The notes under the pieces: model-generated
What the model was told of the DNA's origin: nothing
The model's input: the letters and a program-made list of their open reading frames with translations, nothing else
The model's database searches: none
Made by a program: the position numbers and the translations under genes
In this document: positions 1 through 64,000 of the stretch, one piece after another
Layout: each line of letters starts with the position of its first letter
Numbering within the stretch: the first letter of the stretch is position 1
Virus record (IMG/VR): IMGVR_UViG_3300010002_000010
Span: 27,949-91,948 of that record
DNA length: 64,000 nucleotides
Strand: one strand, 5' to 3'
From: a virus
Taxonomy: Duplodnaviria; Heunggongvirae; Uroviricota; Caudoviricetes

Positions 1-279
1 GATCCAGAAAGCATTCTGTTTACTAAAACATTTTATTGTCAAGTTGTTGATGGTGAAATTATTTATCGCCAGGATCTTTATGAAAAAAATTTAGCAGAAC
101 GTTTACTCGCTGAGAAAAAAACAGAAGCAACCGCTTATATTGCTTATGCCACACCACTAATTAACCGTCATCGTGATGAGCAAGAACTTGGCGATCCAAC
201 AACTTTAACAACAACTCAATACCGCGAACTTCTTCGGAAACGTAACGAAGCAACTACTATTCTTAACTCATTAATTTAA
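1..279 (+). CDS. 3' end of a CDS that runs off the window (C-terminal 92 aa, ...TTQYRELLRKRNEATTILNSLI*); unknown, possibly a late/structural protein because it precedes the lysis cassette
   Basis: Open frame from position 1 to TAA at 277-279; no start within the window. Confidence 0.45.
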   Translation, partial: DPESILFTKTFYCQVVDGEIIYRQDLYEKNLAERLLAEKKTEATAYIAYATPLINRHRDEQELGDPTTLTTTQYRELLRKRNEATTILNSLI

Positions 280-299
280 AATAAAAGGGGATAACTAAA

Positions 300-947
300 A
301 TGGCAATTGAAAATGCAATTTTACCGTTAAATCAAGCACGGATTACAGCAGGATATAAAAACCCAGCATACAAAACAGCTATGGGATTTGGTCACTTTGG
401 TGTTGACATGGCGGATGACAATCGAACAGAGCGATCTGTTTTTGCGCCATTCACCATGAAAGTCACCCATGCCGGTTATGACGATCTTATGGGATATACA
501 ATTATTGGTGTTTCCGTAAACTCAATTGATATTCATAATGGCTTAAAAGCTGGAACTCGCCGGTTAGCTATTCGCATGGCTCACCTTGATGCAATCTATG
601 TTAAAGCTGGAGACATCGTAAAACCAGAAGGAAATGCAATTGCAATTTATGGTGGCACAGGAATTTATGGTGGAGGATCAACTAACCGACATCTTCATGT
701 TGAAGTTGATACGGATATTGATTATCCAAACTATTCACCTACCCCCTCTGCCTCTGCAAATGATATTTGGCGCGGTGGTTTTGATACAACAATTCATCCT
801 ATGGATGTCTTCAAAGTCGATGCACTTGGCGAACGTGGAGTAGCTCAAAAATTTTATTATGCAATTGCTTCAGGAAACTGGGTTCTTGCAGATGATAAAG
901 CAACTCTCGATCTTAATGGAAATCTCGTAATCGCAAAAGGTTTATAA
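300..947 (+). CDS. M23-family (LytM-like) peptidase; putative peptidoglycan hydrolase
   Basis: HLHVEV (HxH zinc motif) and a Gly-rich loop; RBS aaagggg 8 nt upstream; sits in the lysis cassette. Confidence 0.55.
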   Translation: MAIENAILPLNQARITAGYKNPAYKTAMGFGHFGVDMADDNRTERSVFAPFTMKVTHAGYDDLMGYTIIGVSVNSIDIHNGLKAGTRRLAIRMAHLDAIYVKAGDIVKPEGNAIAIYGGTGIYGGGSTNRHLHVEVDTDIDYPNYSPTPSASANDIWRGGFDTTIHPMDVFKVDALGERGVAQKFYYAIASGNWVLADDKATLDLNGNLVIAKGL

Positions 948-965
948 GAAAAGGAGAAAAATAAA

Positions 966-1166
966 ATGGTAAAAATTCCAGATCGTTTTAAAAACTACTT
1001 GTTGTGGTCATCTATTGGTGCATTTGTTTTGCTGGTAGTTCAGGCATTCGGAGTAGAAATTGACGTCGGTAAATATAACGAATTGGTAAATGCTGGCCTT
1101 GGACTTTTAGTCTTGGCTGGCGTTATTAATAATCCCTCCCATGGTACAGGCTTCAAAGATCAATGA
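966..1166 (+). CDS. small two-TM holin
   Basis: 66 aa with two hydrophobic segments (LLWSSIGAFVLLVVQAFGV, LGLLVLAGVI); RBS aaggagaaaa; directly upstream of the lysin. Confidence 0.6.
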   Translation: MVKIPDRFKNYLLWSSIGAFVLLVVQAFGVEIDVGKYNELVNAGLGLLVLAGVINNPSHGTGFKDQ

Positions 1167-1207
1167 CGGGGATTTATTTCCCCTGAATTGGGGATAAGGA
1201 GGCCTAT

Positions 1208-1450
1208 ATGGAAATGGACTTTGGTCAATTTATCTCAGGAATTTTAGGACAGGAATCAATTTTCTTGTCCCTCTTCCTGTATATGTTGTGGCAAATGCTT
1301 CAAGATAAAAAGAAGCAACAGGACTTAATGACAATGCAAGCGGAAGCTCTTCAAGATCTTACCTCAAGCTTTGAGAAATTAACAGACAACCAAGAACGTA
1401 TCACCAATCGGCTAGATGATATTGAAGCTAAAATCGAAAACAAACAATAA
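1208..1450 (+). CDS. BhlA/XhlA-like holin-associated membrane protein (N-terminal TM plus C-terminal coiled coil)
   Basis: 80 aa starting MEMD, one TM then a charged coiled coil; RBS ggataaggagg; lysis-cassette context. Confidence 0.5.
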   Translation: MEMDFGQFISGILGQESIFLSLFLYMLWQMLQDKKKQQDLMTMQAEALQDLTSSFEKLTDNQERITNRLDDIEAKIENKQ

Positions 1451-1466
1451 CTAGGAGGAATTTATT

Positions 1467-2258
1467 ATGGCAGTAACACTTAACTGGTTGCTTGAAAAAG
1501 CAAATAATAAACTTAACAACAAAAACATGGACAAAGACGTTTCAGAGATCACTCGTGAAGTCATCAAAGAGATGTTCGAAAAAGGAATTTTTGTTGGTGT
1601 AGCTCAAGCTTACCGCTCGACTCATGAACAAAATGTAATCTTTTCTCAAGGCCGTACAGTCGCGCAACTTCATGCAAACGGAATTTATAATCTTCCAGGG
1701 AAACCAGGTCCAATTGTAACTCGTGCAAAAGGTGGTCAATCAAATCACAACTACGGAGTTGCGGTTGATTTGTTCCGGTTCTCTAAACATGGCGATCGCG
1801 CAATCTGGGATGTTGATCCAGAATACATGCAGGTTGTCAAAGCAATGAAAGCTCGTGGAATGAAATGGGGCGGAGATTGGAAATCATTTGAAGACAATCC
1901 TCATTTCGAGCTTTTCGATCGTGTTTCTGGTGAATCAAAACCAAAACAAAAAGACGAAAAACCCGCTTCTAAACCAGCTCCAAAACCTGTCGCGAAGCCT
2001 GCAGAAAAACCAAAACCAAAACCAGCTTCTAAACCAAAGCCTGCTGGCGATGGAAAAGCAATTGTAAAATACCCAGGGAAACCACTTGCAAAAGGATCTA
2101 AGGGTGCAGATGTTAAACGGATCCAAAATGCTCTTGGCGTAGAACCAACTGGAAACTTTGGACCAGAAACTCAAGCGAAAGTCAAAGCTTACCAAGGTCG
2201 CAAGAACTTGAAAGCTGACGGAATTGTTGGACAAGCAACTTGGAACATGCTTTTCTGA
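1467..2258 (+). CDS. endolysin: VanY/M15-type L-alanyl-D-glutamate peptidase, Pro/Lys-rich linker, C-terminal PG_binding_1 domain
   Basis: N-terminal peptidase similar to CwlK/Ply500; PAPKPVAKPAEKPKPKP linker; C-terminal motif ADGIVGQATW; RBS ctaggagga. Confidence 0.85.
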   Translation: MAVTLNWLLEKANNKLNNKNMDKDVSEITREVIKEMFEKGIFVGVAQAYRSTHEQNVIFSQGRTVAQLHANGIYNLPGKPGPIVTRAKGGQSNHNYGVAVDLFRFSKHGDRAIWDVDPEYMQVVKAMKARGMKWGGDWKSFEDNPHFELFDRVSGESKPKQKDEKPASKPAPKPVAKPAEKPKPKPASKPKPAGDGKAIVKYPGKPLAKGSKGADVKRIQNALGVEPTGNFGPETQAKVKAYQGRKNLKADGIVGQATWNMLF

Positions 2259-2302
2259 TCTGCACACGGTAAAATTCTGATTTTATTCTGCATAAATAGC
2301 CA

Positions 2303-2333
2303 TAAACAAGAGCACTCGCTCTTGTTTTACATA
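2303..2333 (+). terminator. rho-independent terminator after the lysis genes
   Basis: aacaagagc-actc-gctcttgtt hairpin followed by ttttac. Confidence 0.7.
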
Positions 2334-2350
2334 GCTTCTAGCTATTAAAT

Positions 2351-2376
2351 TTACACATACTAGTAATTAATTTACA
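2351..2376 (+). promoter_or_regulatory. sigma-A-like promoter TTTACA-N17-TACAAT for the recombinase gene
   Basis: tttacacatactagtaattaatttacaat read directly. Confidence 0.45.
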
Positions 2377-2411
2377 ATAAATAGCATTATAATATGAGAG
2401 GAAGTAAAATT

Positions 2412-3401
2412 ATGGCAAAGAAACGTAACTCATTTTTTAACGAAGAAACCTATGCGATCGTAAATAAGAAATCAAAGGATATTGTAGAGGATTATAATCT
2501 CGAACTTAAATCAAAAAAGAAAGCGGAGAAAACTATCTATCAGTATATTGCTGATATTAAAATGTTCCTCTGTTATGTTCATGATAATTTTGATGACAAG
2601 TATCTATTGGATCTTAAGAAACGAGACTTCCGCCGGTTCTTCTTGGCTCTTCAAGATTCAGGAGCTTCGTCTGCACGGATCAACCGCGTCCAATGTTCGC
2701 TTCGGAACATCTTAGAATTTTGTATGGAAGACGATGACGAATACGAAGATTACGAAATCAATGTAATGAAATCCGTCAAAGGTTTGGTAAAAGAAGAAGT
2801 CCGCGAAATCCACTTCCTACCAAATGAAGATGTCGAATTGATCCTAGATTATTTGATTGAAAAACAAAAATACCAGCAAGCTTTATACCTGGCAATTAGC
2901 TATGAATCTGCAGGTCGCCGGAATGAAGTACACCAAGTTAAAAAAACGGACTTCCTAGAAAACAACCGAACCAATATTGTTCAAGGTAAACGCGGTAAAA
3001 AATTCTCATTGCTTTATTTTGGTCGATCAAAAGAAATTGCAAAACTGTATTTCGATCAACGCGGTGAGGATAATATTGATTCTCTTTGGGTTTCTGGTGA
3101 AGGTGAAGATCTTCGGCCTGCAAAATATGAAGCTCTTTATAACTGGGTTATCACATTCCGCCGGATCCTATTGCGTTTAACTGGAAAAGATATTGAGTTC
3201 AATCCCCACAGTTTACGGCATACAAGCCTCGAGAATTATTCTGATGGATCCCATTATGTATTAAAAGAATTGGGAAAAGACAAGTTCGATATTAATGTTC
3301 TTCGTCTGATTGCAAACCATTCGGACATCTCGACTACCGCAAATTATTTGAAAAATAAAGATGAAGAAGAACTTAATAACGCTTTTGGTTTTGGATCATA
3401 A
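2412..3401 (+). CDS. tyrosine site-specific recombinase (phage-integrase family); could be an integrase, a Xer-like resolvase or an SPbeta MrpR-like recombinase-fold regulator
   Basis: C-terminal HSLRHTS (HxxR) and a Tyr in STTANYL; start moved to the ATG at 2412, which has RBS gagaggaag (the track ORF begins at 2394). Confidence 0.8.
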   Translation: MAKKRNSFFNEETYAIVNKKSKDIVEDYNLELKSKKKAEKTIYQYIADIKMFLCYVHDNFDDKYLLDLKKRDFRRFFLALQDSGASSARINRVQCSLRNILEFCMEDDDEYEDYEINVMKSVKGLVKEEVREIHFLPNEDVELILDYLIEKQKYQQALYLAISYESAGRRNEVHQVKKTDFLENNRTNIVQGKRGKKFSLLYFGRSKEIAKLYFDQRGEDNIDSLWVSGEGEDLRPAKYEALYNWVITFRRILLRLTGKDIEFNPHSLRHTSLENYSDGSHYVLKELGKDKFDINVLRLIANHSDISTTANYLKNKDEEELNNAFGFGS

Positions 3402-3421
3402 TAAAAAGAGTGGGGTTTCCC
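3391..3421. terminator. bidirectional rho-independent terminator between convergent genes
   Basis: aaagagtggg-gttt-cccactcttt with T-runs on both strands. Confidence 0.7.
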
Positions 3422-3435
3422 ACTCTTTACATAAA

Positions 3436-3918
3436 TCAATCTTTAATTACTGATCTCCAATAATTTTGAGCTGGTGTGTAAACTGGCGGTGTTTCAATTG
3501 TATGGCCAATATCTACTTCCAATTTATTCATGTCAACCGTGGCAGAGAACTCAAAATTATCAATTGTTTCGGTTGAATAATAGTCTGCCTGCGGATAATT
3601 GACAATAAAGATATAACCTTCTGTCTCATTAAACTTAGCAAATTTTTTATCTAATCCGTCACCCACCGCATCTTTCAAAACTGATGGCCCTTTGTTTTTA
3701 AGATCCCATTCATATTTTTCAAGAGCTCTTAAAAGGTCTGTAACCGATTCGTTTGATTTTGCTATATCCTTTGAAATATATTGATAAAGAGCATGGATCA
3801 TTTTTGTAACAGTAACTTTTTCGGTTTTAAAATGGTATTCCTTAATTGAAGCTTCAATCATTTTATTAACGGCATCAACGGCTTCAATAGCTTTCTTACC
3901 TTCAGTGTTATATTTCAT
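3436..3918 (-). CDS. hypothetical protein (160 aa)
   Basis: ORF with RBS gaggagg; 1-nt overlap with the upstream gene. Confidence 0.6.
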   Translation of the reverse strand: MKYNTEGKKAIEAVDAVNKMIEASIKEYHFKTEKVTVTKMIHALYQYISKDIAKSNESVTDLLRALEKYEWDLKNKGPSVLKDAVGDGLDKKFAKFNETEGYIFIVNYPQADYYSTETIDNFEFSATVDMNKLEVDIGHTIETPPVYTPAQNYWRSVIKD

Positions 3919-4106
3919 TATTTTTCCTCCTCATAACAGATCAACAAACAAGAAAAGTTAATCCCATCTTTATAATACGGTGTTGTTTGATATTGTAATT
4001 CAATCTTCCCAAATCTTTGATATTTTAATATTGCTTCTTCAAGCTGGATCTTAAATATTGTTGAATCTGTATTTACTACAAGATGAGTATAGATAATTTT
4101 CCCCAT
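3918..4106 (-). CDS. hypothetical protein (62 aa)
   Basis: ORF with RBS aaaggaggaag; translationally coupled to its neighbours. Confidence 0.5.
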   Translation of the reverse strand: MGKIIYTHLVVNTDSTIFKIQLEEAILKYQRFGKIELQYQTTPYYKDGINFSCLLICYEEEK

Positions 4107-4282
4107 TATACTTCCTCCTTTTTATAAGCAAACAGAATAACTTCCATTAAAACATTAACAAAAAATATCCCACCAAATACAGATACGATAATAAAATTAT
4201 CCATATTAAAAACAGGTTGAATTAAAAACCAAGTAAAAGCAAGAAAGTACATTGTCATTGTTATAAAAACCGTCTTTGTCAT
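4106..4282 (-). CDS. small hydrophobic membrane protein (58 aa); not in the ORF track
   Basis: MTKTVFITMTMYFLAFTWFLIQPVF...; RBS aaaggatga; its stop overlaps the next start. Confidence 0.4.
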   Translation of the reverse strand: MTKTVFITMTMYFLAFTWFLIQPVFNMDNFIIVSVFGGIFFVNVLMEVILFAYKKEEV

Positions 4283-4308
4283 TTAGATCATCCTTTCTTA
4301 TTATTTAC

Positions 4309-4336
4309 ATTATACTTGATTTTTAAAATAAGTAAA
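4309..4336 (-). promoter_or_regulatory. conserved phage promoter (minus-strand TTTACT-N16-TATAATgtaaa) for the 4282-3436 operon
   Basis: Plus strand reads ttatttacattatacttg...agtaaagaaaa; belongs to the ~25-copy family. Confidence 0.6.
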
Positions 4337-4357
4337 GAAAAATAATAAAATTATTGA

Positions 4358-4420
4358 GCTCTGTATTGCGTTGAGTTGGCGGTATGCCTTACCCATTTAA
4401 TTTCATTGCACCACAGGAGC
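4358..4420. repeat. palindromic hairpin element, copy A (arms GCTCTGTATTGCGTTGAG / GCACCACAGGAGC around a ~30-nt loop)
   Basis: The 17-18-nt arm motif recurs at 11513-11574 and 12963-13025 in both orientations. Confidence 0.55.
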
Positions 4421-4452
4421 AATCTGAAAAGATCCAAATAAAAAAACGTCCC

Positions 4453-4710
4453 TCAATAGAGGAACATCTTTTTGTCTTTGATGAATGGTTCTCCGCTTTT
4501 ATATTCCTTTGTTGATAAAGGACCTGCAAATAATTTCATATTAGAATCCAAAAGCATATATACATTAATTCCCCGGTCGATTCCTTTTACAATGAAAAGT
4601 TCTACAACCTCAAATGCTTTTTTCAATAAAGATCCATATTCCATTTTAGCTTCAATGTACGGAAGAATAATATTTGTTTCTTTGTCCCAGATATATTTTT
4701 CGAGTTTCAT
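4453..4710 (-). CDS. hypothetical protein (85 aa)
   Basis: ORF with an imperfect hairpin plus T-run terminator at ~4437-4470. Confidence 0.5.
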   Translation of the reverse strand: MKLEKYIWDKETNIILPYIEAKMEYGSLLKKAFEVVELFIVKGIDRGINVYMLLDSNMKLFAGPLSTKEYKSGEPFIKDKKMFLY

Positions 4711-4782
4711 TTATAACAGCTCCTTCTTATTTATAATTTAATTATACTATATTATTGAGGATCCGTATATAATTTAAGTAAA

Positions 4783-4808
4783 AAAAAATCCCTCGAAAGG
4801 GATTAATT
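4783..4808 (-). terminator. rho-independent terminator
   Basis: tccctc-gaaa-gggat hairpin flanked by A/T runs. Confidence 0.7.
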
Positions 4809-4809
4809 T

Positions 4810-5208
4810 TTAGATCTTATCATAGAACATTGCTCTGTCAATAGTGCTTTTAATACCATTGATTGGATTTTCCCCAACAATAGTTCTTTTAGTTTTATCA
4901 TTTTGTAAAAGCTTGAATAACAGAGCTTCGTTTTTATTTGATTTAATATAGAACATAGATCCGATTTCTAATTCATTAAGAACCTTCATTCGTTTTTCTT
5001 TTTCTTCTTGCGGGTTAGAGTTTGCAATGACTTCTTTAATTCCAGCAATTGGAATTGAATAAGGAATGCCATTCATTTTTCCAACAAACTTAACTCGCTT
5101 AGCTTCAACGAACTCGCATTCTTGTCCGTTTTTTAGTTTAATAGTATCTCCTTGGTTTGCGGATGCAATCATGTTGATCTGTTCAAAAGTAGGTTGTTGA
5201 GTTGTCAT
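4810..5208 (-). CDS. hypothetical protein (132 aa)
   Basis: ORF with its own promoter and terminator. Confidence 0.6.
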   Translation of the reverse strand: MTTQQPTFEQINMIASANQGDTIKLKNGQECEFVEAKRVKFVGKMNGIPYSIPIAGIKEVIANSNPQEEKEKRMKVLNELEIGSMFYIKSNKNEALLFKLLQNDKTKRTIVGENPINGIKSTIDRAMFYDKI

Positions 5209-5257
5209 TTTAAATTCCTTCTTTCATGTATGGTTTTTTGTTTCTGTCTTCTATTTA

Positions 5258-5286
5258 ATTATACAACAGTGCGCAAAAATTGTAAA
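5258..5286 (-). promoter_or_regulatory. sigma-A-like promoter TTTACA-N17-TATAAT (minus strand)
   Basis: Reverse complement of tgtaaa (5281-5286) and attata (5258-5263); a terminator hairpin (atccc-aatta-aggga) sits immediately upstream at 5291-5318. Confidence 0.65.
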
Positions 5287-5310
5287 TAAAAAAATCCCAA
5301 TTAAGGGATT

Positions 5311-5637
5311 TTAATTTCTAAGATATTCTTCTTCTTCTAAAATAACATCCCAAACATACGGAGAAACATACAGATTTCTAAATGAGTTATTTCCAATTTT
5401 CTTGAAGATCTGATACCAATATGAGTCTCCTCCGTAAGATAACTTTTCTTGATTTTCAAGAACGGATATTGTATTTGTTATTACAACATTATATGCAAAC
5501 TTGAATAGTTCAGCAGACGTATCAGGTATGAACCAAAGACTTCCGGTCGAAGAAACTAACGTAACCGAATTTTCCGCGAGACATGCGAAGCAAAGATTGT
5601 TGTCATCCAGATATTTAATTTGTTGATCTGTTGTCAT
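5311..5637 (-). CDS. hypothetical protein (108 aa), paralog of 5736-6050
   Basis: N-terminus MTTDQQIKYLDDNNLCFACLAENSVTLV aligns with MKTNQDLQHLVEKNLTFVCVTDTSVTLV. Confidence 0.6.
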   Translation of the reverse strand: MTTDQQIKYLDDNNLCFACLAENSVTLVSSTGSLWFIPDTSAELFKFAYNVVITNTISVLENQEKLSYGGDSYWYQIFKKIGNNSFRNLYVSPYVWDVILEEEEYLRN

Positions 5638-5675
5638 TTTAAAAACTCCTCAAAATGTATTTTGTCTTCTATTTA

Positions 5676-5704
5676 ATTATACGTCAGCGCGGAAAAAATG
5701 TAAA
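5676..5704 (-). promoter_or_regulatory. sigma-A-like promoter TTTACA-N17-TATAAT (minus strand)
   Basis: attata at 5676-5681 and tgtaaa at 5699-5704; terminator hairpin directly upstream. Confidence 0.65.
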
Positions 5705-5735
5705 TAAAAAACCCCGATTTCTCGAGGTTTTATTT

Positions 5736-6050
5736 TTATTTCATTTTCTTAATTTCTTCGAAGATCTCATGTTTCACGAAGAAGTTATAAATGTTGTCAT
5801 CCCATTTTGTATCTTCTTCAATTTTCATCCAGAAATTATCCAATCCATAATGAGTTATCATATCTTGTTCTTCAAACTCAGAAACAATATTCTCATTGAC
5901 AAGTTTCTGTACGTCTTCAAAAATTGGATTTTCCATTGGGATGTAATACAGATTATCATTTTTTGGAACGAGTGTTACAGATGTATCTGTGACACACACA
6001 AACGTTAAATTTTTTTCTACGAGATGTTGAAGATCTTGATTTGTTTTCAT
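5736..6050 (-). CDS. hypothetical protein (104 aa), paralog of 5311-5637
   Basis: Paralogy read directly from the N-terminal alignment. Confidence 0.6.
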   Translation of the reverse strand: MKTNQDLQHLVEKNLTFVCVTDTSVTLVPKNDNLYYIPMENPIFEDVQKLVNENIVSEFEEQDMITHYGLDNFWMKIEEDTKWDDNIYNFFVKHEIFEEIKKMK

Positions 6051-6089
6051 TTTAAAAGCCCCTTTGTTTTTTAATTACCTTACAATTTA

Positions 6090-6118
6090 ATTATACGTCA
6101 TATTCCCGCAGATGTAAA
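6090..6118 (-). promoter_or_regulatory. sigma-A-like promoter TTTACA-N17-TATAAT (minus strand)
   Basis: attata at 6090-6095 and tgtaaa at 6113-6118; terminator hairpin at 6121-6148. Confidence 0.65.
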
Positions 6119-6148
6119 TAAAAAAATCCCAATTAAGGGATTTTATTT

Positions 6149-6526
6149 TTACATGAATGTTGTATTGAAAATGTTTTCAAGTTCTTCGAATTGTGAATTA
6201 TTAATGAGATAATGTTTTTCTTCAAGATCTTTGAAACGTCCAACATACGGGATTGAGATTGTATTTGGATTGTTTAAGATGAAATGTCGCGAATCAAGAT
6301 ATGCTCGTTCGTTTACAAAACATAAGATCTCATTGTACGCAGGAATGACTTCAATGACTTTTGTTTTCTCATTGATTGTTACAAACGAATAATTGATATT
6401 ATCCATTTCTTCGTGCATAGAACTAATGATGTCATCCATATTCATTGTTTCTGTTTCTGTCATTTCTGAAAGATCTCGGATTTTCATAATCGATTCGTTC
6501 ATCTGTTCAATTGTCAAGTTTTTCAT
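6149..6526 (-). CDS. hypothetical protein (125 aa)
   Basis: Start moved to the ATG at 6526 (MKNLTIEQ...) with RBS aaaggacg; the track ORF is longer at its 5' end. Confidence 0.55.
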   Translation of the reverse strand: MKNLTIEQMNESIMKIRDLSEMTETETMNMDDIISSMHEEMDNINYSFVTINEKTKVIEVIPAYNEILCFVNERAYLDSRHFILNNPNTISIPYVGRFKDLEEKHYLINNSQFEELENIFNTTFM

Positions 6527-6657
6527 TTTTACACGTCCTTTGTTTTTTTTTGTTTTAATCTTCCTTACATATATAATTATAACATGATCTGCGGGATTTG
6601 TGTTGATTTTATTGAAAATAATTAAAAAAACTTTTTTATTTATTTTTCTAAAAACTA

Positions 6658-6686
6658 TGTACAAAGCCCGTAAATCTTAGTATAAT
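6658..6686 (+). promoter_or_regulatory. plus-strand early promoter TGTACAaagccc-N-TATAAT
   Basis: tgtaca at 6658-6663, 17-nt spacer beginning aagccc, tataat at 6681-6686. Confidence 0.6.
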
Positions 6687-6742
6687 AAATTATAGAGTTA
6701 ATTAACAGCGACTCTAAAAAACTTAGAAACGAGTTGAAAAAA

Positions 6743-6943
6743 ATGAACTTACATGATTTAAATGAGTATCGAAAACAGAAAATGCAGAATGAAAATTATC
6801 AGATTCAAGTTAGATCTTTATTGAATCCAGACGAACTAAAACAATTCAATAAAGCCATTGCACAAGGACAATACATGCAAGCCGTAAACATTGCGACTCC
6901 TGCAATCAACAAGAAGTTACAAGACACATACGGATTGAAATAA
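6743..6943 (+). CDS. hypothetical protein (~66 aa)
   Basis: ATG at 6743 (the track ORF begins at a TTG at 6734); terminator downstream. Confidence 0.5.
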   Translation: MNLHDLNEYRKQKMQNENYQIQVRSLLNPDELKQFNKAIAQGQYMQAVNIATPAINKKLQDTYGLK

Positions 6944-6944
6944 G

Positions 6945-6975
6945 ACAGATCGGCTTCGGCCGATCTTTTTATTTT
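6945..6975 (+). terminator. rho-independent terminator
   Basis: agatcggc-ttcg-gccgatct followed by ttttatttttt. Confidence 0.75.
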
Positions 6976-7612
6976 TTCCCGTTTTTTAAATCTTAAAGTG
7001 CCGTTTTGAAATTGTCAGAATATTCCGAATGTTCCGTTTTTAATGCCGGAAATTTTTTCAATATTCCGAATTTTCGGAATTGTCTGAATATTCATAAAAC
7101 TCGAAGTGCCGTGAATTATCAGAAAATTCTGAATATTCGATCTATTATAATTTTTAAAATATTCTAAATATTCCGACAATTTGAAAACTCGAAAGATTTA
7201 GAATTATCTAAATATTCGAAATTATCTGAACATTCGAAGTTGTCAGAATATTCCGATCATTGTAAATTGTCAGAATATTTCGAATTGATCGACAATTTGG
7301 AATTGTCAGAATATTCAGATCATTCAAAATATTCATAATTTTCCGCCGACGAACCACCGCAAATTATTTTAATATTCCGAATATTACGAATATTCCGACA
7401 ATTCTAAATAGATCGAATTTTCTGAATATTCCGAATAATTTGAATTTTCCGAATTGTCAGACTATTCAGAATTTATTGAATTAACGCCTATGAAAGAATA
7501 TTCCGACAATTCAATTTTTACAATAATCGAAATATTCCGAATATTTTGAAAATTCAAATTGATCGAAAATTCAGAATATTTGTAATATAAAATAACTATT
7601 TTAAAATGTGAA
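6976..7612. repeat. repeat array R1: about 20 copies of the GAATATTC-centred motif (full site approx TTGTCAGAATATTCTGACAA, half-site GAATATTCCGACAATTC) in both orientations
   Basis: Counted directly; contains the variant GTGCCGTGAATT and the GC island CCGCCGACGAACCACCG at 7343-7359. Confidence 0.9.
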
Positions 7613-7621
7613 ATAAAAAAA

Positions 7622-7648
7622 ATGGGATTCTTTCGAATCCCGAATGAT
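7622..7648 (-). terminator. rho-independent terminator for 7656-7907
   Basis: gggattc-tttcg-aatccc with a T-run on the minus strand. Confidence 0.7.
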
Positions 7649-7655
7649 TTGTTTC

Positions 7656-7907
7656 TTAAAGTAAGTTATTCAATTCTTCAACATGTTTTGAAACTCGATT
7701 TGCTTGAAGAATGAAAATTGTCAATCCTTGTGGACTCATTTCATTTTCATGAAACTTAATTACGAAATGATTTGAGATCGGATTGTGAGATAATGTCACT
7801 TCTGAAATCGGATTGTCAAAGTGAAAACGGCCAAACGAATATGTCGCATTTGCATATCCTAATTCTTCAAGTTTTGAAATTACGTTTTGTACTGTTTTGT
7901 AATTCAT
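7656..7907 (-). CDS. hypothetical protein (83 aa), possible helix-turn-helix DNA-binding protein
   Basis: RBS aaaggacg; the N-terminal KTVQNVISKLEELGYANAT segment looks like an HTH (weak). Confidence 0.5.
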   Translation of the reverse strand: MNYKTVQNVISKLEELGYANATYSFGRFHFDNPISEVTLSHNPISNHFVIKFHENEMSPQGLTIFILQANRVSKHVEELNNLL

Positions 7908-8026
7908 TTTTCAACGTCCTTTATTTTGTATTTAAGGTCTTTTGTTTGTCTCAACCTTATATATTAATTATACATCTAAAGCCCACAAAAGTACACAGTT
8001 TTTGGAAATTAAATTGTAAAACTTTT

Positions 8027-8160
8027 AGAAACAATTCTGACAATTTAATATGATCGTGTCAGAATATTCTGACAATTCAAAAAAACTTAATTGTCGGAAT
8101 TTTCAGAATATTAAAACAATGAAGCCGCAATTGTCAGAATTGTTCTAAAAAATAATACAA
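8027..8160. repeat. repeat array R2: about 4 copies of the GAATATTC motif, including the perfect palindrome GTCAGAATATTCTGAC
   Basis: Read directly. Confidence 0.85.
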
Positions 8161-8179
8161 ATTAATTTCCGTAAAACTG

Positions 8180-8208
8180 TGTACAAAGCCCATTTTAAAT
8201 GTTATAAT
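8180..8208 (+). promoter_or_regulatory. plus-strand early promoter TGTACAaagccc-N-TGtTATAAT
   Basis: tgtaca at 8180-8185, tataat at 8203-8208, 17-nt spacer. Confidence 0.65.
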
Positions 8209-8260
8209 ATATATAAGAGGTTAAGTAATTGATCTCAAAAACGAAAAGAGGATGATGAAA

Positions 8261-8434
8261 ATGTTACAAGAAACTGCAAAATGTTTACAAGAACTTTCAG
8301 AAAACGGATTTTACAAATTTGAAAACGAAATGTTCGATTTTGAAAATGTTGTTGAATTAGTAAATCCAATTCTCAAATCTTTGAAAGTTGATTTTGAAGT
8401 AAATAACGAAAAAGAAGAAATCAAAATTTTCTAA
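8261..8434 (+). CDS. hypothetical protein (57 aa)
   Basis: Third in-frame ATG chosen (aagagg RBS, 9-nt spacing); terminator follows at 8436-8465. Confidence 0.5.
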   Translation: MLQETAKCLQELSENGFYKFENEMFDFENVVELVNPILKSLKVDFEVNNEKEEIKIF

Positions 8435-8464
8435 AATGAAAGAGTCGAAAGACTCTTTTCATTT

Positions 8465-8905
8465 TGTTTTCAATTGTCAGACAATTCTGAAAATTCTGAA
8501 TCGATCATTGTTTGAATTTTTGGAATATTCAGACAATTCGAAATATTCAGGAAATTTAGAAAAGTCGTTAAATTCAGAATATTCAGATAATTCAGAATAG
8601 TCGTTAAATTCAGACAATTCAAAATGGCCGCAATATTCGAACAATTCAGAATATTCTGACAATTCGAAATGATCTAAATATTCAGACAATTCAAAATATT
8701 CTGACTAATTAGAATTGGCGCTTAATTCAGAATATTCCGACAATTACGACAATTATGAATATTCTAATAATTCGAAATATTCAGAATTTTCTGATAATTT
8801 GCGGTGGTTCGTCGGCGGGACAAATAGATCGAAGATTGAGAATATTCCGACAATTCAGAATATTGAAAAAATTCACGGCACATTACTCAGAATATTCTGA
8901 CAATT
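8465..8905. repeat. repeat array R3: about 13 copies of the GAATATTC motif; contains TAATTTGCGGTGGTTCGTCGGCGG at 8794-8818
   Basis: Counted directly; the repeat-derived ORFs 8477-8689 and 8715-8900 are artefacts. Confidence 0.9.
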
Positions 8906-8907
8906 CC

Positions 8908-8933
8908 AAAATATAAAAAATCCCAAAATGGGA
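8908..8933 (-). terminator. rho-independent terminator for 8934-9233
   Basis: atccca-aaa-tgggat with a T-run on the minus strand. Confidence 0.7.
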
Positions 8934-9233
8934 TTATTTAAAAGATCTTCTGTATTGAGAAGTGACTTTACGTCTGAGATTTGAGAGCCATGTAGAGTCC
9001 TGTGTCGCTCTGTATGACTCAATAGCATTGTCATAGTCATCTGTATTAACTTCAAAAAAGTAGTGATTTAATACATCTTCATCTGCGACGAGAGCTAGTT
9101 CTTTATGATAGATACTATTTTCTTTTTTGAAAAACCAGATCTCATTTTCTCGTTTTTCAATTTCGTAAAATGCTCCAGAAATGATTGTAGGATTTGTAAT
9201 TGTTTTCATAAGCATAACTATTTTTCGTGGCAT
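8934..9233 (-). CDS. hypothetical protein (~99 aa)
   Basis: Start set to the third ATG (9233), which has 9-nt spacing from aaaaagg. Confidence 0.5.
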   Translation of the reverse strand: MPRKIVMLMKTITNPTIISGAFYEIEKRENEIWFFKKENSIYHKELALVADEDVLNHYFFEVNTDDYDNAIESYRATQDSTWLSNLRRKVTSQYRRSFK

Positions 9234-9360
9234 TTTCATCATCCTTTTTTCTGTATTTTAGATCTGCATGAAACAGCTCATAAGAAAATTGTACTACAAA
9301 ATTTCCGCAATGTACATAGTTTTTAAATAAAAAAAAATAAAAAGAATTTCCATAAAACTA

Positions 9361-9389
9361 TGTACATTTGCGGGAATTACTGTTATAAT
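9361..9389 (+). promoter_or_regulatory. plus-strand early promoter TGTACA-N17-TGtTATAAT
   Basis: tgtaca at 9361-9366, tataat at 9384-9389. Confidence 0.65.
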
Positions 9390-9443
9390 AAATATATAAG
9401 GTTAAGCAATTAATCTTAAATAAAAACGAAATGAGTTGAGAAA

Positions 9444-9686
9444 ATGTTAGTCAAAGAAACAGAGCAAGCTCTGAAAGATCTAATGAAACTTGACAAAGTA
9501 GAATTATTAACAACGAAAGGAAAAATTCAAACTTGGTTCGTGTGTGAAAAAAACGGACAACAAGTCATTCTAAGAACGTTTCACTACATGAGCAATAACA
9601 AAAAGAACGTTTCGATCTGTGAACTAATGACACTTGAAAACGGAAAAACAATTTGGTACCCACGAAAAAAATTCATAAATGTATGA
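9444..9686 (+). CDS. hypothetical protein (80 aa)
   Basis: Conserved leader upstream; terminator at 9688-9716 (aaagagccgcgaggctcttt). Confidence 0.55.
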   Translation: MLVKETEQALKDLMKLDKVELLTTKGKIQTWFVCEKNGQQVILRTFHYMSNNKKNVSICELMTLENGKTIWYPRKKFINV

Positions 9687-9719
9687 AAATGAAAAAGAGC
9701 CGCGAGGCTCTTTTCATTT

Positions 9720-10035
9720 GTCATTTTCAATTGTCGGAATATTCTAAATAATTAGAAAGATCGAAAAATTGAATTGTCAGAATATTCTTTCACAAGCGCT
9801 AATTCACAATATTCTGACAATTCAGAATTGTCATTAAATTCAGAATATTTAGAAAATAAAAAATGTTTTTAGATCATTTTGAATATTCAGATAATTTAAA
9901 ATATTCAAAAGATTGAAAAAATTCGCGGCTCTTAAAACAGAACGTTTTGATAATTCTAAATATTCTGACAATTTCGAATATTCTGAAAATTACGAATATT
10001 CAGAAGATTGAAAAAATTCACAGCACGTTAGCTTT
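9720..10035. repeat. repeat array R4: about 9 copies of the GAATATTC motif
   Basis: Counted directly. Confidence 0.9.
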
Positions 10036-10099
10036 TAAAGATCTAGAAAAAACAACATTATAATAGATAAAAATAATTTAAAGAACTTTTAAAAAAGCT

Positions 10100-10128
10100 A
10101 GCACAAAGCCCGCAGAACGCGTTATAAT
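10100..10128 (+). promoter_or_regulatory. plus-strand early promoter AGCACAaagccc-N-TATAAT
   Basis: Read directly; 17-nt spacer. Confidence 0.55.
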
Positions 10129-10180
10129 ATTATTAAGAGATGAGTTATTGATCTCAAATAAAACGAAATGAGCTGATAAC

Positions 10181-10543
10181 ATGATTATCAACGACACAAA
10201 CACAGAAGCTTACAATCTTCAAAAAAACGCAAAAATGTATCTTTTAAAAGAAGATTCAAAAAAACTCGATCTTTCAAAAGCTTCATATGTTTTCGTAACA
10301 GATTCTCTTAAAGATTCAAAAAACATTAAGTCTGTTTCTTGGCTCGACGAAGATGATTCAGATGAAGTATATTTTCTTTCATACATGACAAATGAAGAAA
10401 TTGAAAATGAGCTTGTTGAAGTTGATTTTTACTTCTTAGAAAGAATTAGAAATTGTTACAGAAATACAAAACAATCTTATCTTCAAAATTACAAAGATGC
10501 TTGCAATGTCTGTGACTTAGAACTTGAAAAATTAACAAAGTGA
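10181..10543 (+). CDS. hypothetical protein (120 aa), paralog of 10685-11035
   Basis: Shared segments ...LSKASYVFV... and ...YQNYKD.C..C.LELEKLTK. Confidence 0.6.
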   Translation: MIINDTNTEAYNLQKNAKMYLLKEDSKKLDLSKASYVFVTDSLKDSKNIKSVSWLDEDDSDEVYFLSYMTNEEIENELVEVDFYFLERIRNCYRNTKQSYLQNYKDACNVCDLELEKLTK

Positions 10544-10684
10544 AATATTAAAAACAAGAGCTTTCGAGCTTTTGTTTTTTTTTATTTTTTTTAAAAATTT
10601 ATAACAAAAATCCCGCAAAACATGTTATAATGATATTAGAGATGAGCTGTTGATCTTAAAAAAAATGAAATGAGATGATTTAAA

Positions 10685-11035
10685 ATGAACTTTGAAAAAA
10701 ACACAGACGCTTCAAGATTAGTTGAGATTGCAGATATGTATCTTCTTCGAGAAGATTCAAAACAGATTGATCTTTCGAAAGCATCATACGTCTTCGTTTT
10801 AAAAGCTTTTGAACATTCAAAAGAAATCTATTGGATAGATCAAGATGATAATTTCAAAGTCGAATGGACGTGCTTAATGAAAAATGAAGATATTGAAAAA
10901 CAACTTGTAAAAGTTAGCTCAGGCTTTTTAGAAAAAGTTATTGCAATTTACAACAACAAAGAACAAACGTATTATCAAAATTATAAAGATGATTGTAAGC
11001 TCTGTGAACTAGAACTTGAAAAACTAACAAAATAA
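10685..11035 (+). CDS. hypothetical protein (116 aa), paralog of 10181-10543
   Basis: Tandem duplication that includes the promoter and leader; terminator at ~11041-11085. Confidence 0.6.
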   Translation: MNFEKNTDASRLVEIADMYLLREDSKQIDLSKASYVFVLKAFEHSKEIYWIDQDDNFKVEWTCLMKNEDIEKQLVKVSSGFLEKVIAIYNNKEQTYYQNYKDDCKLCELELEKLTK

Positions 11036-11164
11036 AAGATCTGAAACAAGAGTTAAAAGCTCTTGTTTTTTTTTATTTATTTTCATTTTTTTTAACACAA
11101 AGCCCGCAAGCTGTGTTATAATTATAAATGTAAGACAAATACAAAACTTGAGAGGATGTTTAAA

Positions 11165-11461
11165 ATGTACTATATTTTAACAAAAGATCTAAATGACGAA
11201 ATGCGAGAATTTTCAATGTTTGCAGTGAGTATTCATTTCAACTTAAGAACTACTAAGAAAGAAACTTACAACGTGTTTGAAGCTATTAATGTAGATGAAA
11301 AAATTCTCATTAAAACATTCGAACAGAAAGAATTTGAAAGTCTTTTCATTGAAACTTCTGAAGAAAATTTCAAGAAATATAAAGATCTTGTTGAAAATGC
11401 AAACTTTGAAGATGCAGAAGATCTTTCAATTAGTCTTGTTGAAGCTCATAACAAAAAATAA
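11165..11461 (+). CDS. hypothetical protein (~98 aa)
   Basis: Start at the ATG at 11165 (gagagg RBS, 9-nt spacing); terminator aatctctc-attt-gagagatt at 11468-11497. Confidence 0.55.
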   Translation: MYYILTKDLNDEMREFSMFAVSIHFNLRTTKKETYNVFEAINVDEKILIKTFEQKEFESLFIETSEENFKKYKDLVENANFEDAEDLSISLVEAHNKK

Positions 11462-11512
11462 TTAATGAAGAATCTCTCATTTGAGAGATTTTTTATTTGC
11501 GGATTTTTAAAT

Positions 11513-11574
11513 GCTCTGAGTTGCAACGAGTAGTATGAACGTCTTACTCAATTAAGTTCGTCGCAACACAGAGC
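11513..11574. repeat. palindromic hairpin element, copy C (GCTCTGAGTTGCAACGA ... TCGTCGCAACACAGAGC, ~28-nt loop)
   Basis: 17-nt imperfect inverted arms between convergent terminators. Confidence 0.6.
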
Positions 11575-11593
11575 TCATTTGATTTTTCAATAT

Positions 11594-11638
11594 AACATTA
11601 AAATATAAAAAAAGAAGATCCGTTAGGATCTTCAATTT
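11594..11638 (-). terminator. rho-independent terminator for 11640-12101
   Basis: gaagatcc-gtta-ggatcttc with a T-run on the minus strand. Confidence 0.7.
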
Positions 11639-11639
11639 A

Positions 11640-12101
11640 TTATTCGTTAACTTCTTCAATGTTTGTGATTTGGAAAGTTGCAAGGGCTTTTTTGTTACGT
11701 CCGCGAAGCAAGTACCAAAGAATGTCATTGCGGAATGTAGTTCCATGTTTTTCATTGTAATATTCCGCAAAATCTTTATTTGAGAAGAACTCTTTAGTTT
11801 CTCCGTCTTCAGTTGTAACACGAACCATTGAAGAGTTACGACGTCCTGGAGTGCTTGAAGTTTTTTGAGCTTGAGCTTCGCGGTTTAATTGAGCGTCTTG
11901 TTCGATTTGTTCAACGATTTCTGATTTTTCCCCAGTCATTTCTGTGTGTTGTAATTCAAGGATTGCAGAAACGAGTTGAGATTGTTTCATTTTCCATGCT
12001 CCGTGAATCTCATAGTTTTTGTCTTTGATGATCTGTTTAAGTTCCGCAACTTTCATTCCTTCGAGTTGAGTCGCTGTGTACGTTGTAGTTGTCTGTGTCA
12101 T
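11640..12101 (-). CDS. hypothetical protein (153 aa) with an N-terminal SAP/Rho-N-like helix pair
   Basis: LEGMKVAELKQIIKDKNYEIHGAWKMKQSQLVSAI resembles a SAP/Rho_N motif (weak). Confidence 0.5.
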   Translation of the reverse strand: MTQTTTTYTATQLEGMKVAELKQIIKDKNYEIHGAWKMKQSQLVSAILELQHTEMTGEKSEIVEQIEQDAQLNREAQAQKTSSTPGRRNSSMVRVTTEDGETKEFFSNKDFAEYYNEKHGTTFRNDILWYLLRGRNKKALATFQITNIEEVNE

Positions 12102-12317
12102 TTTAATTTCCTCCTAGTAGTTGGGTTTGTTTGATTTGTTATTACCTTATATACTTATTATAGGCCATTTTTAATGGGATGTACACTGTTTTATCCAAAT
12201 TCTTTTGTTTTTTTTAAAAAAACTTTTTTCTTTAATTTCCAAAAAACTAACACAGATCTATGGAAATAGTGTATAATAAAGAAGTAAGGTAATTCAAATT
12301 TAAGGAGCTGTTAGAAA

Positions 12318-12674
12318 ATGAAAACTAAGACGTATATTGTGAATCCAAAAGACAAGAATTTTGGAGGGTATCTAGTATTTACAGAAGAATGGTTAGAAGA
12401 TTCAATTACAATGGTTGAAGACGCTTTGGTACCTGGATCTTACTTTGGAGTAAAAACAGAAAACCTAATGGAACTCAAAAAGAAAGAAGCTAAATGGCTT
12501 TTCGATTTTGATGAAGTTACTTCTGTTCCAAAAAGCATTCGCTCGACCTATATCAATTTGCTTCCGTTCAAGTATAGATTTGAAACAGATGATTATCATG
12601 AAAGATTCCATGTTCGAAAATCCATTTTATTAACCGCATACTTCGGCGGGAATCCTGAAACTTATTTAGGATAA
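12318..12674 (+). CDS. hypothetical protein (118 aa)
   Basis: RBS ttaaggagc; promoter AACACA-N17-TATAAT at ~12249-12277. Confidence 0.55.
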   Translation: MKTKTYIVNPKDKNFGGYLVFTEEWLEDSITMVEDALVPGSYFGVKTENLMELKKKEAKWLFDFDEVTSVPKSIRSTYINLLPFKYRFETDDYHERFHVRKSILLTAYFGGNPETYLG

Positions 12675-12696
12675 TTAATAAAAAGTAATATACGGA

Positions 12697-12738
12697 TCTT
12701 GCTCTAAGTGTTATAATATACTTAAGAGCAAGATTTTT
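12697..12738 (+). terminator. terminator hairpin with a TATAAT -10 box in its loop (atcttgctct-aagtgttataatatactta-agagcaagat-tttttt)
   Basis: 10-bp perfect stem plus T-run; TATAAT at 12712-12717 lies in the loop, upstream of the 12761 gene. Confidence 0.6.
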
Positions 12739-12760
12739 TAATTCAAAGGAGGAAATTAAA

Positions 12761-12934
12761 ATGAACAGAGGAAATGCGAGACGCGGAATGAAAGTGCATA
12801 CAACATATTCAGAATATCCTAATGTAAAAGGTATTATTGTTTCAATTGGATATAATTGGGTATTGATTCGAGATGAAAAAGGAAAAGAAGACAGACATCC
12901 GCTTTTATCGGTCGAAGAAATTTTAGGATCCTAA
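12761..12934 (+). CDS. hypothetical small protein (57 aa); not in the ORF track
   Basis: RBS caaaggaggaaattaaa; terminator aggatcc-taac-ggatcct at 12925-12955. Confidence 0.45.
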   Translation: MNRGNARRGMKVHTTYSEYPNVKGIIVSIGYNWVLIRDEKGKEDRHPLLSVEEILGS

Positions 12935-12962
12935 CGGATCCTTTTTTATTTACTTTGAATTA

Positions 12963-13025
12963 GCTCTGTGTCGCAACGAAATACTTTTTGCAAGGGGTAT
13001 GACCAGCTCAACGCAATACAGGAGC
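12963..13025. repeat. palindromic hairpin element, copy B (GCTCTGTGTCGCAACGA ... GCTCAACGCAATACAGGAGC)
   Basis: Same arm motif as copies A and C; lies between convergent terminators. Confidence 0.6.
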
Positions 13026-13026
13026 A

Positions 13027-13057
13027 AATTAAAAATCCCTCTTTCGAGGGATCCTAA
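13027..13057 (-). terminator. rho-independent terminator for the topoisomerase operon
   Basis: atccctc-tttc-gagggat followed by a T-run. Confidence 0.7.
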
Positions 13058-15076
13058 TTAAACTACAACTACATATTTCAATTTTCCTTTTCGAGTTGCA
13101 TATACCCCAGTTGCGGTCCGAACAGCGTTTTCTGAGTAATTGCTTGTGTTAAATTCAACTGTCGCTTTGTCTGTAACTAGTTTAAGTGTTGATTCTTTTT
13201 CTAAGAATAATACCGCATGAATTTTTTGCTTTGTATTCAATGCTTTTTTCAAAACCCGTCGATTAAGATCGAAGTGCTTTTTACTCAATCGAGCAACTTT
13301 ATTATTTTCATAAATTGCCATAATTACATTATGAGTATTATCAACAATTCCATACTCAACAATATCAATGGAGTCCTCTTTGGCAAGTGTCGGTAAATAA
13401 GATCCAAGGGCTTTCGGTTTTGTTTCTTCAATTGCAGAAATGTCTACTTTAAAAGCATCTTGCTCTTCATTGAAGATTAAAATAGATCCGCTGTTTTGAG
13501 TGTTGAAGGTTTTTGCAATCTCATCACCAGGCTTTAACGTTGGTTCAATATCTGTTTTGCGGAATTTATAAGCATATCCTTCTGCGGTAAGATGAACCAC
13601 AACGTTATAATCATTTTCAATTTTTGCTTTTTCCGTCATTTTATTTTTGATTTTAAGTTGTTTTTCTTGTGAGATCTCAATGATTTCAGATTGACGGTCA
13701 ACGCCATATTTATCACTTGTTGATTTTAATCCTTGGAGAATTACTTGATTCATTTTTTTAGGATCATCAATGACAGATTGCAATGAGACAATTTTTGCTT
13801 CCATGTCTTCAATATTCTTGACTTGTTTTTCAATATATTCTTTATTGATATTCCGTAATTTCATGTCAGCAACTTTATCGGCCTGTGCCTCATCAATTTC
13901 AAAACGTTTTGCCAATTTTGGAATAATGTCTTTTTCTTTTGAAAAACGGATAATCTCAATGACTTCATCAATATAATCAATGATTTTAGCCATTCCGTAA
14001 AGTAAATGGAGATCGCTTTTTAATTTCTCAATATCATATGTCATTCCGCGAGAAATACAGTTTGCACGCCATTCAAGCCACTTAATAATTGCTGGCCATA
14101 CTCCCATTACTTTAGGAAGCCCGTCAACGATCATATTCATGTTCGCGGGAAATGATGATTGAAGCGGTGTAAGTTGATAAAGTTTTTCAAGAAGCAATTT
14201 CATGTCTGTTCCTTTTCGAGCGGTAAGTGAAATTCGCATCCCTTTAAAACCAGTTAGATCTTTAATATTCGTGACTTCTTTTAATTTTTCTGTTTTGGCC
14301 AATGCCGTAACTTTTTCAATAATAGCTTCGCGGGTAGTTGAATATGGAATTTCCATAATATCAATTTTGTTTTTGTCAATGATTGCTCGGCCTCTAAGTT
14401 GTGTTGATCCATTTCCCATATGATTGATTTGCTCAAAAATTGCCGGATCATTTACAACAAATCCTTTAGTGGCAAAATCTGGAATTAAAATATTTTTTTC
14501 GCCGGTCTTCATATAATTTTCAATTGCTTGAGTAATCTCTTTTAGATTGAATGACGGAATTGAAGACGCAAAACCAACACCTGTTCCTGAGCTTGCATAT
14601 GCTAAAACAGATGGGAATTTTACTGGAAGTACTTCTGGGATCTTCATTGTTCCATCGTAGTTATCAACAAAGTCAACCATATTTTTATTGAAATTTTGCA
14701 TCATTTCAGTTCCAACATCTGATAATTTTACTTCGGAATAACGAGCCGCGGCCGGTGCCAAGTCCCGTGAGGTATTCTGGCCAAATGATCCTTTACCAAT
14801 GATTGTTGGAATTGCATGCCGATCTTTTTGAACCATTTTAACCATTGACTCGTAAGTGTCTGAGTGAGGGTGGATCTTCATTACTTGACCAGAAATATTA
14901 GCAGACTTTGTAAATTTAAATGCTTTTGCGGTAAATAACGTAAATAAGATCCGGCGATGAACAGGTTTCCATCCATCTCGCAGATCAGGAATTGCACGAT
15001 CCAAAAGAACATAAGTTGAATATACGCCCATGTTATCTGTAATAACTTGTGAAGCTTCAAATTCAGTATTAGCCAT
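13058..15076 (-). CDS. type II DNA topoisomerase, DNA-cleavage subunit (GyrA/ParC N-terminal homolog, T4 gp52-like)
   Basis: LLDRAIPDLRDGWKPVHRRILF and active-site AAARYSEV match GyrA signatures; 672 aa, so it lacks the GyrA C-terminal domain. Confidence 0.85.
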   Translation of the reverse strand: MANTEFEASQVITDNMGVYSTYVLLDRAIPDLRDGWKPVHRRILFTLFTAKAFKFTKSANISGQVMKIHPHSDTYESMVKMVQKDRHAIPTIIGKGSFGQNTSRDLAPAAARYSEVKLSDVGTEMMQNFNKNMVDFVDNYDGTMKIPEVLPVKFPSVLAYASSGTGVGFASSIPSFNLKEITQAIENYMKTGEKNILIPDFATKGFVVNDPAIFEQINHMGNGSTQLRGRAIIDKNKIDIMEIPYSTTREAIIEKVTALAKTEKLKEVTNIKDLTGFKGMRISLTARKGTDMKLLLEKLYQLTPLQSSFPANMNMIVDGLPKVMGVWPAIIKWLEWRANCISRGMTYDIEKLKSDLHLLYGMAKIIDYIDEVIEIIRFSKEKDIIPKLAKRFEIDEAQADKVADMKLRNINKEYIEKQVKNIEDMEAKIVSLQSVIDDPKKMNQVILQGLKSTSDKYGVDRQSEIIEISQEKQLKIKNKMTEKAKIENDYNVVVHLTAEGYAYKFRKTDIEPTLKPGDEIAKTFNTQNSGSILIFNEEQDAFKVDISAIEETKPKALGSYLPTLAKEDSIDIVEYGIVDNTHNVIMAIYENNKVARLSKKHFDLNRRVLKKALNTKQKIHAVLFLEKESTLKLVTDKATVEFNTSNYSENAVRTATGVYATRKGKLKYVVVV

Positions 15077-15094
15077 TTTTTTTAATCTCCTCTA

Positions 15095-15125
15095 AAACTA
15101 ATTTCATTACTCTTATATTATACTT
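15095..15125 (-). promoter_or_regulatory. conserved phage promoter (TTTCAT-N16-TATAATATAAgag) for the GyrA-like gene
   Basis: ctcttatattatacttg reverse-complemented; terminator cgacca-aattgc-tggtcg upstream at ~15140-15178. Confidence 0.55.
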
Positions 15126-15179
15126 GTTTTTTAAAAAAATGAAAGAAAAAAGACGACCAAATTGCTGGTCGCCTACGTT

Positions 15180-15593
15180 TTATTTTCCTAGATAAATTTT
15201 GTCATCGGAAATCAAAGTACAGATCCAATCACAAGCCTGATCCAAGGCCTCAACATTTGAAACCGTAAATTTATTCACATTGTGGTTTTTTCTTGGAATG
15301 GTCATAATTAAAGGAGAAAGGTTGCTCATATCATAATCAGCAATAGTTTCAATATAAAAAGTTCCAAGTCCTGTTTTATTCATTCTTAAATGACCAAAAG
15401 TAATCAATGATCCAGCTTCCTTGAAATATATAACGGGTTGACTGGCCGCTAGTTTTGTTACCATATTGCACCGTTGTTCAAAAAGTCTCATTAACAGCTC
15501 GGGGTTTTTAATATTCTCGTTTGTGATCTTTGCCTCTTTCATTACTTTCTCTTCAATTACGATTTCCCTAATCTCTTTTTGTTCTGCCATCAT
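15180..15593 (-). CDS. hypothetical protein (137 aa) between the two topoisomerase subunit genes
   Basis: Its position matches T4 gene 60, but no sequence match was recognised. Confidence 0.45.
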   Translation of the reverse strand: MMAEQKEIREIVIEEKVMKEAKITNENIKNPELLMRLFEQRCNMVTKLAASQPVIYFKEAGSLITFGHLRMNKTGLGTFYIETIADYDMSNLSPLIMTIPRKNHNVNKFTVSNVEALDQACDWICTLISDDKIYLGK

Positions 15594-15740
15594 GTGCTTT
15601 CATCCCTTTCTTATTAAAATAAATTAGGCCAAAATGCCTATATCTATATTTTTATTATACACTCTTTTTACTGTAATGTATATTAATTTGATCTACAATT
15701 TAAAGTTTTTTGCAATATTCTAAAAATAAAAAAGATAGCG

Positions 15741-17681
15741 TCAAATGACGCTATCAATATATTTATTGAGGTTATTAGAGATGAAGGCTTTTCGATTTGT
15801 TACGTCGTCTCCCATCCAGTCGTTGATCGAGGCAATCATTTTTTCTGCATCTTCGACAGTAATCTTAATAAGGTTACGTGTTTCTTTGTTCATCGCAGTT
15901 TCCGCCATTACTTCTGGCTCCAATTCTCCCAATCCTTTTACCCGTGAAATTACATATTTACCTTTGATCTTTGGCAATTCCTTATTTTTTTGTGCATCTG
16001 TATAGAAATAAGTCATGGTATCGTCTTCATGTTTAATTTCATAAAGTGGAGTTTGAGCAATATAAATCAAACCAGCACTTAAAAGGTCAGGCATCAATCG
16101 ATAAATCATTGTAATTATAAGCGAAGCAATATGGGCTCCATCCGCATCAGCGTCCGTCGCAATAATAATTTTACCAAAATTTAACTTTTTAATATCGAAT
16201 GAATCAAGATCTTTGTTTTTCTTGTCGCCTTTAATTCCACAACCAAGGATCTTGATTAAATCAACAATAACTTTGTTTGATAGGATCGTTACATAATCAG
16301 TTTTTAGACAGTTGAGGATTTTACCTTTTAATGGATGAGCCGCCTGGAAAACAGAATCACGTGCTTCAACGATCGAGGTTAAAGCGGAATCTCCTTCAGC
16401 CACGAATAGTTCAGCATCTTTACCATGAATATCACAATCGACAAATTTATCAATTTTGTTTCCGATACCTTCAATTTTCTCGCTTAACTGTTTTTTGAGC
16501 TTTGCTTTTGCTTTATCATTGTTTGAGTTAAATTTTTGAACTTCCAATAAATGAGCAACCATCTTTTTAAATTGTTTTTGATCTTGAATAGAAATTACTT
16601 CCATTAAGCTCTCAACATATTCTTTTGCTTGCTTTTTATAAAGGTCTTTATTTGTGCTCAGTTTTGTTTGGTTAGCAAACTCAACGTTATTTGATTCAGT
16701 AATTGCAAGGAATGAAATTGAAGATTCAACATCCTCTTTCTTAAAAGCAGTTACACCTTTAGGGAATAGTTTATTGTCTCGACAATGTTTATTCATAAAT
16801 AACCGGACACCATCAAGGATCCCATCATTAATTGTTCCACCTTCTTCAAGGAAAGTCATATTCAAGTAACTTTCATGAACGGTTGATGGCATTGTGGCAA
16901 TAAAAATATCAAAAGAGTTTTTCTCTTCAACTAGACCGCCATCGACAACTTGAACCTCAGTAACTTTTTCAACTTTACCAAGATTGAAAATTGGAGAAGT
17001 TGCTTCGTTTGAAATCATTTCTTCAAAATACTGTTTAGACGATTCATATAAAAATTCTTTTTCTTCCCCTTCAAAAGAGAAAATAAATTTAATACCCAAA
17101 GCACCAACCGCAAAATGTTGTACAATCTCTTCAATCAAATGCTTTTCAAATACAGTGTTCGTATAAATTGATTTATCCAAAACAAATGAGAACTTAGATC
17201 CTGTGTAGATTCCGCGGTAATTTGCTTTTGTTAACTCTCCATCTAAATAGCCACCGTTTACAAATTTAATTTTGTGGTGAGTACTGTTATAGAATGAGTC
17301 AACTTCGAATAATTCAGAAGTATAACAAATTGCGGTATTACCAACACCGTTTGTTCCGGTGCTTGCACGATCGGTAACATCATATTTGGTTCCGGCAAAC
17401 AGTGTTAAAAACAATAGTTCATAGTTTGGAATACCATCTGTTTCACCGTCAATTGGAATCCCTCGACCATTATCTTCAACAGTGATCTTTCGCAATTCGC
17501 CGTCATGTTCGCTTAATGTTACTTTTACAGTAGGATCCTGTTGTTTATTATTCCGAAGTTCATCGGCGGCGTTTGCAATTGTTTCTTTGATTGGATGATA
17601 GAAATTATCACGGGATCCAAACCAAATACTTAATTTTTCACGAGCTTGACTTCTGTCATCTAGTTTTCTGATCTTATCCAC
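15741..17681 (-). CDS. type II DNA topoisomerase, ATPase subunit (GyrB/ParE homolog, T4 gp39-like)
   Basis: GHKL ATPase signature (EDNGRGIP) and TOPRIM (AEGDSAL); 646 aa. Confidence 0.85.
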   Translation of the reverse strand: MDKIRKLDDRSQAREKLSIWFGSRDNFYHPIKETIANAADELRNNKQQDPTVKVTLSEHDGELRKITVEDNGRGIPIDGETDGIPNYELLFLTLFAGTKYDVTDRASTGTNGVGNTAICYTSELFEVDSFYNSTHHKIKFVNGGYLDGELTKANYRGIYTGSKFSFVLDKSIYTNTVFEKHLIEEIVQHFAVGALGIKFIFSFEGEEKEFLYESSKQYFEEMISNEATSPIFNLGKVEKVTEVQVVDGGLVEEKNSFDIFIATMPSTVHESYLNMTFLEEGGTINDGILDGVRLFMNKHCRDNKLFPKGVTAFKKEDVESSISFLAITESNNVEFANQTKLSTNKDLYKKQAKEYVESLMEVISIQDQKQFKKMVAHLLEVQKFNSNNDKAKAKLKKQLSEKIEGIGNKIDKFVDCDIHGKDAELFVAEGDSALTSIVEARDSVFQAAHPLKGKILNCLKTDYVTILSNKVIVDLIKILGCGIKGDKKNKDLDSFDIKKLNFGKIIIATDADADGAHIASLIITMIYRLMPDLLSAGLIYIAQTPLYEIKHEDDTMTYFYTDAQKNKELPKIKGKYVISRVKGLGELEPEVMAETAMNKETRNLIKITVEDAEKMIASINDWMGDDVTNRKAFISNNLNKYIDSVI

Positions 17682-17718
17682 TTACAAAACCCCTTTAAAT
17701 GTTTTTGCTTACTGTTAT

Positions 17719-17750
17719 ATTATACTTAAAAAAAATAAAAAAGAAAGCAA
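17719..17750 (-). promoter_or_regulatory. conserved phage promoter (TATAATATAAcagtaag family) for the GyrB-like gene
   Basis: attata at 17719-17724; terminator aaaggc-cgaa-gccttt at 17752-17772. Confidence 0.55.
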
Positions 17751-17770
17751 AATAAAAAGGCCGAAGCCTT

Positions 17771-18103
17771 TTATTTTTGATCTTCTTTACAAAATTCGCA
17801 ATCATCTGGACCATAAAAGACGGTATTGCATTTAATACAAATATGTGGTATATCTCTAATATCCTCATAAACTTCTAGCACCCATTCTTCTGGGATTCTA
17901 GATAAGTCTGCGGTAATATCGCTTACGGGTTTAATATTATACTCATTTAATGGAATGTAATTAGTATCAACCTCTACTATTTCTCCTGATAGTTCCCATA
18001 ATTTAATTTCGATCGAATCTTCTCCATAATATTCATTAGTTTGGTAATCTGTATGCTCTCTAATATATACTTCTGCAATATCGTCTCTTAATTTAAGCTT
18101 CAC
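17771..18103 (-). CDS. hypothetical protein (110 aa) with a C-terminal Cys4 zinc ribbon
   Basis: CIKCN...CEFC; GTG start with RBS gaggtg. Confidence 0.5.
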   Translation of the reverse strand: MKLKLRDDIAEVYIREHTDYQTNEYYGEDSIEIKLWELSGEIVEVDTNYIPLNEYNIKPVSDITADLSRIPEEWVLEVYEDIRDIPHICIKCNTVFYGPDDCEFCKEDQK

Positions 18104-18212
18104 GTTTTTTCACCTCGTTTTCTTGTTAATTTAATTATAACTTGTATCGATACGCACGTATACTTTTATTGCACAAAAAAAGGAGATATTATCTCCTAAT
18201 TAGGCAAATATT

Positions 18213-18479
18213 TTATTTTTTAAGGTTACCTTGAATTTCAACCTGCCACTCGTGCATCTCATCTTTTGCAATATAGAAACGAGTTTTGCATTCATTACAT
18301 TGGACAGTTCGTTTTCCGCGTTCCATTAAATAAACAAATGGTGAGGAGATCATTAATAGCGGTCCAAAAAGCCAACCAATAATTGGAATCCACGAAATTA
18401 AAGCTCCGGTCCAAAAAACAATAGCCCATGCTCTAATTACCACTTTGATTTTATTTGATTGACAGTTTGGACAGTTCAT
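18213..18479 (-). CDS. hypothetical membrane protein with two CxxC motifs (88 aa)
   Basis: CPNC...CNEC and one TM; RBS aggagg. Confidence 0.5.
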   Translation of the reverse strand: MNCPNCQSNKIKVVIRAWAIVFWTGALISWIPIIGWLFGPLLMISSPFVYLMERGKRTVQCNECKTRFYIAKDEMHEWQVEIQGNLKK

Positions 18480-18550
18480 AATAAATTCCTCCTATTTTTT
18501 TATCTATATAATATATTTCACCTAATGTGAACATATTTAAACATTTAATT

Positions 18551-18766
18551 TTAATTTTTTAGCATTTTTTCCATCTTTTTATAGCCTTCAGCGTTAGTTT
18601 TTTCATCAAAGCCGCGAAAATCTGTTTTTGCTGGATAAACGCTAATAATATCGCCTTCTTTATTTGATTCAAAAACAATAACCCATCCAAAAGTATGAAT
18701 AATCATATTGATCCACCACAATAAACCAGCGTCTTTAAATTCTTTCCAGGTTTTTTTCTCGATCAT
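18551..18766 (-). CDS. hypothetical protein (71 aa)
   Basis: ORF in an operon. Confidence 0.45.
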   Translation of the reverse strand: MIEKKTWKEFKDAGLLWWINMIIHTFGWVIVFESNKEGDIISVYPAKTDFRGFDEKTNAEGYKKMEKMLKN

Positions 18767-19005
18767 TATAATAACCCCGATTCTTTGAGTTCAATAAATT
18801 CAACAATAGAAAGATCTGAAATTAATACTTGTGAAAACGGAATTTCTGTAATTGACGAAATATAGCAGTGCGGGTTTCCATTTTCATATCTGTAAGGAGA
18901 TTTTTTTTCAAGCTCATATTTTACCAAACCTTTATTGACGGCCAAAATAATAATGCTTTCTCCTTCGCGGCTTCTTGAATTATAAAAAACTTTGTAAGCA
19001 TTCAT
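18766..19005 (-). CDS. hypothetical protein (79 aa)
   Basis: RBS ggaggt. Confidence 0.5.
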   Translation of the reverse strand: MNAYKVFYNSRSREGESIIILAVNKGLVKYELEKKSPYRYENGNPHCYISSITEIPFSQVLISDLSIVEFIELKESGLL

Positions 19006-19270
19006 TTAATGACCTCCGCTTTTTACTTAAAAGTTTAAGATCAGTTGATTTGTGTGTTAAAGACATTTTTGATTTACGCCCATTTTCATATTTATATTCT
19101 GCATAAACACTTATCCATAAGACAGGTTTCACACCTGTTCGTATATCCGTTACTTTACCAATTGTTCCCACTCTATGACCACAGTTAGAATTTAGTTTAA
19201 CAAGCACCTGATCCCCAATTTTAAATTTTTGGTATGATAGTCCAAGCTTCTTTTTTAAGCGTTTTTTCAT
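18980..19270 (-). CDS. hypothetical protein (96 aa)
   Basis: RBS aaaggagat. Confidence 0.5.
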   Translation of the reverse strand: MKKRLKKKLGLSYQKFKIGDQVLVKLNSNCGHRVGTIGKVTDIRTGVKPVLWISVYAEYKYENGRKSKMSLTHKSTDLKLLSKKRRSLNECLQSFL

Positions 19271-19395
19271 TTTAATTATCTCCTTTTAAAATCAAATTTT
19301 TATTAATCGCGTTTTTTATAAAAATCACGTTCTAATAAGATTAAACAACTTGCAAGCACTATCAAAAAGAGACCCATGTTGCCCTCCTATAAAAT

Positions 19396-19650
19396 TTACT
19401 TTTTACGTTTCTTTTGAAATTTGTAAGGATCAATATCGAATTGCTTTTTTGCTTTTATATCCCAGTTAAGTTTTCTAATAATCCAATCTTCAAATCTTCC
19501 GCACATTTTTTCGATCCATAAAAATAACAACCAGCAAACATAACCAACCCCCGCCACTAAAAGAAGAGGAGAACATAAAATAAGGCGGATCCATAAAAGT
19601 GAAAGGTCTAAAACCTTATACCTGCGTAATTTGGTCGTAATCATTAACAT
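19396..19650 (-). CDS. hypothetical membrane protein (84 aa)
   Basis: One TM; RBS ggagagg. Confidence 0.5.
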   Translation of the reverse strand: MLMITTKLRRYKVLDLSLLWIRLILCSPLLLVAGVGYVCWLLFLWIEKMCGRFEDWIIRKLNWDIKAKKQFDIDPYKFQKKRKK

Positions 19651-19651
19651 A

Positions 19652-19984
19652 CTAATTATCCTCTCCGTGTTTGGTCACTGTGTAGATTTTTCCGTTTTGA
19701 TCTGTAATTTCATATCCTTTTTCATATACTTCATTAAAATCGGTGATTGTAACCTCATATTCATAAACCATTTCGCGGTCTAATGATGTATTGTAACCTA
19801 AAAATAAAACAACAGCGAGAACGATAAAAAACAATGATATGGGGATTAAAGCATATTCTTCTTCTTTAAATGCTTCAATAATCATAGCGACCACCAAACC
19901 TAAGAAAGCTATTCCAATAATTAAACAAAATATACCAAGAATAGGGTGAAAAGAGTAATACTCTGTTTTTGATAAGATTTCCAT
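19652..19984 (-). CDS. hypothetical membrane protein (110 aa)
   Basis: Two TMs; RBS aaggagg. Confidence 0.5.
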   Translation of the reverse strand: MEILSKTEYYSFHPILGIFCLIIGIAFLGLVVAMIIEAFKEEEYALIPISLFFIVLAVVLFLGYNTSLDREMVYEYEVTITDFNEVYEKGYEITDQNGKIYTVTKHGEDN

Positions 19985-19996
19985 TTCTATTCCTCC

Positions 19997-20368
19997 TTAA
20001 AAAATATGGCCTTCAGAGATTAAACGCTTGCGGAATTTTTTATCTAATTCCTTATATTTTTTAAATTCAGCTTCCTCTTTTTTCTTTTCTTCCGCAATTT
20101 TAATTTCATCTGCAACATCTTTTAAGATACCTGGTTTTTGATTCTCAATATCGTTGAACAAATACTTTTCATCTTTAAGTTCCCTTTTTGCTTGGCTAAA
20201 ATTTAAAACTCGAAGATCAGCTTCTTCTCTTGATGAATTCCATTGCGATCCAATAAAAATTAATTCATCTTCTGTCGTGGATAAAACAAAAACATTGTCA
20301 TTCCAGCTTTCTATTGCGAATGCAATTGTTTTTCCTTTTAGGTTGTCTAGATCGTCAATGATTTTCAT
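19997..20368 (-). CDS. hypothetical protein (123 aa)
   Basis: RBS aaaggagg. Confidence 0.55.
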   Translation of the reverse strand: MKIIDDLDNLKGKTIAFAIESWNDNVFVLSTTEDELIFIGSQWNSSREEADLRVLNFSQAKRELKDEKYLFNDIENQKPGILKDVADEIKIAEEKKKEEAEFKKYKELDKKFRKRLISEGHIF

Positions 20369-20405
20369 CTTAATTCCTCCTTTTAATTTTACAAATATAA
20401 TTAAT

Positions 20406-20546
20406 TTATTTGTTTTCTAGCCATTTAATAAGCGCATCAATATCTTTTTTATTACCCCAAGAAAATGTTTTTGGTCTTACCTCTAAAAGATATTCTTTTA
20501 GCTTTGTTTCTAAATAGTCCAAATATTCATTGGTATATTCTTTCAT
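20406..20546 (-). CDS. small hypothetical protein (46 aa); not in the ORF track
   Basis: RBS aaaggaag with 7-nt spacing; preceded by the GC-rich element at 20577-20716. Confidence 0.35.
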   Translation of the reverse strand: MKEYTNEYLDYLETKLKEYLLEVRPKTFSWGNKKDIDALIKWLENK

Positions 20547-20576
20547 GTCTATTCTTCCTTTCTTTTATAAAATTTC

Positions 20577-20716
20577 CATTTTATTCTATATAAATATATA
20601 CAGTTTGATCTGTATCGCACCATTTTAGCCCTGTATGGCTTCCGGAGCACTTTGAGTTGGCTGGTCTGTAAAATATAGCCTCCGGAGATCACACAGGACG
20701 ATCTGGAGCGAGGTTT
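20577..20716 (-). ncRNA. GC-rich structured intercistronic element E1 (~140 nt), homologous to 42996-43135
   Basis: Shared blocks TTATTCT..., TAGCCCTGTATGGC and CACACAGGACGATCTGGAGC; internal inverted repeats (TCCGGAG/CTCCGGA); stands out in AT-rich DNA. Confidence 0.5.
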
Positions 20717-21319
20717 TTATTTAAGTGTCATTTTTTCAAAACATTTGTCACAAATTGACAAATATGATGATTTTGCCTCGAGGAAAGTATCGCCATCTGT
20801 TACAACATGACCATCAATGATCCGAGCATTGTTTTCGGCGTAATCCAAGCAGTCTGGCATTTGACACTCTGTTACAATGAACTCAATTTTAGGTCGAGCC
20901 TTAATCAAGGTAGTAATTGCTGGGAATTGCTCATTTTTAAAATCTCGATCTAATCCATAAATCTTTGTATTAAGATTTTTAATTTTTGTCCATTCAATAA
21001 TAATCTCCATTTGATCTGGTGTTAAAAATTGAGCTTCATCAATTAAAACGGTTGAATTTTCTTTGATTCTTGAAAGATACACATTTAAAAAAACAACGCC
21101 TTCTTTTGAATTAATTGGAATGGCGGCGACTTCTCTTCCGTCTCGAGAAGTAATTTTTGTAAAATCAAGTGATACACTGTATGAATCTAGCGATCCAGCA
21201 AACAACCAAATCATTTCTATTTTGGTGTTTTTAGAAAGATCTGTTAAATAATCAATTAATTGCTTTGTCTTTCCCGCGCCCATTAAACCTGTAATGAAAT
21301 GTAAATTTTTGTTTTCCAT
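20717..21319 (-). CDS. tdk: thymidine kinase
   Basis: P-loop GLMGAGKT, VLIDEAQF and C-terminal Cys pairs; start set to the ATG at 21319 (7 nt from ggag). Confidence 0.85.
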   Translation of the reverse strand: MENKNLHFITGLMGAGKTKQLIDYLTDLSKNTKIEMIWLFAGSLDSYSVSLDFTKITSRDGREVAAIPINSKEGVVFLNVYLSRIKENSTVLIDEAQFLTPDQMEIIIEWTKIKNLNTKIYGLDRDFKNEQFPAITTLIKARPKIEFIVTECQMPDCLDYAENNARIIDGHVVTDGDTFLEAKSSYLSICDKCFEKMTLK

Positions 21320-21403
21320 CATCAATCTCCTATCAAAGTGCTTTATTCCTTACATTTATATTATACTTGATCTTTCAAAATGAGAAAGAAAAATAAAAAA
21401 AAA

Positions 21404-21580
21404 TTAGAGGATTTTCTTTTCCTCTAACTTTTTTACAATTTCATCTGGATCAACAGGTAGGATCTCATTATAAACGCGGAAATACCTCGTTCTCAAGCAT
21501 TTTACATATTCATCATAAGGTTGATCCTTTGTCATTATACCTTTGTTTTTCATTTGTTCAATTCTTTCCCGTGAGTTCAT
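21404..21580 (-). CDS. small hypothetical protein (58 aa); not in the ORF track
   Basis: Strong RBS gaggagg with 7-nt spacing; a terminator hairpin overlaps its stop codon. Confidence 0.4.
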   Translation of the reverse strand: MNSRERIEQMKNKGIMTKDQPYDEYVKCLRTRYFRVYNEILPVDPDEIVKKLEEKKIL

Positions 21581-21621
21581 TGCAGATCCTCCTCATATTT
21601 TTTTGAAAAAAAGAGCGCGGC

Positions 21622-22686
21622 TTAAGCCACACTCCAATATTTTTTTGCACGTCGTAATGCTTCAGGTAAAACATGAGTCATTTCGAGCATTTCTAAAAGT
21701 TCAATGAGGATCTCTTTTCTGTTTGCATTGTTTTTTACAAGTTTTGGTTCGACTTTATGGGCAATTGCAAATTCAATCATGCGATGTGTAACTTCGACCC
21801 AAAGCTTAATTTCTTTAAAATCGACTGATCCGTGATGTCCGCGAAATTCAACAGTACCATATTTCACATACTTGTTAAGTGTAATTGAGCGATATTTTTG
21901 TCCAAATAAGCTTTGAAGCTTTGTTAATCTTAAGTTTGAATCTTCTAGTTGTAAAATTTCGTCGTCAATCATTCCACGGTTTGTAATTGGTTCGCAATAA
22001 CGAGTTGTCCAGCGATCTTTTTTCAAAAGAAGCGATAATCCTTTTTGATAGCGTCCAAATAGTGCAAAGAAACTTAACAATTGATTTCCGTCTAAATCTG
22101 AAATGTCGTGATGCACATGTAAACCGGTTTTTTTAGTTCCTTTACAGCCAATTCCTTTAAGTGCGGAAGTAACTTTTTCCAGCGCTTTAAAGTCATTGAT
22201 CGGAGGCGAGACAACTTCCCAGCCTTGGATTGATCCGTCCGGCTGTACTTCCCACGTTTTTCCTGCAGGACACGAAGAATATCGATCAGATTTTACGGGA
22301 ACTCCAACGTTATTGATAGCGTCGACTAACTGACTACTACGTAAGTTTGTCGTCACTTCAAGTTCCACACCAAATTTCATTTTCCGATTTGCCCATGCTG
22401 GATTGATAATCTCAACACTTGAAGCTGTTACAACTTCAGACTCGATCGGAATTGAAAATTTGTTTGAAAACGGTGCAGGCAATCCATCAACGAATGAGAA
22501 CAAATATCCTCCAGTTGTGTATTTCCGTCCGGCTTTCGTTGGAATATTCTGTGCTAATGATTTATGAACCCAATCAAAATGACAGATACCATTTTCTTTT
22601 GACCACTTACATGCTTCAAGAACAGAGTCAAAAACTTTGATCTCGTTACCCATGTGTGTCAATCGAACCGCGCGTTTTTTATTCAT
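21622..22686 (-). CDS. glutamine-synthetase-like amidoligase (Amidoligase_2 family) with a ~100-aa N-terminal extension
   Basis: Ordered motifs FGVELEV, EVQPDGS, GWEVVSPP, GLHVHHD and TVEFRGHHGS match the family signature as I recall it; the N-terminal GNEIKVFDSVLEACK...GGYLF segment resembles a NUMOD1-type HTH. Confidence 0.55.
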   Translation of the reverse strand: MNKKRAVRLTHMGNEIKVFDSVLEACKWSKENGICHFDWVHKSLAQNIPTKAGRKYTTGGYLFSFVDGLPAPFSNKFSIPIESEVVTASSVEIINPAWANRKMKFGVELEVTTNLRSSQLVDAINNVGVPVKSDRYSSCPAGKTWEVQPDGSIQGWEVVSPPINDFKALEKVTSALKGIGCKGTKKTGLHVHHDISDLDGNQLLSFFALFGRYQKGLSLLLKKDRWTTRYCEPITNRGMIDDEILQLEDSNLRLTKLQSLFGQKYRSITLNKYVKYGTVEFRGHHGSVDFKEIKLWVEVTHRMIEFAIAHKVEPKLVKNNANRKEILIELLEMLEMTHVLPEALRRAKKYWSVA

Positions 22687-22811
22687 TTGTCAAATACCTC
22701 AGCTTTCATGATAAAATATTTTTCCTTATAAATATATTATACCACAGTTGAGCAAAAAAGTGAACTCTTTTCTTAAATTAGGTTTACTTTAATTTTATTT
22801 TTTCAAAAAAA

Positions 22812-23438
22812 TTATTCTAAATATGAAGATTTAATAATGTCTTGGAGATGAGTTTTTAAGACTCGAATCCGAGAATGAGCCGCCTGTGTGGTAATGCCCT
22901 TAGCCTCCGCATAATCGACAACGGCATTTTTCTTTCGATCAAGGATCAACTCGAGAAGTTCCTTGTCTTTGTCTTTGATGAGAGCGTTTTCAATAATGGA
23001 CAATAGCTCTTTTCCATCATATGTTGATTCAACTGAATCTGATCCATCAATCAAAAGATCTTGTAACTCATCAGCAGACTCTGCTTCCGAAGTAACAACT
23101 TCTTTATTTAGTGAAATTTCTTTTCCGTGATCTTCTCGTTTTTTAGCTTTTGTTGGCTGAAGCACCTTGTCTCGGGCGCGATTCATTCTGTGGTGTAAGT
23201 AAGTTGAAAAACAATTTCCGGTAGTTGAATCATACCGATCATAGGCTACCCAAAGTTGCAAGAAAAATTCTTGTCGCATGTCTTCTTCATTGTATCGATT
23301 GAAAAACATGTTCTTATTCATATCGTGAACATTTTTCTCAATAAGAGGAATAAACATTTCGTGGACTTCTTCATATGTCAAATCTTTTAAAACTTTCTTG
23401 CCATCTTCCATAATGTAAAGCTTCTTTGTTTGATCCAT
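22812..23438 (-). CDS. sigma-70 family RNA polymerase sigma factor
   Basis: Region 2 (FFLQLWVAYDRYD...FSTYLHHRM) and a C-terminal region 4 HTH (GITTQAAHSRIRVLKTHL). Confidence 0.8.
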   Translation of the reverse strand: MDQTKKLYIMEDGKKVLKDLTYEEVHEMFIPLIEKNVHDMNKNMFFNRYNEEDMRQEFFLQLWVAYDRYDSTTGNCFSTYLHHRMNRARDKVLQPTKAKKREDHGKEISLNKEVVTSEAESADELQDLLIDGSDSVESTYDGKELLSIIENALIKDKDKELLELILDRKKNAVVDYAEAKGITTQAAHSRIRVLKTHLQDIIKSSYLE

Positions 23439-23791
23439 CGTTTATTTTCCCCGTTTCGCGCAGTTGGACGATCTCATTTCATGATCGGAAGCTTGATCGT
23501 GGCTAATTGATCCTGATCTGTTCTTATCAAAATGACTGAAAGCGACTGCTATTTTTATTTTTAATCGGCCTTTTATTTTAAAACGGTTTATCCGTCATAG
23601 CCACAATTAATAAAAAATTCTTGCAGGTTTGGTCAATTTTGATCTTCAAACCTACAAAAATTTTACTATAGCTTAGTCGTTTTAACGATTTCGAAATATT
23701 AAACCTCATAAATTAATAATAAGCCTTTTGACTGCCTTTGTATATAGTAATCAGCTAACTTTTTAAAACAAAGTGAAATATTTTTATAGCT

Positions 23792-24352
23792 TTAAGATTT
23801 GGGCTTAATTTTAAGGCATGAAGATATATTTGGGACGTCATCAACGATCCGGTTGTCTAAAATTGCCTTTAAAACGGAGCAACTGCTCTGCTTTCTCTTA
23901 CATTGATCGCAATTTTTTTCCTTGAAAGCAGAAAATTGTTCTGCACTATCAAAAATTCCAACAGCTTTTGATGGCTCCAATGTTATACTAATACGAGGAT
24001 TTGCTTTGTCAATATATAATCTGTCAATAATTGTCAAAGCTACATCATCATCTACAAAAACACCAGCTTTTACCAAACAGTCCAACATTACCTTTAGGAA
24101 ATTTGATGGATCCTTGCGTTTTCTGTCCAGATAAAAAATCAAATGAATATTTATTAGCTGGCCTTTTGGCGGCTTCTCCCAGCCTTGCTTATAAATTTCA
24201 TCCCGCACATAATTTACGAAAAAATCAGTGTAAATTGTGGTTTGGGTTGACGGATATGCTTGAACAAATGTTTTTCCGCTTTGTCGAGCAACCTTAAAAT
24301 TAAGATAAGAGTTGATTGACGGCGGAATTGGAGAGATTAGTTTAAGCTTCAT
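23792..24352 (-). CDS. rusA: RusA-family Holliday-junction resolvase with a Cys-rich C-terminal extension
   Basis: PIPPSINSYL and DPSNFLKVMLDCLVKAGVFVDDD match RusA motifs. Confidence 0.65.
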   Translation of the reverse strand: MKLKLISPIPPSINSYLNFKVARQSGKTFVQAYPSTQTTIYTDFFVNYVRDEIYKQGWEKPPKGQLINIHLIFYLDRKRKDPSNFLKVMLDCLVKAGVFVDDDVALTIIDRLYIDKANPRISITLEPSKAVGIFDSAEQFSAFKEKNCDQCKRKQSSCSVLKAILDNRIVDDVPNISSCLKIKPKS

Positions 24353-24923
24353 GGCAATTTCTCATAATTTGAATAACTTTGTAAACTAAATTTCCTTGTT
24401 TTTGATCTTTTTCAGGAATAACGTAGTCTGCTGAAGCTTCCATATCATAAAAATCGCGGTCATCCGAATCAAAACGGCGATAAAGTTCTTTAATATCATC
24501 ACCACGTTCAATTCCTCGAAGGAAACGGGTTGTGTGAGATACCGCAAGGTAAACAGATTTTACTCTGTTTTTACCATATTTTGTTTTTAATTCATCTAAG
24601 CCACGAGGATCAATTAAAAGATAATAAGGATCTGATGATTTAGCGGCTTCCCAAAGTGCAGGAACCAAAAAACCGTATCTTACGGGAACAAGCAAGTCAT
24701 TTTTTTGCACATGGAATGTTTTTACAAGTGAAAGGTTTCCTTGTAATTCAAGATCATTGAATTTTTCACTGCTTACAAAATCATAATCCTTACCATCAAT
24801 TTCATTTGGCCGAGGATCGCGAGTTGTATATGAAATAATTCCTTTATAAAGAGAACGCTCTTCCAATTCCTTTGCCAATGTTGTTTTACCTGAATTGCTT
24901 TTTCCAACAATTGCAATTATCAT
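24342..24923 (-). CDS. gmk: guanylate kinase
   Basis: P-loop GKSNSGKTT and TTRDPRPNEIDGKDYDFVS. Confidence 0.8.
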   Translation of the reverse strand: MIIAIVGKSNSGKTTLAKELEERSLYKGIISYTTRDPRPNEIDGKDYDFVSSEKFNDLELQGNLSLVKTFHVQKNDLLVPVRYGFLVPALWEAAKSSDPYYLLIDPRGLDELKTKYGKNRVKSVYLAVSHTTRFLRGIERGDDIKELYRRFDSDDRDFYDMEASADYVIPEKDQKQGNLVYKVIQIMRNCHEA

Positions 24924-24961
24924 TAAAAAATTCCTCCAATTGAAACGAGAAAACCAGGGAA

Positions 24962-25483
24962 TTATTTCCCTGATGATCCGCTTCCGCCTAAGCGAGTTAA
25001 ATTTGTTGGTTGGTCATCATCTGTTGTCAGATATTTTTGGAAAATACCTTGTGCAAATCTTTCGCCCGCTAAGATTGTGGCTTCTTGATCTGAATAGTTA
25101 TACAAGCAGACAATAATGTTTCCGTCGTTTTTTGGATTACAGTAATATGAAGCATCAATGATACCCATAGTATTTTTTAGCATCAAGCTAAGCTTAATCC
25201 CCACACTAGATCTTGGTGAGATGACTAAACATTCATCGGGTTGCATAGATGCCTTAACATCTGTGTAAATAGCAACAGATTCACCTGGTTTTAAAATATA
25301 ATTCTCTTTTGCATAAAAATCATATCCGGCAGATCGAGAATCTGAACGCGTTGGAAGCGTTGTTTTTACATTTGGTAAAAATTTATGCTCTGATTCAACT
25401 TCTTCGAAAAACCGACCGCTGAAAACAGCGGTATGTTTATCAAATTTTAATCCTGCATCGTCGTGATCTGACCAAATTTTCAT
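24962..25483 (-). CDS. dut: dUTPase (trimeric dUTPase/dCTP deaminase superfamily)
   Basis: AGYDF, GIIDASYY and C-terminal RLGGSGSSG motifs. Confidence 0.7.
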   Translation of the reverse strand: MKIWSDHDDAGLKFDKHTAVFSGRFFEEVESEHKFLPNVKTTLPTRSDSRSAGYDFYAKENYILKPGESVAIYTDVKASMQPDECLVISPRSSVGIKLSLMLKNTMGIIDASYYCNPKNDGNIIVCLYNYSDQEATILAGERFAQGIFQKYLTTDDDQPTNLTRLGGSGSSGK

Positions 25484-25484
25484 A

Positions 25485-25697
25485 TTATTCTGCCTCTCGT
25501 GCGATAATATCCTTAACTACCGCATGTTGAAGTTCGATTGTTACGATGAAATATTCAAGACCCTTACGTTCTTTTTTGTCGATCGACGTCTTTTTAACAA
25601 GGCGCCCATTTTCTTGTTGAGCCTGTTCGACCAAACCTTCCGCTTCATCAAGAGCCCATGCAAGTTGCGTTGTTTTGTTTCCTAGTAAGATAGCCAT
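25485..25697 (-). CDS. hypothetical protein (70 aa)
   Basis: RBS ggagga. Confidence 0.5.
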   Translation of the reverse strand: MAILLGNKTTQLAWALDEAEGLVEQAQQENGRLVKKTSIDKKERKGLEYFIVTIELQHAVVKDIIAREAE

Positions 25698-25733
25698 TTT
25701 TAATTTCCTCCAGTTAGTTGTTTTAGTTTTTTA

Positions 25734-26243
25734 TTAAAATGGTGCTTTTTCAAATTCGTTGTCTTTCTTTTCATTTTCTTTTTGTAATTCAGCGAAAGTA
25801 AACTTTTTACCGGTAACTTTTTCATACTCGGCAAGATTACTATTAATTACAGGATCCATATTTGAAATAATATCAAGGATAAGCGGAGATTTTAATTTAG
25901 CATTAATATCTCGTGCCAATGCTTGAGATAAACGATCTTTACGAGAGTTTTCAATTTTTGAAACCTCTCTTTGAGCTCCATCAACGTCAATTTTATTTAC
26001 AAGAATTGCATGATTACGGATATAATCTTTTTTATCTGAATAACCAACGAATACCGCGAAGCCAAGATTATTATCCAAGCTAAGAATAGAGACAGTATTA
26101 TATTTAATCAGATTTTTAATGTGTGTTTTAAATTGGTATTTTTTAGCGTTACGCACTTCAGCGGGAGAAAATCGAAGTGGGTCGCTTACAAAAACTACAT
26201 CAGCATATAAAATTTCTTCACCATTATTAAAATTGTATTCCAT
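25734..26243 (-). CDS. hypothetical protein (~169 aa)
   Basis: Start set to the ATG at 26243 (MEYNFNN...) with RBS ggaggg; the track ORF overlaps the upstream gene. Confidence 0.5.
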   Translation of the reverse strand: MEYNFNNGEEILYADVVFVSDPLRFSPAEVRNAKKYQFKTHIKNLIKYNTVSILSLDNNLGFAVFVGYSDKKDYIRNHAILVNKIDVDGAQREVSKIENSRKDRLSQALARDINAKLKSPLILDIISNMDPVINSNLAEYEKVTGKKFTFAELQKENEKKDNEFEKAPF

Positions 26244-26244
26244 A

Positions 26245-26643
26245 TTATTTGCCCTCCGTAATATATCCAAGATCTGGATTTAATTGGCGTTCATGGTTTA
26301 GTTTATTTTTTTCAAGGTAAGCATTTAAAATATCCTGCTCACTCATTCCCAAGGCGTTGAAAATATTTAGCATAAAGTGTAAAGCGTCGATCGCTTCTTC
26401 TTTAACCTTTTGAGTTTGCTCAGCATCTTTGGCGTTATCCCAATCATACTGTTTCCAAGGTTTTGAATATTTTAATTCGCGGGTCATTTCAACAGTTTCT
26501 TCAATTAAAAATGAGGCCTGTTCTTTAATATAAGAAGAATCTTGTTCAGATTTGATCTGAATGTTTTGGCCTAGATTAAATTGAATTCCCAAAGTACGTT
26601 GGAATGCTCGCTGTTTGTCTAGCATAAGTTGTAAATAGTTCAT
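26245..26643 (-). CDS. MazG-like nucleoside triphosphate pyrophosphohydrolase
   Basis: EExxE (EETVEMTRE) and ExxD (EEAIDALHF) metal-binding helices; 132 aa, all-alpha. Confidence 0.6.
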   Translation of the reverse strand: MNYLQLMLDKQRAFQRTLGIQFNLGQNIQIKSEQDSSYIKEQASFLIEETVEMTRELKYSKPWKQYDWDNAKDAEQTQKVKEEAIDALHFMLNIFNALGMSEQDILNAYLEKNKLNHERQLNPDLGYITEGK

Positions 26644-26682
26644 TTTGAATAACCTCCAAGTTTTAATCTCTCTTACTTTTAT

Positions 26683-26712
26683 ATTATACTTGATCTTTTA
26701 AAAGTAGAAAGA
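26683..26712 (-). promoter_or_regulatory. conserved phage promoter (TATAATATAAaagtaag family)
   Basis: cttacttttatattatacttg read directly. Confidence 0.55.
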
Positions 26713-26746
26713 GAAAAGAAGAACTTTTCTCTTTATTTTTTATTTT

Positions 26747-27985
26747 TTATTCTTCATTGTACAGTTTGACTTTCTCGCCTTGTAGATAGATTTCTCCATT
26801 TTTCTGGCCAACAATTTTAATCGTGGTATGATTAATAGATGATCCGCGAGTATTTAAAACAAACTCGGCATCCCGTCGGTAACCATTCAAGATCAGTAAT
26901 GTTCCGCGCTCAAACCAGCTAGGATCCAAGACTTCTTTATCTTTTCCTTTTACCTGAACAACTTTTTTATCATAGTGGGCAAAAGTTCCTTTTGTATAAC
27001 GGATTGTGACAACACCATCTTGAGTTAATACAAAGATCAAGCTTTTGGTTTTGTCTTTATCTACTACTGTTCCCGCAATTGTGCTAATTTGATAGTTCGG
27101 GATTTCACGGCCACGCCATTTTTTCCATTCTCGAACAACAGGAACTTCCGGAAGCTCTTCAAATTTGGAAATATTATAAAGGCTTGACAGATCATAATAG
27201 TCCAGTTCATGTTTATGCTTATAATAAAGCAATGTTGACATTTCCCAAGCTTCAATTGATCCCGAGCATTCATCGATCCAAAATTGTTTACGGTTTTTGG
27301 CAGTAAGAATCTGAACAGTTTCAGGTTTTGCTAACCATTCTTTCAGTCGGCCAATACCTTTTTCATAGTATTTCTTGAATGATTTTTCATCAATTACAAG
27401 CTTTCCTTTTTCAAAAGTGTATTCGACATGATCTTTATATTTTGCAATAAATTCATCTTCGATTTCACGAGTCATTACTGCTTTTTTACCGACCGCTTTA
27501 ATTTTGAAATTATACAATTCCAATTCTGGTCCGTATTCTTCTTTATTAATATGATCGATTACATGCGGAAGATTTGCCATTGTCAATTTTGTTTTTGCTG
27601 GTACCGCAATCTTAACAAAATCAATCATTAGTTTTCTGCGGTCTGATTCAAATTCATCAAATGATCCTGACTTAATTAATGTTACAATTTTCTTATTTGA
27701 AATTCCAGATCCCTCAAATGACGTTTTTTCTAAGAAATTCTCAAAAGAAGTATAAGGACGATTAGCAATGACAGTTGCGACAACATCTTTCCCAAGCCCA
27801 ACAATTGGTTTCAATCCAAACAGGATCTTATTCTCTGATTCAAGTGGCGTAAATCCTGGACGAGATTTATTAATATCTGGCGGAAGAACTTCATCTTTAA
27901 TATTTCCGATCGCTTTTGCAATCTTACCATATTTTGTATTAGTTTCTTTTTCACCTGATAATCCTGAGTTTACGGATAAACAAGC
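26747..27985 (-). CDS. dnaE: DNA polymerase III alpha (DnaE)-like polymerase, exon 2 (C-terminal part: ILPPDIN-like motif, HhH, OB region); 5' boundary approximate
   Basis: VLPPDINKS and LKPIVGLGKDVVATVIANRPY align with DnaE fingers/HhH segments; continues the 29046-31538 frame across the intron. Confidence 0.75.
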   Translation of the reverse strand, partial: ACLSVNSGLSGEKETNTKYGKIAKAIGNIKDEVLPPDINKSRPGFTPLESENKILFGLKPIVGLGKDVVATVIANRPYTSFENFLEKTSFEGSGISNKKIVTLIKSGSFDEFESDRRKLMIDFVKIAVPAKTKLTMANLPHVIDHINKEEYGPELELYNFKIKAVGKKAVMTREIEDEFIAKYKDHVEYTFEKGKLVIDEKSFKKYYEKGIGRLKEWLAKPETVQILTAKNRKQFWIDECSGSIEAWEMSTLLYYKHKHELDYYDLSSLYNISKFEELPEVPVVREWKKWRGREIPNYQISTIAGTVVDKDKTKSLIFVLTQDGVVTIRYTKGTFAHYDKKVVQVKGKDKEVLDPSWFERGTLLILNGYRRDAEFVLNTRGSSINHTTIKIVGQKNGEIYLQGEKVKLYNEE

Positions 27986-29045
27986 TGTTTTCCAAAATAC
28001 AGATCCAAAGAGAAGGCAGATATTCATCTCAATCATCAAGATCAAAGTATAGCCCGCAATGTGTGGAAGTGAGAATGCATCATGTGATCCAAATTTTTCA
28101 ATCTGGCATGGACTATATCTTTACAATGCGATCCAATTATTTAAATTTGAAATAGGGCGCCCGTCGAAAGCTATTTGATCTTTGAATATTTACTTCAATA
28201 TGATTCACCCGCTTATTTAACTCTTTCGCGGCTTCATATATATCTGTAAACTCTTTGATTAAAGATCCATCAATGTTAAAATACAAAATTGGTTTTCCAA
28301 CTAATTCTTGTTTGCGGTTTTTAATTCCGCCCACTTTTGCATTTATAGGACATTGTTTTTTACGCTTTTCGCTGGTTCGATTAATCAGTCCATTTTCTGA
28401 AGCATGTTTCATATTGCCCGCGTTATCTGTCCATTCTAAATTTGTATAATGGTTATTTTGTTTATTACCATCTAAATGGTTAACCACATTAAATTTATTA
28501 GGATCCGGGTTTTTAACAAACGTTTCACATACCAGCCGATGAATATATTTCTCAATTGGTCCTAATCTTGTTCTAAAATATCCATTAGGTAATAGAGTTT
28601 GCTTCTCAATTCGTTCTGGCCGTATATACTTTCTTCCGTCTGTTCCAATATGAATATGATTTAATCGTTTTACTTCACCGTTTTCCGAAACTAAAAAATT
28701 TGAATCATCTGCTGTTGTTTTCCATTCCATAAGAAACTCTCCTTATAAATGGATCGCATTGTACTTTGCTCTTCGAATAACGTACCAATAGTTATCCTAC
28801 TCTACTAACTTCCACAATTTCTGTGTGCTTTCGATAGTCTCTACACCTTCAATTAAGCTAGGCACGGTATTATCGGCTACCCATATTTCAGGGTTTAGAT
28901 TCTCTTAGTCAGCGGCTTCGTCTTTTGGTAAATCCTGTCATTTCCTTGTTAGGCTTGGACAGAAGTCTTATTCAACTGATACCGTTAGCATGATCTTAAG
29001 ATCATACACCCCTGGTTGGGTTCACAAAGTTAACGGGCAAGCTAT
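27986..29045 (-). mobile_element. group I intron (approximate bounds) in the polymerase gene, carrying an HNH homing endonuclease ORF
   Basis: ~1.06 kb interruption between aligned DnaE segments (...SYVWTYCLEPQF | ...ACLSVNSG...LPPDIN); ~310-nt GC-richer non-coding block at 28731-29045. Confidence 0.7.
28137..28730 (-). CDS. HNH homing endonuclease (intron-encoded)
   Basis: HNH-type motif ...VNHLDGNKQNNHYTNLEW...; RBS aaggagag. Confidence 0.75.
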   Translation of the reverse strand: MEWKTTADDSNFLVSENGEVKRLNHIHIGTDGRKYIRPERIEKQTLLPNGYFRTRLGPIEKYIHRLVCETFVKNPDPNKFNVVNHLDGNKQNNHYTNLEWTDNAGNMKHASENGLINRTSEKRKKQCPINAKVGGIKNRKQELVGKPILYFNIDGSLIKEFTDIYEAAKELNKRVNHIEVNIQRSNSFRRAPYFKFK

Positions 29046-31538
29046 TCACCCAAATTGTGGTTCTAGGCAATAAGTCCAAACATAGCTTAAGAATAAAACA
29101 CTTGTCCCAAGATCTTTTCCCTGTTCAAAGAATAATTCTTTTTGCTCCGCAATGAGCTCTTTATTCTGTTTAGCTACGGCTTTCCGGAATTTATTGGCTT
29201 GAGTTAATGTGAACCCTGAGATTTTTTGATCCATCGAGATCTCCATAAGACCTTCTTGTGTATCGCAGATTCCGTATCGATCATTTAGGTGGTTAATTAG
29301 AATATTTTTTTCGTCTTCAGTTAAATTATTTTCGTCCATTTCTTTATACCAAAGAGAAATATCATTCTTAAATTCAACATATTTATCGATCGGTTGTTTT
29401 CCTGAAGTTGTTAATCGCATCAATGAGTTACCCGCAGATAATTCATCAAAAGATTGCGGTTTAATTTTGTTCAGTGCACTAATACCAACATTGGTTTCAA
29501 ATTGGAAAGCATTGAATACCTCACCTTTTGCAAGCATTTCGTACATTTGCGGATCTTGCATCTCTAAAACATCTGGATGAAGATATTTTTCATAAGTCTC
29601 CCGCAGAGTACCTTGCCATTCAATTTTACCGTATTCTTCCAATAAAGCCATAGCTTCACGGATCCGCCCAAGTGCATCAACTGAAAGGAAATCTAATTTT
29701 AAACCGCCCAATGCTTCTGTATCTTTTGCATCGAATTGAGTAACCGCTAATCCTTTTGTTGTTTGCATTAATACATTTTGTTCGATATATCCGTTAGGGA
29801 AAATTACAATTCCTGAAGCGTGCTGAGATCGACCAGAAATTAATCCTTCAATTGAAAGCAAAGCATCTCGCAATCCTTCATGACTATCAACCTCATTAAT
29901 AAACTCTTGAACAGGACGGCGTTTTTCTTCTTCGTTTCCAAAGAGACAATCTCGAATTGGCCAGTTTTCTGCTTTTTCTTTTGGAATTAGGTTTGCAATA
30001 TTCATTGCAATATCTTTATCAATATCTAATCCACGGCAAGCAGTTAATACAGATGATCGGGATTTTTCTGTTGTAAATGTTCCCATGTTCAAAACATTTT
30101 CTTCGCCAAACTCTTTTTTAATAAGTTCAACAATTTCCAATCGTTTTGATCCTTCAGTATCAATGTCAATATCTGGCAACTCTACCCGCTCTTTTGACAA
30201 GAAACGCCAGTGAGGAAGTTTATATTTAATTGGGTTGATTTGAACAATATCTAACAAATAGTTTGTGTAATAACAACTTGCTGATCCACGAGAAACTCCG
30301 ACCAGCGAAACTTTCCACATAATATCAACTACTTGCTTTGTTAAGGTAAAGTAAGAAGATAGCGGTTGGTTAAGTGCTTTGGAAATATGCCAGATCTCAT
30401 TTAGCTCGGTATTAATACGATCAAGGTTTTCATGATTGTATTCTTCGTTCCGTCGAACCATTCCCTCTTCAATTAGCTTCAAATAATAACGGTCAACAAG
30501 GTTTGGGCTGTTTTTAAATTCACCAATATAGTTGTATGCAATGGTAAACTTATCAAATGAAGTTGCTTCTGTAAAGTCTGCTGGAATCTTCGTATTTGGA
30601 ACTTTAATTGGCTGATCCAAACTATATGATTCAATTTTGCTTTGGATCTCAATTGTATTTTTTGCCAACACCCGAAGTAGATTATCTGGGAAAAATTCAA
30701 GCAGTTCATCGTATGACATTACATAAGTTGTTCCATAGAATTGATCGACTTCTCGCTCTCCTTCTGAGGCTTGCAAATATGCGCGGTGTTGATCTTGGAA
30801 ACCTTTATTCAAATAATGGGCATCTGTGGCGACAATACATTTCACATTGTACACTTCTGATAATTTCAAAAGCATGCGGTTTGCCGTGTGTTGATCTTTT
30901 TGGTAAGATGGTTGAAGCTCAAAATAGAAATCAGTTCCAAACAAGCCTTTCATCAAAGTAACAAAATCGTGCATTTTCTTTTTTAATTCCTGCGATGGGT
31001 TTTCATCATAAGCAATTAAATATTGCGGTAGTTCTCCACCAACACAAGCAGTAGTTGCGATAAGATCTCCTGAATATTCTTGCATAATTTCATAAAGATC
31101 ATCTTTATATGTTGGAACACGGAACATACCGTTTTGGTAAAATCCATTTTTCCAAGCTTTTGATGATAGGATTTTAAGAGCTTTATAACCGCGTTCATTT
31201 TTAGCAATTAAAATGAAATGAGGATATTTAATTTTAGTGCCGTTTTCGAGGCTATCTTCTACTTTATCACGGTCAAGAAGATAGATCTCATTACCAAGTC
31301 CAATTGAATAATCATCAGGTAATTTACCTGCTTCTTTTTGCTTTTTAACATATTTTAATAATTTTACATGATTTGACAAAGCTTCATGATCGGTGCAAAC
31401 AAACCCCTTCAAACCAATTTCTGCGGTATAATCAACTAACATTGTGATCTTGTTAATCGCATCACGTAGACGGAAATTGCTTGCATCAGAGTGAGAATGT
31501 GTTAAGAAAATATTTTTATATTCTGGCAGTGTATTCAT
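29046..31538 (-). CDS. dnaE: DNA polymerase III alpha (DnaE)-like polymerase, exon 1 (PHP domain plus palm and fingers)
   Basis: PHP motifs HSHSDAS...CTDHE; C-terminal ...LSYVWTYCLEPQF aligns with DnaE ...VSYQTAWLKAHYPAEF; RBS aggagga. Confidence 0.8.
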   Translation of the reverse strand: MNTLPEYKNIFLTHSHSDASNFRLRDAINKITMLVDYTAEIGLKGFVCTDHEALSNHVKLLKYVKKQKEAGKLPDDYSIGLGNEIYLLDRDKVEDSLENGTKIKYPHFILIAKNERGYKALKILSSKAWKNGFYQNGMFRVPTYKDDLYEIMQEYSGDLIATTACVGGELPQYLIAYDENPSQELKKKMHDFVTLMKGLFGTDFYFELQPSYQKDQHTANRMLLKLSEVYNVKCIVATDAHYLNKGFQDQHRAYLQASEGEREVDQFYGTTYVMSYDELLEFFPDNLLRVLAKNTIEIQSKIESYSLDQPIKVPNTKIPADFTEATSFDKFTIAYNYIGEFKNSPNLVDRYYLKLIEEGMVRRNEEYNHENLDRINTELNEIWHISKALNQPLSSYFTLTKQVVDIMWKVSLVGVSRGSASCYYTNYLLDIVQINPIKYKLPHWRFLSKERVELPDIDIDTEGSKRLEIVELIKKEFGEENVLNMGTFTTEKSRSSVLTACRGLDIDKDIAMNIANLIPKEKAENWPIRDCLFGNEEEKRRPVQEFINEVDSHEGLRDALLSIEGLISGRSQHASGIVIFPNGYIEQNVLMQTTKGLAVTQFDAKDTEALGGLKLDFLSVDALGRIREAMALLEEYGKIEWQGTLRETYEKYLHPDVLEMQDPQMYEMLAKGEVFNAFQFETNVGISALNKIKPQSFDELSAGNSLMRLTTSGKQPIDKYVEFKNDISLWYKEMDENNLTEDEKNILINHLNDRYGICDTQEGLMEISMDQKISGFTLTQANKFRKAVAKQNKELIAEQKELFFEQGKDLGTSVLFLSYVWTYCLEPQFG

Positions 31539-31566
31539 TAATTTTCCTCCTTCTACTTACTTTTAT

Positions 31567-31596
31567 ATTATACTTAAAAAAATAAAAAAATAAAGG
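31567..31596 (-). promoter_or_regulatory. conserved phage promoter (TATAATATAAaagtaag family) for the polymerase gene
   Basis: acttttatattatacttaa read directly. Confidence 0.5.
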
Positions 31597-31620
31597 CCAT
31601 CAGACCTTTATTTAATATTT

Positions 31621-31974
31621 TTATTCTTTTGAAATGTCTACACCATATTTTTTATGAATATCGGCGCGGAATGAATAGGTAGATGGACGATATTCTAAAA
31701 GAATTTTCATTCCAGGATGATCTAAATGCTCTTCAAAGATTTTCAAAAACTCATACTCACTAAGATTATTTAATTTGTTTGATCCACTACCAAAACCCAA
31801 AGCATTAAGCTTAACAATTAAATATCCTTTTGAAAAACGATCAAAATGGTTAGGTCGAAGCGATTCGGCCGCGATTCGATCCAAGAAATTAACAACTGTT
31901 AATACACTCATACCATTAAGTTTTACCGCCGATCGTGAAGCTGTTTCGTATTTAATAATTACATGTTGATCCAT
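31621..31974 (-). CDS. hypothetical protein (117 aa)
   Basis: RBS ggaggt. Confidence 0.5.
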   Translation of the reverse strand: MDQHVIIKYETASRSAVKLNGMSVLTVVNFLDRIAAESLRPNHFDRFSKGYLIVKLNALGFGSGSNKLNNLSEYEFLKIFEEHLDHPGMKILLEYRPSTYSFRADIHKKYGVDISKE

Positions 31975-32131
31975 TATAATACCTCCATAGTTTTTAAAAT
32001 TAAAACAATTGTTCCGCCTGATGCAATAACTGGCAATAGCTTAAAGAAGATTATTGAAAGGAGACCTTCTGCACGTGCAATAATACTGAAAAATAAATTA
32101 ATACAACAAACGATCAATAAAAACATTAACA

Positions 32132-32491
32132 TTATTTTTTCTCCTCAAATTCAAATTGGATCGATAGGTTTTTCATTAGTTTATCTGCTTCTTTATGGCT
32201 CTTCTCAGTATTTTCATGAGCAGTATCTGTTTTAATATCCGCCATAATCATTTCCTTAGCAATTTTCTTGATATTTTCATGATCTGACATAAAAGATTCC
32301 ACCTCATTATAAAAATTCGGATTGTATCTTCGACTATCCCAACTTCCGTTTGACACTATTGTGCATGAAATAATTTTTGTTAATTTTTCACTGAAAATTT
32401 TTCCAGGTTTTTTATATTTTATAACCATTTGAGCGGACTCATCTGTTAGTATATCTTCATACATGCGGAATTTAATTTTTACTTTAATCAT
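32132..32491 (-). CDS. hypothetical protein (~119 aa)
   Basis: Start moved to the ATG at 32491 (gaaggag RBS, 9-nt spacing); the track start is a TTG inside the RBS. Confidence 0.5.
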   Translation of the reverse strand: MIKVKIKFRMYEDILTDESAQMVIKYKKPGKIFSEKLTKIISCTIVSNGSWDSRRYNPNFYNEVESFMSDHENIKKIAKEMIMADIKTDTAHENTEKSHKEADKLMKNLSIQFEFEEKK

Positions 32492-32801
32492 TAGCTTTAT
32501 CTCCTTCAAAATCGGGGAATTTTACTTTTTGGATAAACATGTCGCGATCATAATAGACATCTACTATATTTCCTTTTTTAAGCAAACCTTTAACATTTCG
32601 GGTTGCACACATTTTAATTGTGTTTTTACCTTTTTTTAATTCAACATTGTTATCACAATCAAACTTATCAAATCTAGTAACACTTTTTGTTACTTCCATA
32701 TTTTTATATGATCCAACAACTGTTGAGCTTTCATCTGAACAACCAAAAAGAAAAGCAAAAGCAAACAAAAGAGCAAAAGCAATCAAAATTTTTTTTGTCA
32801 T
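32484..32801 (-). CDS. predicted lipoprotein (105 aa)
   Basis: Signal peptide with a lipobox (FAFLFGC). Confidence 0.6.
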   Translation of the reverse strand: MTKKILIAFALLFAFAFLFGCSDESSTVVGSYKNMEVTKSVTRFDKFDCDNNVELKKGKNTIKMCATRNVKGLLKKGNIVDVYYDRDMFIQKVKFPDFEGDKAND

Positions 32802-32830
32802 TTAGATCTCCTCCATTTAAAATGATGATT

Positions 32831-33457
32831 TTATTCCGGGTTTTCTTCCACTTCTAGCAAATCAATTGTTCCGTTGAGTAAAACTTCTTCACAAAGTACG
32901 GCAACTTTTTCTCGCGGTCCAAAGTATTCTCCAGCAAACAAACTTTGGTCTTGCCAGATTTTAATCATTTGGCCATCTCGCATAGAATAAATCTCGCGGA
33001 CTTCTTCTTTAATTTGTCCTTTTGCATTAATAATAATATCAAAGACAGATCGGTCTTGATAATTTACTGTATGCAATTTAGGTTTTCCATCAACAATTGT
33101 TTCGTATACCTCTACAATATTTTTAAGTTTTAACTTGTTAATATCATCAACATAAAGAACATCTTTATTTGATACTGAGTTTAAGAAATTAAGATCTACA
33201 GTTTCATGCTCAAGAACAATTGGAGATTCCTCGCTATGTTTTTCATATCCAAGCATAGCCAATACAGGTTTTACCTCTGATGGGTGCAAGCGGAATCTTG
33301 GAGAAAAATTAGTGTTTACCGCAAAAATTTTACCACGGTTATTGTTAACTTTATAAATCATCATTGGATAAGGCCCAAAATGATGGGCGACTAATTTTGA
33401 TAAAAAGCTAAAAGCACTTTGATTTGTTGATCCTGTTTTCATATAAGACGTTGCCAT
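32831..33457 (-). CDS. hypothetical protein (~208 aa)
   Basis: Start at the ATG at 33457 with RBS ggaggaaaaataat. Confidence 0.5.
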   Translation of the reverse strand: MATSYMKTGSTNQSAFSFLSKLVAHHFGPYPMMIYKVNNNRGKIFAVNTNFSPRFRLHPSEVKPVLAMLGYEKHSEESPIVLEHETVDLNFLNSVSNKDVLYVDDINKLKLKNIVEVYETIVDGKPKLHTVNYQDRSVFDIIINAKGQIKEEVREIYSMRDGQMIKIWQDQSLFAGEYFGPREKVAVLCEEVLLNGTIDLLEVEENPE

Positions 33458-33458
33458 A

Positions 33459-33953
33459 TTATTTTTCCTCCATTTTAAAGTTATCCATTGCAATATTTAC
33501 CAAAAGATCCGCTCGGTTGTTACCTTCATTATCTGAGTGGCCTTTTACTTTTACAAAATCGATCCATTCAAACTTTTCCATTTCTAAGAGCAGTCGTTCC
33601 CATAATTCTTTATTAGCGACAGGTTTTTTGGCAGTTGTTCTCCAACCATTCATTTGCCAAAGTTTATAACTTTCTTTTTTGATCGCATTAATTACATACG
33701 CGGAATCCGAATGAATTACAACCGGAACCTCTTTTTTGGTAATTGCTACCATGGCGGCGATAATAGCTTTCATCTCCATCTGGTTATTTGTTACCCCGAC
33801 TTCTGCTCGAGAATATTCTTTTTCGTGACCTTTGAAAGTAAGAATACATGCCCAAGCACCAATTGCATTTTTCTTGCCGTTCCCGCGAACTCCGCCATCT
33901 ACCCAGCAATGAATGGCAGTTTTCTTTGTATCAATAAATCCTGTTTTGTTCAT
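33459..33953 (-). CDS. rnhA: ribonuclease HI
   Basis: DGG..G...G, TNN.MEM.A, HSDS.Y and KGH..N.GN..AD RNase HI signature blocks. Confidence 0.85.
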   Translation of the reverse strand: MNKTGFIDTKKTAIHCWVDGGVRGNGKKNAIGAWACILTFKGHEKEYSRAEVGVTNNQMEMKAIIAAMVAITKKEVPVVIHSDSAYVINAIKKESYKLWQMNGWRTTAKKPVANKELWERLLLEMEKFEWIDFVKVKGHSDNEGNNRADLLVNIAMDNFKMEEK

Positions 33954-34804
33954 TTGAATTCCCTCCAGAATTTTATTTGCAGTTTCTTATAAACAATTCT
34001 ATTTCTTGAATATTCAATAATTGTTGTTCTTGGAACACTATAACCTTTTTCCAATAATTTTTTACCCAAATCATCAGCGCCACGGCCAGATAAAACCTCA
34101 TTTGTTTCAAGAATTTGAGCAAACATTATTTTTGAATTTGGATTATCTTTTCCAAATTTACCGTACATAGAATTTTTGGCGCCGGTTCGATCCGTTGGAT
34201 TTTCTTTTTTAGTTTTACTAATTTTTTCAAGGGTTTTTTTAGAATGTTTTTTTCCAAAAAATGGATTGTTTGATCCTGAGAAATCAATGCTTTTAGTTCT
34301 CATACCGTTTTTATCGCCGGTAATCTTATGACCTTGACCAAACATACTATTCCCTGATCCAGCCATTTGTTCACTTCGCATTTTTCGAATGCGGTTCATT
34401 TGTTTATCAGAATATCCTGCGTATGGATTTCCTTGATAGCCACCATCTTTTAGATTATACCAATCTCGATCTTTAACGGCGTCAAAAACTGTGTTAATAT
34501 AATGACGCTCCATTATTTCAAGATCCTCATAGGTTTTGCAAAGATGTATAATTCTTCTTTCAAAGCTCTCTTTACCATGTTTTTTGATAGCTTTTGCAAG
34601 AACAGTTCCACTGCCTAAATATGCTTTCATCCAACTAGTATGTTGGCCAACATATTTTCTTCCGTTGTTTTTATTTATAGTCACATAAATAAAACCTGCA
34701 TACATTTCTCTATCAATGCTTTCAAAATCATGGTTTTCCATATCCTGACAGATCAAACGATATTCGTCATCATTGTCAGGATTCCAATTGGAATGGCCAT
34801 TCAT
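33950..34804 (-). CDS. free-standing GIY-YIG homing endonuclease with NUMOD3-like repeats
   Basis: GFIYVTINKNNGRKYVGQ (GIY...YVG); three N.x(F/Y)G.....K repeats (NSMFGQGHK, NNPFFGKKHSKKT, NSMYGKFGK). Confidence 0.8.
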   Translation of the reverse strand: MNGHSNWNPDNDDEYRLICQDMENHDFESIDREMYAGFIYVTINKNNGRKYVGQHTSWMKAYLGSGTVLAKAIKKHGKESFERRIIHLCKTYEDLEIMERHYINTVFDAVKDRDWYNLKDGGYQGNPYAGYSDKQMNRIRKMRSEQMAGSGNSMFGQGHKITGDKNGMRTKSIDFSGSNNPFFGKKHSKKTLEKISKTKKENPTDRTGAKNSMYGKFGKDNPNSKIMFAQILETNEVLSGRGADDLGKKLLEKGYSVPRTTIIEYSRNRIVYKKLQIKFWREFK

Positions 34805-34806
34805 TT

Positions 34807-35265
34807 TTATAAAACTCCTTCCGCGATCAGTCTACTTACAATGTGCTCAACTGATTCTTTTGAAGTATCAACAGTGATTACATTCAGACGAGAATTTTTG
34901 ACTTCTTTCTCATAAACTTCTTTATGATAATTAAAATCTAAAACTTCATGGCCTGATCTCCAGCATCTTTCAACAAGAACATCAGTATCACAATCAAGGT
35001 AAATGGTTTGTGTCATTGGTCTTTTCCGCGATGACATCATTTCCAAAGCATCCAGCATAACCAATCCAGATTCCATCGATTCATATGATCGAATTAGATC
35101 CTCGCTTCGGTTAAAAATCTTGGCATAGGTTTTAAATCCAATTGGACCACGATCTACAATGACGTGTTGATAATTTGTTTGGCGGTTAATTTCATCCCAC
35201 ATAGTTCCTTTACCTGATCGGTCAACACCTTCGAGGATAATCATTTTGCAATATTTGTCTTCCAT
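34807..35265 (-). CDS. thymidylate-kinase-like P-loop dNMP kinase
   Basis: IILEGVDRSGKGT P-loop typical of Tmk; short at 152 aa. Confidence 0.55.
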   Translation of the reverse strand: MEDKYCKMIILEGVDRSGKGTMWDEINRQTNYQHVIVDRGPIGFKTYAKIFNRSEDLIRSYESMESGLVMLDALEMMSSRKRPMTQTIYLDCDTDVLVERCWRSGHEVLDFNYHKEVYEKEVKNSRLNVITVDTSKESVEHIVSRLIAEGVL

Positions 35266-35287
35266 ATAATCAATTCCTTTCCTTTAT

Positions 35288-35318
35288 ATTATACTTATTT
35301 TCTATTTTTAGTAAAGAA
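35288..35318 (-). promoter_or_regulatory. conserved phage promoter (TTTACT-N16-TATAATATAAagg)
   Basis: cctttatattatacttattttctatttttagtaaagaaa read directly. Confidence 0.55.
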
Positions 35319-35357
35319 AATCCAGCCAAATTTTAAATATAAGGCTGGATAGCTTTT

Positions 35358-35726
35358 TTACTCTTCGAATTGAACTTTTTTAATGTCTGCTTCTAAACGT
35401 TCTAAAATTGCTCTCAACTCTGAGTAACGTGGGTTTCTAGATAGATCAATAATCTCTCGGAATGATTCAACAGGAATGATCGCGGCTTGCATACGAATTT
35501 CGCGACCCGGCATTTCTGTTGGGAATCCATTATTTGATTGTGAGAATGGAACAAAAGCATCTTGAACTTTTACACGGAACATATCTGAATTTAAAGCTTT
35601 TTCAGCAATCATTTGGGACATTCGTTTTTTTACAAGATCCATAAAATTAGCATCATGTTTAAAAGCATCCCATTCATATGGTGGAACAGTATACATTGAA
35701 TTAAGAACCAAATTTTGTAATGACAT
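35358..35726 (-). CDS. hypothetical protein (122 aa)
   Basis: RBS ggagga. Confidence 0.5.
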   Translation of the reverse strand: MSLQNLVLNSMYTVPPYEWDAFKHDANFMDLVKKRMSQMIAEKALNSDMFRVKVQDAFVPFSQSNNGFPTEMPGREIRMQAAIIPVESFREIIDLSRNPRYSELRAILERLEADIKKVQFEE

Positions 35727-35728
35727 TA

Positions 35729-35968
35729 TTAAATTCCTCCAATTTCTACTACGCTATTTTGATGTTGTTCGATTTTATCGATTTCATCAACCAAGAAAAT
35801 TACATCTTCACAAAGATTTTTTATACCATGTGAATAATCTTTTTTATCTTCATTACTTAATTGATCGTTTTTAAGTTTCCCCGATGATTTAATAATATCT
35901 TGAATTATTCCATCAAGAGCTTGCTTTCTGCCAATAAGTTCATAATGATCTCTTGAAAATCGGGCCAT
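35729..35968 (-). CDS. hypothetical protein (79 aa)
   Basis: ORF in an operon. Confidence 0.45.
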   Translation of the reverse strand: MARFSRDHYELIGRKQALDGIIQDIIKSSGKLKNDQLSNEDKKDYSHGIKNLCEDVIFLVDEIDKIEQHQNSVVEIGGI

Positions 35969-36216
35969 TATTTATCACCTAATTCATTTTCAAGTTCGTC
36001 AAGAGCCGTTTGAGCAAACTCTTTGCTTGCATTGATTGACTTAGAAGAAATTTCATTGAAAAATAAGAGCCGCTGTTTAGGATTCATTGGTTCTAATTCA
36101 GGAAATACTTTTTCTGCTAATTGAGCAACGCGATTAACCACATTTGATCGCTCTTCACCTTCGGTTGTTAAAGCAAGAATTACACCAGCTAAATAGAATT
36201 TTTGTTTGTTTTCCAT
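35968..36216 (-). CDS. hypothetical protein (82 aa)
   Basis: RBS aaggagga. Confidence 0.5.
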   Translation of the reverse strand: MENKQKFYLAGVILALTTEGEERSNVVNRVAQLAEKVFPELEPMNPKQRLLFFNEISSKSINASKEFAQTALDELENELGDK

Positions 36217-36357
36217 TTTAATTTTCCTCCTTGATATTGATCCATTGTATAAAAAGTAAGATGAATCCAGCTAAAATTACTGCAATCATTTTGCTCTCCT
36301 TATGATTATATTATACTTGTCTTTTAAATTAATGAAAGACAAGTATAATTATTTTTT

Positions 36358-38151
36358 TTAAAAAATCAAAGGTAAATTATCAACGCCATTGGATCCAAAA
36401 GTGCCATTGTTTTCTTTTTCTGGCGATTCACCAATAAAAATATCCGAAACTACAATTTGTGTGGTTTTAGATCCGCCCCAATTATTTTCTCCAGCCTTAC
36501 CAACAGCGTTAATCACAAAACCACTATTAAATCCTGTTGTCAGTTGTTCAATCAATTCAAGAGAAGCCGCGTAAATGATTAATTCAACGCCAGATTTATA
36601 AAAAGTAACTAATCCACCACGAACACGAATATCTGCGGTTTTTACTTCAAGATTGGAAACGCCAATTAAAGGCTCGGTTACCTTTCCGCCAAACAAATGT
36701 TTGTTTTCATACAGTGCATCAATTGTTTCTCGATCAACAGATTTGTCCATCCAGACATCAACTTCATAAACAATTTCTTCCGGGAACTCAATTGCTTTTA
36801 CTTTATCAATAAACTGATCCAGCTTATTTTCAGGGATTGCAATACCAAAAGCATTTGCGTGACCTTGAGCAAACGTAACAAGTTTTGTTTCATTAGCCCA
36901 ATCTTTTAATGATGGAAGAATTTTATCCCATCCACGACCAGATCCTAAATAATGAGGTTCTCCATTGTATTCATCTTTAATTAGAACAAAGGCGGGTTTT
37001 TGATATTTTTGTGCCAATTTATTGGCGACTAATCCGGTTACTGATCCTTCTTTCATTCTTTCAGTAAAACCGATTACCAATCCCAAATTCATTAATCGAT
37101 CGCCTGACATCGCCGTCATAATTTTTTTGACCGCCGAGTTTTGACGCGTTTTTACTTTTTGGCAGAGATCAGCAATATGAGCATATGGTGTGGTGGTTTC
37201 ATCAACCATATTAAATTTGCCTGTTTGCTTATCTTTTCGCTTTTTGGTAACGATCATGGTTTCTGGCAGATTAATGTCATTCAAGGCAATGAACAATGTT
37301 TCCTTTTCTGACATCTTACCAACACGAGCCACCGCGTTAATTAGCGGAATAATTGAAAACGAAAGATCAATTGGGGCAATATTTTCAACAGATCCGAATT
37401 GCGACGTCAACACCTCAGTTAAAAATTTGTTTTTAATGTTTGCCAATCCAGTAAAAACAATATTTCGAATTTCAGGATCTGAAATATCAGAAGCATCTCC
37501 AACTTGTCCAACGGCCGCGAGATCCTCTAAGCCTTTAGAATAATCATGACCATATGTTTCATCGTATGCTTGACAAAAACGTAAAACCATGCCAGCTCCA
37601 ACTAATTTTGGGTTTGCATTAATATTTCCATTATTCTGATTATTCAAAATAACACCGCTCGCTGTTACTTTGCCATCTTCAATTTCATGGTGATCGATAA
37701 CAAGAACACGAATCTTATGTGTTTTTTCAAGTTTTTCAATTGCACCAATATCATTTGATCCAGCATCGGGGACAATCAACAAACCGGGATTTGATTTAAC
37801 CACTTGGCTAATAATCTTATCAGTTAATCCGTGGGTTTTTGCATCATGGAAATAATAATCAATTTCAATGTCAGGATCTAACCGTTTTAAATATTGGTAC
37901 ATAATACTTGCGGAAGTATATCCATCTGCATCGGGGTCAACTACAATACCAATTTTAAATTTGTTTGCAATGGATCCTACCAGTCGCCGAATACCGTCCA
38001 TTACATTTCTTACTTCCCAAAAGTTTAAATCCTTTGAATCGTTTGGATTTAAGAATTGCTCCATATCTTGAATATCTCTTGTCTCCAAAACTTTTTGAAC
38101 AACGTTGTATTGATTTGATACTGTTCTTTCTTTCAGTACAAATTTACCCAT
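36358..38151 (-). CDS. recJ: RecJ-like single-strand DNA exonuclease (DHH/DHHA1 phosphoesterase)
   Basis: VVDPDADGYTSASIM and VIDHHE (DHH motifs); 597 aa. Confidence 0.75.
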   Translation of the reverse strand: MGKFVLKERTVSNQYNVVQKVLETRDIQDMEQFLNPNDSKDLNFWEVRNVMDGIRRLVGSIANKFKIGIVVDPDADGYTSASIMYQYLKRLDPDIEIDYYFHDAKTHGLTDKIISQVVKSNPGLLIVPDAGSNDIGAIEKLEKTHKIRVLVIDHHEIEDGKVTASGVILNNQNNGNINANPKLVGAGMVLRFCQAYDETYGHDYSKGLEDLAAVGQVGDASDISDPEIRNIVFTGLANIKNKFLTEVLTSQFGSVENIAPIDLSFSIIPLINAVARVGKMSEKETLFIALNDINLPETMIVTKKRKDKQTGKFNMVDETTTPYAHIADLCQKVKTRQNSAVKKIMTAMSGDRLMNLGLVIGFTERMKEGSVTGLVANKLAQKYQKPAFVLIKDEYNGEPHYLGSGRGWDKILPSLKDWANETKLVTFAQGHANAFGIAIPENKLDQFIDKVKAIEFPEEIVYEVDVWMDKSVDRETIDALYENKHLFGGKVTEPLIGVSNLEVKTADIRVRGGLVTFYKSGVELIIYAASLELIEQLTTGFNSGFVINAVGKAGENNWGGSKTTQIVVSDIFIGESPEKENNGTFGSNGVDNLPLIF

Positions 38152-38165
38152 TTAATTTGATCTCC

Positions 38166-39233
38166 TTATTTGCCTACCGCAATTTTATTTTTCCAAAGCT
38201 TTTCAAATATTTCAATGCCTTTATCTGTTGGTGAGTCTTTAAGCTCTAAATCATTTTCAATGTCCCACAAAATGAAAACATTAAAATATGATGACAGACG
38301 ATCAATAAAGACTTTTTCAATTTTCTCCGCGTAAAACTTTTCTCGCGGTGAACCAATCTCATCAAATTCTTTATCTGTACCAATCACAATATTTTCAATA
38401 CCAAGCGAAACCAAAATTCTGATCTGGGTATCTGTAATCGAACTACCTGATAATGCTGTTCCAATTGACATATTGGGTTTAAATGAAGCCAACTGTAAAA
38501 CCGATTTCTCAGATTCAAACAGTGCAAGAGTTTTATACCTCTTAATATGATCTAAATTTTTATTTAAACCATATAAGGCACCCCCTGTAGGGTGTTTAAG
38601 GATCTTGTTTTTATAGAAAACAGGCATATACTTTCTTCCCTCTTCTACATCTTCTTCATTTAGATTCCGCGCGCGAACACCGATCAAATTATTATCAATA
38701 TCAAAATGCGGAATTATAATTTGATTACTCATAATTGAAAATTTAATTTCGAAATCCTTCATTACGTTAGTTGAGATTCCTTCTTTGATCCAATCCATAT
38801 GAGGATAATCATAATATGAATTTAAAATGCTTTTATCCAGTGGATTAATTGTGATTATTTCTTCTTTGTTTTCAAACTTTTTAAAAAAGGACATATCAAT
38901 TTCATCTTCTTCGTTTGATCCAAAACCAATTTTAAAACCGGAATTAATATTGAATTTATCACAAATATAATGAAATGCTTGTCCAAATTTCATATGCTTG
39001 GCTCTTTCAATTAATCCAAATACGTTGAATGAGCAGGAACATTCGCTAAAGCAGTGGAATCTTTTTGATTCGGCGTAATAGACCAACTTGTGTTTTCCAG
39101 TATGTGCTGGATTATGGCAGACAGATCTAGAAAATAAATCATCTCCTTGTTCATATGGTTCTCCACCAAGATCATCAAGTAATGATTTAATATCTATAAT
39201 TGAAAGGGTGTCGATTACTTGATTTGCATTCAT
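38166..39233 (-). CDS. dnaG: DNA primase (DnaG-like: zinc-binding plus TOPRIM)
   Basis: CHNPAH...CFSECSC zinc motif followed by a TOPRIM-like region; adjacent to the helicase gene. Confidence 0.7.
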   Translation of the reverse strand: MNANQVIDTLSIIDIKSLLDDLGGEPYEQGDDLFSRSVCHNPAHTGKHKLVYYAESKRFHCFSECSCSFNVFGLIERAKHMKFGQAFHYICDKFNINSGFKIGFGSNEEDEIDMSFFKKFENKEEIITINPLDKSILNSYYDYPHMDWIKEGISTNVMKDFEIKFSIMSNQIIIPHFDIDNNLIGVRARNLNEEDVEEGRKYMPVFYKNKILKHPTGGALYGLNKNLDHIKRYKTLALFESEKSVLQLASFKPNMSIGTALSGSSITDTQIRILVSLGIENIVIGTDKEFDEIGSPREKFYAEKIEKVFIDRLSSYFNVFILWDIENDLELKDSPTDKGIEIFEKLWKNKIAVGK

Positions 39234-39267
39234 GCTATCACCTTTCCTTATTTCTTATTACTTATAT

Positions 39268-39298
39268 ATTATACTTACTTTTCAGAAAATAGAAAAAA
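39268..39298 (-). promoter_or_regulatory. conserved phage promoter (TATAATATATaagtaat family)
   Basis: cttatatattatacttactttt read directly. Confidence 0.5.
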
Positions 39299-39321
39299 AC
39301 AGGGATAAAAAATATCCCCGT

Positions 39322-40998
39322 TTAGAAAATTAACTCTTCTGGTGCATCTTCTTTATAAGCTGATACCGATTCAGATAATGAATCTAAAATTACAGGGACT
39401 TCTCTTTCAACTTCAACCCCATGATCCAAATCTTCTGGTTGTAATTCTGGCGGCTCTGTCTGAAGCTCATCATCAAAATTAATAATTGTCTGTTTAATTT
39501 TGTCTTGCAAAATAAAGTCAAGATCCGTTACAAATAATACTTCCTCACGAAGTGTACCTAAATTCATATGAGTCCAAATAATAATATTATCTCGACCACC
39601 ACGGTTTTTGTAAACCCAATGAGAAAAGTTTGGTGTTTTGAAAAATCCACCTTCAAGGATATGCTTCAGTTCTTTTCGGTCATCATCCCGAACTTTAAAC
39701 GAGATCAATCCAAAATCAACCTTATCGGCAGTAGCTGATCCGCCACGCAAACTTGACGTATCACGGTTTTCCTTGTCTTTTGAGCTACGGTTTAACTGTG
39801 TTGAAGTTGTGATATACACATTATATTTATTGGCTAGGATTTTAAGAGCCGCCGAAAATTGCACTAAAATCTGATCTTCCCGAAGATTTGATCCAAATGC
39901 TGTTTGCATTGTACGAGAAAGTTTTGGCGTCATTTGAATATAGTCAAACGCAACCAGCTTAACTCCGTTCTCAATAATATGCTTTTCGATCAACATTTCA
40001 ATATCAGCAATAGAAAAATCGTCAATGTATTCCGCGTAAAGAGGTGCTCGACCTAATACCTCAATGCCCATTTCTAATCTTTCACGAGTTTTCCGATCGT
40101 AAAAACCATCTTTAATAACTTCTTCATCAATACCTGTAATAAATGCAAGCATTGTTGTTTGAAGCTCTTCTTTTTCTAGCTCAGTTGAGATAAAAAGTGT
40201 TGGCTCTGCATTTCCGTTGAAAGTCCAACCGCGGTCATATTCATAGATCATATCACAAGAAGCATTACAAATATCCATGATTGATTGCCGAGATTTACCT
40301 CCACCTGTGCCAGCCGAACGAAGCATTAATTTTTTGCCTCGCATTCCGCGGAAAACAGTATTGTAATAACTATTACGGAAAGGATAACCAAACTCTGGTT
40401 GCTCTTGCAGTTTATCCAGTAATGATCCAAGATCATCACCAGCACGGAATGAAACTGATTCTCTGCCCACTTGCCAAGAATCACGGATTTTCATCATTTT
40501 TAAAGTGTAATGCTCGATAATATCCTGGGTGCTCATTTTATCAATTACTTCAACACCCTGCTGAATGACACTAAGATCCTGATTGTTGTAATCACAAAGA
40601 TCAGACACATCAATTCCACTTTCAAGATACATCCGAAGCAAACTGAATTTTTTTAGCCGATCATAATTTGATCGGAATGTTTTTGTGTTTGTGTTTTCAA
40701 TACATTTTCTGACATACTCCAAGCCATTACCTTTTTCCCACTTTTTATAAAGGCTTGGATATGGCGCCAAATAATTATCAATATCAACCTCAGTAATCTT
40801 TGTTGTTTCTGATGAAGAGTATACCAGGTTGTTGATTGCATTGAAAATGATCTGATGAAATTCTTGTGCAAAATCCCGATCGCTTAAATCAACTTCGGGG
40901 CTACGAAGCTGTTGTGGGTTAATACAAAGATTACCAATAACTGAAAAAACTGATCGCTTTTGATTTAAAGCTGACGGTGTTTCGATTTTACTGCTCAT
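39322..40998 (-). CDS. dnaB: replicative DNA helicase (DnaB family)
   Basis: DnaB-like N-terminal domain; Walker A LRSAGTGGGKS; 558 aa. Confidence 0.8.
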   Translation of the reverse strand: MSSKIETPSALNQKRSVFSVIGNLCINPQQLRSPEVDLSDRDFAQEFHQIIFNAINNLVYSSSETTKITEVDIDNYLAPYPSLYKKWEKGNGLEYVRKCIENTNTKTFRSNYDRLKKFSLLRMYLESGIDVSDLCDYNNQDLSVIQQGVEVIDKMSTQDIIEHYTLKMMKIRDSWQVGRESVSFRAGDDLGSLLDKLQEQPEFGYPFRNSYYNTVFRGMRGKKLMLRSAGTGGGKSRQSIMDICNASCDMIYEYDRGWTFNGNAEPTLFISTELEKEELQTTMLAFITGIDEEVIKDGFYDRKTRERLEMGIEVLGRAPLYAEYIDDFSIADIEMLIEKHIIENGVKLVAFDYIQMTPKLSRTMQTAFGSNLREDQILVQFSAALKILANKYNVYITTSTQLNRSSKDKENRDTSSLRGGSATADKVDFGLISFKVRDDDRKELKHILEGGFFKTPNFSHWVYKNRGGRDNIIIWTHMNLGTLREEVLFVTDLDFILQDKIKQTIINFDDELQTEPPELQPEDLDHGVEVEREVPVILDSLSESVSAYKEDAPEELIF

Positions 40999-41497
40999 TT
41001 AGGCGGGCCTCCATATTTTCCATGTTCACAATTTTTTTATTGCGAAGGTCATTTTGTGTATTGTTTATTGCCGGTCTTTTCATGGTCACAACTTTTGTTT
41101 CACTTTTTTGCAAAGTTGTTTCTGACCGTCTGCGGATCAGATCTTTATAATAATCAATCATTTCATCATAAATATATGGCACCAAAGCAAGACCAGCGCT
41201 AGAATACATTGTTTTTTTCTGGATCCGAATAATATAGTCAATTGTCAATCGGATATTTTTGTACGAATACTTGCGCTCTTCATGGAAGGTTTTGATTTGA
41301 CGAAGCATCAATCCTGTTGGATAAGTTATATTAAATGTTTCTTGAATGAAAGCATAAAGTTCTTTCCGATCATGTTCGTTTTTTTCTTTTTTGGAAGCAC
41401 AAGCAAAACAGTAATTCTTACCGCCGATTTGTTCCATTTTACTTTTTGGGTGCTTCTGATTACAATATCCATAACATTTTAGTAATCGTTCTGCCAA
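40988..41497 (-). CDS. hypothetical zinc-ribbon protein (possible helicase-associated factor)
   Basis: CYGYC...CFAC; TTG start with RBS aaagggg; 8-nt overlap with dnaB. Confidence 0.45.
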   Translation of the reverse strand: MAERLLKCYGYCNQKHPKSKMEQIGGKNYCFACASKKEKNEHDRKELYAFIQETFNITYPTGLMLRQIKTFHEERKYSYKNIRLTIDYIIRIQKKTMYSSAGLALVPYIYDEMIDYYKDLIRRRSETTLQKSETKVVTMKRPAINNTQNDLRNKKIVNMENMEARLNEQ

Positions 41498-41524
41498 TTA
41501 AATCTACCCCTTTCATACATATAT

Positions 41525-41555
41525 ATTATACTTAAATTTTTCAATTAGTAAAGAA
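41525..41555 (-). promoter_or_regulatory. conserved phage promoter (TTTACT-N-TATAATATAT)
   Basis: acatatatattatacttaaatttttcaattagtaaagaaaa read directly. Confidence 0.55.
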
Positions 41556-41572
41556 AAAACCTCCGAAGAGGT

Positions 41573-42058
41573 TTATAAATCTCTTAAAATTTCAAGATAG
41601 GTCTCCTTACGAAGACGAAGCCGCTCTTTTAAGACCATATTTTTTTCGTGTTTAAGATCAACGTTGACCTCTTCAATTTTCTGTCTAAGCTTTCTTTCAA
41701 CATTTGTTTCTGATTTTAGCGGTGAATCCCAGTTAATGGCCACCAAATTTAATTCCAAATCTAGTTGGGCAATTGCAAAAGAATTATGAGCTTCAAACTG
41801 CTCGGTAAGTTTTAGTAATTTTTCTTTTAGCTTAAAATGTTCTACTTCCGAATTTTCAAACTGTTGGGCTTTTGATAGATCGACTGTTGTTGTAAAAGTG
41901 ACATGACCAAGCGGATCCATGTTAATTTGTTTTACAAAATGGGGCTTTGATGAAGTTGCGGAATAAAACAATACAATAAACTGATTTCGTTTTTCAAATT
42001 GTTCTTTTACTTTTAGAAACCCGGTTAATACTTGGGCTGTTTTTTCAACATGACTCAT
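41573..42058 (-). CDS. hypothetical protein (161 aa)
   Basis: RBS ggaggt; ATGA overlap with the upstream gene. Confidence 0.5.
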   Translation of the reverse strand: MSHVEKTAQVLTGFLKVKEQFEKRNQFIVLFYSATSSKPHFVKQINMDPLGHVTFTTTVDLSKAQQFENSEVEHFKLKEKLLKLTEQFEAHNSFAIAQLDLELNLVAINWDSPLKSETNVERKLRQKIEEVNVDLKHEKNMVLKERLRLRKETYLEILRDL

Positions 42059-42342
42059 TCAGAAAAACCTCCAAAATAAATATAGTTTCGAATAGCATCT
42101 GTGGCAACCGCAATCCCAATAATGAAGAACATAAGATCAATCTCGTTTACATTTAAACCTAATCCTCGTAAAAAATCAATCATTAAAAATGATCCGACAT
42201 AAGCAGTAAGCGTAAACAAAACCAATACAAATATAAATTTAATTAAGACCGCCAATATTTTTTTAATAGTTTCCATAATATTACCTCCAATTTTATTAAA
42301 CAGGTTTACCGTCTTTCCATACAATTTCAAATTCAGATTCAT
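42055..42342 (-). CDS. hypothetical membrane protein (95 aa)
   Basis: Two TMs. Confidence 0.5.
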   Translation of the reverse strand: MNLNLKLYGKTVNLFNKIGGNIMETIKKILAVLIKFIFVLVLFTLTAYVGSFLMIDFLRGLGLNVNEIDLMFFIIGIAVATDAIRNYIYFGGFSE

Positions 42343-42661
42343 TCATTGGCGTTCCGCCACCACCATATTTTGATCCATAAGATTCATAGCAATCTTTTTG
42401 TTCTTGTACTTCACTAGCATTTTGAAGCCAAGTATAACTAGTACCGGTGCGAGGATTTTCTCTTACTCTATAATATAGGCCCTCTCTAATGTGTTCATAA
42501 TTGCTAGTTGCTTTTACATAAGTGTCAGATTTTGATCCGCCAAGATGAACAAGTTTTTGCCAAAGTCCATTTTCAGGTGATTTTAGCTTTTTAGCCAATA
42601 AAGATTCAAGATCTTCTAAAGTTAATTTTTTAATAACTTTGTTTAATTGTCTGCGGTTCAT
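42296..42661 (-). CDS. hypothetical protein (121 aa)
   Basis: RBS tggaggc. Confidence 0.5.
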   Translation of the reverse strand: MNRRQLNKVIKKLTLEDLESLLAKKLKSPENGLWQKLVHLGGSKSDTYVKATSNYEHIREGLYYRVRENPRTGTSYTWLQNASEVQEQKDCYESYGSKYGGGGTPMNESEFEIVWKDGKPV

Positions 42662-42678
42662 AATATGGCCTCCATTTT

Positions 42679-42975
42679 TTATTGAATATCTTTTTTGTAT
42701 AATTCATATTTATCTTCAAAATCCCTTGAAACAAATTTCGAGGCTTTTTGTATTCTATTGAACCAATAATCAGATATTGCATTAACAACTAATCTCGCAT
42801 TTTGTCTTACTAAAACACCTTTTTCATTCTTATGGGGTAAAGATATATTTCCCGCTTTATTTGCTTTTTTAAGTTTTTCTAAACAGTATAAGCATTCTTC
42901 TTCCATTTCTGATTGAAAAGGATCAAAGACTTCCAACATGTCATTTGTCATAAAATCTCTAAGTTTAGATTCCAT
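42679..42975 (-). CDS. hypothetical protein (98 aa)
   Basis: RBS gaggtg; preceded by the GC-rich element E2. Confidence 0.5.
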   Translation of the reverse strand: MESKLRDFMTNDMLEVFDPFQSEMEEECLYCLEKLKKANKAGNISLPHKNEKGVLVRQNARLVVNAISDYWFNRIQKASKFVSRDFEDKYELYKKDIQ

Positions 42976-42995
42976 TATTACACCTCGTAAAATTT

Positions 42996-43135
42996 ATATT
43001 TTATTCTGCATACGGTGTTTTAAATTGAGCCAGATCGCGTTAAACTAGCCCTGTATGACCTCCTAGCGGCCCTGAACCACTTCATTTAAGTTCAGGACTG
43101 TTAGGAAGCCACACATCGCGATCTGGAAGCAATTT
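42996..43135 (-). ncRNA. GC-rich structured intercistronic element E2, homolog of 20577-20716
   Basis: TAGCCCTGTATGACCTCC..., CCTGAAC/GTTCAGG stem and CACACATCGCGATCTGGAAGC shared with E1; CCAGATCGCG/CGCGATCTGG inverted repeat. Confidence 0.5.
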
Positions 43136-43140
43136 TATTT

Positions 43141-43611
43141 TTAAATGCGGTTTTCTGGTTTTTCTTCATGATAATTGTATATTTCTTTATACTCGTAATT
43201 TTCAATTACATAAATTGACATAACAACATCATTATCTTTGGAAACATACGATCGGCCTTTTTCATAATTCTCGATTGAGGCGCAATGCTCTCCGCATTTA
43301 TAAGTCGTTCTACAAGGTTCTCCCGTTTCTTTATTTTTTAAAATAATGTGTAGTGCAGAATACATTCTTTTTCTTGAATCCAAATTTACTGGTAACCATT
43401 CTTTTTTCCCGCTGACATTATTTTTTAAAATTTTTAAATTCTTTTCTTCACGAAGATCTCCTAAACTACTAACGTAGATTTCTCCAGCATTCGATTTTCC
43501 TAAAATAATTTGAACAGTATTCCCATTATCTTGAACATATTGAAAACCATATTCAAATTGCTTTTCTTCCATTCCTTTAATAATTTCGCTAAAAGTCATT
43601 TGCAATGCCAT
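43141..43611 (-). CDS. hypothetical protein (156 aa)
   Basis: RBS aggagga. Confidence 0.55.
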   Translation of the reverse strand: MALQMTFSEIIKGMEEKQFEYGFQYVQDNGNTVQIILGKSNAGEIYVSSLGDLREEKNLKILKNNVSGKKEWLPVNLDSRKRMYSALHIILKNKETGEPCRTTYKCGEHCASIENYEKGRSYVSKDNDVVMSIYVIENYEYKEIYNYHEEKPENRI

Positions 43612-43638
43612 TTTATTTCCTCCTTCTACTTACTTTTA

Positions 43639-43668
43639 TATTATACTTACAAATTCAGATCTGTAAAA
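43639..43668 (-). promoter_or_regulatory. conserved phage promoter (TATAATATAAaagtaag family)
   Basis: cttacttttatattatacttac read directly; terminator ataagcc-cgaa-ggcttat at 43683-43707. Confidence 0.55.
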
Positions 43669-43704
43669 GAAAAAAGCAAAAAAAATAAGCCCGAAGGCTT
43701 ATTC

Positions 43705-43998
43705 TTATCTTTTTGTTAATGTTACCATGTATTTAAGAGCAGTACTCATTTTTTTAACAGGTCGAACACCAACCGGAATGTTGTCATTAGATCCTGAGTA
43801 AACATCTTCATAAACACAGAAGTTGTCTTTTTCATCTTCTGGGCACTCAATTACAAATGAGCGGTTGCCGTAGAAAAACATTACAGTTTCATCAATCGAT
43901 ATTACTTGTGTAAAACAATGTCCGTTGGCTCCTTCTTTTAAAAGTTTTTCTCCTTTCTCTTTGATCTGTTCAACAATGTTTCTTGTGTAGTCTGTCAT
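43705..43998 (-). CDS. hypothetical protein (~97 aa)
   Basis: Start at the ATG at 43998 with RBS ggagga; has a long GC-rich 5' leader. Confidence 0.5.
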   Translation of the reverse strand: MTDYTRNIVEQIKEKGEKLLKEGANGHCFTQVISIDETVMFFYGNRSFVIECPEDEKDNFCVYEDVYSGSNDNIPVGVRPVKKMSTALKYMVTLTKR

Positions 43999-44019
43999 TT
44001 TAATTCCTCCAATTAATGT

Positions 44020-44100
44020 ATTTAGGAGCATCTTCCGTCTTGGCGTCAATCTAGGTCGCTCAGGCTAATTGCCGTCGTGGCGTACTCCGCTCGGAAAGAT
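44020..44100 (-). ncRNA. GC-rich structured 5' leader between the TGTACA promoter and the 43998 start codon
   Basis: ~80-nt GC-rich block (ggcgtcaatctaggtcgctcaggc...gccgtcgtggcgtactccgctcgg) downstream of the -10 at 44127. Confidence 0.4.
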
Positions 44101-44126
44101 CTTATTTGCTTGCTCTCTATATATTA

Positions 44127-44155
44127 ATTATACTCTGTATTCCCACAACTGTACA
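44127..44155 (-). promoter_or_regulatory. TGTACA-N17-TATAAT promoter (minus strand)
   Basis: attata at 44127-44132 and tgtaca at 44150-44155. Confidence 0.6.
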
Positions 44156-44197
44156 CTGTTTTATGGGATTTAATTAAAAAAAATAAGGCCAAAGGCC

Positions 44198-44566
44198 TCA
44201 TTTCTTTACACTTTGAATATTAATTTCATGTATTGCGGAATACAATGAATGACTATTATCCATGTATTGAGATACTTTTTCCGCGAATATATCTTTTTCA
44301 TATTGTGTTTCGTACTTGTTATATTCTCTTGCGAAATAGTTCGCATCATTAAGAGAAAAATCACTGGTGTATTCAAAATCTAGTTTTGTTGTCGATGAAA
44401 TAATATCCCAACTTGTATTAGGATCTTGTTCATCATATCCTGTTAATTGTTCCCATTCTTTACACAATACAGGAAAATCAATATCGATTACTTTATCAAC
44501 AACCTCATTATTTTCTTTTCCAAAAATATGAATTGTCCCCGTGAAAACTCTATCTTCGTTTGTCAT
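44198..44566 (-). CDS. hypothetical protein (122 aa)
   Basis: RBS aaagggga; terminator aggcc-aaa-ggcct downstream. Confidence 0.55.
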   Translation of the reverse strand: MTNEDRVFTGTIHIFGKENNEVVDKVIDIDFPVLCKEWEQLTGYDEQDPNTSWDIISSTTKLDFEYTSDFSLNDANYFAREYNKYETQYEKDIFAEKVSQYMDNSHSLYSAIHEINIQSVKK

Positions 44567-44678
44567 TTTAATATCCCCTTTGATTGATTTATCTTACATA
44601 TATAAATATAACACAATCGAGGCCAAAATGATACAGTAAATAGAAAAAACCTGGAAAGAATCCAGGTTTGTAAGATTT

Positions 44679-44921
44679 TTACATTTTTGTTCCAAGTCGT
44701 TCAATGATCTTGTCTTTTGTAAATACAAGCTCTTCTCCATCAACTAAGACAGGCATTGACATGACGCCAAGTGCAATTGCGGTTTTTTTACCTTCTGGCG
44801 TTTCAGTGTCAACAATTTCAACTTGATCTGCAAGACCAACAATTTTTAAAAAGTTTTTTACTTCAGTACATGGACGGCAATCTGGTTTTGTTAAGAGTTT
44901 CATAATAATTAATTTCCCCAT
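44679..44921 (-). CDS. nrdH: NrdH-like glutaredoxin-like redoxin
   Basis: LTKPDCRPC resembles the NrdH YTKPDCVQC motif; alternative start at 44903; last gene of the nrd operon. Confidence 0.6.
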   Translation of the reverse strand: MGKLIIMKLLTKPDCRPCTEVKNFLKIVGLADQVEIVDTETPEGKKTAIALGVMSMPVLVDGEELVFTKDKIIERLGTKM

Positions 44922-45346
44922 TCTTCTAATGTGTTCTCAATTTTTTCTTTTTCGTTTTGATCTAATTTATTCAAATTAAATCGCTGTTCAAACTTTATTT
45001 CCCCAATTACGTTACAACCATAATAACGACAGATTTTAGAAATGCTATCTACCGCCATACAATATTTTGGATAAATGGTATTTCCAGATCCAAAAACTAA
45101 TACCTGTTTGCCATATAATCGATGAGCATTATCAAGTATATACTTTTTAATATCTGCGGGGATTTTTCCATCTTTCCAAGTATATGATCCAAAAGCAATC
45201 AGATCATAGTTATTTAATTCAATTGTTTTGTCCGGGGTTGTAACCCAAGCTTCCGGGAATTTACTTTTTAAGTAATCCGCGAAAGTTTGAGTGTTGCCCG
45301 TAAGACTAGAAACAATGATTACTTTTGGTTTTAGAGATCGTCCCAT
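44909..45346 (-). CDS. nrdI: NrdI flavodoxin-like protein
   Basis: SLTGNT FMN-binding motif; ~145 aa; between nrdF and nrdH. Confidence 0.8.
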   Translation of the reverse strand: MGRSLKPKVIIVSSLTGNTQTFADYLKSKFPEAWVTTPDKTIELNNYDLIAFGSYTWKDGKIPADIKKYILDNAHRLYGKQVLVFGSGNTIYPKYCMAVDSISKICRYYGCNVIGEIKFEQRFNLNKLDQNEKEKIENTLEEWGN

Positions 45347-46386
45347 GCAGTAACATCTCCGCTCTCATCTTTTGATGATCCTACTTTTGCATAGTTATTT
45401 TCTTTTTGCTCAAAGAAATCCGATTTTACATTGTTAAAGTTTTCTGGCGAGTAAGCAGTGATCCAATCCATCGGATTCTTTTTGGTTTCAAAGATCGAAT
45501 CGAGGCCGTATAGATCTAAAAGCATATTTGCTTTGTACTCGACATATTTTTTTACGGAATAAATATCAATGTCATAAAAATCTTGATATAGATCATCGCA
45601 GAACTCTTTTTCAAGTTTAACCACTTCCCGCATAAACCCATAAACAAAGTCTGAAAACTCTTTTGTATTTTCTTCTGGGTATTGAGTCATAATATCTCGA
45701 ACCAGCAATGATTGGAACATTGAATGTTGAACCTCATCGCGCTGGATAAATCGGATCATCTGACCGGCACCATTCATTTTTCCATTGCGGTTAAAGTGAT
45801 AGAACGGTGTAAATCCATTAGTAAAGCAGATTCCTTCAAGAACAGACATTGCCACTAAACTTTTTAAGAACGTAGAAATATCCTGTTTTTCAATGAAATT
45901 ATCAAAAATATCCATCATGATCTTATTCCGGGCAAGCATAGTTGGCAGTTCTTTTGGATGTTTAAAAGCTTCATTAGCTTCCTCAATTGGAACAAGCGAG
46001 GTTAAATTATACGTATAAGATTGGTTATGGATCGATTCCATAAAAGCAATATTTGCTAATGTTGCTTTAATCGCAGGATCTTTCACAAAGTAAAAAGCAT
46101 ACATATCAAATTGCGTGGCAATCGAATCTAAAACAGATAGGACACCAATTGCTTTCTTATATACTTCTTTTTCTTTCTGATCCATTTTGTTATGCCAATC
46201 GCTTCGATCCTGAGCCATTGAAACCTCATCAGGGATCCAGAAATTCTCCACCAGCGTTTGATAAATACCGTAATACGCCTTATTTGAAATGTCATCCCAG
46301 AAAAGGATTCCACTTTGGTTATCGAACATTCGATCTGCTCGATTTGGTAAATTTTCATTAAATAGTCTTACTTTTGAGTTTTCCAT
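45331..46386 (-). CDS. nrdF: ribonucleotide reductase class Ib beta subunit
   Basis: Di-iron ligand blocks FMESIHNQSY, EGICFTNGF and IQRDEVQH. Confidence 0.9.
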   Translation of the reverse strand: MENSKVRLFNENLPNRADRMFDNQSGILFWDDISNKAYYGIYQTLVENFWIPDEVSMAQDRSDWHNKMDQKEKEVYKKAIGVLSVLDSIATQFDMYAFYFVKDPAIKATLANIAFMESIHNQSYTYNLTSLVPIEEANEAFKHPKELPTMLARNKIMMDIFDNFIEKQDISTFLKSLVAMSVLEGICFTNGFTPFYHFNRNGKMNGAGQMIRFIQRDEVQHSMFQSLLVRDIMTQYPEENTKEFSDFVYGFMREVVKLEKEFCDDLYQDFYDIDIYSVKKYVEYKANMLLDLYGLDSIFETKKNPMDWITAYSPENFNNVKSDFFEQKENNYAKVGSSKDESGDVTAWDDL

Positions 46387-46417
46387 GATTACCTCCTGTA
46401 TTAATTGTTACTATTAT

Positions 46418-46448
46418 ATTATACTTAAATTCTTGAAAACGTAAAGAA
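46418..46448 (-). promoter_or_regulatory. conserved phage promoter (TTTACG-N16-TATAATATAAtag) for nrdF
   Basis: ctattatattatacttaaattcttgaaaacgtaaagaaaa read directly. Confidence 0.55.
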
Positions 46449-46486
46449 AACAAGAGACCGAAATCTCTTGTTTAATTTATATTCAA

Positions 46487-47419
46487 TTAAGAACTACATG
46501 CTAAACAGTTATCTTCATATTTTTTATCCCAAGTACGAGTGTAGTAAGATGTCTTAATACCTTTTTTCCAAGCTCGAACATGAAGCGAAAGCAACTTTTT
46601 AGCCGATGTTCCTTGTGGTACATAGAAATTAAATGATGATGCTTGATCGACAAAAATCTGACGAGCCGCGTTATGGTCAATAGCAAATTCATGGGCAAGA
46701 CCTTCATCAGCTTTTTTCATTTTCATAGTTGGTTTGTAGTAATGCCATGTTACAGGGTTTAGGTTTGGCACAATCAATGGAAGCATGAAATCTTTTTTGC
46801 GCTCCATGAAGATTACATCAAAGATTGGATCAATTCCGGCGGTAGATCCAGCAATTACCGAAGTGGCTCCGGTTGGCGCAGGTGATCGAAGATAACCATT
46901 CCGCATACAGCGTGAAGCCATTTTTTGAACAATCTCCCATAAAGGGTGATTCAAATGACCATCTGCTTTTCGTTTTTCAAACCATTCACCAGTCTGCCAT
47001 TCAGATCCTTCAAATACTTTATAAGATCCTTTTTCTTTTCCAAGAATTGATGAGTTCATGATTGTATAAAGCATGATTTCTTCCTCAAGTTCCTGAATGT
47101 ATTTTGTGGCTTCTTCTGAATCCCAATCGAGTTGTTTATCAGCAAGCAAAGCCGCGATTCCTTGTTCTCCAGCACCAACAGCTCGATATTTTTTATTGGT
47201 AAACTCTGCTTGTGGAACAGGTGCTGTTTGTAATGAAATTACATTATCCAACGCTCGCATTTGAATTGCGATAATACGATCAAGAACGTCATCACGGACA
47301 ACATTATTCAGAACCAACGATGAAAGGTTACAGGTAACTAGATCACCAATTGATTTAGTAATGATTACTTTTTCATTAGCCCAATCAATCTCTTGTTGTT
47401 CAACATTTGATGGGGACAT
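46487..47419 (-). CDS. nrdE: ribonucleotide reductase alpha subunit NrdE, exon 2 (C-terminal part; true 5' splice boundary lies a few codons inside the frame, near ...QEIDW)
   Basis: ...EIDW...LVTCNLSSLVL matches the post-SNLC-x-EI region and the second catalytic Cys loop. Confidence 0.8.
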   Translation of the reverse strand: MSPSNVEQQEIDWANEKVIITKSIGDLVTCNLSSLVLNNVVRDDVLDRIIAIQMRALDNVISLQTAPVPQAEFTNKKYRAVGAGEQGIAALLADKQLDWDSEEATKYIQELEEEIMLYTIMNSSILGKEKGSYKVFEGSEWQTGEWFEKRKADGHLNHPLWEIVQKMASRCMRNGYLRSPAPTGATSVIAGSTAGIDPIFDVIFMERKKDFMLPLIVPNLNPVTWHYYKPTMKMKKADEGLAHEFAIDHNAARQIFVDQASSFNFYVPQGTSAKKLLSLHVRAWKKGIKTSYYTRTWDKKYEDNCLACSS

Positions 47420-48361
47420 GTTCTGCCCAATTTCAGTCCTGCATATTCCCTCTAGCTCGCTATGCTAGAAGCGTCACTCTTGGTGACTGCTATATGTTGC
47501 CATATAGAGTAGACTATATCATGATCTTAAATTAAGATCCCTTGCTTTTCCATTTAAGAGGTTTTACACTACCTTATTACGGTAACACCTCACCCCAATA
47601 GCTTGGGCTGTACTCTACTCCCTTAACCTTTCGGCGGTTTCGATAGTCGTTCGGCATTTATTAATCAATCTTATCAAGCATATTTCCAATCAGGATATTT
47701 TTCACTTTTTAACTTATACAGAACGCCACTCTTACTTTTATATCCTAACTTCTTCGCGGCTTCAGTAATACTTTCATATTCAATACTATTAATAATACAT
47801 TTTTTGGAATTTGCTTCTTTTACGCTGTTAATCATTTTTTGTGATTTTGGTTTACCATATTGATGGTTTCCAGATCCAGACATTTGATCCACTCTCATTT
47901 GTCTAATTCCTTCTTTATTTGGATGACCTGTAAAAACATCACCACCAATTGAAGAGAGTTTAATATTATAGAAGTCTTTTGAATTTACGGCATCGAACAT
48001 TAAAATATAATATTCTTCAACTTCTCTTAACTCTTTTTCATTATCACATTCATCAATAATGATCTTGTAAAAGTTTTCTTTCCCATATTTATTGATTGCT
48101 CTTTTTAAATAAACTCCGCTTCCTAAATACTTTTCCCATGAGTTTATTCTTGAATAAACACATTTTCCAACATATTTTTTACCAGTAAGTTTATTAATTG
48201 TGATATAAACAAAACCATATTTCAAGTTTTTATTCTCCATTCTTAAATGCCAATAAAAGAATGATAAGATTGATTAAATTTAGCACGGGATTGTCCTCAT
48301 GGGATATTCCCCGTTTAACAAGGTTTTTCGATAAGCTTTTCAGCTTAAAGGTGCTAAGAAA
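47420..48361 (-). mobile_element. group I intron (approximate bounds) in nrdE, carrying a GIY-YIG endonuclease ORF
   Basis: Exon 1 ends ...YSSNLC followed by a stop; the obligatory xEI continuation is found ~940 nt downstream; non-coding blocks flank the GIY-YIG ORF. Confidence 0.75.
47674..48240 (-). CDS. GIY-YIG homing endonuclease (intron-encoded)
   Basis: YGFVYITINKLTGKKYVGK (GIY...YVG motif); 188 aa. Confidence 0.8.
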   Translation of the reverse strand: MENKNLKYGFVYITINKLTGKKYVGKCVYSRINSWEKYLGSGVYLKRAINKYGKENFYKIIIDECDNEKELREVEEYYILMFDAVNSKDFYNIKLSSIGGDVFTGHPNKEGIRQMRVDQMSGSGNHQYGKPKSQKMINSVKEANSKKCIINSIEYESITEAAKKLGYKSKSGVLYKLKSEKYPDWKYA

Positions 48362-49783
48362 TTAACACAGGTTAGATGAGTAAATCATACCGGCATGTTT
48401 ATTTGGGTTATTACGGTTTACTGTATCGCGGTAGAACATATATGGTGTTCCTGTTTCAAGCTGAGAAATCTCAAACTTTTTAACAAGATCCAAAGCGTTT
48501 ACACGTGTTTTTGCTAATTCTTGGTTATCAATACATAATTGGTAATGATAAGTCCAAGCATGATCTGTTGGATTTGGTTTTTCTTTCTCACCAAGAAGCT
48601 TATTATCGTAAAAGTCTTCTAAATGGAATCCCATAACATCTTTGATTTCATGCGGATCAAACAAATACCAGTCGCCTCGTTTTTCAATTTGACGCATAAA
48701 TTCATCTGGAATTGTGATCCCTGTGAATAATTCATGAGCCCGTTCTGCCTTGTCACCGGTATTTAATCGCAACTCAAGGAAACGAACAATATCTTTATGC
48801 CAAATATCAAGATAAACAGCGATCGCACCAGGACGAACACCTAATTGATCGACTGAAACGGCTGTGTTATTTAATTGGCGGATCCAAGGAATTACACCTG
48901 ATCCAACACCATGGAACCCTTTAATCGAAGATCCTCGACCGCGAACTTTACCAAGATAGACACCAAGTCCAGCACCATTTTTACTGAAAGTTGCAATATC
49001 TGTATTGTCATCATAGATCCCGCGAAGTGAATCAGGTGTTGTAACAACGTAACAACTCGATAAACCCCCATCAATTCGTCCCGCATTTGATAATGTTGGT
49101 GTCGCCAGTGTGAGATAAAGATTTGATAATGCAAAGTACAATTCTTTGACATGATCCATTCGATCTTTTTTCTCTTCCATCATTAATGTCAAAGCCGCGA
49201 TCATAAACCGTTCTTGCGGTAGCTCATAAATCGATTTATCAAAATCTTTTACCAAATACCGATTTGCAAGTGCTTGGATTCCAGCAAAATCAAATAGTTC
49301 ATCTTTTGATGGATCAATCATTTGACCAGCAAGGATTAGATCTTCCCGGGTATAATTTTTTAATAATTCAGGTGTGTAAAGACGTTTATCTGTCAACGTT
49401 TTAATGAGGCCATAAAAATCACCATACATTAGTTTTGAATCATAAAAACGGTTTTTAGAGGCTCGCTTGTATAATTCTTGTTGAAAAATATATCGTGCCA
49501 TTTTTGTCCAGTTTACATTCAGTAATGTTTCGCTAGAAACTACACCATCTTCGTTTTTGATCCGATTAGCCAGAACAGTAGATTCTTGAATTAAAATCTT
49601 GCGGATGTCTTTGGCTTCAATATCCGGTCGTTGAGAAATTAAGCGGATTACTTTTTCAGCATATTCGCTTTTTGTTTCTTCTGGTAGTTTAACTTTTTCA
49701 AATCCTTTTCCAATAAAATCCATTAAACGTGAAGCGCTAAATTCCATTGATCGTTGCCCGTTATCTTTTAAAACCGTTGTCAT
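48362..49783 (-). CDS. nrdE: ribonucleotide reductase alpha subunit NrdE, exon 1 (N-terminal 473 aa ending SSNLC)
   Basis: Class I RNR alpha architecture ending at the active-site SNLC; RBS aaaggagag. Confidence 0.85.
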   Translation of the reverse strand: MTTVLKDNGQRSMEFSASRLMDFIGKGFEKVKLPEETKSEYAEKVIRLISQRPDIEAKDIRKILIQESTVLANRIKNEDGVVSSETLLNVNWTKMARYIFQQELYKRASKNRFYDSKLMYGDFYGLIKTLTDKRLYTPELLKNYTREDLILAGQMIDPSKDELFDFAGIQALANRYLVKDFDKSIYELPQERFMIAALTLMMEEKKDRMDHVKELYFALSNLYLTLATPTLSNAGRIDGGLSSCYVVTTPDSLRGIYDDNTDIATFSKNGAGLGVYLGKVRGRGSSIKGFHGVGSGVIPWIRQLNNTAVSVDQLGVRPGAIAVYLDIWHKDIVRFLELRLNTGDKAERAHELFTGITIPDEFMRQIEKRGDWYLFDPHEIKDVMGFHLEDFYDNKLLGEKEKPNPTDHAWTYHYQLCIDNQELAKTRVNALDLVKKFEISQLETGTPYMFYRDTVNRNNPNKHAGMIYSSNLC

Positions 49784-49844
49784 ATTAGTTTTACTCTCCT
49801 TTTAAAATACAGTATAGCGAGGAAATTAATCCCCGCTATCTTTT

Positions 49845-50897
49845 TTATGCTTCTGTTTGTGTTAGATCTTCTAATTGAAGAATTGCTTCTTGAAGTGTTC
49901 CAGTTTGATCCTTACGAGCATCCATAAGTTTTTTACCTGGTCCAAATACTTTTTCAATCGTACGTGTAAGCTCTTCCATGCGACCAGCTTTAGCAAGGAT
50001 TCCGCCAAGTTCTTTTGCTCGTTTCATTAAATCATCGAAATTAGCACCGTCAGCTTTTGCAAAATCATTTTCATGCTTTTCAGATACTTTTTGATCTTCA
50101 CCAATAAGATCGATTGCATCTTTCAATGCTTTTTTATATGCTTCAGCGTCTAGTGGAATTACTGGGGCAATTCCTTCAAAAGTAGATCCGGCTTGCCATT
50201 GAAGCGACTCTCGCAGGTGGATTACTCGCTGTTCATTCATTTCCGAGTCAACCGTCATATTCATAAAGAGAATGTTATCAACCATTTTGTTAATTGGTGC
50301 CATAACTTTTTCTTTAAGATCTGGTACAAACTTTTGGAACTCGTAGTATTCTTCTTTTGATTTTTTATCCGTTTTAAGAGTCATTGTTTCATCAATTGCA
50401 GATTCAAGCATTCCTGATTTAGGAATTTTTACAGTCTCTTTAATTGCGTGGCCAATAAATACAGGTGTATAACCAGCTTTTTCAATTTTTTGGAGACCGT
50501 CAACCCAGCTCTTTTTAAGATCTGTCCAGTCTTTACCCCATTCAACTTGACCAAATTCAGTTGTACCATATTTAGCAAGAATATGAAGCTCAAGCATTTT
50601 GTAGAGGTTTTCAACTGTATCAACCGCGACTACATCGTACCGCTCTTTAAGTTCTTTTTTCGTACGAAGCTGAGACATAACAGAAAGATAATCAGACCAA
50701 GTTTTAATATTTTGAACGTGTGCGCCGATCAAAACTTTATGACGGTTTTCAGTGGCTAGGAATAAAACTCGATCTCCATATAATCGACTTACGAAAGTTG
50801 TTTTACCAATCTTTGGTACTCCGAAAAGAAAGTTTGAATAAGATGAGATGTCAGATGATGCTTTTACCGGTTGTAGTTCTAAAAGATTAATTGCCAT
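49845..50897 (-). CDS. AAA_24-family ATPase (Sak4/RecA-like phage recombination-replication ATPase)
   Basis: Walker A FGVPKIGKTTF near the N-terminus; start at the ATG at 50897 with RBS aaatggagg. Confidence 0.55.
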   Translation of the reverse strand: MAINLLELQPVKASSDISSYSNFLFGVPKIGKTTFVSRLYGDRVLFLATENRHKVLIGAHVQNIKTWSDYLSVMSQLRTKKELKERYDVVAVDTVENLYKMLELHILAKYGTTEFGQVEWGKDWTDLKKSWVDGLQKIEKAGYTPVFIGHAIKETVKIPKSGMLESAIDETMTLKTDKKSKEEYYEFQKFVPDLKEKVMAPINKMVDNILFMNMTVDSEMNEQRVIHLRESLQWQAGSTFEGIAPVIPLDAEAYKKALKDAIDLIGEDQKVSEKHENDFAKADGANFDDLMKRAKELGGILAKAGRMEELTRTIEKVFGPGKKLMDARKDQTGTLQEAILQLEDLTQTEA

Positions 50898-50940
50898 TTT
50901 TGTTTCCTCCATTTAATTACGTTTTATTTCTTACTTTTAT

Positions 50941-50970
50941 ATTATACTTACATTCTATGATTATTAAAGG
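50941..50970 (-). promoter_or_regulatory. conserved phage promoter (TATAATATAAaagtaag family)
   Basis: cttacttttatattatacttaca read directly. Confidence 0.5.
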
Positions 50971-50975
50971 TTTTT

Positions 50976-51314
50976 TTATAATTCAATAAACAATTTTTCA
51001 AGATCATTTACATGAACAGCGCGGTCATCCAAATAGTAATGGGCAAATATTTTTCGTCCCTGACTACCTGCGATAAAGTAAGGATCTTCCGGATTCTCAT
51101 TAATATAATGAAATGGGATTTCATTTTCAATTAAAAACTCGTGCGCTTTAATCAAATGCTCACCTGATCGAGCCGTCCAGACAATAACCAAATGACCTTT
51201 TTCAAATGCCTGTTTCATAAATTCCAAAGTTCGAGGCTTAATAGCCCCGATACTTGGAAACCCTTCTTCAACAATTGTTCCATCAAAATCCACTGCCAAT
51301 GTTAATCGTTTCAA
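50976..51314 (-). CDS. HAD-superfamily phosphatase (possible nucleotidase)
   Basis: N-terminal DxDxT motif (LAVDFDGTIV); 112 aa. Confidence 0.55.
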   Translation of the reverse strand: MKRLTLAVDFDGTIVEEGFPSIGAIKPRTLEFMKQAFEKGHLVIVWTARSGEHLIKAHEFLIENEIPFHYINENPEDPYFIAGSQGRKIFAHYYLDDRAVHVNDLEKLFIEL

Positions 51315-51338
51315 AATAACTCCTCCAGTTATTAAAAC

Positions 51339-51752
51339 TTATTTTTCTTCTTCAGGTGTTTTTACAACCATTGTTACGATCGAATCATTTTTTGTTGGTG
51401 TAACAGGTCCAACATCCATTAAAGTAATATTGCCTTTTGCAATTGTTGGTTTTTTATTTTTATTTTTTTTAGTGTAATAAATGATCTGACCAAGCACAAC
51501 AACAGCCAAAGCAAAGTTTGCTAGCTCAGTTAAGAAATAACCAATTCCGTTGGGTGTTGTGATTAGCAAGTAAGTTGCATTTGACATCATACAGATCAGG
51601 AATCCAATAAGCAATACCCAAAAAGCAACCGACATATCTTTTACTGATTTTGTACGGTAAGTTTTAATGATCTGCGGTAGATATGTTAACGAGATCAAAA
51701 TTGTCGCTAGTACAGGAGCAATCACCGTTGCCCAGATTTTAAATAATTCCAT
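51339..51752 (-). CDS. PQ-loop (SemiSWEET/MtN3-like) three-TM membrane protein
   Basis: Three TMs with LPQIIKTYRTKS after TM1 (PQ motif); 137 aa. Confidence 0.5.
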   Translation of the reverse strand: MELFKIWATVIAPVLATILISLTYLPQIIKTYRTKSVKDMSVAFWVLLIGFLICMMSNATYLLITTPNGIGYFLTELANFALAVVVLGQIIYYTKKNKNKKPTIAKGNITLMDVGPVTPTKNDSIVTMVVKTPEEEK

Positions 51753-52282
51753 TATAAAGTTCCTCCAAATTCTTGATGATTATTAAGATCATCCACAATG
51801 TGTTTTAATGCTTCAATAGCTTCATAAGCATTGTTATAAATATCTCCGTAAGTTTGAACTAATCCTTTTGTATAAAGATTAATATAGAAGCGGTTGTCTC
51901 CGGTGCCATCTTTTCTAATATCGGAATAAATACCGATGATCGTTCGAAGTTTTGGCAATGATGAATGTCGACCTTCTGAATCAATCAGTGCGGAGAAATA
52001 TCCGATCTCTGAAGCAACTCCAGCATCAATTTCGACACCATCTAAACATGCAATCAATACATTTGATTCGTAAAGGTGTTTTGAATCTGCTTCAGCAATT
52101 GCCTTAGCAGTGATTACCGCATCATTTTTTGATTTATCATTAATATCTGCGTTTTCTTGCGGTACATAAAGATCAACATTAACCGCTTCACGAATTTCGC
52201 TTGCAATTTGATCTGTGTACAAGAACATTGCCTCTGAGAAAAAATTTGTCGCCAGGTAAACTTTCGGTAATGATTTTTTCAT
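51752..52282 (-). CDS. nucleoside 2-deoxyribosyltransferase-family protein (NDT/Rcl-like)
   Basis: KVYLATNFF (YLAxPxF-like) and LDGVEIDAGVASEIGYFSA; start at the ATG at 52282 with RBS atggagga. Confidence 0.55.
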   Translation of the reverse strand: MKKSLPKVYLATNFFSEAMFLYTDQIASEIREAVNVDLYVPQENADINDKSKNDAVITAKAIAEADSKHLYESNVLIACLDGVEIDAGVASEIGYFSALIDSEGRHSSLPKLRTIIGIYSDIRKDGTGDNRFYINLYTKGLVQTYGDIYNNAYEAIEALKHIVDDLNNHQEFGGTL

Positions 52283-52326
52283 TTTAATTTCCTCCATAGG
52301 AAAAGGGGAACAAGTCCCCTTCAGAT

Positions 52327-53151
52327 TTATTTTTTATCAACGATTACTGATCCAGCACCATCAACTTCAACATACGATCCATTCCATTTTTTAGCTTTTT
52401 CATATTCAACCAATTCTTTTGTGATTGATTTTGAAATTTCCACGTTAGCTTTAGCTTCCGCTTGAGCCTTGATTAATTTTTGTTCAGCTTCTGAGGTTGC
52501 TTGAACTTTTTTCTGTTCAGCCTCAGCTTTTGCAATTGCAAGATCTGTTTTCTTTTTATCAAGTTCTTGTGAAGCCTTTACTCGAGAATCAATTGCGGTT
52601 TGAGTTGCTTGGTCAGGTTTTGGTGCTCCAAGACCGATTTCTGAAATTTCAAAGCCTTTATCTAAAATGTTTTTAGAAAACAATTCTTTGATCTCAGCTT
52701 GGGCTTTACCAGATTTATTTCCGTAAATATCAATCAAACTGTAATTAGAGATTACATTTCGAGTTGCATCAAGCAAACGGCGTTTGATATATCCTTTTTC
52801 CAGTTCCTCAACAGGCAAAGATCCAAACTCTTTATAAATCGCAACTACATCAGTAGAGCTAATTGAATATGTGTAGTTAATATCCATTTCAATGTTTTTA
52901 CCGTCTGAAGTAGACACTACCATATTTTTAGAATCAACAGTACGAGATTTAGTTGGATATTCATTTACTTTATCGAACAATCCGATCACATGCCAACCAG
53001 GTGTTAAGACTTCATCTTTAACTCCACCAGATGCGGAATAAACAATGCCTACATTACCGTTATCAATTTTCTCTGTAAACAGTAAGAAGAATGCTAATCC
53101 TAAAATTAAACCTAAGCCAACAAGTGCTCCGCCTTTTTGTCCTGTACTCAT
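52327..53151 (-). CDS. SPFH/band-7 (stomatin/prohibitin-like) membrane protein
   Basis: N-terminal TM, SPFH core and a C-terminal Ala/Glu/Lys-rich coiled coil. Confidence 0.75.
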   Translation of the reverse strand: MSTGQKGGALVGLGLILGLAFFLLFTEKIDNGNVGIVYSASGGVKDEVLTPGWHVIGLFDKVNEYPTKSRTVDSKNMVVSTSDGKNIEMDINYTYSISSTDVVAIYKEFGSLPVEELEKGYIKRRLLDATRNVISNYSLIDIYGNKSGKAQAEIKELFSKNILDKGFEISEIGLGAPKPDQATQTAIDSRVKASQELDKKKTDLAIAKAEAEQKKVQATSEAEQKLIKAQAEAKANVEISKSITKELVEYEKAKKWNGSYVEVDGAGSVIVDKK

Positions 53152-53154
53152 AAG

Positions 53155-53316
53155 TTAAAAACCGTCCTCTTCATTATATTCATCATCGAGGTTTTCTCGA
53201 AGTGATTCTTTTTTATCTTCTATAACCGATCCAATTTCTTTAAAGAACGGTGATAACCAAACCCAAATTCCAAAAGTGATAATAAGGAATACAATCATCA
53301 TAAAAATCTGTCTCAT
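53155..53316 (-). CDS. small membrane protein (53 aa), translationally coupled upstream partner of the SPFH gene; not in the ORF track
   Basis: MRQIFMMIVFLIITFGIWVWLSPFF...; RBS aaagagg; ATGA overlap with 53313-53528. Confidence 0.4.
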   Translation of the reverse strand: MRQIFMMIVFLIITFGIWVWLSPFFKEIGSVIEDKKESLRENLDDEYNEEDGF

Positions 53317-53528
53317 TGTTGAACCTCTTTAAATTCTTGAATGAGTGGAAGCGCGGCTTTAATAATGATCTCAATATCTTTTAACTTGGTGGCCATTAGT
53401 TCAGCACGATTAGAAAAATCAATGGCGACTACGCTATCTTTAATTTTTTCAATTTGGGCTTCAATTGCAACCATTTTACCAAGCTTTTCATAATCTTCAT
53501 CTTTGATCGTGATACCTAGAAATTCCAT
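53313..53528 (-). CDS. hypothetical protein (71 aa)
   Basis: ORF in an operon. Confidence 0.45.
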   Translation of the reverse strand: MEFLGITIKDEDYEKLGKMVAIEAQIEKIKDSVVAIDFSNRAELMATKLKDIEIIIKAALPLIQEFKEVQQ

Positions 53529-53578
53529 GTTTTTACCTCCAAATGATAATAATTAGGAGGGCCGTAGCCCTCACTTAA

Positions 53579-54541
53579 TTAAAAGTCGAAATCAGGAACC
53601 TCGTCACCAGTTGGTGTTGATGGTTTTTCAACTGTTTTTTCAGGTTTTGTTTCAGTTTTTTCCTCTTTGCTACCAAAACCAGTACTTGGTGTATCAGAAG
53701 CTTCAGCCTTAGACTTAAGCTCAGCACGTTTACGAGCCAATACTTTTTTCATTTCCTCGACTTCTTCATCAGTATAACAAGCAGGTTCTTCGATTGGAGA
53801 ATTACCACCGATCAATTCAAGGTTAGAAACATATTTTGTAATTGCAGAACTTTCAGCAACTTCAGAAGATCCGAATGCGTGAGTTGAGCCAGTATCTTCA
53901 GCAGGTGTTTGAGTAAGATCAACATAGTTATTAATGCGAAGTGTGAACAATGCCATTAATACCCCATCAAATCCACCGTAAACACCTTCGAAAGCTTCGG
54001 CCATTGAATCATCGATCTCAACTTTCTTAAATTCAACGACGTTATTTCCATAAGCGACAGATGAAAGTTTAACTGCTTTTTTACCAGTTGGTTCTTGCTC
54101 AGAATCAAGGATGTCTGTCATACCTTCGTAAATAGCTTCAACTGAAAGTAATGCACGATCCGTTAAATCAGCATCAGCTTCGAGGCGGTTGAAGAATACG
54201 CCTTTAATTTCGTTAAAGCTTCGGAATTTACCATCAGCAGTGTAATATTCGTTGAGGCCCATTTCACCTTGAATGCGAATGCGATCGGCATTTTCACGGC
54301 CATGTTTTTCAATCGATTTGTATTCGTTCATTACAGTTACGATTGATTTGTGCAATTTTGATGTTGCCATTACAAGAACTTTAGCGCGGTGATTATTCAC
54401 TTTACCATCTTGTTTAACTTCAACTTCAACATATCCACCAACATACTCTTTACCAGCACGACTAGTTTTTGTTTCCAATTCGATTGCTTTGATCGTACCA
54501 ACAAGCTCAACATTGTTTTTCAATTGACGTAAGTTTTCCAT
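53579..54541 (-). CDS. single-stranded-DNA-binding-protein-like protein (OB fold with acidic C-terminal tail)
   Basis: N-terminal OB-like VELVGTIKAIELETKTSRAGKEYVGGYVEVEV; C-terminus ...GDEVPDFDF resembles the SSB acidic tip; start at the ATG at 54541. Confidence 0.5.
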   Translation of the reverse strand: MENLRQLKNNVELVGTIKAIELETKTSRAGKEYVGGYVEVEVKQDGKVNNHRAKVLVMATSKLHKSIVTVMNEYKSIEKHGRENADRIRIQGEMGLNEYYTADGKFRSFNEIKGVFFNRLEADADLTDRALLSVEAIYEGMTDILDSEQEPTGKKAVKLSSVAYGNNVVEFKKVEIDDSMAEAFEGVYGGFDGVLMALFTLRINNYVDLTQTPAEDTGSTHAFGSSEVAESSAITKYVSNLELIGGNSPIEEPACYTDEEVEEMKKVLARKRAELKSKAEASDTPSTGFGSKEEKTETKPEKTVEKPSTPTGDEVPDFDF

Positions 54542-54602
54542 TTTAAATAATTCCTCCATAGTGTTATCTGCTTAGCAGATTTATTTGTTTTGTTACTTTT
54601 AT

Positions 54603-54720
54603 ATTATACTTAACTTTTTCATTTAGTAATGAAAATTGTTAAATATTTTTTATAAGAGAGTTTTTTAATTTTCTCTCTTACTGTTATATTATACTTGCAA
54701 AGTAGAATTAGTAAAGATAA
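54603..54720 (-). promoter_or_regulatory. two tandem conserved phage promoters (-10 boxes at 54603-54608 and 54688-54693)
   Basis: gttacttttatattatacttaac and ctgttatattatacttgcaaagtagaattagtaaagataa read directly. Confidence 0.55.
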
Positions 54721-54723
54721 TTT

Positions 54724-55230
54724 TCAATCTTTTTTAATCCACTTTTGAATTTTGATCGGGTAATCATTGCGGTCTAAATCATCAATAAGGGTTTCCTCTA
54801 CCATTTCAAATCCAGATAGATCCATATTAAAATAAGCATCCGCTTTTTCATATGAATGTTGGATCTCGGTGCGCCATAAAATTCGTATTTTACTTTGCAT
54901 TAATTCATAGATCTGCCCACCACCTATCACTATGGCTCCATTTGTTAGCCCCTGGAGCTCATGGTGAAGATTATCCAAGTTTGTGAAGAAAACAGTTCTA
55001 CCGTGTGATACAGAGCGATATGGTGCGAAGTTTTCTCCTCCGCGAGTTAAAACAATGTTTTTTCGATCTTTTAGCGGTACTGCTAACGATTTCAAGGTAT
55101 TTCTACCCATAATGACCGCCTTGCCCTTAGTTTTACTAATAAAGTGTTTCATGTCATCTCTAAAAGAACCGAGCAAATGGTTCTCATATCCAATGGCATT
55201 GTTTTGATCGCAAATAACAATCATTTCCAT
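54724..55230 (-). CDS. folA: dihydrofolate reductase
   Basis: VIMGRNTLKSLAVPLKDRKNIVLTR matches the DHFR core (IMGRKT...PLPGRxNIVLS); RBS aggagg. Confidence 0.8.
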   Translation of the reverse strand: MEMIVICDQNNAIGYENHLLGSFRDDMKHFISKTKGKAVIMGRNTLKSLAVPLKDRKNIVLTRGGENFAPYRSVSHGRTVFFTNLDNLHHELQGLTNGAIVIGGGQIYELMQSKIRILWRTEIQHSYEKADAYFNMDLSGFEMVEETLIDDLDRNDYPIKIQKWIKKD

Positions 55231-55335
55231 TTGAACTTACCTCCTACATATTTACGGCAAGAAAAAGAAGTAGAGCCGCTATAAAAGCCAGCACAAAACG
55301 GTAATCAATCTTTTTTAATAGCTTCTCTACTTTTT

Positions 55336-55674
55336 TCATAATTTAGACTCCGGAATTACAGGTAGACACTTCCGTAATAATTCGGTTTTTTTAATATATT
55401 CTTGTTCAGCCTTACTGTTTTCAGATTGCACGCGGTAACCCTCAAGTTCCCATAATCTGTTCTCCAAGCGTTTTTCCACGATCTCTTTACCAATTTCAAA
55501 ATCAAAATTTGCTGGATCAATACATGCGGATGATTCCATGATCTCAAATCCATTTTCAAGAGTCATATGGCCAACGAGAGTTTTTCCCAATTGAAAATAG
55601 TTAAACTTTGCCGTTGTCATTAAGGTGGTAACATCGGCACTTGTTACTGATTTCTTGGTAACATTTGATTTCAT
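55336..55674 (-). CDS. hypothetical protein (~112 aa)
   Basis: Start at the ATG at 55674 with RBS atggagga. Confidence 0.5.
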   Translation of the reverse strand: MKSNVTKKSVTSADVTTLMTTAKFNYFQLGKTLVGHMTLENGFEIMESSACIDPANFDFEIGKEIVEKRLENRLWELEGYRVQSENSKAEQEYIKKTELLRKCLPVIPESKL

Positions 55675-55688
55675 AATAGTTTCCTCCA

Positions 55689-56051
55689 TTATCCTTCAAA
55701 TTTTTTCGCGGCTTTAAGACTTACCATTGTTTCATTAATACATTCATAATCTATATAAACATTTGCAAGGATCCGACCAAAAGCATCATATTCTGTTGAT
55801 TGAATAACGACCTCTTTGTTTTCGATTAATCCAATTAACAAACTGCGGGCTTCATAAGCTTTTCTCTTTTCTTCGAGATTTTTAGATCGCATCTCTGGTG
55901 CATTGATATGAAGCATTCTTACATGAACATCTTCACGAATCATTTTAAATCCTAGATCTAGTCTTCCGACGAAAGTATCTCCGTCAATAACTCGATCAAC
56001 ATACATCTTATAATAATAAAGGTTATTTTCTTTAAAGTCATTCTGATCCAT
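55689..56051 (-). CDS. thermonuclease (staphylococcal nuclease-like)
   Basis: VIDGDTF...R and INAPE match the SNase catalytic core. Confidence 0.65.
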   Translation of the reverse strand: MDQNDFKENNLYYYKMYVDRVIDGDTFVGRLDLGFKMIREDVHVRMLHINAPEMRSKNLEEKRKAYEARSLLIGLIENKEVVIQSTEYDAFGRILANVYIDYECINETMVSLKAAKKFEG

Positions 56052-56244
56052 TTAAACCCAACGTCTCCCGTTCTACAAAGTCTAATACTTCTTCAGCGAC
56101 ATCTACAATGCTTTGATCGTGAATTAATAAATCAGATTCCGCGATATTATTCATTGCTTCCATCATTACCCAAGTGGAATCTTTTCTTTTCCACTTAGAT
56201 AATGTAGGGGCAACGTCCTTCTCAATTACTTTTTTAATATCCAT
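56038..56244 (-). CDS. hypothetical protein (68 aa)
   Basis: ORF in an operon. Confidence 0.45.
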   Translation of the reverse strand: MDIKKVIEKDVAPTLSKWKRKDSTWVMMEAMNNIAESDLLIHDQSIVDVAEEVLDFVERETLGLNGSE

Positions 56245-56261
56245 TCCTAACTTCCTTTACA

Positions 56262-57635
56262 TTAAAAACGTTGAATTGGCATATCCGCATAATGCTCATC
56301 ATATAAAACAGGTTTTTGAGCGATTTTCCGTTCTTTTACCAATACATCATCATTATTAATTCCGTAATCAATTGCATAAAGAATATCCAATGGATCAATA
56401 ACAACCGTATCGGCATTAATAGGAATAACAATTTCAGGAGCTTTTTCAGCAATGATAATTTTCTTCTGTACTGCTCTTTTATTTTTATAATTAGCAATAC
56501 GTTTTTCTCCGTAAATTACTGATAATTGTAAATCAGATTTATCACTCATTTGAGCATTTTCAAAATTATCAGTTAAAATTTTTTTTTTATCATAGGCTCG
56601 ATCATACTCACCTGTAATAAAATCAAATCCAATTTCATAGCGGAAAGCGTCTTCAATCATATTACCCAAATAAGATTGCGATTGATTATCAATATTATAA
56701 CCGACAGTATATTTTTCTTCATTTTCTTTGACCGCTGGGAAAGTAAACTCTTTATCATTTGCCCAAAGAACTCGCGGATCTTTAGCATCTTTATTACCAA
56801 AAGTATAACCAATCCAAAGTACAGTATCTTTTCGTTGTCGTTGCTCTGATAAAGTTTTTGCAATTTTTCTTTTCCAATAATTATCTTCCTTGAGATTCTC
56901 ACCTGGGAAATCATTGGCATGCAATAATGCGTTTTTATTTTTATAAGCCCATTGAGCCTGGTGTTTTGGTTTTACCTGAACATAAAGCGGAGATAACGGT
57001 AAATTAGGATTATCGTATTCAATTGCAATGTCAACACCCATAAAGACATCTTCGCTAATTGAAGCATATCTCGCGGTAAGAGGTAGATTGCCTTTTGTAA
57101 TCGCATTCCGAATATTTTTTAAGACAACAGCTTCCATTAAGAATGGTTGAAGAATACGGACACCAATACCAATTTCCCATAGCCATTTTCTATCTGATTC
57201 AACAACGATCCCCATAATAAATAAGATCTCTTCTTTATTAAATCCTAAAAGATATTCATCGTTTAATTCATTAACCATTCCTTCGGTAATATCTAAAACG
57301 ATTTGGATTCCTTTGTCGTCAACAAGCTTGGTGATTGACATATTCATAGAAGACGGATCTTTTTTATAATGCTCTCCATCTTTTTCGACAGGATCAATTG
57401 TCGATCGAATATGCTTAATTACATCTGGATGAATGTAATCCAACAAACGCGGTGAGGCAAATGAATAGGCATCAAATAATTCTCGGAAATATTTTTTCAT
57501 ACCATTCTTTGTTCCATCATAATTTGGTGTAAAATCATATTTATTTTCAAAATAATCTTTTACCGCGAAAACATTGTTCGAAGCCATTGCTTCTCGTGCT
57601 CGTTTGTGCAATTCATTTAGGTTATATTTTGTCAT
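56262..57635 (-). CDS. hypothetical protein (457 aa)
   Basis: Large ORF next to thyA; no motif recognised. Confidence 0.55.
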   Translation of the reverse strand: MTKYNLNELHKRAREAMASNNVFAVKDYFENKYDFTPNYDGTKNGMKKYFRELFDAYSFASPRLLDYIHPDVIKHIRSTIDPVEKDGEHYKKDPSSMNMSITKLVDDKGIQIVLDITEGMVNELNDEYLLGFNKEEILFIMGIVVESDRKWLWEIGIGVRILQPFLMEAVVLKNIRNAITKGNLPLTARYASISEDVFMGVDIAIEYDNPNLPLSPLYVQVKPKHQAQWAYKNKNALLHANDFPGENLKEDNYWKRKIAKTLSEQRQRKDTVLWIGYTFGNKDAKDPRVLWANDKEFTFPAVKENEEKYTVGYNIDNQSQSYLGNMIEDAFRYEIGFDFITGEYDRAYDKKKILTDNFENAQMSDKSDLQLSVIYGEKRIANYKNKRAVQKKIIIAEKAPEIVIPINADTVVIDPLDILYAIDYGINNDDVLVKERKIAQKPVLYDEHYADMPIQRF

Positions 57636-57685
57636 CTCTTATTCCTCCAATTAAATTCCGGAGAAATTAATCTCCGGATTATAGT

Positions 57686-58519
57686 TTAAATTGCAATATC
57701 AGGGATTTTTAATACAGGTCGTTCAGCGTAGATCAATTTAAAATCATCTGCCGTCCAAGAATAAAAATCTGTTTTATCGGGGTTAAAGATAAATGCTGGC
57801 TTCGGCAATACTTCTCGCTTAAGCAACTCAAGCGCAATATCTTCATATTTGTTATAGACGTGACAATCTCCAATTGTATGGATCAATCGACCGGGTTTTA
57901 ACCCAGCATGTTGAGCAACCATAATATTTAGGATTGCAAACATTACTACATCAAAATTCCATGCGGTGATAAAGTCTTGAGATCGTTGTTTTACCATTAA
58001 ATCAAGTTTACCATTCTGTACAAAGAATTGAAGATTATGCACACAAGGCGGTAGATTCATTTCTGGTAAATCATTTACATTCCATAGTTCAATCATAATC
58101 CGCCGTGATGTTGGATTATGAACAACTTCATGCAGTACGAAGTCCATTTGATTATCAAATCCAAGAATTGGTTGACCTACTTGATACCCGTAAGTTTTTC
58201 CAATTGATCCGTCTTCATCTGCCCATTCATTCCAAATCTTAGCATTGAGCGTATTGATATTATTATCACGCCGTACATAAGTCCAATCCACTTCTTCAAA
58301 AGCGGTTTTTACAAATGATGGCCGAAGTGTTGTGGCGGGAAACTCAACCGATAGATCATACTCATGTTGAATACCAAAGATTCGTTTAGTCATAACTGGT
58401 GTGCCATCTTTCCATTTAGCACGGTTATCAACTTCCCACTCTTGCTTCATAATTTTACCTAAAATCTCTTTTAAATAGAGATCAGCTGTTGTTCCTTTAA
58501 TAAAACTGCTTGTGTCCAA
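57686..58519 (-). CDS. thyA: thymidylate synthase (ThyA family; a dUMP hydroxymethylase cannot be excluded)
   Basis: PPCVHNLQFFV (catalytic Cys), QRSQD and WNFD (dUMP-specific Asn); co-occurs with DHFR. Confidence 0.75.
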   Translation of the reverse strand: MDTSSFIKGTTADLYLKEILGKIMKQEWEVDNRAKWKDGTPVMTKRIFGIQHEYDLSVEFPATTLRPSFVKTAFEEVDWTYVRRDNNINTLNAKIWNEWADEDGSIGKTYGYQVGQPILGFDNQMDFVLHEVVHNPTSRRIMIELWNVNDLPEMNLPPCVHNLQFFVQNGKLDLMVKQRSQDFITAWNFDVVMFAILNIMVAQHAGLKPGRLIHTIGDCHVYNKYEDIALELLKREVLPKPAFIFNPDKTDFYSWTADDFKLIYAERPVLKIPDIAI

Positions 58520-58550
58520 TTTATTTTCCTCCTTGCTTTCTTACTTTTAT

Positions 58551-58578
58551 ATTATACTTGCCAATTTAAAAATGTAAA
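58551..58578 (-). promoter_or_regulatory. conserved phage promoter TTTACA-N16-TATAATATAAaagtaag for thyA
   Basis: attata at 58551-58556 and tgtaaa at 58573-58578. Confidence 0.65.
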
Positions 58579-58592
58579 GAAAAAGAGAAGAA

Positions 58593-59633
58593 TTAATCTT
58601 CTCTTAAATCATATTTCTCGCCAACTTTAATGATCTTAGATACAATACCATTGACAGTGCTTTCAAATTTCGATTTATCGATCTTCAATTCTTTTTGAAC
58701 TTCCACGTTACTGTATTGACTACGAAGCATCTCCAATACTTCAGCTTCTAATAAGGTAAGATTTGCTTTCTGCACCGTTTTTTGGAAATCAATTAATACT
58801 AAATCAAATTCACTGTTAGGATCATATTTTGGCTTGAAATACATAAGACCTTTAACATTAATTACCGTTTCTTTTCCATCAGGAGCAACAAACGTAAACT
58901 TTTTACCTTTGATATGAGTCTTGTTTGTAAAATCAAATACATCCATGTCTGGTACATTTGATTCTTCCGCGTTAGTTCGGTATGCAAATGTTCCCAGCAA
59001 AGCATCTTTTGAATAAAGCATATCCTGTCGGATCTCACCGCTCGTATTCGTTAGTAAATAGCGGTTAATTTTTGAGTTACCACTTTTTAGCTCTTTTGTT
59101 ACAAAATCTAGTGTATGCTGGTAATTTCGTAAAACTTCACCAACAAAACCCTCACGATCTAAATCACGTTTTGTAACGTGTTGATCTTTTGATTTTTTAA
59201 AGTTTTCTTGGTCTCGGACTAGGAAATGGATAACTTCTTCAAACGATCCTGTTTCACCGCCGAATGCTTCAATCGAAGCCTCACGACCAACCTTTTCTTG
59301 GAAATATCTTTCGTCAGTATGGAATACATATACCGTCTTATCTTTATCGTCTTCTGCTTTGATCTCATCAGAATTTAAAAGATAGTTTGCCATTTTTTCT
59401 AATGTCTTACAAACGTTGTTACTTTCTGAGGTAAAATCTGTTACGTTAATATTTGGTTTAAAATAATCAGCAAAGTATTCCGGGAAGAAATCACTTTCTC
59501 CAAGCAGTTTCTCAACGTGCTCTTTACGATCCACTAATTTTGTTTTAGTATAATCTACTTTTGATGAAATTTCGTGTGCTGTTGTACCATCCAGTTCTCC
59601 TACAAATGTTTGTTGTGTACTAAATTTACCCAT
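58593..59633 (-). CDS. hypothetical protein (346 aa) with a C-terminal HTH-like segment
   Basis: C-terminal LTLLEAEVLEMLRSQYSNVEVQKEL resembles a sigma-region-4/LuxR-type HTH (weak). Confidence 0.5.
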   Translation of the reverse strand: MGKFSTQQTFVGELDGTTAHEISSKVDYTKTKLVDRKEHVEKLLGESDFFPEYFADYFKPNINVTDFTSESNNVCKTLEKMANYLLNSDEIKAEDDKDKTVYVFHTDERYFQEKVGREASIEAFGGETGSFEEVIHFLVRDQENFKKSKDQHVTKRDLDREGFVGEVLRNYQHTLDFVTKELKSGNSKINRYLLTNTSGEIRQDMLYSKDALLGTFAYRTNAEESNVPDMDVFDFTNKTHIKGKKFTFVAPDGKETVINVKGLMYFKPKYDPNSEFDLVLIDFQKTVQKANLTLLEAEVLEMLRSQYSNVEVQKELKIDKSKFESTVNGIVSKIIKVGEKYDLRED

Positions 59634-59713
59634 CTTACTTCTCCTTCTTAATAATAAAATTTATTTTTTTTTTTATTTTTCAGTTCATTAGATTTCTAAT
59701 TACTTACATTTAT

Positions 59714-59745
59714 ATTATACTTATAAAAACAAATATGTAAAGAAA
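59714..59745 (-). promoter_or_regulatory. conserved phage promoter (TTTACA-N-TATAATATAAatg)
   Basis: cattatattatacttataaaaacaaatatgtaaagaaaaagc read directly. Confidence 0.55.
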
Positions 59746-59772
59746 AAGCAAGACCGTAAGGCCTTACTTTTT

Positions 59773-60585
59773 TCACCATTGAACTTGAATTGATCTACGT
59801 CCAAAACTTAATGCGGTATCTACATTCCCCATGTAAATATCGATCCGATTGCCTTTGATGGCCGATCCTGTGTCTTCAGCAATATATTGCCCAGATACTC
59901 CAGGAAAATCAGATTTAATATTTACGACTGTACCCAATGGAATAATGTTAGGATCTACGGCGATTGTTCTTCCAGCAGAAACTTGTGTTCCTGAGGCAGT
60001 TATTCCGCCATATTTCTTACTAGCATTTGGATCACCATTGGCATAAGTGGAATATGCCGAAGCGGAAAATACTTGCCAACCTGAGGTTGCTTCTGGTTTA
60101 GCAGTTTTTACAGTTTTTTCCTTAATAGGTTGCTCCGTTTCTCTAATTACAGGCTTATCTTGGATGTCGGGTTTCTTTGCCTGTACCTTAGGTTTTTCGA
60201 TCGGGATAACCTTTTTAGGTTTCACTTTGGAAACTGTTTTAGCCTGTTCTCTCTGGTTGGCTTTAGCCTTTTTTACGGCACTTAGTTCCTTTTTGAGTTG
60301 ATCGATTTCTCGCAATGCTCGGTTAATCTTTTCCGTATCTTGATCCTTACCATCTTGCATCTCTTTAACTGAGTCCTGGTAATTTACAATACGTTCTTTC
60401 AGGGTGTTGGTCTCATCTTTCAGAACATTTCGTTCTTTACGAATATTCTGATTTTCTTTTTCCATATTTAACATTTCTTTAGTGTGTTCTGTCTGGATCG
60501 TCTCTAACTTAGCTTCATGATACGAACCAACACTAGCCCCGCCAATTAGCAATGCTAATAGACTAGCAATGATGGTTTTTTTCAT
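59773..60585 (-). CDS. secreted 3D-domain protein (YuiC/YabE-like, MltA-type fold), coiled-coil N-terminal half
   Basis: Signal peptide; C-terminal ASAYS...ASG...GRTIAVDPNIIPLGT...AEDTGSAIKGNRIDIY is the 3D-domain pattern. Confidence 0.6.
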   Translation of the reverse strand: MKKTIIASLLALLIGGASVGSYHEAKLETIQTEHTKEMLNMEKENQNIRKERNVLKDETNTLKERIVNYQDSVKEMQDGKDQDTEKINRALREIDQLKKELSAVKKAKANQREQAKTVSKVKPKKVIPIEKPKVQAKKPDIQDKPVIRETEQPIKEKTVKTAKPEATSGWQVFSASAYSTYANGDPNASKKYGGITASGTQVSAGRTIAVDPNIIPLGTVVNIKSDFPGVSGQYIAEDTGSAIKGNRIDIYMGNVDTALSFGRRSIQVQW

Positions 60586-60647
60586 TACTATACACTTCCC
60601 TTTATATTATTATCCCGATAATTTCTTACCGGGATTTATTATTTATA

Positions 60648-61940
60648 TTAATAGCTTACTTCATCTTTATCAAAGCGAATTGCATTAAATGAAGGTAAGC
60701 GTAATGATTTACGTCCATCTTTATTTTGAGATTCCTCAAAATACTTAACTTCAACGATCTTACCAATTACTTGACTAGGATCTTCCCAGAAAGCCTGTTT
60801 CTCATGTTCTTTTAATCCAGGTACATCAACTGTATTTCCTTTATATTCAACAACGATTGATCCGCAATAATTACCACGAATGCCTTCTTTAATTCCAACA
60901 CAACGGAGATCAGCCGTTTTGAATTGTTTTAAACGTAATAAAGCAGGTGTTCGTTTAGTTTCATAATGACCAGATAAAGGATTAAGCATGATTCCTTCTT
61001 TTCCTTCATTAATGATGTCAATCCAAACAGTTTCAATTTCTTCTACCTTATCACTTAATAGCAATACAGGTGTCACTGTTAAAGCATCACATGGCCAAAG
61101 ATCCATTTGAATAGTATCTAAAAATTTACGTCGTTCTTCATAATTTTCTTTTGATTTACCAGCATAAAACTCATCAACCGGAACGGAATCAAAAATAACC
61201 AATTGGAGATCATTTTTTAATGGATCGTCATCACGGCGAACAACGCCAGATGTTTTGCGGAACAATTCAGGAATAGTTAGATCCTCTTCTGTTTTTAGTA
61301 AGATCTCGCCATCATAAATACGGTTATCTGGTAAGATTTTAATTGCTTCATTAAGCATTTTATCCATTCCAGCAACTTCTTTTCCTGATCGAAGTAAGAT
61401 CTTTGCACGGCCGTTTTCAATGAATAAAGTACCGCGGACACCATCGATTTTTTCGGTAATGGCACACAATTCTTTAATTTTTGTTTTACCTGGTTCATAG
61501 TTCTTAGCCTTTTGAACGTCATGTGAGTAAATAAATTTATTACCATAAACTTTGTTCAATGTTGATTTGCTAATTCCAATTGGAAGATCTTTTGTAAGGA
61601 TTGATAAAGCAGTATCATACTCTTCTTGGGTATCAAGCTCTGCCAAAAATCGTTGGACCGTTAGCAAAGTACGATGGGATCCAGTATTATTTACATAGAC
61701 ATGATCCATTACTCCAAAGATACTATAGAAGCCGCGAATAGATTCAACACCTTCAAACGAGATCTTTTTGTTTAATCCTTTTTTAGTCAATCCAGTTGTA
61801 AATCCTTTGTCAAAGACAAATTTCATTACGGTACGGAATTGATCGTTATCTTTATATTGCAAGAGGATTTGTTTCTTTTGGCTCGCGGTAGTCGCGGCTT
61901 TAAGCTTTTCAAATACAATTGCAAGTTGTTGTAGGTTCAT
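60648..61940 (-). CDS. lig: ATP-dependent DNA ligase
   Basis: Adenylation motif I KIDGVRG; motifs EGIML and LRLPSFNAIRFDKD; RBS atggagga. Confidence 0.85.
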   Translation of the reverse strand: MNLQQLAIVFEKLKAATTASQKKQILLQYKDNDQFRTVMKFVFDKGFTTGLTKKGLNKKISFEGVESIRGFYSIFGVMDHVYVNNTGSHRTLLTVQRFLAELDTQEEYDTALSILTKDLPIGISKSTLNKVYGNKFIYSHDVQKAKNYEPGKTKIKELCAITEKIDGVRGTLFIENGRAKILLRSGKEVAGMDKMLNEAIKILPDNRIYDGEILLKTEEDLTIPELFRKTSGVVRRDDDPLKNDLQLVIFDSVPVDEFYAGKSKENYEERRKFLDTIQMDLWPCDALTVTPVLLLSDKVEEIETVWIDIINEGKEGIMLNPLSGHYETKRTPALLRLKQFKTADLRCVGIKEGIRGNYCGSIVVEYKGNTVDVPGLKEHEKQAFWEDPSQVIGKIVEVKYFEESQNKDGRKSLRLPSFNAIRFDKDEVSY

Positions 61941-61963
61941 TTTGTTTCCTCCATTTGTTTAGA

Positions 61964-62122
61964 TCAGAATTTGTTAAAGAAGACGCTTGCGATAAAAAGT
62001 ACAACCATATCAATTGCTACTCCAATAATCAACGGTGAAAATACTAACCACCATGGCCAATCAATGATTGCCATTAGTTTCAATGTGACAAAAACAACTG
62101 TTAAGACTCCAAAAAGTGTCAT
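61964..62122 (-). CDS. small two-TM membrane protein (52 aa); not in the ORF track
   Basis: Strong RBS aaaggag with 8-nt spacing; MTLFGVLTVVFVTLKLMAIIDWPWWLVFSPLIIGVAIDMVVLF...; preferred over the overlapping plus-strand ORF 61971-62198. Confidence 0.45.
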   Translation of the reverse strand: MTLFGVLTVVFVTLKLMAIIDWPWWLVFSPLIIGVAIDMVVLFIASVFFNKF

Positions 62123-62158
62123 AAATCATTCTCCTTTCTTACTTGTTCTTACTGTTAC

Positions 62159-62190
62159 ATTATACTTGCTTATTCAGAAAAGTAAAAGAA
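62159..62190 (-). promoter_or_regulatory. conserved phage promoter (TTTACT-N16-TATAATgtaacagtaag)
   Basis: cttactgttacattatacttgcttattcagaaaagtaaaagaaa read directly. Confidence 0.55.
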
Positions 62191-62216
62191 AAACCTAATA
62201 TTTTAATAATATTAGG

Positions 62217-62639
62217 TCAATCTTCTTGAATACGATCCATTAGATCCTTGGCAATTTCATAGCATTGAGCATCAAAAAATTCATCACCAATATTGTTTTT
62301 ATTTTTAGCAGTCAATACCCACTTAACCATAAGATAGGTTAATAGTTGCGGGTGAACTCGATTGGTGTAAATATAAATGGTGTTTGAATTTTGTGAGTAT
62401 AATCCTCCACCCGTTTTAAATTCATTAAGGATCGATTTCTTATGAATGAAAGAAGCCGGATCAATATTAAACTCTTTACCGATATACTCAAACCACTGTT
62501 CGATCTTATTTTTAGTATAATAATTTGAAACGTTTTTCTTAAAAACTACCAGTGAGTAAAGGGTTTTCATTTCTGGAAGTAATTTGTAAAAAGCATTTTC
62601 ATCGCTAGGATTAGCGGGTGCAATAACAAGAGTAGACAT
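62217..62639 (-). CDS. hypothetical protein (140 aa)
   Basis: ORF with a promoter upstream. Confidence 0.55.
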   Translation of the reverse strand: MSTLVIAPANPSDENAFYKLLPEMKTLYSLVVFKKNVSNYYTKNKIEQWFEYIGKEFNIDPASFIHKKSILNEFKTGGGLYSQNSNTIYIYTNRVHPQLLTYLMVKWVLTAKNKNNIGDEFFDAQCYEIAKDLMDRIQED

Positions 62640-62662
62640 TTTTAGCCTCCATATTCTGTGCC

Positions 62663-62950
62663 TTAAGCACGTAAACGTTCGCGACGGGCAATTTGACGAT
62701 CAATACTATCACGGGTATGCTTCATGATGGTAACCAATACCCAATTCTTACCTTTTTTATGGAAAACTAGTTCCTGTGAATATCGGGTATAAACATGACG
62801 GGTATGAGCATTTACATTGACAATTTTTTTAATTTTTGAAAAATGTAGATCCTGTTTAATCCGGCTTTTGATTGCCGATTCCGATAGGTTTTGAACTCGT
62901 TCTTTATACCGTTCAATAAAATGTGGGCCAATTACAAAGTGTTCAAACAT
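62663..62950 (-). CDS. hypothetical protein (~95 aa)
   Basis: Start at the ATG at 62950 with RBS aggaggt; 8-nt overlap with the upstream gene. Confidence 0.5.
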   Translation of the reverse strand: MFEHFVIGPHFIERYKERVQNLSESAIKSRIKQDLHFSKIKKIVNVNAHTRHVYTRYSQELVFHKKGKNWVLVTIMKHTRDSIDRQIARRERLRA

Positions 62951-63263
62951 GATTTTTACCTCCTGATTTTTGTTTTGATCGGTTATTTCGTTTTTGTTTG
63001 CGATCCAATTTTTTAGCTTCACGAGCCAATCTTGCTTCTCGACGGTGTTCTCGTCGCGCTAAATTAATTGAGTCAACCTTATTATTAAACTCAACCACAT
63101 CTTTTAATTCCTGTTTGGTTACCCGATTTTCATTACCTACCGGTTTACCACTTGTATCGAGAATAATCTTATTGTATTCCTCGATCAATTCTTTTTCAGC
63201 TTCATCAACTACCAGGTAACCGCTTTTATCTAATACTTCATCGCTCAAAATCATTTTTATCAA
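62943..63263 (-). CDS. hypothetical basic protein (106 aa) with a Lys/Arg-rich C-terminus
   Basis: Start ambiguous between 63263 and 63254; basic tail ...RREHRREARLAREAKKLDRKQKRNNRSKQK. Confidence 0.5.
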   Translation of the reverse strand: MIKMILSDEVLDKSGYLVVDEAEKELIEEYNKIILDTSGKPVGNENRVTKQELKDVVEFNNKVDSINLARREHRREARLAREAKKLDRKQKRNNRSKQKSGGKNHV

Positions 63264-63285
63264 TTCCTTTCATCTGTATACTTTC

Positions 63286-63316
63286 ATTATACTTGATCTT
63301 TTTAATTAGGAAAGAT
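63286..63316 (-). promoter_or_regulatory. conserved phage promoter variant (TATAATgaaagtatac)
   Basis: ctttcattatacttgatcttttta read directly. Confidence 0.45.
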
Positions 63317-63637
63317 AATTGTCAAAACTTTTAATTTCTTTTACACAGGCAAGCAATGGTCTTTTGCTTGACTGTAACATATCTGAGCTTGCGAGGATAT
63401 GTAATCTCTTGAACTTATACGAGGCAACTTAATATTATATTTAGGATCAGGTTCAAGACATTGTTTCTCAGAAACAAGTTTCTTCGAAAGGGTTAATTTT
63501 TATTATTTTTTTTATTATTTTATTTTTAATCTTATTAATGAGTATATTTAGCCTATATAACTAAAACTTCCTTCGAAAATTAATAACAGCATATTTTAGT
63601 CCTCACTGTTAAACATTGATTAGATCAACATTTTTCT

Positions 63638-63685
63638 ACGGCCACTGCTGGCCTTGCCTGGTAGTTTTTTATTTTACATCCGATT
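63638..63685 (+). terminator. plus-strand terminator-like compound hairpin followed by a T-run
   Basis: ctac-ggcca-ctgc-tggcc-ttgcctg-gtag then ttttttatttt. Confidence 0.4.
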
Positions 63686-63888
63686 TCCAGAATCCCTGAT
63701 GCACGGCGATGAATGATGATATGAAGTGTTGGGCTTCATTTTCATAACCTGCTGATTTTGATCTTGCAACCGCTCAGCTCACGTCTTTCTCCTTGGAGAA
63801 TTTGGTTTTTGATAAAGGAGAGACCATAGCATGCAACTCCTTCAAATGTTTCCATTTGAATGGTGTTCTATTCTGTTGTCAACTGTTA

Positions 63889-63925
63889 TATTATACTTAA
63901 AAAAAAGCATTTGTAAAGGTCATTT
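63889..63925 (-). promoter_or_regulatory. conserved phage promoter TTTACA-N-TATAATATAAcag reading leftward into a ~560-nt region with no ORF
   Basis: caactgttatattatacttaaaaaaaagcatttgtaaaggtca read directly. Confidence 0.5.
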
Positions 63926-64000
63926 ACAAATACTTTTAAAAGAATATTCAGACTAATCCAAATATTTAGGTTCTATTTTTTTTTTTTTTTTTTTTTTTTT

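What the first reader, a model, noticed from the sequence alone, without database searches (positions are those of the whole stretch)
8180..11160. Plus-strand early genes carry a second promoter class (TGTACAaagccc-N-TGtTATAAT) plus a conserved ~45-nt leader with a covarying 5'-terminal hairpin
The leaders of the genes starting at 8261, 9444, 10181 and 10685 (and partly 6743) align: TATAAT-N5-7-aAGAG(G/A)T-N9-11-ATCT(C/T)AAA-AAAACGAAATGAG-N-ATG. The predicted 5' end forms a 5-bp stem with a 10-nt loop, and the stem covaries between copies (GAGGU/AUCUC, AAGGU/AUCUU, GAGAU/AUCUC, GAGAU/AUCUU). This argues for a selected RNA structure rather than mere duplication. A 5'-terminal stem-loop is the classic protection against 5'-end-dependent decay (RNase J/Y) in Bacillus. 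It could equally be a binding site for a translational regulator. The genes, promoters and leaders have been duplicated as cassettes (paralog pair 10181-10543 / 10685-11035).
Basis: seen in the sequence. Interest (0 to 1): 0.5.

Follow-up and report, generated by a model that had tools for sequence, protein, structure and literature searches.

The report
Phage early-gene cassettes with 5'-end hairpins
A phage of a low-GC Gram-positive host carries a row of tiny single-gene units whose messages are predicted to begin with a small RNA hairpin, most likely a shield against RNA decay from the 5' end; this is a tidy example of known principles, not a new kind of system.

Summary
The motif is real.

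Three corrections:
- The promoters are ordinary sigma-A-type (T[G/T]TACA or ACACA, 17 nt, TATAAT, often TGn). The same types drive minus-strand genes. TGTACA and the AAGCCC block are separable.
- The hairpins of genes 8261 and 9444 are 8-9 bp stems with GNRA tetraloops (-7.7 and -6.2 kcal/mol), not 5 bp with a 10-nt loop.
- Hairpins starting 7-9 nt after the -10 also occur on non-homologous leaders (6681, 7972 minus, 54693, 15659).

Nine of 26 leaders have such a 5' hairpin against 1.2 expected (P~2e-5 after collapsing homologues). All 30 core stem cells pair, and sense folds beat antisense in 8 of 8. Two other strains show no stem-breaking change. Evidence remains thin: there are few independent copies, no distant relatives with the leader, and no mapped start sites. 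The 5' arm overlaps a start-site motif shared by all promoters here and in Geobacillus phage GR1.

Best reading: PeSL-like promoter-leader-ORFan-terminator cassettes with 5'-terminal stabiliser hairpins. This is a new member of a known kind, of modest interest. The phased CodY-box-like arrays between the cassettes are the stranger feature.

The parts
6658..6686 (+). Promoter P6681: -35 TGTACA, spacer AAGCCCGTA..., -10 TATAAT
6693..6716 (+). 5'-terminal hairpin UAGAGUU-N10-GACUCUA of the gene 6743 leader (7 bp). Not homologous in its loop or 3' flank to the other four plus-strand leaders.
8180..8208 (+). Promoter P8203: TGTACA, AAGCCC block, TGTTATAAT
8217..8236 (+). Hairpin GAGGUUAA-GUAA-UUGAUCUC: 8 bp including 2 G.U, GNRA tetraloop, -7.7 kcal/mol in the leader context
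8237..8260 (+). A-rich linker and Shine-Dalgarno region (AAAGAGGA) before the ATG at 8261
8438..8459 (+). Intrinsic terminator of cassette 8261; homologous to the terminator at 9693-9714
   Evidence: (D13)
9361..9389 (+). Promoter P9384: TGTACA, inverted GC block TGCGGGAAT, TGTTATAAT
9397..9418 (+). Hairpin UAAGGUUAA-GCAA-UUAAUCUUA: 9 bp, GNRA tetraloop, -6.2 kcal/mol. Strain L201 has GCAAA in the loop and the stem is intact.
9693..9714 (+). Intrinsic terminator of cassette 9444
10100..10128 (+). Promoter P10123: AGCACA, AAGCCCGCA, CGTTATAAT. Strains L185 and L201 have AACACA; L185 also has TGTTATAAT.
10137..10155 (+). Hairpin GAGAU-N9-AUCUC: 5 bp, -5.0 kcal/mol in the leader context
10550..10579 (+). 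Intrinsic terminator of cassette 10181
10601..10631 (+). Promoter P10626: weak -35, AATCCCGCA block, TGTTATAAT
10639..10657 (+). Degenerate hairpin GAGAU-N9-AUCUU: 5 bp including G.U, -2.9 kcal/mol, no better than shuffles
11043..11069 (+). Intrinsic terminator of cassette 10685
7967..7995 (-). Promoter P7972 of minus-strand gene 7907: TGTACT, TGTGGGCTT block (GGGAAT in strain L201), TATAAT
7933..7959 (-). Hairpin UAAGGUU-N13-GACCUUA at the predicted 5' end of the minus-strand gene 7907 leader: 7 bp, -5.5 kcal/mol
9261..9279 (-). Weak 5'-proximal hairpin of the P9293 leader (gene 9242), -4.3 kcal/mol. Strain L201 turns its U.G pair into U-A.
54652..54681 (-). 9-bp hairpin GUAAGAGAG-N12-CUCUCUUAU at the predicted start of a promoter of the other class (P54693): -9.3 kcal/mol, z = -4.6
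15619..15647 (-). 5'-terminal bulged hairpin after promoter P15659, between gyrB and gyrA: -8.2 kcal/mol

Best explanation
Window 4300-12800 is the early or accessory region of a roughly 90-kb siphophage of a low-GC Firmicute. It is built from monocistronic cassettes on both strands.

Each cassette has four parts:
- A host sigma-A-type promoter: -35 T[G/T]TACA or ACACA, a 17-nt spacer carrying a GC block, a perfect TATAAT, often preceded by TGn.
- A 35-55-nt leader.
- A small gene with no known relatives (ORFan).
- An intrinsic terminator.

An unstructured A-rich linker and the ribosome-binding site follow.

The most likely function (inferred) is a 5'-terminal stem-loop stabiliser. With fewer than 2-3 free 5' nucleotides, the RppH-type pyrophosphohydrolase cannot convert the triphosphate end. 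RNase J1 (5' exonuclease) and 5'-end-stimulated RNase Y then cannot engage, so these short early messages last longer.

The near-identity of four leaders comes from duplication and recombination of the promoter-leader module, in the manner of the PeSL cassettes of T4-type phages. Selection has kept the stem paired.

Shown: the anatomy, the positional enrichment of hairpins, and pairing-preserving variation. Inferred: the transcription start sites and the effect on decay.
For: - Architecture: promoters; terminators 22 against 3.3 expected; no Pfam hit for any small gene.
- MFE folds put a hairpin at nt 1-3 of the predicted transcript for 6681, 8203, 9384, 10123, 10626, 7972 and 54693 and for 15659. 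The rest of each folded leader is largely unpaired; 6681 has a second small hairpin.
- Enrichment, contiguous stems of 7 bp or more: 5 observed against 0.56 expected (P~1e-4); with homologues collapsed, 4 against 0.49 (P~6e-4).
- Enrichment, energy-defined 5' hairpins: 9 of 26 against 1.2 expected; collapsed, 7 against 1.08 (P~2e-5).
- Manual stem alignment of six leaders: 30 of 30 core cells paired, and 4 of 5 pairs show two or more pair types (GC, GU, AU).
- Loop lengths of 4, 4, 9, 9, 10 and 13 nt argue against a fixed-geometry DNA operator.
- Sense RNA is more stable than antisense in 8 of 8 hairpins.
- Strain L201: 2 changes in 107 hairpin nt, one loop insertion and one G.U to A-U, none disruptive. 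P8203 plus its leader differ at 2 of 81 positions against 29 of 174 in gene 8261 (P = 7e-4).
- Mechanistic premise: BsRppH needs at least 2, and prefers at least 3, unpaired 5' nt. 5' stem-loops stabilise aprE and ompA mRNAs (review PMC3997798 and its references to Hambraeus 2002 and Emory 1992).
Against: - No start site has been measured.
- Only about 4-7 independent hairpins exist, and no distant relative carries the leader.
- Within the four homologous copies, all stem changes are transitions, and only one pair is fully compensatory.
- The 10626 hairpin is no better than shuffled sequence.
- About two thirds of this phage's predicted transcripts lack any 5' hairpin, so it is not required for early expression.
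- The 5' arm overlaps a start-site motif (R-U-A-A-G-G / AGAG) that is conserved whether or not a 3' arm exists. In GR1 all 11 early promoters start AGAGAGAUA, but only 3 pass the energy criterion, against 0.65 expected.
- The stems are A/U-rich and modest in strength (-3 to -8 kcal/mol).
- Promoter-plus-leader conservation between strains is not significantly greater than that of the other non-coding DNA (P = 0.12).
Confidence: 0.45

Rival explanations
1. The conserved promoter-leader and terminator flanks are mainly substrates and relics of homologous recombination that shuffles ORFan cassettes, as with PeSLs. On this view the hairpin has no RNA function, and its pairing persists because the copies are young or are homogenised by gene conversion.
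For: - The 8203 and 9384 cassettes share promoter and leader (85% over 40 nt) and terminators (85%), yet their proteins are unrelated.
- There is a sharp conservation boundary at the ATG of gene 8261 between strains.
- Strain L185 has the two paralogs collapsed into one hybrid gene, which indicates unequal crossover.
- In L201 the P7972 spacer block switches GGGCTT to GGGAAT, the version found in other promoters; this looks like a conversion event.
- Identical terminator-promoter composites lie at 6123-6144 and 5291-5312.
- PeSL precedent: PMC2839356.
Against: - It does not explain hairpins of different sequence at the same position on non-homologous leaders (6681, 7972, 54693, 15659), nor their enrichment over shuffles.
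- It does not explain the G.U-only mismatches and the 8 of 8 sense-over-antisense asymmetry.
- It is compatible with the best explanation rather than exclusive of it.
Confidence: 0.2
2. The hairpin (or the inverted repeat in DNA) is a recognition site for a regulator. Candidates are a phage- or host-encoded RNA-binding translational repressor, an endoribonuclease that times early-gene shut-off, or a DNA operator overlapping +1.
For: - Loop sequences are partly conserved (GNRA tetraloops GUAA and GCAA; GAG-YU-UUG in the paralog pair).
- The stems are too weak to be very stable alone, so a protein partner is plausible.
- The promoters also carry a conserved GC block in the spacer. It occurs in either orientation at spacer positions 4-8, and 6 of the 10 CCCGC/GCGGG sites in the first 13 kb lie in spacers. 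This looks like a protein-binding site.
Against: - Loop length and sequence differ widely among hairpins (4 to 13 nt), and stem sequences differ, so there is no common recognition surface beyond AAGG/AGAG.
- The variable arm spacing and G.T mismatches argue against a dimeric DNA operator.
- No candidate regulator was identified.
- No Rfam family matches.
Confidence: 0.15
3. What is selected is the purine-rich, Shine-Dalgarno-like start of the transcript (UAAGGU, AAGAGGU, AGAGAG). It would serve as an initial-transcribed-sequence or start-site element, or as a 5' polypurine / STAB-SD-type stabiliser that binds 30S subunits. On this view the complementary 3' arms are incidental.
For: - Nearly all promoters in the window have (G/A)UAAG or AGAG 7-9 nt after the -10, regardless of class.
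- All 11 GR1 early promoters start AGAGAGAUA, and most have no 3' partner.
- Precedents: the SP82 polypurine stabiliser (Hue 1995) and STAB-SD (Agaisse and Lereclus 1996), as cited in PMC3997798.
Against: - With the 5' arm held fixed, shuffling only the downstream sequence shows that 3' partners are far more frequent than expected.
- In the hairpin leaders the SD-like arm is sequestered, which would defeat 30S binding.
- The 3' arms track differences in the 5' arms: AAGGU/ACCUU, AGAGU/ACUCU, GAGAU/AUCUC.
Confidence: 0.15

Closest known systems
5'-terminal stem-loop mRNA stabilisers (E. coli ompA and papA leaders; B. subtilis aprE leader; engineered 5' stem-loops)
   Same: A hairpin sits within 0-2 nt of the predicted 5' end, followed by an unstructured linker and the ribosome-binding site. 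The stem sequence is free to vary as long as it pairs. The setting is a Firmicute-type host, where 5'-end-dependent decay (RppH, RNase J1, RNase Y) dominates (PMC3997798).
   Different: The stems here are short and A/U-rich (-3 to -8 kcal/mol). The 5' ends are predicted, not mapped, and no half-life data exist. The element is repeated on many phage cassettes rather than being one cellular leader.
PeSL (promoter-early stem-loop) regulatory cassettes of T4-type phages (PMC2839356, PMC4122927)
   Same: Repeated composite motifs of a strong sigma-70-like early promoter plus a stem-loop, an SD and a start codon flank small ORFans in a plastic region. Closely related strains differ by cassette gain, loss or replacement. 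One described PeSL subclass has the stem-loop downstream of the -10.
   Different: PeSL stem-loops are GC-rich (GGGG...CCCC) and act as terminators or attenuators, mostly between or over the -35 and -10. Here the terminators are separate elements, and the leader hairpin is not followed by a U-tract. The host is Gram-positive and the phage a siphovirus. Mini-circles were not tested, and the one observed strain crossover lies in the 3' coding end of the paralogs, not in the promoter motif.
Polypurine / STAB-SD 5' stabilisers (phage SP82 early RNA; cryIIIA)
   Same: A purine-rich, SD-like sequence (AAGAGGU, UAAGGU) lies at the very 5' end of phage early transcripts in a Firmicute-type system.
   Different: In the hairpin-bearing leaders the SD-like segment is base-paired and so not free for the 30S subunit. 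STAB-SD acts as a single strand.
Early promoters of Geobacillus phage GR1 (OK896991), the nearest sequenced relative
   Same: Same promoter build: AAAAAGT-T[G/T]TAC[G/A]-N17-TATAAT-N6-7-AGAG... in front of small genes between gyrA and the integrase. A minority of leaders have GAGAG/CUCUC-type 5' hairpins followed by AAAUAAAAC.
   Different: All GR1 genes are on one strand. GR1 has no GC block at spacer positions 4-8 and no large CodY-box arrays. Its hairpin enrichment is weak, 3 against 0.65 expected. The leader sequences cannot be aligned with those of the window.

Membership tests
5'-terminal stem-loop mRNA stabiliser | The hairpin begins within a few nucleotides (fewer than about 3-4 unpaired) of the 5' end of the primary transcript | tested here: inconclusive
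   The hairpins start 7-9 nt after the -10 hexamer, which means 0-2 unpaired nt if transcription starts at the usual 7th nt. The start sites are predicted only.
5'-terminal stem-loop mRNA stabiliser | Structure rather than sequence is what is conserved | tested here: met
   30 of 30 core stem cells are paired, and 4 of 5 pairs show two or more pair types. Different stems sit at the same position on non-homologous leaders. There is no disruptive change in two other strains. The sample is small.
5'-terminal stem-loop mRNA stabiliser | Removing or unpairing the stem shortens mRNA half-life, and compensatory mutations restore it | not testable with these tools
   Needs reporter half-life measurements.
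PeSL-type mobile regulatory cassette | A repeated composite of a sigma-70-like early promoter, a stem-loop and an SD in the intergenic spaces of a plastic region rich in ORFans | tested here: met
   no Pfam hits for the small genes; no homologues beyond strain variants.
PeSL-type mobile regulatory cassette | The stem-loop of the composite acts as a transcription terminator or attenuator | tested here: not met
   The leader hairpins are followed by A-rich sequence, not U-rich, and are not picked up as terminators. Separate terminators exist. On the minus-strand cassettes at 5291-5312 and 6123-6144 the terminator does abut the -35, which is PeSL-like.
PeSL-type mobile regulatory cassette | Recombination between the repeated motifs produces cassette insertions, deletions or replacements between close relatives | tested here: inconclusive
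   Strain L185 lacks one paralog because of a crossover in the conserved 3' coding end. Strain L201 keeps the P8203 leader but has a gene 8261 that is 17% diverged. No crossover was mapped inside a promoter-leader motif.
STAB-SD / polypurine 5' stabiliser | A single-stranded SD-like sequence near the 5' end, available to bind the 30S subunit | tested here: not met
   In the hairpin leaders the SD-like arm is paired in the MFE and centroid structures. It is free only in leaders that lack a 3' arm.
Any curated RNA family (Rfam 15) | Match at the family's gathering score | tested here: not met
   There are no matches at gathering score in the window. With the E-value threshold, only sub-threshold chance hits appear, in the repeat arrays.
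Extended -10 (TGn) sigma-A promoter | TG at -15/-14 one base upstream of TATAAT | tested here: inconclusive
   TGTTATAAT is present at 8203, 9384, 10626, 11117, 12709 and 6581(-), 6 sites against 1.9 expected. It is absent at 6681, 7972 and 10123; strain L185 has TG at 10123.

The most novel reading that the evidence does not exclude
The hairpin plus the conserved AAGG/AGAG start could be a common 'early-transcript tag'. A phage- or host-encoded factor, such as an RNA-binding repressor or an endoribonuclease in the spirit of T4 RegA/RegB, would read it to switch the whole set of takeover genes on or off together. It would act alongside the GC block in the promoter spacers and the phased CodY-box-like arrays that separate the cassettes. 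The early region as a whole would then be a nutrient-sensing, co-ordinately shut-off host-takeover module.
Probability: 0.1. Interest if true: 0.6.

Novelty: new member of a known kind. Interest (0 to 1): 0.3.

Why it matters
If the hairpins do stabilise early messages, this phage shows how a virus of a Gram-positive host equips many small takeover genes with one portable promoter-leader module. That module would both drive expression and protect the RNA from 5'-end-dependent decay. It would also extend the T4-type 'regulatory cassette' mode of genome shuffling to an unrelated siphophage lineage. In practice, the 8-9-bp GNRA hairpin leaders are compact candidate 5' stabiliser parts for expression in Firmicutes. 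The finding does not open a new question; 5' stem-loop protection and cassette shuffling are both established.

Tried and rejected
- Searches for relatives carrying the leader all failed. A megablast of 8000-11500 against phages found nothing. Two promoter patterns scanned against viral contigs gave only single chance hits, none similar to the window by BLAST. A gyrA-based locus search in viral contigs found nothing. A leader pattern scanned against metagenome and genome contigs gave 12 chance hits with no similarity. Three protein searches returned only strain variants at 92-99% identity.
- MAFFT could not place the 5' arms in structural register. I therefore did not use the count of structure pairs and made a manual stem alignment instead.
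- I tested whether hairpin leaders compensate for weak ribosome-binding sites. Duplex energies with the 16S 3' end overlap between hairpin and non-hairpin leaders. Several start coordinates in that script were wrong, so the idea was dropped.
- I considered alternative pairing of the 3' arm with the SD (an anti-SD switch). Only 10626 offers 5 complementary bases, and MFE folds never choose that pairing. Rejected.
- I considered a DNA operator. It is disfavoured by the variable arm spacing and the sense-only G.T pairs.
- I considered the hairpin as a terminator or attenuator. There is no U-tract.
- The long GC-rich leader after P44132 is not more structured than shuffles (z = -0.74) and matches no Rfam family.


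Full report
**What the window is.** The large ORFs encode GyrA, GyrB, a PolIII alpha subunit, a DnaB helicase, a DHH phosphoesterase, ribonucleotide reductase, a ligase, an integrase and an endolysin. The PolIII alpha subunit is 62% identical to that of Geobacillus phage GR1. It is about 50% identical to those of the roughly 90-kb Staphylococcus phages SEP9 and 6ec and of Enterococcus phage 9183. No phage record matches at the DNA level. The same phage occurs in three metagenome assemblies. Two further strains, 92-97% identical, occur as short contigs: L185/L186 and L201. GC content is 28-30% in the region of interest. The host is unknown.

**Checking the observation.** No shuffle gives a match. 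The products of 10181 and 10685 are 53% identical, and the duplication covers promoter through terminator, 70.7% over 560 nt. The products of 8261 and 9444 are unrelated by BLASTP. Even so, their promoters and leaders are 85% identical over 40 nt, and their terminators are 85% identical (families D12 and D13). Terminator-like sites number 22 in 4000-13000 against 3.3 expected, and one follows every small gene. The region is therefore a set of monocistronic cassettes of promoter, leader, ORFan and terminator, lying on both strands.

**The promoters.** Listing every -35/-10 pair shows several sub-families, all built on a sigma-A-like frame: xxxACA, 16-17 nt, TATAAT.
- The type in the finding, AAAACTRTGTACA-N17-TATAAT, occurs at +6681, +8203 and +9384. 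It also occurs on the minus strand at 7972, 9293, 12162 and 44132.
- A second type, (A/G)CACA-AAGCCCGCA-N8-TATAAT, occurs at +10123, +10626, +11117 and -6581.
- The GC block sits at spacer positions 4-8 in either orientation, as AAGCCCGCA or as TGCGGGAAT / TGTGGGCTT. Six of the ten CCCGC/GCGGG sites in the first 13 kb lie in promoter spacers.
- TGTTATAAT occurs 6 times against 1.9 expected, but only about half of these promoters have the TG.
- The replication module uses a different, very uniform family: TTTTTCTTTAC[AT]-N13-AAG-TATAAT-ATAAAAGTAAG.
- GR1 uses T[G/T]TAC[G/A]-N17-TATAAT for its equivalent small genes, so TGTACA is simply this lineage's variant of the -35.

'A second promoter class of plus-strand genes' is therefore only partly right. 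There are distinguishable sub-families, but they are not strand-specific, and TGTACA and AAGCCC are independent features.

**The hairpins.** A systematic search and MFE folds show the structures are larger than described for two copies.
- 8203: GAGGUUAA-GUAA-UUGAUCUC, 8 bp, -7.7 kcal/mol.
- 9384: UAAGGUUAA-GCAA-UUAAUCUUA, 9 bp, -6.2 kcal/mol. Both this and the 8203 hairpin have GNRA tetraloops.
- 10123 and 10626: these keep only the outer 5 bp, at -5.0 and -2.9 kcal/mol. The 10626 hairpin is no better than shuffles.
- 6681: an unrelated 7-bp hairpin, UAGAGUU/GACUCUA.
- 7907 (minus strand): UAAGGUU-N13-GACCUUA, -5.5 kcal/mol.
- P54693 (the other promoter family): a 9-bp hairpin, -9.3 kcal/mol, z = -4.6.
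- P15659: a bulged hairpin, -8.2 kcal/mol.

All of them begin 7-9 nt after the -10 hexamer. That places them at +1 to +3 of a transcript starting at the usual position. The rest of each folded leader is predicted to be largely unpaired, apart from a second small hairpin in the 6681 leader.

**Is this more than chance?** I held the first 13-15 nt after the -10 fixed and shuffled only the downstream sequence.
- Contiguous 5'-terminal stems of 7 bp or more: 5 of 26 leaders against 0.56 expected (P~1e-4). Counting homologous leaders once gives 4 against 0.49 (P~6e-4).
- Stems of 5 bp or more: 9 against 4.4 expected, but only 6 against 3.8 (not significant) after collapsing.
- An energy-based criterion (at least 5 of the first 9 nt paired, -4 kcal/mol or better): 9 of 26 against 1.2 expected. 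Collapsed, 7 against 1.08, P~2e-5.

**Covariation.** MAFFT could not keep the arms in register, so I aligned six stems by hand. All 30 cells of the five core pairs are standard pairs.
- Pair 1 is GC, AU, GC, GU, AU, AU.
- Pair 4 is GU, GU, AU, AU, GC, GC.
- Pairs 2 and 3 are swapped on both sides in 6681, which can also be read as loss of one whole pair.
- Pair 5 never varies.

Among the four truly homologous leaders there is one fully compensatory exchange plus wobble intermediates. All changes are transitions, so this subset alone is weak evidence. The sense RNA folds better than the antisense for all eight hairpins, because every non-Watson-Crick pair is G.U and never A.C. The loops range from 4 to 13 nt. 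Both facts favour an RNA structure over a DNA palindrome.

**Other strains.** L201 covers 7250-10200. Its hairpins show 2 changes in 107 nt. One is an extra A in the 9384 loop (GCAA to GCAAA). The other is a U.G to U-A change in the weak 9293 hairpin. No stem-disrupting change occurs. P8203 plus its leader differ at 2 of 81 positions, while gene 8261 differs at 29 of 174 (P = 7e-4). Pooled, the promoter-leader units differ at 2.2% against 6.0% for the genes (P = 0.002), but they are not significantly more conserved than the other non-coding DNA (P = 0.12). In L185 the 10123 leader has 0 changes in 52 nt against about 4% nearby, which is not significant. L185 also has the two paralogs merged into one hybrid gene.

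**A caveat from the nearest relative.** In GR1 all 11 early promoters are followed by AGAGAGAUA(U/A)AAAUA. Only 3 of the 11 leaders pass the energy criterion for a 5'-terminal hairpin (43903, 53116, 53852), against 0.65 expected. A weaker GAGAG/CUCUU stem sits at 49039. In the window, nearly every promoter has (G/A)UAAG or AGAG at the start site. The 5' arm is thus partly a start-site or initial-transcribed motif in its own right. What is specific to the hairpin leaders is the matching 3' arm.

**Most likely mechanism.** With 0-2 unpaired 5' nucleotides, the triphosphate end should be a poor substrate for the RppH-type pyrophosphohydrolase. BsRppH needs at least 2, and prefers at least 3, unpaired nt (PMC3997798). 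The transcript would then be shielded from RNase J1 and from 5'-end-stimulated RNase Y, as described for the aprE and ompA 5' stem-loops (references in PMC3997798). This step is inferred. The repetition of the leader is best explained by duplication and recombination of a promoter-leader module, as for the PeSL cassettes of T4-type phages (PMC2839356). Selection would maintain the stem.

**Rivals.** Three alternatives remain: recombination relics with no RNA role, a regulator-binding tag, and selection on the purine-rich 5' end alone. Each is weighed with its evidence in the Rival explanations section.

**Comparison and novelty.** No Rfam family matches. By position and behaviour the element fits the 5'-terminal stem-loop stabilisers, and the region fits PeSL-like cassette architecture. 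It fails the PeSL criterion that the stem-loop is the terminator, and it fails the STAB-SD criterion of a free SD-like segment. I rate it a new member of a known kind, of modest interest (0.3).

**Seen in passing.** The non-transcribed spacers between cassettes are 130-600-bp arrays of 9-bp-phased repeats that match the CodY box AATTTTCWGAAAATT.
- There are 25 hits with 2 or fewer mismatches against 1.2 expected, and 24 of them lie inside the arrays.
- Spacings between consecutive hits are multiples of 9 in 34 of 48 cases.
- Nine nt is the offset of cooperative overlapping CodY sites (PMC10415144).

This is more unusual than the hairpins and deserves its own follow-up.

Noticed in passing
window 6990-7600, 8030-8140, 8460-8910, 9720-10015: The non-transcribed spacers between early cassettes are arrays of degenerate 9-bp-phased repeats resembling the CodY box AATTTTCWGAAAATT. 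There are 25 hits with 2 or fewer mismatches against 1.2 in shuffles, 24 of them inside the arrays. Hit spacings are multiples of 9 in 34 of 48 cases. Nine nt is the offset of overlapping cooperative CodY sites (PMC10415144). The arrays could recruit or titrate host CodY. GR1 has no such arrays (6 hits against 2 expected).
   Followed up: partly
window promoter spacers at 6105, 6591, 6666, 7982, 8188, 9370, 10109, 10612, 11103, 44142: A GC block (CCCGC or GCGGG; CCCAC or GTGGG in some) sits at spacer positions 4-8 of early promoters, in either orientation. Six of the 10 CCCGC/GCGGG sites in the first 13 kb lie in spacers. In strain L201 the P7972 block changes GGGCTT to GGGAAT. It may be a regulator site or a DNA-shape element.
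   Followed up: partly
window minus strand, -10 hexamers at 63895, 62164, 59719, 58556, 54693, 54608, 43645, 41530, 35293, 4314: A very uniform second promoter family runs through the replication module: TTTTTCTTTAC[AT]-N13-AAG-TATAAT-ATAAAAGTAAG. Conservation extends well beyond the hexamers. This may reflect a different temporal class or an accessory factor. GR1 encodes its own sigma-70-family protein.
   Followed up: no
whole window: GATC occurs 509 times and AGATCT 54 times in 64 kb. My rough base-composition estimate expects about 200 and about 22 (counts). Three of the four homologous hairpin 3' arms contain GATC.
   Followed up: no
L185 781-1143 versus window 10181-11035: A related strain has one hybrid gene where the window has the paralog pair. 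The junction lies in the conserved ELEKLTK 3' end, which indicates unequal crossover or duplication between cassettes.
   Followed up: partly
window 9693-9714 versus L185 ~293-316: The terminator loop is GCGA in the window and TCGC, its reverse complement, in L185, with an identical stem. The hairpin has flipped between strains.
   Followed up: no
window 5291-5312 and 6123-6144 (minus strand): Identical terminators (AAAATCCCTTAATTGGGATTTT) abut the TTTATTTACA -35 of the next promoter. These are repeated terminator-promoter composites of the PeSL type.
   Followed up: no
window 43994-44132 (minus strand): A TGTACA-type promoter inside the replication module drives an unusually long (~125 nt), GC-rich leader before a small gene with its ATG at 43996. 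The leader is not more structured than shuffles (z = -0.74) and has no Rfam match.
   Followed up: yes
L187/L188 (Geobacillus phage GR1; -10 hexamers at record positions 1065, 39990, 43903, 48676, 49039, 51105, 52559, 53116, 78373): All the GR1 early promoters examined are followed by the same initial transcribed sequence, AGAGAGAUA(U/A)AAAUA, whether or not a hairpin can form. This conserved start-of-transcript motif has no known function.
   Followed up: partly

Follow-up and report, generated by a model that had tools for sequence, protein, structure and literature searches.

The RNase III of B. subtilis classically targets stable stem-loops that contain small internal bulges, and about ten RNase III sites are present in the genome of phage T7. 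The putL/putR sites of phage HK022 and the nutL/nutR sites of phage lambda are paired antitermination sites, two per phage. At lambda sib, a hairpin is located downstream of a gene, and its cleavage by RNase III sets the stability of the upstream message, which relies on the interplay of a terminator with antiterminated read-through. Bs-RNase III possesses a narrow specificity and has targets in the early mRNA of phage SP82 (PMC4838370), and those SP82 and T7 substrates that contain internal loops receive a single cut on the downstream side (PMC1935012). In T4-type phages, a stem-loop is followed by an AT-rich start signal and then by the Shine-Dalgarno sequence and ATG of a small ORFan gene in the cassettes termed PeSL (PMC2839356, PMC4122927). 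The two hairpins described here, which we call rods, are a genuine, conserved and lineage-restricted pair of structured RNAs, and they constitute a sequence family that is new but belongs to a familiar functional kind.

The rods were found in a stretch of 64,000 nt of phage DNA that was analysed as a whole (the window), and the source of this window is a large uncultivated phage of Firmicutes, a siphophage of ~92 kb. The DnaB-type helicase shares 66% identity with the protein of Geobacillus phage GR1 and 53-55% with its counterparts in 86-kb Enterococcus siphophages. The gene order is that of GR1, with RNR, flavodoxin, helicase, primase, dUTPase and guanylate kinase, followed by RusA, sigma factor, amidoligase, thymidine kinase (TK) and topoisomerase. 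The early and replication genes occupy positions 3436-64000 on the minus strand, and the phage's own sigma factor is encoded at 22812-23438. The plus strand carries the end of the late operon at 1-3401, with tail genes, an M23 peptidase, an endolysin (1467-2258) and an integrase (2394-3401). Genes for tRNA or tmRNA were not found in the window.

The two elements, E1 and E2, are true paralogs, which can be aligned without gaps over ~170 nt. A preliminary description, made by reading the sequence, had noted that they share ordered sequence blocks, and these are recovered in the alignment as TCCAGATCG-N3-TGTGTG, GGA-N3-CATACAGGGCTA, GCGAT and AGAATAAAAT-NN-AAATTTTA. Exact matches in the window to the 18-nt block TCCAGATCG-N3-TGTGTG, and likewise to the 12-mer CATACAGGGCTA, are confined to the E1 and E2 sites. 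It was also correctly seen that both elements start directly behind a minus-strand stop codon and reach as far as the RBS of a small gene, with the start of the rod 1-14 nt past the stop codon. In the case of E1, the stop codon that abuts the element belongs to the TK gene (20717-21325, minus strand), to whose homologs Pfam PF00265 is assigned, and in the case of E2 a 156-aa gene without assigned function (43141-43611, minus strand) ends 5-14 nt before the stem; each of the two is a first cistron. The genes that follow, a 46-aa gene behind E1 (20406-20546, minus strand) and a 98-aa gene behind E2 (42679-42975, minus strand), are unrelated to each other, as had been stated. The proposed element of ~140 nt is real, but it is not one unit, as it consists of a rod of ~97 nt and a separate AT-rich palindromic module. 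The GC content had been given as roughly 55%; the intervals in question measure 42-44%, and the rod cores reach 50-51.5% against 33.6% for the AT-rich window.

The inverted repeats that had been quoted for E1 and E2 are present, and within each element they together form one long imperfect hairpin. The E1 rod (20615..20711, minus strand) is a hairpin of ~97 nt with a minimum free energy of -38 to -43 kcal/mol and a shuffle z-score of -4.8 on the sense strand, and the E2 rod (43030..43126, minus strand), likewise of ~97 nt, reaches -52 to -55 kcal/mol and z = -6.3. In the predicted fold of E1, the pairs UCGC/GCGA and CCA/UGG at the base are followed by a 4x5 internal loop, a 10-bp helix GUCCUGUGUG/CAUACAGGGC in the middle, a 3x3 loop, and on top the helix UCCGGAG/CUCCGGA with a poorly paired apex. 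The fold predicted for E2 starts with the 10-bp basal helix P1 (CCAGAUCGCG/CGCGAUCUGG), which leads into an asymmetric 1x12 internal loop with GGGCUAGUUUAA on its 3' side, then into a 14-bp helix UGUGUGGCUUCCUA/UAGGAGGUCAUACA and finally into an apical helix of 10 bp around CCUGAAC/GUUCAGG; an optional extension, AAAUUG/CAAUUU, would enlarge the span to 43021-43135. E1 retains UGUGUG/CAUACA and UCCGG/CCGGA, and its base and apex are weaker than those of E2. In terms of double-stranded length, E2 offers the 10-bp helix plus ~25 further stacked base pairs around the 1x12 loop and E1 offers 10 and 7 bp plus the basal pairs, so that the rods overall contain 20-35 stacked base pairs that are broken by internal loops. 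Among ~12,800 local folds, calculated for all 110-nt windows on both strands (mean -17.3 kcal/mol, sd 5.1), E2 ranks first with -52 kcal/mol and E1 second with -38 kcal/mol. The antisense strands give z-scores of only -1.4 (E1) and -4.0 (E2), and the sense fold is the more stable one by 3-10 kcal/mol in all eight rod sequences of the comparison set described below; G-U pairs of the sense strand turn into A-C mismatches on the other strand.

Both rods are embedded in well-delimited transcription units, each of which starts at a strong promoter for the sigma-A of the host. At least 18 near-identical promoters of sigma-A type were recognized on the minus strand (cTTTACw-N17-TATAATATA / aAGTATAATATAaAAGTAAG), each of them behind a canonical U-tract terminator. 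The promoter of the E2 unit (43640..43667, minus strand; TTTACA-16-TATAAT, with the stereotyped AAGTATAATATAAAAGTAAG) lies behind such a terminator at 43681-43706, and the unit extends on the minus strand from the promoter at 43645 to a terminator at 41557-41574. The E1/TK unit is preceded by a U-tract terminator at 21397-21434 and has its sigma-A-type promoter at 21357..21390 (minus strand), with the -10 element TATAATATAAATGTAAG at 21365, from where it runs on the minus strand to terminators at 18181-18197 and 17755-17772. In both units the first gene is followed by the rod and then by a run of small ORFan genes, a layout that is the same for the E2 unit in two related contigs (L020 and L021) and for the E1 unit in three (L023, L024 and L026). 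In neither unit is a terminator predicted between promoter and rod, which places the rod within the mRNA. The sense-strand 3' flanks of the rods, CUCAAUUUAAAACACC in E2 and AUACAGAUCAAACUG in E1, contain no U-tract and the terminator scan calls none there, and the U-tract terminators elsewhere in this phage carry 5-9 U; the rods are thus not canonical terminators, and the lack of a U-tract contradicts the intrinsic attenuator, in its canonical form, that had been among the functions originally considered.

Relatives were found by protein searches with the upstream genes, which led to contigs of four closer phages, and every one of these carries the rod at the same syntenic place, so that the element occurs in five genomes including that of the window. 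Orthologs of E2 lie behind the 156-aa gene (L020, L021 and L022) and orthologs of E1 behind TK (L023, L024/L025 and L026), and from two samples both were recovered; together with the window's own copies this gave the comparison set of eight rod sequences. The TK proteins of the related phages show 65-69% identity. The orthologs cluster by position and not by genome, which indicates that the duplication is older than these phages and that both copies were kept; concerted evolution of the paralogs was considered and is not seen. Between close relatives the rods are 97.5-99% identical, compared with 86-93% for the flanking genes. The 13 differences between E1 of the window and of L024 all fall into internal loops, apex and flanks and none into a helix, and where E2 differs in L020 and L021, the few changes are concentrated in the internal loop on the 3' side. 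A coding read-through of TK was considered as well, as the frame past the TK stop codon is open across E1 in three phages; it was rejected, since the frame is broken in L026, E2 contains stops in frame, and the substitutions do not resemble those of coding DNA, with the inspected E1 differences altering the amino acid.

In the alignment of the eight sequences, 91.6% of the cells at 15 pairs can pair, against 38-52% if the partner is slid. Double changes occur at three pairs (GC/UA, AU/GC and CG/GC), among them a change from G-C to A-U within the E1 lineage (L026). The compensatory covariation whose absence had been named as a refuting condition is present at these three pairs, but it stems from very few independent events, so that the fold is supported and the statistical support is not strong. 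Other parts of the structure are free to vary. The loop GGGCUA, which is identical in E1 and E2 of the window, reads AGGUUA, GAGCUA, GAGC-A or GGGCCA in orthologs, and the basal helix is degenerate in E1, extended by CGCG/CGCG in E2 and formed by direct pairing of CCAGAU/AUCUGG in L022 and L026. The blocks that the paralogs have in common lie in the lower stem (CCAGAUC, UGUGUG/CAUACA and UCC/GGA). What is under selection is a long rod that is double-stranded over most of its length and whose lower stem is conserved in sequence, and not a precise tertiary fold. Fold stability, the bias to the sense strand in eight of eight sequences, synteny and stem-sparing substitutions together support well the earlier suggestion of a cis-acting structured RNA on the minus strand.

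Outside this group of phages no further rods could be detected. A search of the whole window with Rfam 15 at gathering thresholds gave no match to any RNA family, including riboswitches, EAR and sRNAs, and at E<=10 the two loci had nothing beyond chance hits below threshold, of which mir-3747 is an example (23 bits, with a gathering score of 63). BLAST searches of GenBank phages, in near and distant modes, returned no homolog of E1, E2 or their surroundings. The pattern TGTGTG-N35-65-CATACAGGGCTA in IMG/VR and a 21-base pattern in GTDB genomes had only chance matches in coding DNA of unrelated organisms, and a 23-base pattern built from the invariants of the eight sequences had none in IMG/VR and in JGI metagenome contigs, a set that evidently does not include the source sample. 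The covariance model search that had been recommended was run with a model of E1 and E2; it recovered the two rods of the 64-kb window and no copy in GR1, in another 10 kb containing tail genes or in any of eight relatives from IMG/VR whose DnaB or topoisomerase is 43-61% identical, and non-homologous rods of comparable stability are absent from the distant relatives, too. Two leaders at 44020-44100 and 23440-23560 had been regarded as similar elements, but they are not members of the family and get no hit with the covariance model. Their folds are no better than those of shuffled sequences (z = -0.65 and +1.48), and the only element common to both is the 9-mer CAATTAGCC. Over 6-8 nt, the loop GGCUA(A/G) of the rod could pair with CAAUUAGCC, which the two leaders share, but such a pairing in trans was treated as chance, as the 9-mer is absent from the leader of the sigma factor gene in L024.

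The second part of the composite element is a palindrome, TAT(A/G)(T/C)AGA-ATAAAAT-N4-ATTTTA(T/C), which is located 25-30 nt beyond the rod and is followed at once by an RBS and ATG. In E1 it reads TATAGA-ATAAAAT-GGAA-ATTTTA (20568..20592, minus strand), and the 46-aa gene with its RBS and ATG follows directly, and in E2 it reads TATGCAGA-ATAAAAT-ATAA-ATTTTAC (42987..43012, minus strand), after which come the RBS GAGGTG and the ATG of the 98-aa gene. The stretch ATAAAAT..AAATTTTA is invariant in all eight sequences. A third copy of the module, TATGCAGAATAAAATCAGAATTTTAC, is found without a rod between the endolysin and integrase genes (2269..2294, minus strand); 23 of its 27 bases are as in E2, the site is identical in L027-L029, and it adjoins a simple bidirectional terminator hairpin at about 2300-2330. 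The core TAAAAT-N4-ATTTTA has six exact copies in the window, where 0.14 are expected, and eight copies in GR1. In GR1 and at the sites 7588 and 2270 of the window, a terminator comes first and then the palindrome, and this order indicates that the rod fills the slot of a terminator. Behind the palindrome there is often an RBS with a start codon at once, and in GR1 alternatively an early promoter. A sigma-A promoter within the module itself was sought on either strand, and no acceptable pair of -35 and -10 elements was found. Gene content varies directly downstream of both palindromes, as the 46-aa gene is restricted to the window phage and E2 is followed by unrelated, differing genes in L021 and L022. 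The palindrome is thus separate from the rod and a candidate for a start or operator signal in general use in this phage group, and it may be read by the phage sigma factor or a dimeric regulator.

With regard to anatomy, an RNase III-type site is the best fit among the functions proposed at the outset. Like the sites R0.3-R18.5 of T7 and the sites A-C of SP82, the rods are intercistronic in polycistronic early transcripts, are mutually homologous within the genome, and consist of stacked helices with internal loops and no U-tract, with the asymmetric 3'-side loop in the case of E2. They differ from them in length, with ~97 nt instead of ~50-60 nt, and no described site with a similar sequence was found. 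We consider it about 40% likely that the rods are cis-acting dsRNA elements of early polycistronic mRNA which serve as RNase III-type processing and 3'-stabiliser sites. In this scheme, the anciently duplicated RNA hairpins, which are transcribed within the early polycistronic mRNAs, would be cut by the RNase III of the host or a similar dsRNA-specific nuclease, as in T7 and SP82. A single cut on the 3' side would be expected because of the internal loops in the stems, of which the 12-nt 3'-side loop of E2 is the clearest. A protective 3' hairpin would then stay on the upstream message, that of TK or the 156-aa gene, and release of the array of small ORFan genes behind the cut would yield a second RNA, independent in its fate. 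The palindrome would act at the DNA level, as a candidate promoter or operator that is specific to the phage and has further occurrences in the phage group, and rod and palindrome together would form a composite gene-boundary cassette. The sequence blocks that the paralogs share in the lower stem would fit a sequence-selective enzyme. The role proposed for the upstream message resembles that of lambda sib, but an arrangement of terminator and antiterminated read-through as in sib is not visible at the rods. Several observations stand against a processing site. Two sites per genome are few in comparison with T7, the loop GGGCUA looks like a recognition motif and nevertheless varies in orthologs, the pairing of the basal helix is not the same in E1 and E2, and the covariation is limited to the few events named above; moreover, a U-rich tract follows the hairpin on the antisense strand in all eight sequences, and a position in the terminator slot suits an attenuator or insulator equally well.

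The last point speaks for the main rival explanation, which we regard as unlikely and in which the rod is a non-canonical attenuator or insulator combined with an internal promoter. It would stop or pause most sigma-A transcription after an immediate-early first gene, and the downstream ORFans would be expressed from the palindrome at another time, as a temporal switch akin to the PeSL cassettes. The place of the rod where terminators sit in GR1 and at 7588 and 2270 is consistent with this, as are the strong enrichment of the palindrome in the window and GR1, the sigma factor encoded by the phage, and the shift of gene content just past the palindrome, which is also known from the surroundings of PeSLs (PMC2839356). 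Indeed, a PeSL and the rod cassette follow the same order of elements, both comprise ~100+ conserved nt, and gene insertions or replacements adjoin both. However, PeSL stem-loops are short G/C-tract terminators with sigma-70 consensus promoters and occur in dozens per genome, whereas there are two rods in a siphovirus-like phage of a Firmicute host, the palindrome is not sigma-A-like, and the consensus sigma-A promoters of this phage form a family separate from it. An attenuator also should not lack a sense-strand U-tract in a phage that uses canonical U-tract terminators elsewhere, it needs neither sequence blocks conserved between paralogs nor a rod of ~97 nt, and the promoter role of a palindrome without a -35 partner is putative. 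Terminators that lie downstream of the rods in both units (41557-41574 as well as 18181-18197 and 17755-17772) could instead be the target of a riboregulator, for which a phage or host protein would bind the rod and either make RNA polymerase resistant to terminators, as put and EAR do, or control the translation or decay of neighbouring cistrons. As with putL/putR, nutL/nutR and EAR, there are two homologous structured sites early in early operons after the first gene, all of them act in cis on the transcript, and the conservation of the lower-stem sequence between old paralogs could reflect the binding of a protein. We judge this quite unlikely, as put sites are paired short stem-loops with precise bulges and nut sites consist of boxA and boxB, whereas the rods are single long helices whose internal loops and basal helix drift freely, unlike those of RNAs with a precise tertiary fold; furthermore, Rfam gave no match, EAR included, and the neighbouring genes, which lack family assignments, offer no candidate binding protein.

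The U-rich tract on the plus strand, which begins 2-6 nt past the rod in eight of eight sequences (for example UUUUUAUUU and UUUUAUUUUU), could mean that the antisense strand is the functional one, either as an intrinsic terminator against antisense transcription or as the 3' end of an sRNA of ~130 nt that starts near the palindrome. A genuine plus-strand terminator does follow the third palindrome copy at 2270. But the antisense fold is the weaker one in all eight sequences, no conserved sigma-A-like promoter is found on the plus strand, a spacer of ~6 nt separates stem and U-tract in E2 and L026, and the corresponding A-rich tract takes in the upstream stop codon and may be a mere AT-rich spacer, so that we give this explanation hardly any credence. 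It is also very unlikely that the rods are non-functional or act only as DNA, be it as a MITE-like insertion, a recombination linker or a single-stranded hairpin such as a priming signal. Direct repeats of 7-8 nt, AATAAAA(T), flank each copy and could be taken for traces of an insertion, but they are of low complexity and overlap the stop codon region and an arm of the palindrome. Mosaic junctions lie just downstream of the elements, and the Logan contig L023 breaks directly after the palindrome; on the other hand, both sites are occupied in five of five phages without any empty site, the orthologs group by position and not by genome, and no extra copies exist in the window, the 10 kb of tail genes, the distant relatives, IMG/VR, JGI or GTDB. 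The rods moreover exceed the neighbouring genes in conservation and their substitutions spare the stems. The small mobile element that the preliminary description had offered as an option is contradicted by the presence of two copies only, both of them fixed in every relative at unchanged positions. Two further DNA-level roles were considered and set aside, a recombinase site, which is disfavoured by the direct orientation of the two copies and by the essential genes in the 22 kb between them, and a single-strand origin of the ssoA type, in a phage that has its own helicase and primase. A more far-reaching and quite doubtful variant is that the rod represents an undescribed class of phage cis-regulatory RNA that recruits a specific protein of phage or host, for instance to modify RNA polymerase or to gate translation or decay, and that would form, with the palindrome, a two-part temporal switch and a portable boundary for cassettes of small accessory genes in Firmicute siphophages.

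If the rods are indeed processing and stability sites, the dissection of operons by RNase III in the style of T7 and SP82 would extend to uncultivated GR1-related phages of Firmicutes, and the rods would provide a defined, conserved substrate pair for the narrow specificity of the Gram-positive RNase III. The combination of rod and palindrome at places where small genes are gained, lost and swapped suggests that accessory cassettes are insulated at the transcriptional as well as the post-transcriptional level. The practical gain is modest, as the element is lineage-restricted and known so far from five phage genomes. The window phage itself is also contained in JGI and Logan assemblies, in which the longest contig has 91,948 nt, and the right end of the window is the point where these contigs end, too.

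The early region is split into numerous short units by at least 18 near-identical sigma-A-type promoters of the form cTTTACw-N17-aAGTATAATATAaAAGTAAG, all on the minus strand of the window, with -10 boxes at 63895, 59719, 58556, 54693, 54608, 50946, 46423, 43645, 41530, 39273, 36315, 35293, 31572, 26688, 22741, 21365, 17724 and 15122. Most of them are immediately preceded by a U-tract terminator. The palindrome ATAAAAT-N4-ATTTTA(T), a module separate from the two paralogous hairpins E1 and E2 but found 3' of each, is strongly enriched, with six copies in the window (2270, 7588, 20568, 32818, 42988 and 54877) against 0.14 expected. Eight copies are present in the related Geobacillus phage GR1 (6617, 17361, 27051 and 37318 in its sequence L015; 1009, 7129, 14428 and 22567 in L016). 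The palindrome usually follows a terminator and precedes an RBS and ATG, and in GR1 it can also be located upstream of early promoters of the type TTTACGTTTT-N9-CAGATATAAAAA. We regard it as a candidate phage-specific promoter or operator.

The genes that lie 3' of the palindromes vary. A 46-aa gene (20406-20546, minus strand) is restricted to the window phage and absent from the relatives compared, and the 123-aa gene encoded at 19997-20368 on the same strand has its RBS directly after the E1 palindrome in two contigs with E1 orthologs, L024 and L026, and apparently also in a third, L023. In L021 and L022, which carry E2 orthologs, other genes replace those 3' of the E2 palindrome.

The thymidine kinase frame remains open for 55 codons beyond its TAA stop (20549-20719, minus strand), a stretch that spans all of E1. 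It is likewise open in L023 and L024, but because it is broken in L026 and its substitutions are not coding-like, a coding function was rejected and the open frame looks accidental.

A further hairpin and a conserved leader were found on the minus strand of the window. The sigma-factor gene of the phage is preceded by a long hairpin (23581-23690, -34 kcal/mol in the window), and hairpins of equal stability occupy the matching place in L024 (7641-7750) and GR1 (L015, 37451-37560). The GC-rich 5' leader at 44010-44105, upstream of a 114-aa gene, is preceded by an atypical promoter (TGTACA-17-TATAAT); its fold showed no gain over shuffles, despite a near-invariant sequence across the three contigs with E2 orthologs (L020, L021 and L022). 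Its 9-mer CAATTAGCC also occurs around 23500 in the leader of the sigma-factor gene, and the loop GGCUA(A/G)UU within the E1 and E2 hairpins is complementary to this 9-mer over 6-8 nt, a match that is probably due to chance.

Dozens of AT-rich repeats of the type TCAGAATATTC / TGACAATTC, phased at 9 bp, form three clusters (7000-7590, 8460-8910 and 9720-10020) in a stretch of 28% GC that is almost without ORFs and could represent a replication origin, a partition site or a regulator-binding array. One TAAAAT-N4-ATTTTA palindrome (7588-7603) is found at the edge of this stretch, directly 3' of a terminator. Over the whole window, GATC is 2.6-fold over-represented (509 observed, 196 expected) and CGCG 2-fold, and CTAG, GTAC and TATA reach 0.34-0.44 of expectation.

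Follow-up and report, generated by a model that had tools for sequence, protein, structure and literature searches.

The stretch of 64,000 nucleotides analysed here (the window) encodes a protein in which, in the window's lineage, an HTH domain is fused in frame to the N-terminus of an Amidoligase_2 core via a flexible linker of about 35 residues. Judging from its sequence, the gene product is an intact and probably active ATP-dependent carboxylate-amine ligase of this family, and we infer that it works together with a small protein encoded next to it. At a probability of roughly 0.45, we favour a reading in which this putatively DNA-tethered ligase and its small partner act on a DNA-associated protein or amine. 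The Amidoligase_2 family was reportedly defined computationally in 2009; it is common in phages and mobile elements, and its substrate is a long-standing question. A literature search retrieved no experimental report of activity, substrate or product for any of its members.

The amidoligase locus and its expression signals

The amidoligase gene lies between tdk (20717..21325) and the sigma-factor gene (22812..23438), as had been stated in the preliminary description, and one 58-aa ORF separates it from tdk. The ThyA-like gene, the DHFR gene, the genes for two dUTPase types and the two dNMP-kinase-like genes listed there for the window were all recovered. In the 77% identical relative (L004), the -10 region, the RBS and the start of the amidoligase gene are kept. 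The hairpin that spans the amidoligase stop codon is a possible attenuator ahead of the small ORF, as far as the sequence can tell, and beyond the hairpin that closes the two-gene unit tdk has a TATAAT promoter-like site of its own. Elsewhere in the window, GAATATTC arrays are present at 7.0-10.0 kb.

Table 1. Features of the amidoligase locus, in window coordinates.
Feature	Position	Strand	Details
Promoter-like site, sigma-70 type	22736..22764	-	TTCACT-17-TATAAT with TG (extended -10); 10/12 matches
Shine-Dalgarno GAGGT of amidoligase	22696..22700	-	9 nt 5' of the ATG at 22686; invariant in L008 and L004
Amidoligase ORF	21622..22686	-	ATG start, 354 aa; HTH domain, linker and Amidoligase_2 core
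N-terminal HTH domain, residues 3-67	22486..22680	-	beta-beta-alpha-alpha-beta, homing-endonuclease type (predicted); AF2 pLDDT 83
Linker, residues 68-102	22381..22485	-	predicted disordered; pLDDT 29-38 over residues 71-100
Amidoligase_2 catalytic core, residues 103-354	21622..22380	-	Pfam match, invariant residues, Foldseek
Terminator-like hairpin over amidoligase stop codon	21612..21635	-	10 pairs, 6 G-C, then T run
Shine-Dalgarno GAGGAGG of small partner ORF	21588..21594	-	read from sequence
Small partner protein	21404..21580	-	58 aa; unannotated family; R32 invariant, Thr17 and Leu52 near-invariant
Terminator-like hairpin closing the two-gene unit (amidoligase and small ORF)	21397..21434	-	

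The catalytic core belongs to Amidoligase_2

All four motifs by which the ORF had originally been recognised were found in the order described, namely FGVELEV (residues 105-111), EVQPDGS...GWEVVSPP (residues 146-162), GLHVHHD (residues 188-194) and TVEFRGHHGS (residues 278-287). The family membership proposed from these motifs was borne out by an HMM search, which gave a match to Pfam PF12224 with E=3.5e-25 and 89.7 bits (cutoff 22) that extended over residues 102-303 and covered profile positions 2-244 of 245. Similarly, the protein matched PHROG 2443 (E=8.6e-33) and PHROG 7469 (E=2.5e-16), both of which are amidoligase families. Residues E108, E110, D150, E157, H190, H192, H193, R225, E280 and R282, which are of the metal-/ATP-binding type, are invariant among 14-15 aligned Amidoligase_2 members, and the conserved-residue signature GVELE, DGS..GxExVSP, GxHVHH and GTxExR is present in the window protein. 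The AF2 model of the full-length protein, built from an input of 14 sequences, was of moderate confidence (pLDDT 70), with values of about 80-97 for the core. When the core of this model was compared to the PDB with Foldseek, the top matches were GshF, YbdK, GmaS, GS, Dop and PafA, with E values from 2e-5 to 2e-3 and a probability of 1.0 at sequence identities of 9-14%.

Full-length relatives of 354 aa share 98%, about 92% and 77% identity with the window protein, and an alignment-based scan of IMG/VR yielded 73 loci. No match was obtained when window positions 20000-24000 were compared to phages by megablast, and exact-peptide scans of IMG/VR, GTDB genomes and JGI metagenomes gave no close amidoligase relatives. 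None of the amidoligase, the small ORF, GGCT and the orphan ORFs matched a defence system in PADLOC.

The N-terminal extension is a constrained HTH-type domain

Unfused relatives begin with M(R)KMKFGVELEV, equivalent to M103 of the window protein, and the N-terminal extension is real. An internal start at M103 is unlikely, as it is preceded by no convincing SD and the frame ahead of it evolves under selection. The preliminary description had called the extension HTH-like and of NUMOD1 type. Its fold was confirmed at the level of the model, which matches the HTH of I-HmuI, I-TevI and sCTP-23166, and matches of the domain in BFVD were mostly HNH, GIY-YIG and NUMOD1 proteins. However, the Pfam part of that assignment did not stand, and neither the NUMOD1 nor the I-HmuI_NUMOD-like model matched residues 1-103 at E<=1 or any of the 10 homologues of the domain that were scanned. 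Against Pfam as a whole the domain gave just one sub-threshold match, to GalBD_like, and a PDB sequence profile search gave chance matches only. In an exhaustive HMMER search, its sequence relatives turned out to be C-terminal parts of proteins with Rho_N or GIY-YIG+NUMOD3, and one homologue has this place in the GIY-YIG+NUMOD3 protein P0029; nearest in sequence are the C-terminal domains of Rho_N proteins that the phages themselves encode.

DNA binding by the same HTH fold is experimental in sCTP-23166, I-HmuI and I-TevI (PMC10319021), and the predicted fold suggests that the HTH domain of the window protein also binds DNA. In a comparison with the P0002 gene, the N-domain shows 90% amino acid identity, with pN 0.069 and pS 0.75, and the core 74% identity, with pN 0.166, while the linker is the segment that varies most and has an in-frame indel; the reading frame is kept across indels. 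These values indicate tighter purifying selection on the N-domain than on the core. Because the N-domain is so strongly constrained, the earlier suggestion that the extension could target the enzyme to DNA is reasonable, with DNA binding read from the fold. Other clades carry separate N-terminal extensions on their amidoligases: that of the Porphyromonas/oral-phage clade is about 64 aa long and HTH-like by eye, without Pfam support, and those of high-GC clades are Cys-rich, Arg-rich and weakly zinc-ribbon-like, with sub-threshold Pfam matches only. Macromolecule targeting would therefore seem to be a recurring theme in these enzymes.

Concerning its origin, copying from a homing endonuclease of the same genome was dropped as an explanation, since neither the three HEG ORFs nor any other ORF of the window resembles the domain. 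A simple relocation of the HTH from a Rho_N protein was also rejected, since the window keeps a Rho_N-like ORF (11640..12101). This ORF persists with a different C-terminus, and the fusion thus represents an extra or diverged copy.

A small partner protein and recurrent GGCT or GATase neighbours

Geobacillus phage GR1 and metagenomic relatives share the gene order GK - RusA - sigma - amidoligase - small ORF - (tdk) - topoisomerase, and the amidoligase is, on the evidence of these sequences, a conserved member of the block for replication and nucleotide metabolism in GR1-like siphoviruses of Bacillaceae. Every GR1-like locus has the small ORF directly 3' of the amidoligase, and a profile of its family matches in 64 of 80 amidoligase phage loci, adjoining the amidoligase. 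No match above threshold was obtained for it in Pfam, PHROG, NCBIfam, PADLOC or PDB. In two loci (L087 and L095) a member of the family forms the C-terminal part of a fusion with a GGCT-like protein, and a fusion to the amidoligase itself was not detected. The family and its GGCT fusion are new points with respect to the preliminary description, which had overlooked both the small gene, read here as co-transcribed with the amidoligase, and the GGCT that recurs as a partner in relatives. The small protein may be an adaptor, a carrier, a substrate or an inhibitor. A Pup-like tag was rejected because of its C-terminus: it ends in KKIL, family tails are KKIL, GIL or acidic, and there is no conserved C-terminal Gly-Gly-Glu/Gln.

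According to the Pfam family description, Amidoligase_2 genes neighbour an AIG2/GGCT cyclotransferase in Firmicutes or a GAT-like peptidase. In our set of loci, GGCT occurs within about 3 kb of the amidoligase in 17 of 80, among them GR1, L007, 055SW001 and M2, which is an association and no requirement; jackhmmer detected no GGCT homologue within the 64-kb window. In other loci, GATase-like ORFs follow directly downstream. The recurrence of GGCT as a partner in relatives points towards gamma-glutamyl-type amide chemistry, not thymidine hypermodification, and by analogy with those relatives the window enzyme may carry out gamma-glutamyl chemistry as well.

The ThyA-like gene and DNA modification

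The only ThyA-family gene of the window had been taken to encode a genuine thymidylate synthase. This is probably not the case, as Asp replaces the residue at the position of Asn177 in E. coli and Leu is found at position 143, a combination from which the product is predicted to be a dCMP methyltransferase. Going by this sequence, the phage probably makes a modified cytosine, with 5-methyl-dC as the expected product. Asp177 denotes a preference for dCMP and Leu143 the transfer of a methyl rather than a hydroxymethyl group, which does not correspond to a dUMP hydroxymethylase supplying 5-hmdU. Two ORFs had been put forward as candidates for HMUDK or aGPT-Pplase homologues. One of them, at 58593-59633, turned out to be sigma-factor-like instead (phrog_5767, E=1e-64), and the other, at 56262-57635, had no match in any search. 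A scan of part of the ORFs, run without dedicated HMMs, gave no match to 5-HMUDK or aGPT-Pplase, and no match to TET/JBP, glycosyltransferase or radical-SAM proteins was obtained among the window ORFs scanned. The P-loop ORFs of the window are AAA_24, guanylate-kinase-like and dTMP-kinase-like. The ORF at 56262-57635, an orphan of 457 aa, adjoins the ThyA-like gene.

Proposed mechanism and alternative explanations

In the mechanism that we propose, the HTH domain would hold the ligase on DNA, the small partner would serve as adaptor or carrier, and the ligase would modify a DNA-associated target through an amide or isopeptide bond of gamma-glutamyl type; as the target, a protein or amine is likelier than a DNA base. 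Early in infection, this might serve host takeover or counter-defence. In relatives, the bond made by the ligase would be processed or undone by a GGCT or GATase-type hydrolase whose gene adjoins the pair.

Alternatively, and in our estimation unlikely, the enzyme might perform small-molecule or cell-envelope chemistry and make a gamma-glutamyl-amine or peptide metabolite, its N-domain being regulatory or incidental. Phage amidoligase cassettes are said to have been proposed by Iyer et al. in 2009 to remodel peptidoglycan peptides, thereby blocking superinfection. The GGCT and GATase partners of relatives agree with a metabolite product, and so do the nearest solved folds, the small-molecule ligases GshF, YbdK, gamma-glutamylmethylamide synthetase and GS; the protein ligases PafA and Dop are, however, equally good fold matches. 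The window has no ATP-grasp, second ligase, GATase or GGCT, and a constrained DNA-binding-type domain with a near-universal small partner fits a macromolecular target better. For the cassettes of phiEco32, LUZ24 and PSA-HP1, the literature does propose peptidoglycan modification, as a hypothesis only (PMC5498523, PMC11318856). It is unlikely that the HTH domain is an autoregulator or operator-binding module, comparable to I-TevI in its autorepression, or a recently captured fragment without a targeting role, and that the enzyme acts like its unfused relatives of 250 aa. Those relatives evidently work without the domain, whose own nearest relatives are small stand-alone Rho_N-HTH proteins, but the domain is the best-conserved part between genes with saturated synonymous sites. 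Such conservation excludes a neutral relic and is compatible with a regulatory role, against which it counts that no repeats or operator-like palindromes were found around the amidoligase promoter. The N-terminal extensions acquired independently in other clades point to a function tied to the enzyme itself and also weigh against this reading.

Quite improbable, and speculative as in the preliminary description, is DNA-base hypermodification, in which the HTH would bring the ligase to phage DNA for the amidation of a carboxyl- or amino-bearing base such as an oxidised 5-methylcytosine derivative or an amino-alkyl pyrimidine. The fusion to a DNA-binding-type domain, the modified cytosine made probable by Asp177 and Leu143, and the orphan ORF beside the ThyA-like gene are all consistent with it. 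Furthermore, Pfam domains of amidoligases and amidotransferases accompany clusters for thymidine hypermodification in viral metagenomes, where the amidoligases figure only as co-occurring genes of unknown function (PMC8989533). However, 5-methylcytosine has no carboxyl or amine group to ligate, and the enzymes of base modification searched for gave no match among the ORFs scanned. GR1-like phages that have ThyX and lack the fusion keep the amidoligase/small-ORF pair at the same position, it is GGCT or GATase, not DNA-modification enzymes, that recur as partners, and the amidoligases of other phages lie in varied, accessory-looking contexts. The link once drawn to SP10 found no support either, with no SP10 record among the 39 records listed as matches in a tblastn search of 50,697 phage records.

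A bolder reading is also conceivable, although we regard it as a long shot. Amidoligase, the partner of about 60 aa and GGCT/GATase might constitute a widespread and so far undescribed "writer - adaptor - eraser" phage system on nucleic-acid-bound targets, whose writer, DNA-tethered in the window's lineage, would install an amino-acid adduct of gamma-glutamyl type on a DNA base (5-methylcytosine genome) or on a DNA-bound host protein (nucleoid protein, RNA polymerase or defence nuclease). If true, phages would thereby have a new way of countering restriction or taking over the host. The natural fusion to a DNA-binding-type domain provides an experimental handle that would place the enzyme on DNA, and the near-universal partner, sometimes GGCT-fused, defines the smallest set of components for reconstitution. 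DNA or a DNA-bound protein as the target would mean a new class of amide-forming modification encoded by phages, and a metabolite as the target would still give a large orphan family a function.

Comparison with known systems

Among phages of Firmicutes, GR1 (UDY80723.1) and Bacillus phage 055SW001 (gp40) encode members of the same family, with 36% and 29% core identity, respectively, and the same invariant residues. UDY80723.1 occupies the same genomic position as the window amidoligase, and in both phages a member of the same small-protein family then follows, as in the window. In contrast to the 354-aa window protein with its HTH, these Firmicutes-phage proteins have 251-300 aa and no HTH; both phages have GGCT nearby, whereas the window does not, and in GR1 the HTH domain resides on a separate Rho_N protein. 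The cassettes of phiEco32, LUZ24 and PSA-HP1 combine a GS-like amidoligase, which they have in common with the window, with a gamma-glutamyl cyclotransferase and a glutamine amidotransferase. They contain several ligases (ATP-grasp, second amidoligase), whereas the window has a single ligase with a small partner and a DNA-binding-type domain.

With YbdK and GshF (gamma-glutamylcysteine ligase), GmaS, glutamine synthetase and PafA/Dop the window core shares its predicted fold but is much smaller, with about 250 aa. As for this carboxylate-amine ligase superfamily, the modelled fold would lead one to expect the ATP-dependent formation of an acyl-phosphate and then of an amide. Pup, the small disordered tag protein of the PafA/Dop system, ends in GGQ/GGE and is ligated via its C-terminal Glu; the small protein of the window is no Pup-like partner. 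The modelled N-domain appears to have the fold of the homing-endonuclease HTH (NUMOD1/IENR1; I-HmuI, I-TevI C-terminal domain), but the copy in the window is N-terminal and sits on a ligase rather than on a nuclease. In the butirosin pathway, the substrate is bound to the phosphopantetheinyl carrier BtrI when the ATP-grasp enzyme BtrJ caps it with a protective gamma-glutamyl group, which the gamma-glutamyl cyclotransferase BtrG removes later. By analogy only, and with no homology claimed, this logic of ligase, small protein and GGCT is the one that the window's relatives may follow.

Domain architecture of the amidoligase

The ORF encoding the amidoligase, which starts with ATG, gave a significant match to Pfam Amidoligase_2 (E = 3.5e-25; 89.7 bits versus a cutoff of 22), residues 102-303 covering the model almost from end to end, and PHROG amidoligase families matched as well. 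All four motifs from which a preliminary description had recognized this family were located (residues 105-111, 146-162, 188-194 and 278-287), bearing out both the ORF and its assignment. With E108, E110, D150, E157, H190, H192, H193, R225, E280 and R282 invariant in an alignment with 13-14 relatives, the enzyme looks catalytically intact. An AlphaFold2 model (mean pLDDT 70; core mostly 80-97) led Foldseek to the gamma-glutamylcysteine ligases GshF and YbdK, gamma-glutamylmethylamide synthetase, glutamine synthetases, and the Pup enzymes Dop and PafA, and the modeled fold is that of carboxylate-amine ligases.

Unfused relatives (249-294 aa) begin with M(R)KMKFGVELEV at the position aligned with M103, which indicates that about 100 residues were added in frame upstream of the core. 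This fusion is retained in 354-aa relatives of 98%, about 92% and 77% identity. In comparison with the 77% relative, where synonymous changes have reached saturation (pS 0.75), identity is 90% over residues 1-68 (pN 0.069) and 74% over the core (pN 0.166), and the linker carries compensating in-frame indels; disorder is predicted for residues 68-102. As judged from these substitutions, the extension is translated and under more constraint than the enzyme itself.

An exhaustive HMMER search matched residues 3-67 to the C-terminal end of small phage proteins (E from 2.6e-10); N-terminally, these proteins resemble Rho_N/SAP or, in a single case, contain GIY-YIG plus NUMOD3. AlphaFold2, provided with an alignment of these relatives, predicted a beta-beta-alpha-alpha-beta arrangement (pLDDT 83) for which BFVD returned HNH, GIY-YIG and NUMOD1 proteins. 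These relatives put the extension among DNA-binding modules, and its earlier description as HTH-like holds for the predicted fold. The Pfam NUMOD1 model, proposed as a check, gave no match to it, and the assignment thus rests on fold and domain partners. Overall, both identifications, that of the enzyme and that of the N-terminal domain, are well supported.

A search of all six reading frames of the window located the HTH domain in the amidoligase only. In Geobacillus phage GR1 and the related contig L006 it is part of a Rho_N protein that is encoded separately, a few kb downstream (E = 9e-37 and 4e-34, respectively). Downstream of their topoisomerase genes, the window, GR1 and L006 all have a conserved gene for a small Rho_N/SAP-like protein. 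The GR1 and L006 proteins end in the HTH module found on the window amidoligase, and the window protein has a differing C-terminus with, by eye, a similar beta-beta-alpha-alpha-beta pattern.

Other clades gained N-terminal extensions independently. Enzymes from Porphyromonas and oral phages carry about 64 additional residues, HTH-like by eye and without support from Pfam, high-GC clades possess Cys-rich, Arg-rich segments with weak, sub-threshold zinc-finger matches, and further types occur in yet other Amidoligase_2 clades. This recurrence suggests that the enzyme has repeatedly been directed to macromolecules.

Genomic setting

Coordinates of the features discussed
Feature	Coordinates	Strand	Details
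Amidoligase	21622..22686	-	354 aa
Small partner	21404..21580	-	58 aa
Rho_N-like ORF	11640..12101	-	
Rho_N/SAP-like ORF, GR1	L003:11169-11543		
Rho_N/SAP-like ORF, L006	L006:15426-15965		
GGCT-small fusion (IMG/VR)	L087:7894-8610		~238 aa
GGCT-small fusion (IMG/VR)	L095:7723-8442		~238 aa
ThyA-like protein	57686..58519	-	
DHFR	54724..55230	-	
Orphan ORF	56262..57635	-	457 aa
Second sigma-factor-like gene	58593..59633	-	phrog_5767, E = 1e-64
ATP-dependent DNA ligase	60648..61940	-	DNA_ligase_A_M, E = 1.4e-13
SPFH/Band-7 family protein	52327..53151	-	PF01145, E = 7e-30
PolC-like DNA polymerase	26747..31538	-	ORFs 29046..31538 and 26747..28045
HNH/NUMOD4 endonuclease	28137..28730		splits polymerase
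RNR alpha	46487..49783	-	ORFs 48362..49783 and 46487..47419
GIY-YIG/I-TevI-type ORF	47674..48240		splits RNR alpha
GIY-YIG+NUMOD3 ORF	33950..34804		third endonuclease-type ORF
ORF-poor region	7018..10001		GAATATTC clusters 7018-7503, 8062-8897, 9737-10001

A phage database search found no close record at the DNA level for the amidoligase region; exact copies of window proteins occur in one JGI contig of 91,948 bp and several Logan assemblies. The window is colinear with the siphovirus GR1 over nearly its whole length (33-69% protein identity), and the DNA to its left encodes siphovirus tail proteins. The order dUTPase - guanylate-kinase-like - RusA - sigma factor - amidoligase - small ORF - tdk - ... 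- topoisomerase subunits is also present in GR1 and metagenomic contigs, and confirms the reported placement between sigma-factor gene and tdk, with the small ORF separating amidoligase and tdk. The amidoligase gene is equipped with a promoter-like site of its own, of the extended -10 type (TTCACT-17-TATAAT + TG), and with the ribosome-binding site GAGGT; relatives have retained both. One hairpin overlaps its stop codon, a GAGGAGG site 3' of this hairpin precedes the small ORF, and a second hairpin closes the unit.

Elsewhere in the window, the SPFH/Band-7 gene lies inside the replication module. The palindromic 8-mer GAATATTC occurs 27 times (2.7 expected), 21 copies being located in the ORF-poor region, partly in 9/18/27-bp periodic arrays that may be binding sites for a DNA-binding protein (origin, partition or operator); no such enrichment was found in GR1 or other loci. 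The polymerase and RNR alpha genes are probably split by introns or inteins with homing endonucleases, and the L006 polymerase is split similarly.

A small partner protein and gamma-glutamyl enzymes

The small partner is encoded in every GR1-like locus. In a set of 80 loci encoding an Amidoligase_2 relative, 73 of which came from an IMG/VR scan, jackhmmer placed its family directly downstream of the amidoligase in 47, and a 20-sequence profile detected it in 64. Of the remaining 16, two end at a contig edge, three have a look-alike ORF of 78-90 aa, and several have an ORF resembling glutamine amidotransferases (GATase) directly downstream. One Arg is invariant throughout the family, and a Thr and a Leu are nearly so. 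Searches of Pfam, PHROGs, NCBIfam, PADLOC and PDB sequences yielded no above-threshold match to it; no description was found in the literature searched, the scope of which excluded Iyer et al. (2009). Two loci, L087 and L095, encode a fusion protein about 0.9 kb downstream of the Amidoligase_2 gene: a GGCT/AIG2-like (gamma-glutamyl cyclotransferase) domain with a YGTLK motif makes up its N-terminal part, and a copy of the small domain follows at the C-terminus. Also, a GGCT is present within about 3 kb in 17 of the 80 loci, including GR1, L007 and Bacillus phages 055SW001 and M2, and none was found in the 64-kb window. This distribution defines a recurrent unit of ligase and small protein, with an optional enzyme cleaving gamma-glutamyl bonds.

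Possible roles of the amidoligase

In the ThyA-like protein, previously taken for a genuine thymidylate synthase (TS), the residue aligned with E. coli TS Asn177 is Asp (RSQDFITAWNFD vs RSCDVFLGLPFN) and residue 143 is Leu (NLPPC); a TS-type C-terminus is retained. TS carrying N177D comes to prefer dCMP, and methyl is favoured over hydroxymethyl when residue 143 is hydrophobic (PMC8670742, PMC13326640). Within the 90% cluster of this protein all four sequences retain the Asp, and the closest relatives, Geobacillus virus E3 gp68 and phi3T ThyA, have Asn. Together with the nearby DHFR gene, these residues point to a likely dCMP methyltransferase instead, and the phage DNA may carry 5-methylcytosine.

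With these residues, modified DNA becomes more plausible a priori for this phage, but 5-methylcytosine has no carboxyl or amino group for the ligase, which makes a link to the amidoligase speculative. Moreover, the pair of ligase and small ORF is equally present in relatives using ThyX, and nothing among the window ORFs scanned resembles a thymidine-hypermodification toolkit. The SP10-type pathway once suggested found no backing, there being no SP10 record among the tblastn matches listed for the amidoligase, and modification of DNA bases by this enzyme is the least probable of the roles weighed here. In PMC8989533, amidoligases appear only as co-occurring genes without an assigned function. 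Of the two large ORFs named as hypermodification candidates, one is sigma-factor-like; the other, the orphan ORF directly downstream of the ThyA-like gene, has no counterpart in GR1 and gave no significant match in Pfam, PHROGs, NCBIfam or PADLOC, or by tblastn in 50,697 phage records. The window P-loop ORFs are AAA_24 or dNMP-kinase-like. The GR1 homologue of the DNA ligase is annotated as a ThiF-type adenylyltransferase, probably a misannotation. A small-molecule or envelope role of the amidoligase is unlikely, and an autoregulatory HTH slightly more doubtful still.

As the preferred reading, to which we assign a probability of about 0.45, we infer that the amidoligase would be tethered to DNA and, acting together with the small partner, would modify a DNA-associated protein or amine with a gamma-glutamyl-type amide. 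For the extension, a parallel is sCTP: its authors equate its fold with that of the HTH domain at the C-terminus of I-HmuI and of I-TevI, and DNA binding has been demonstrated for it (PMC10319021).
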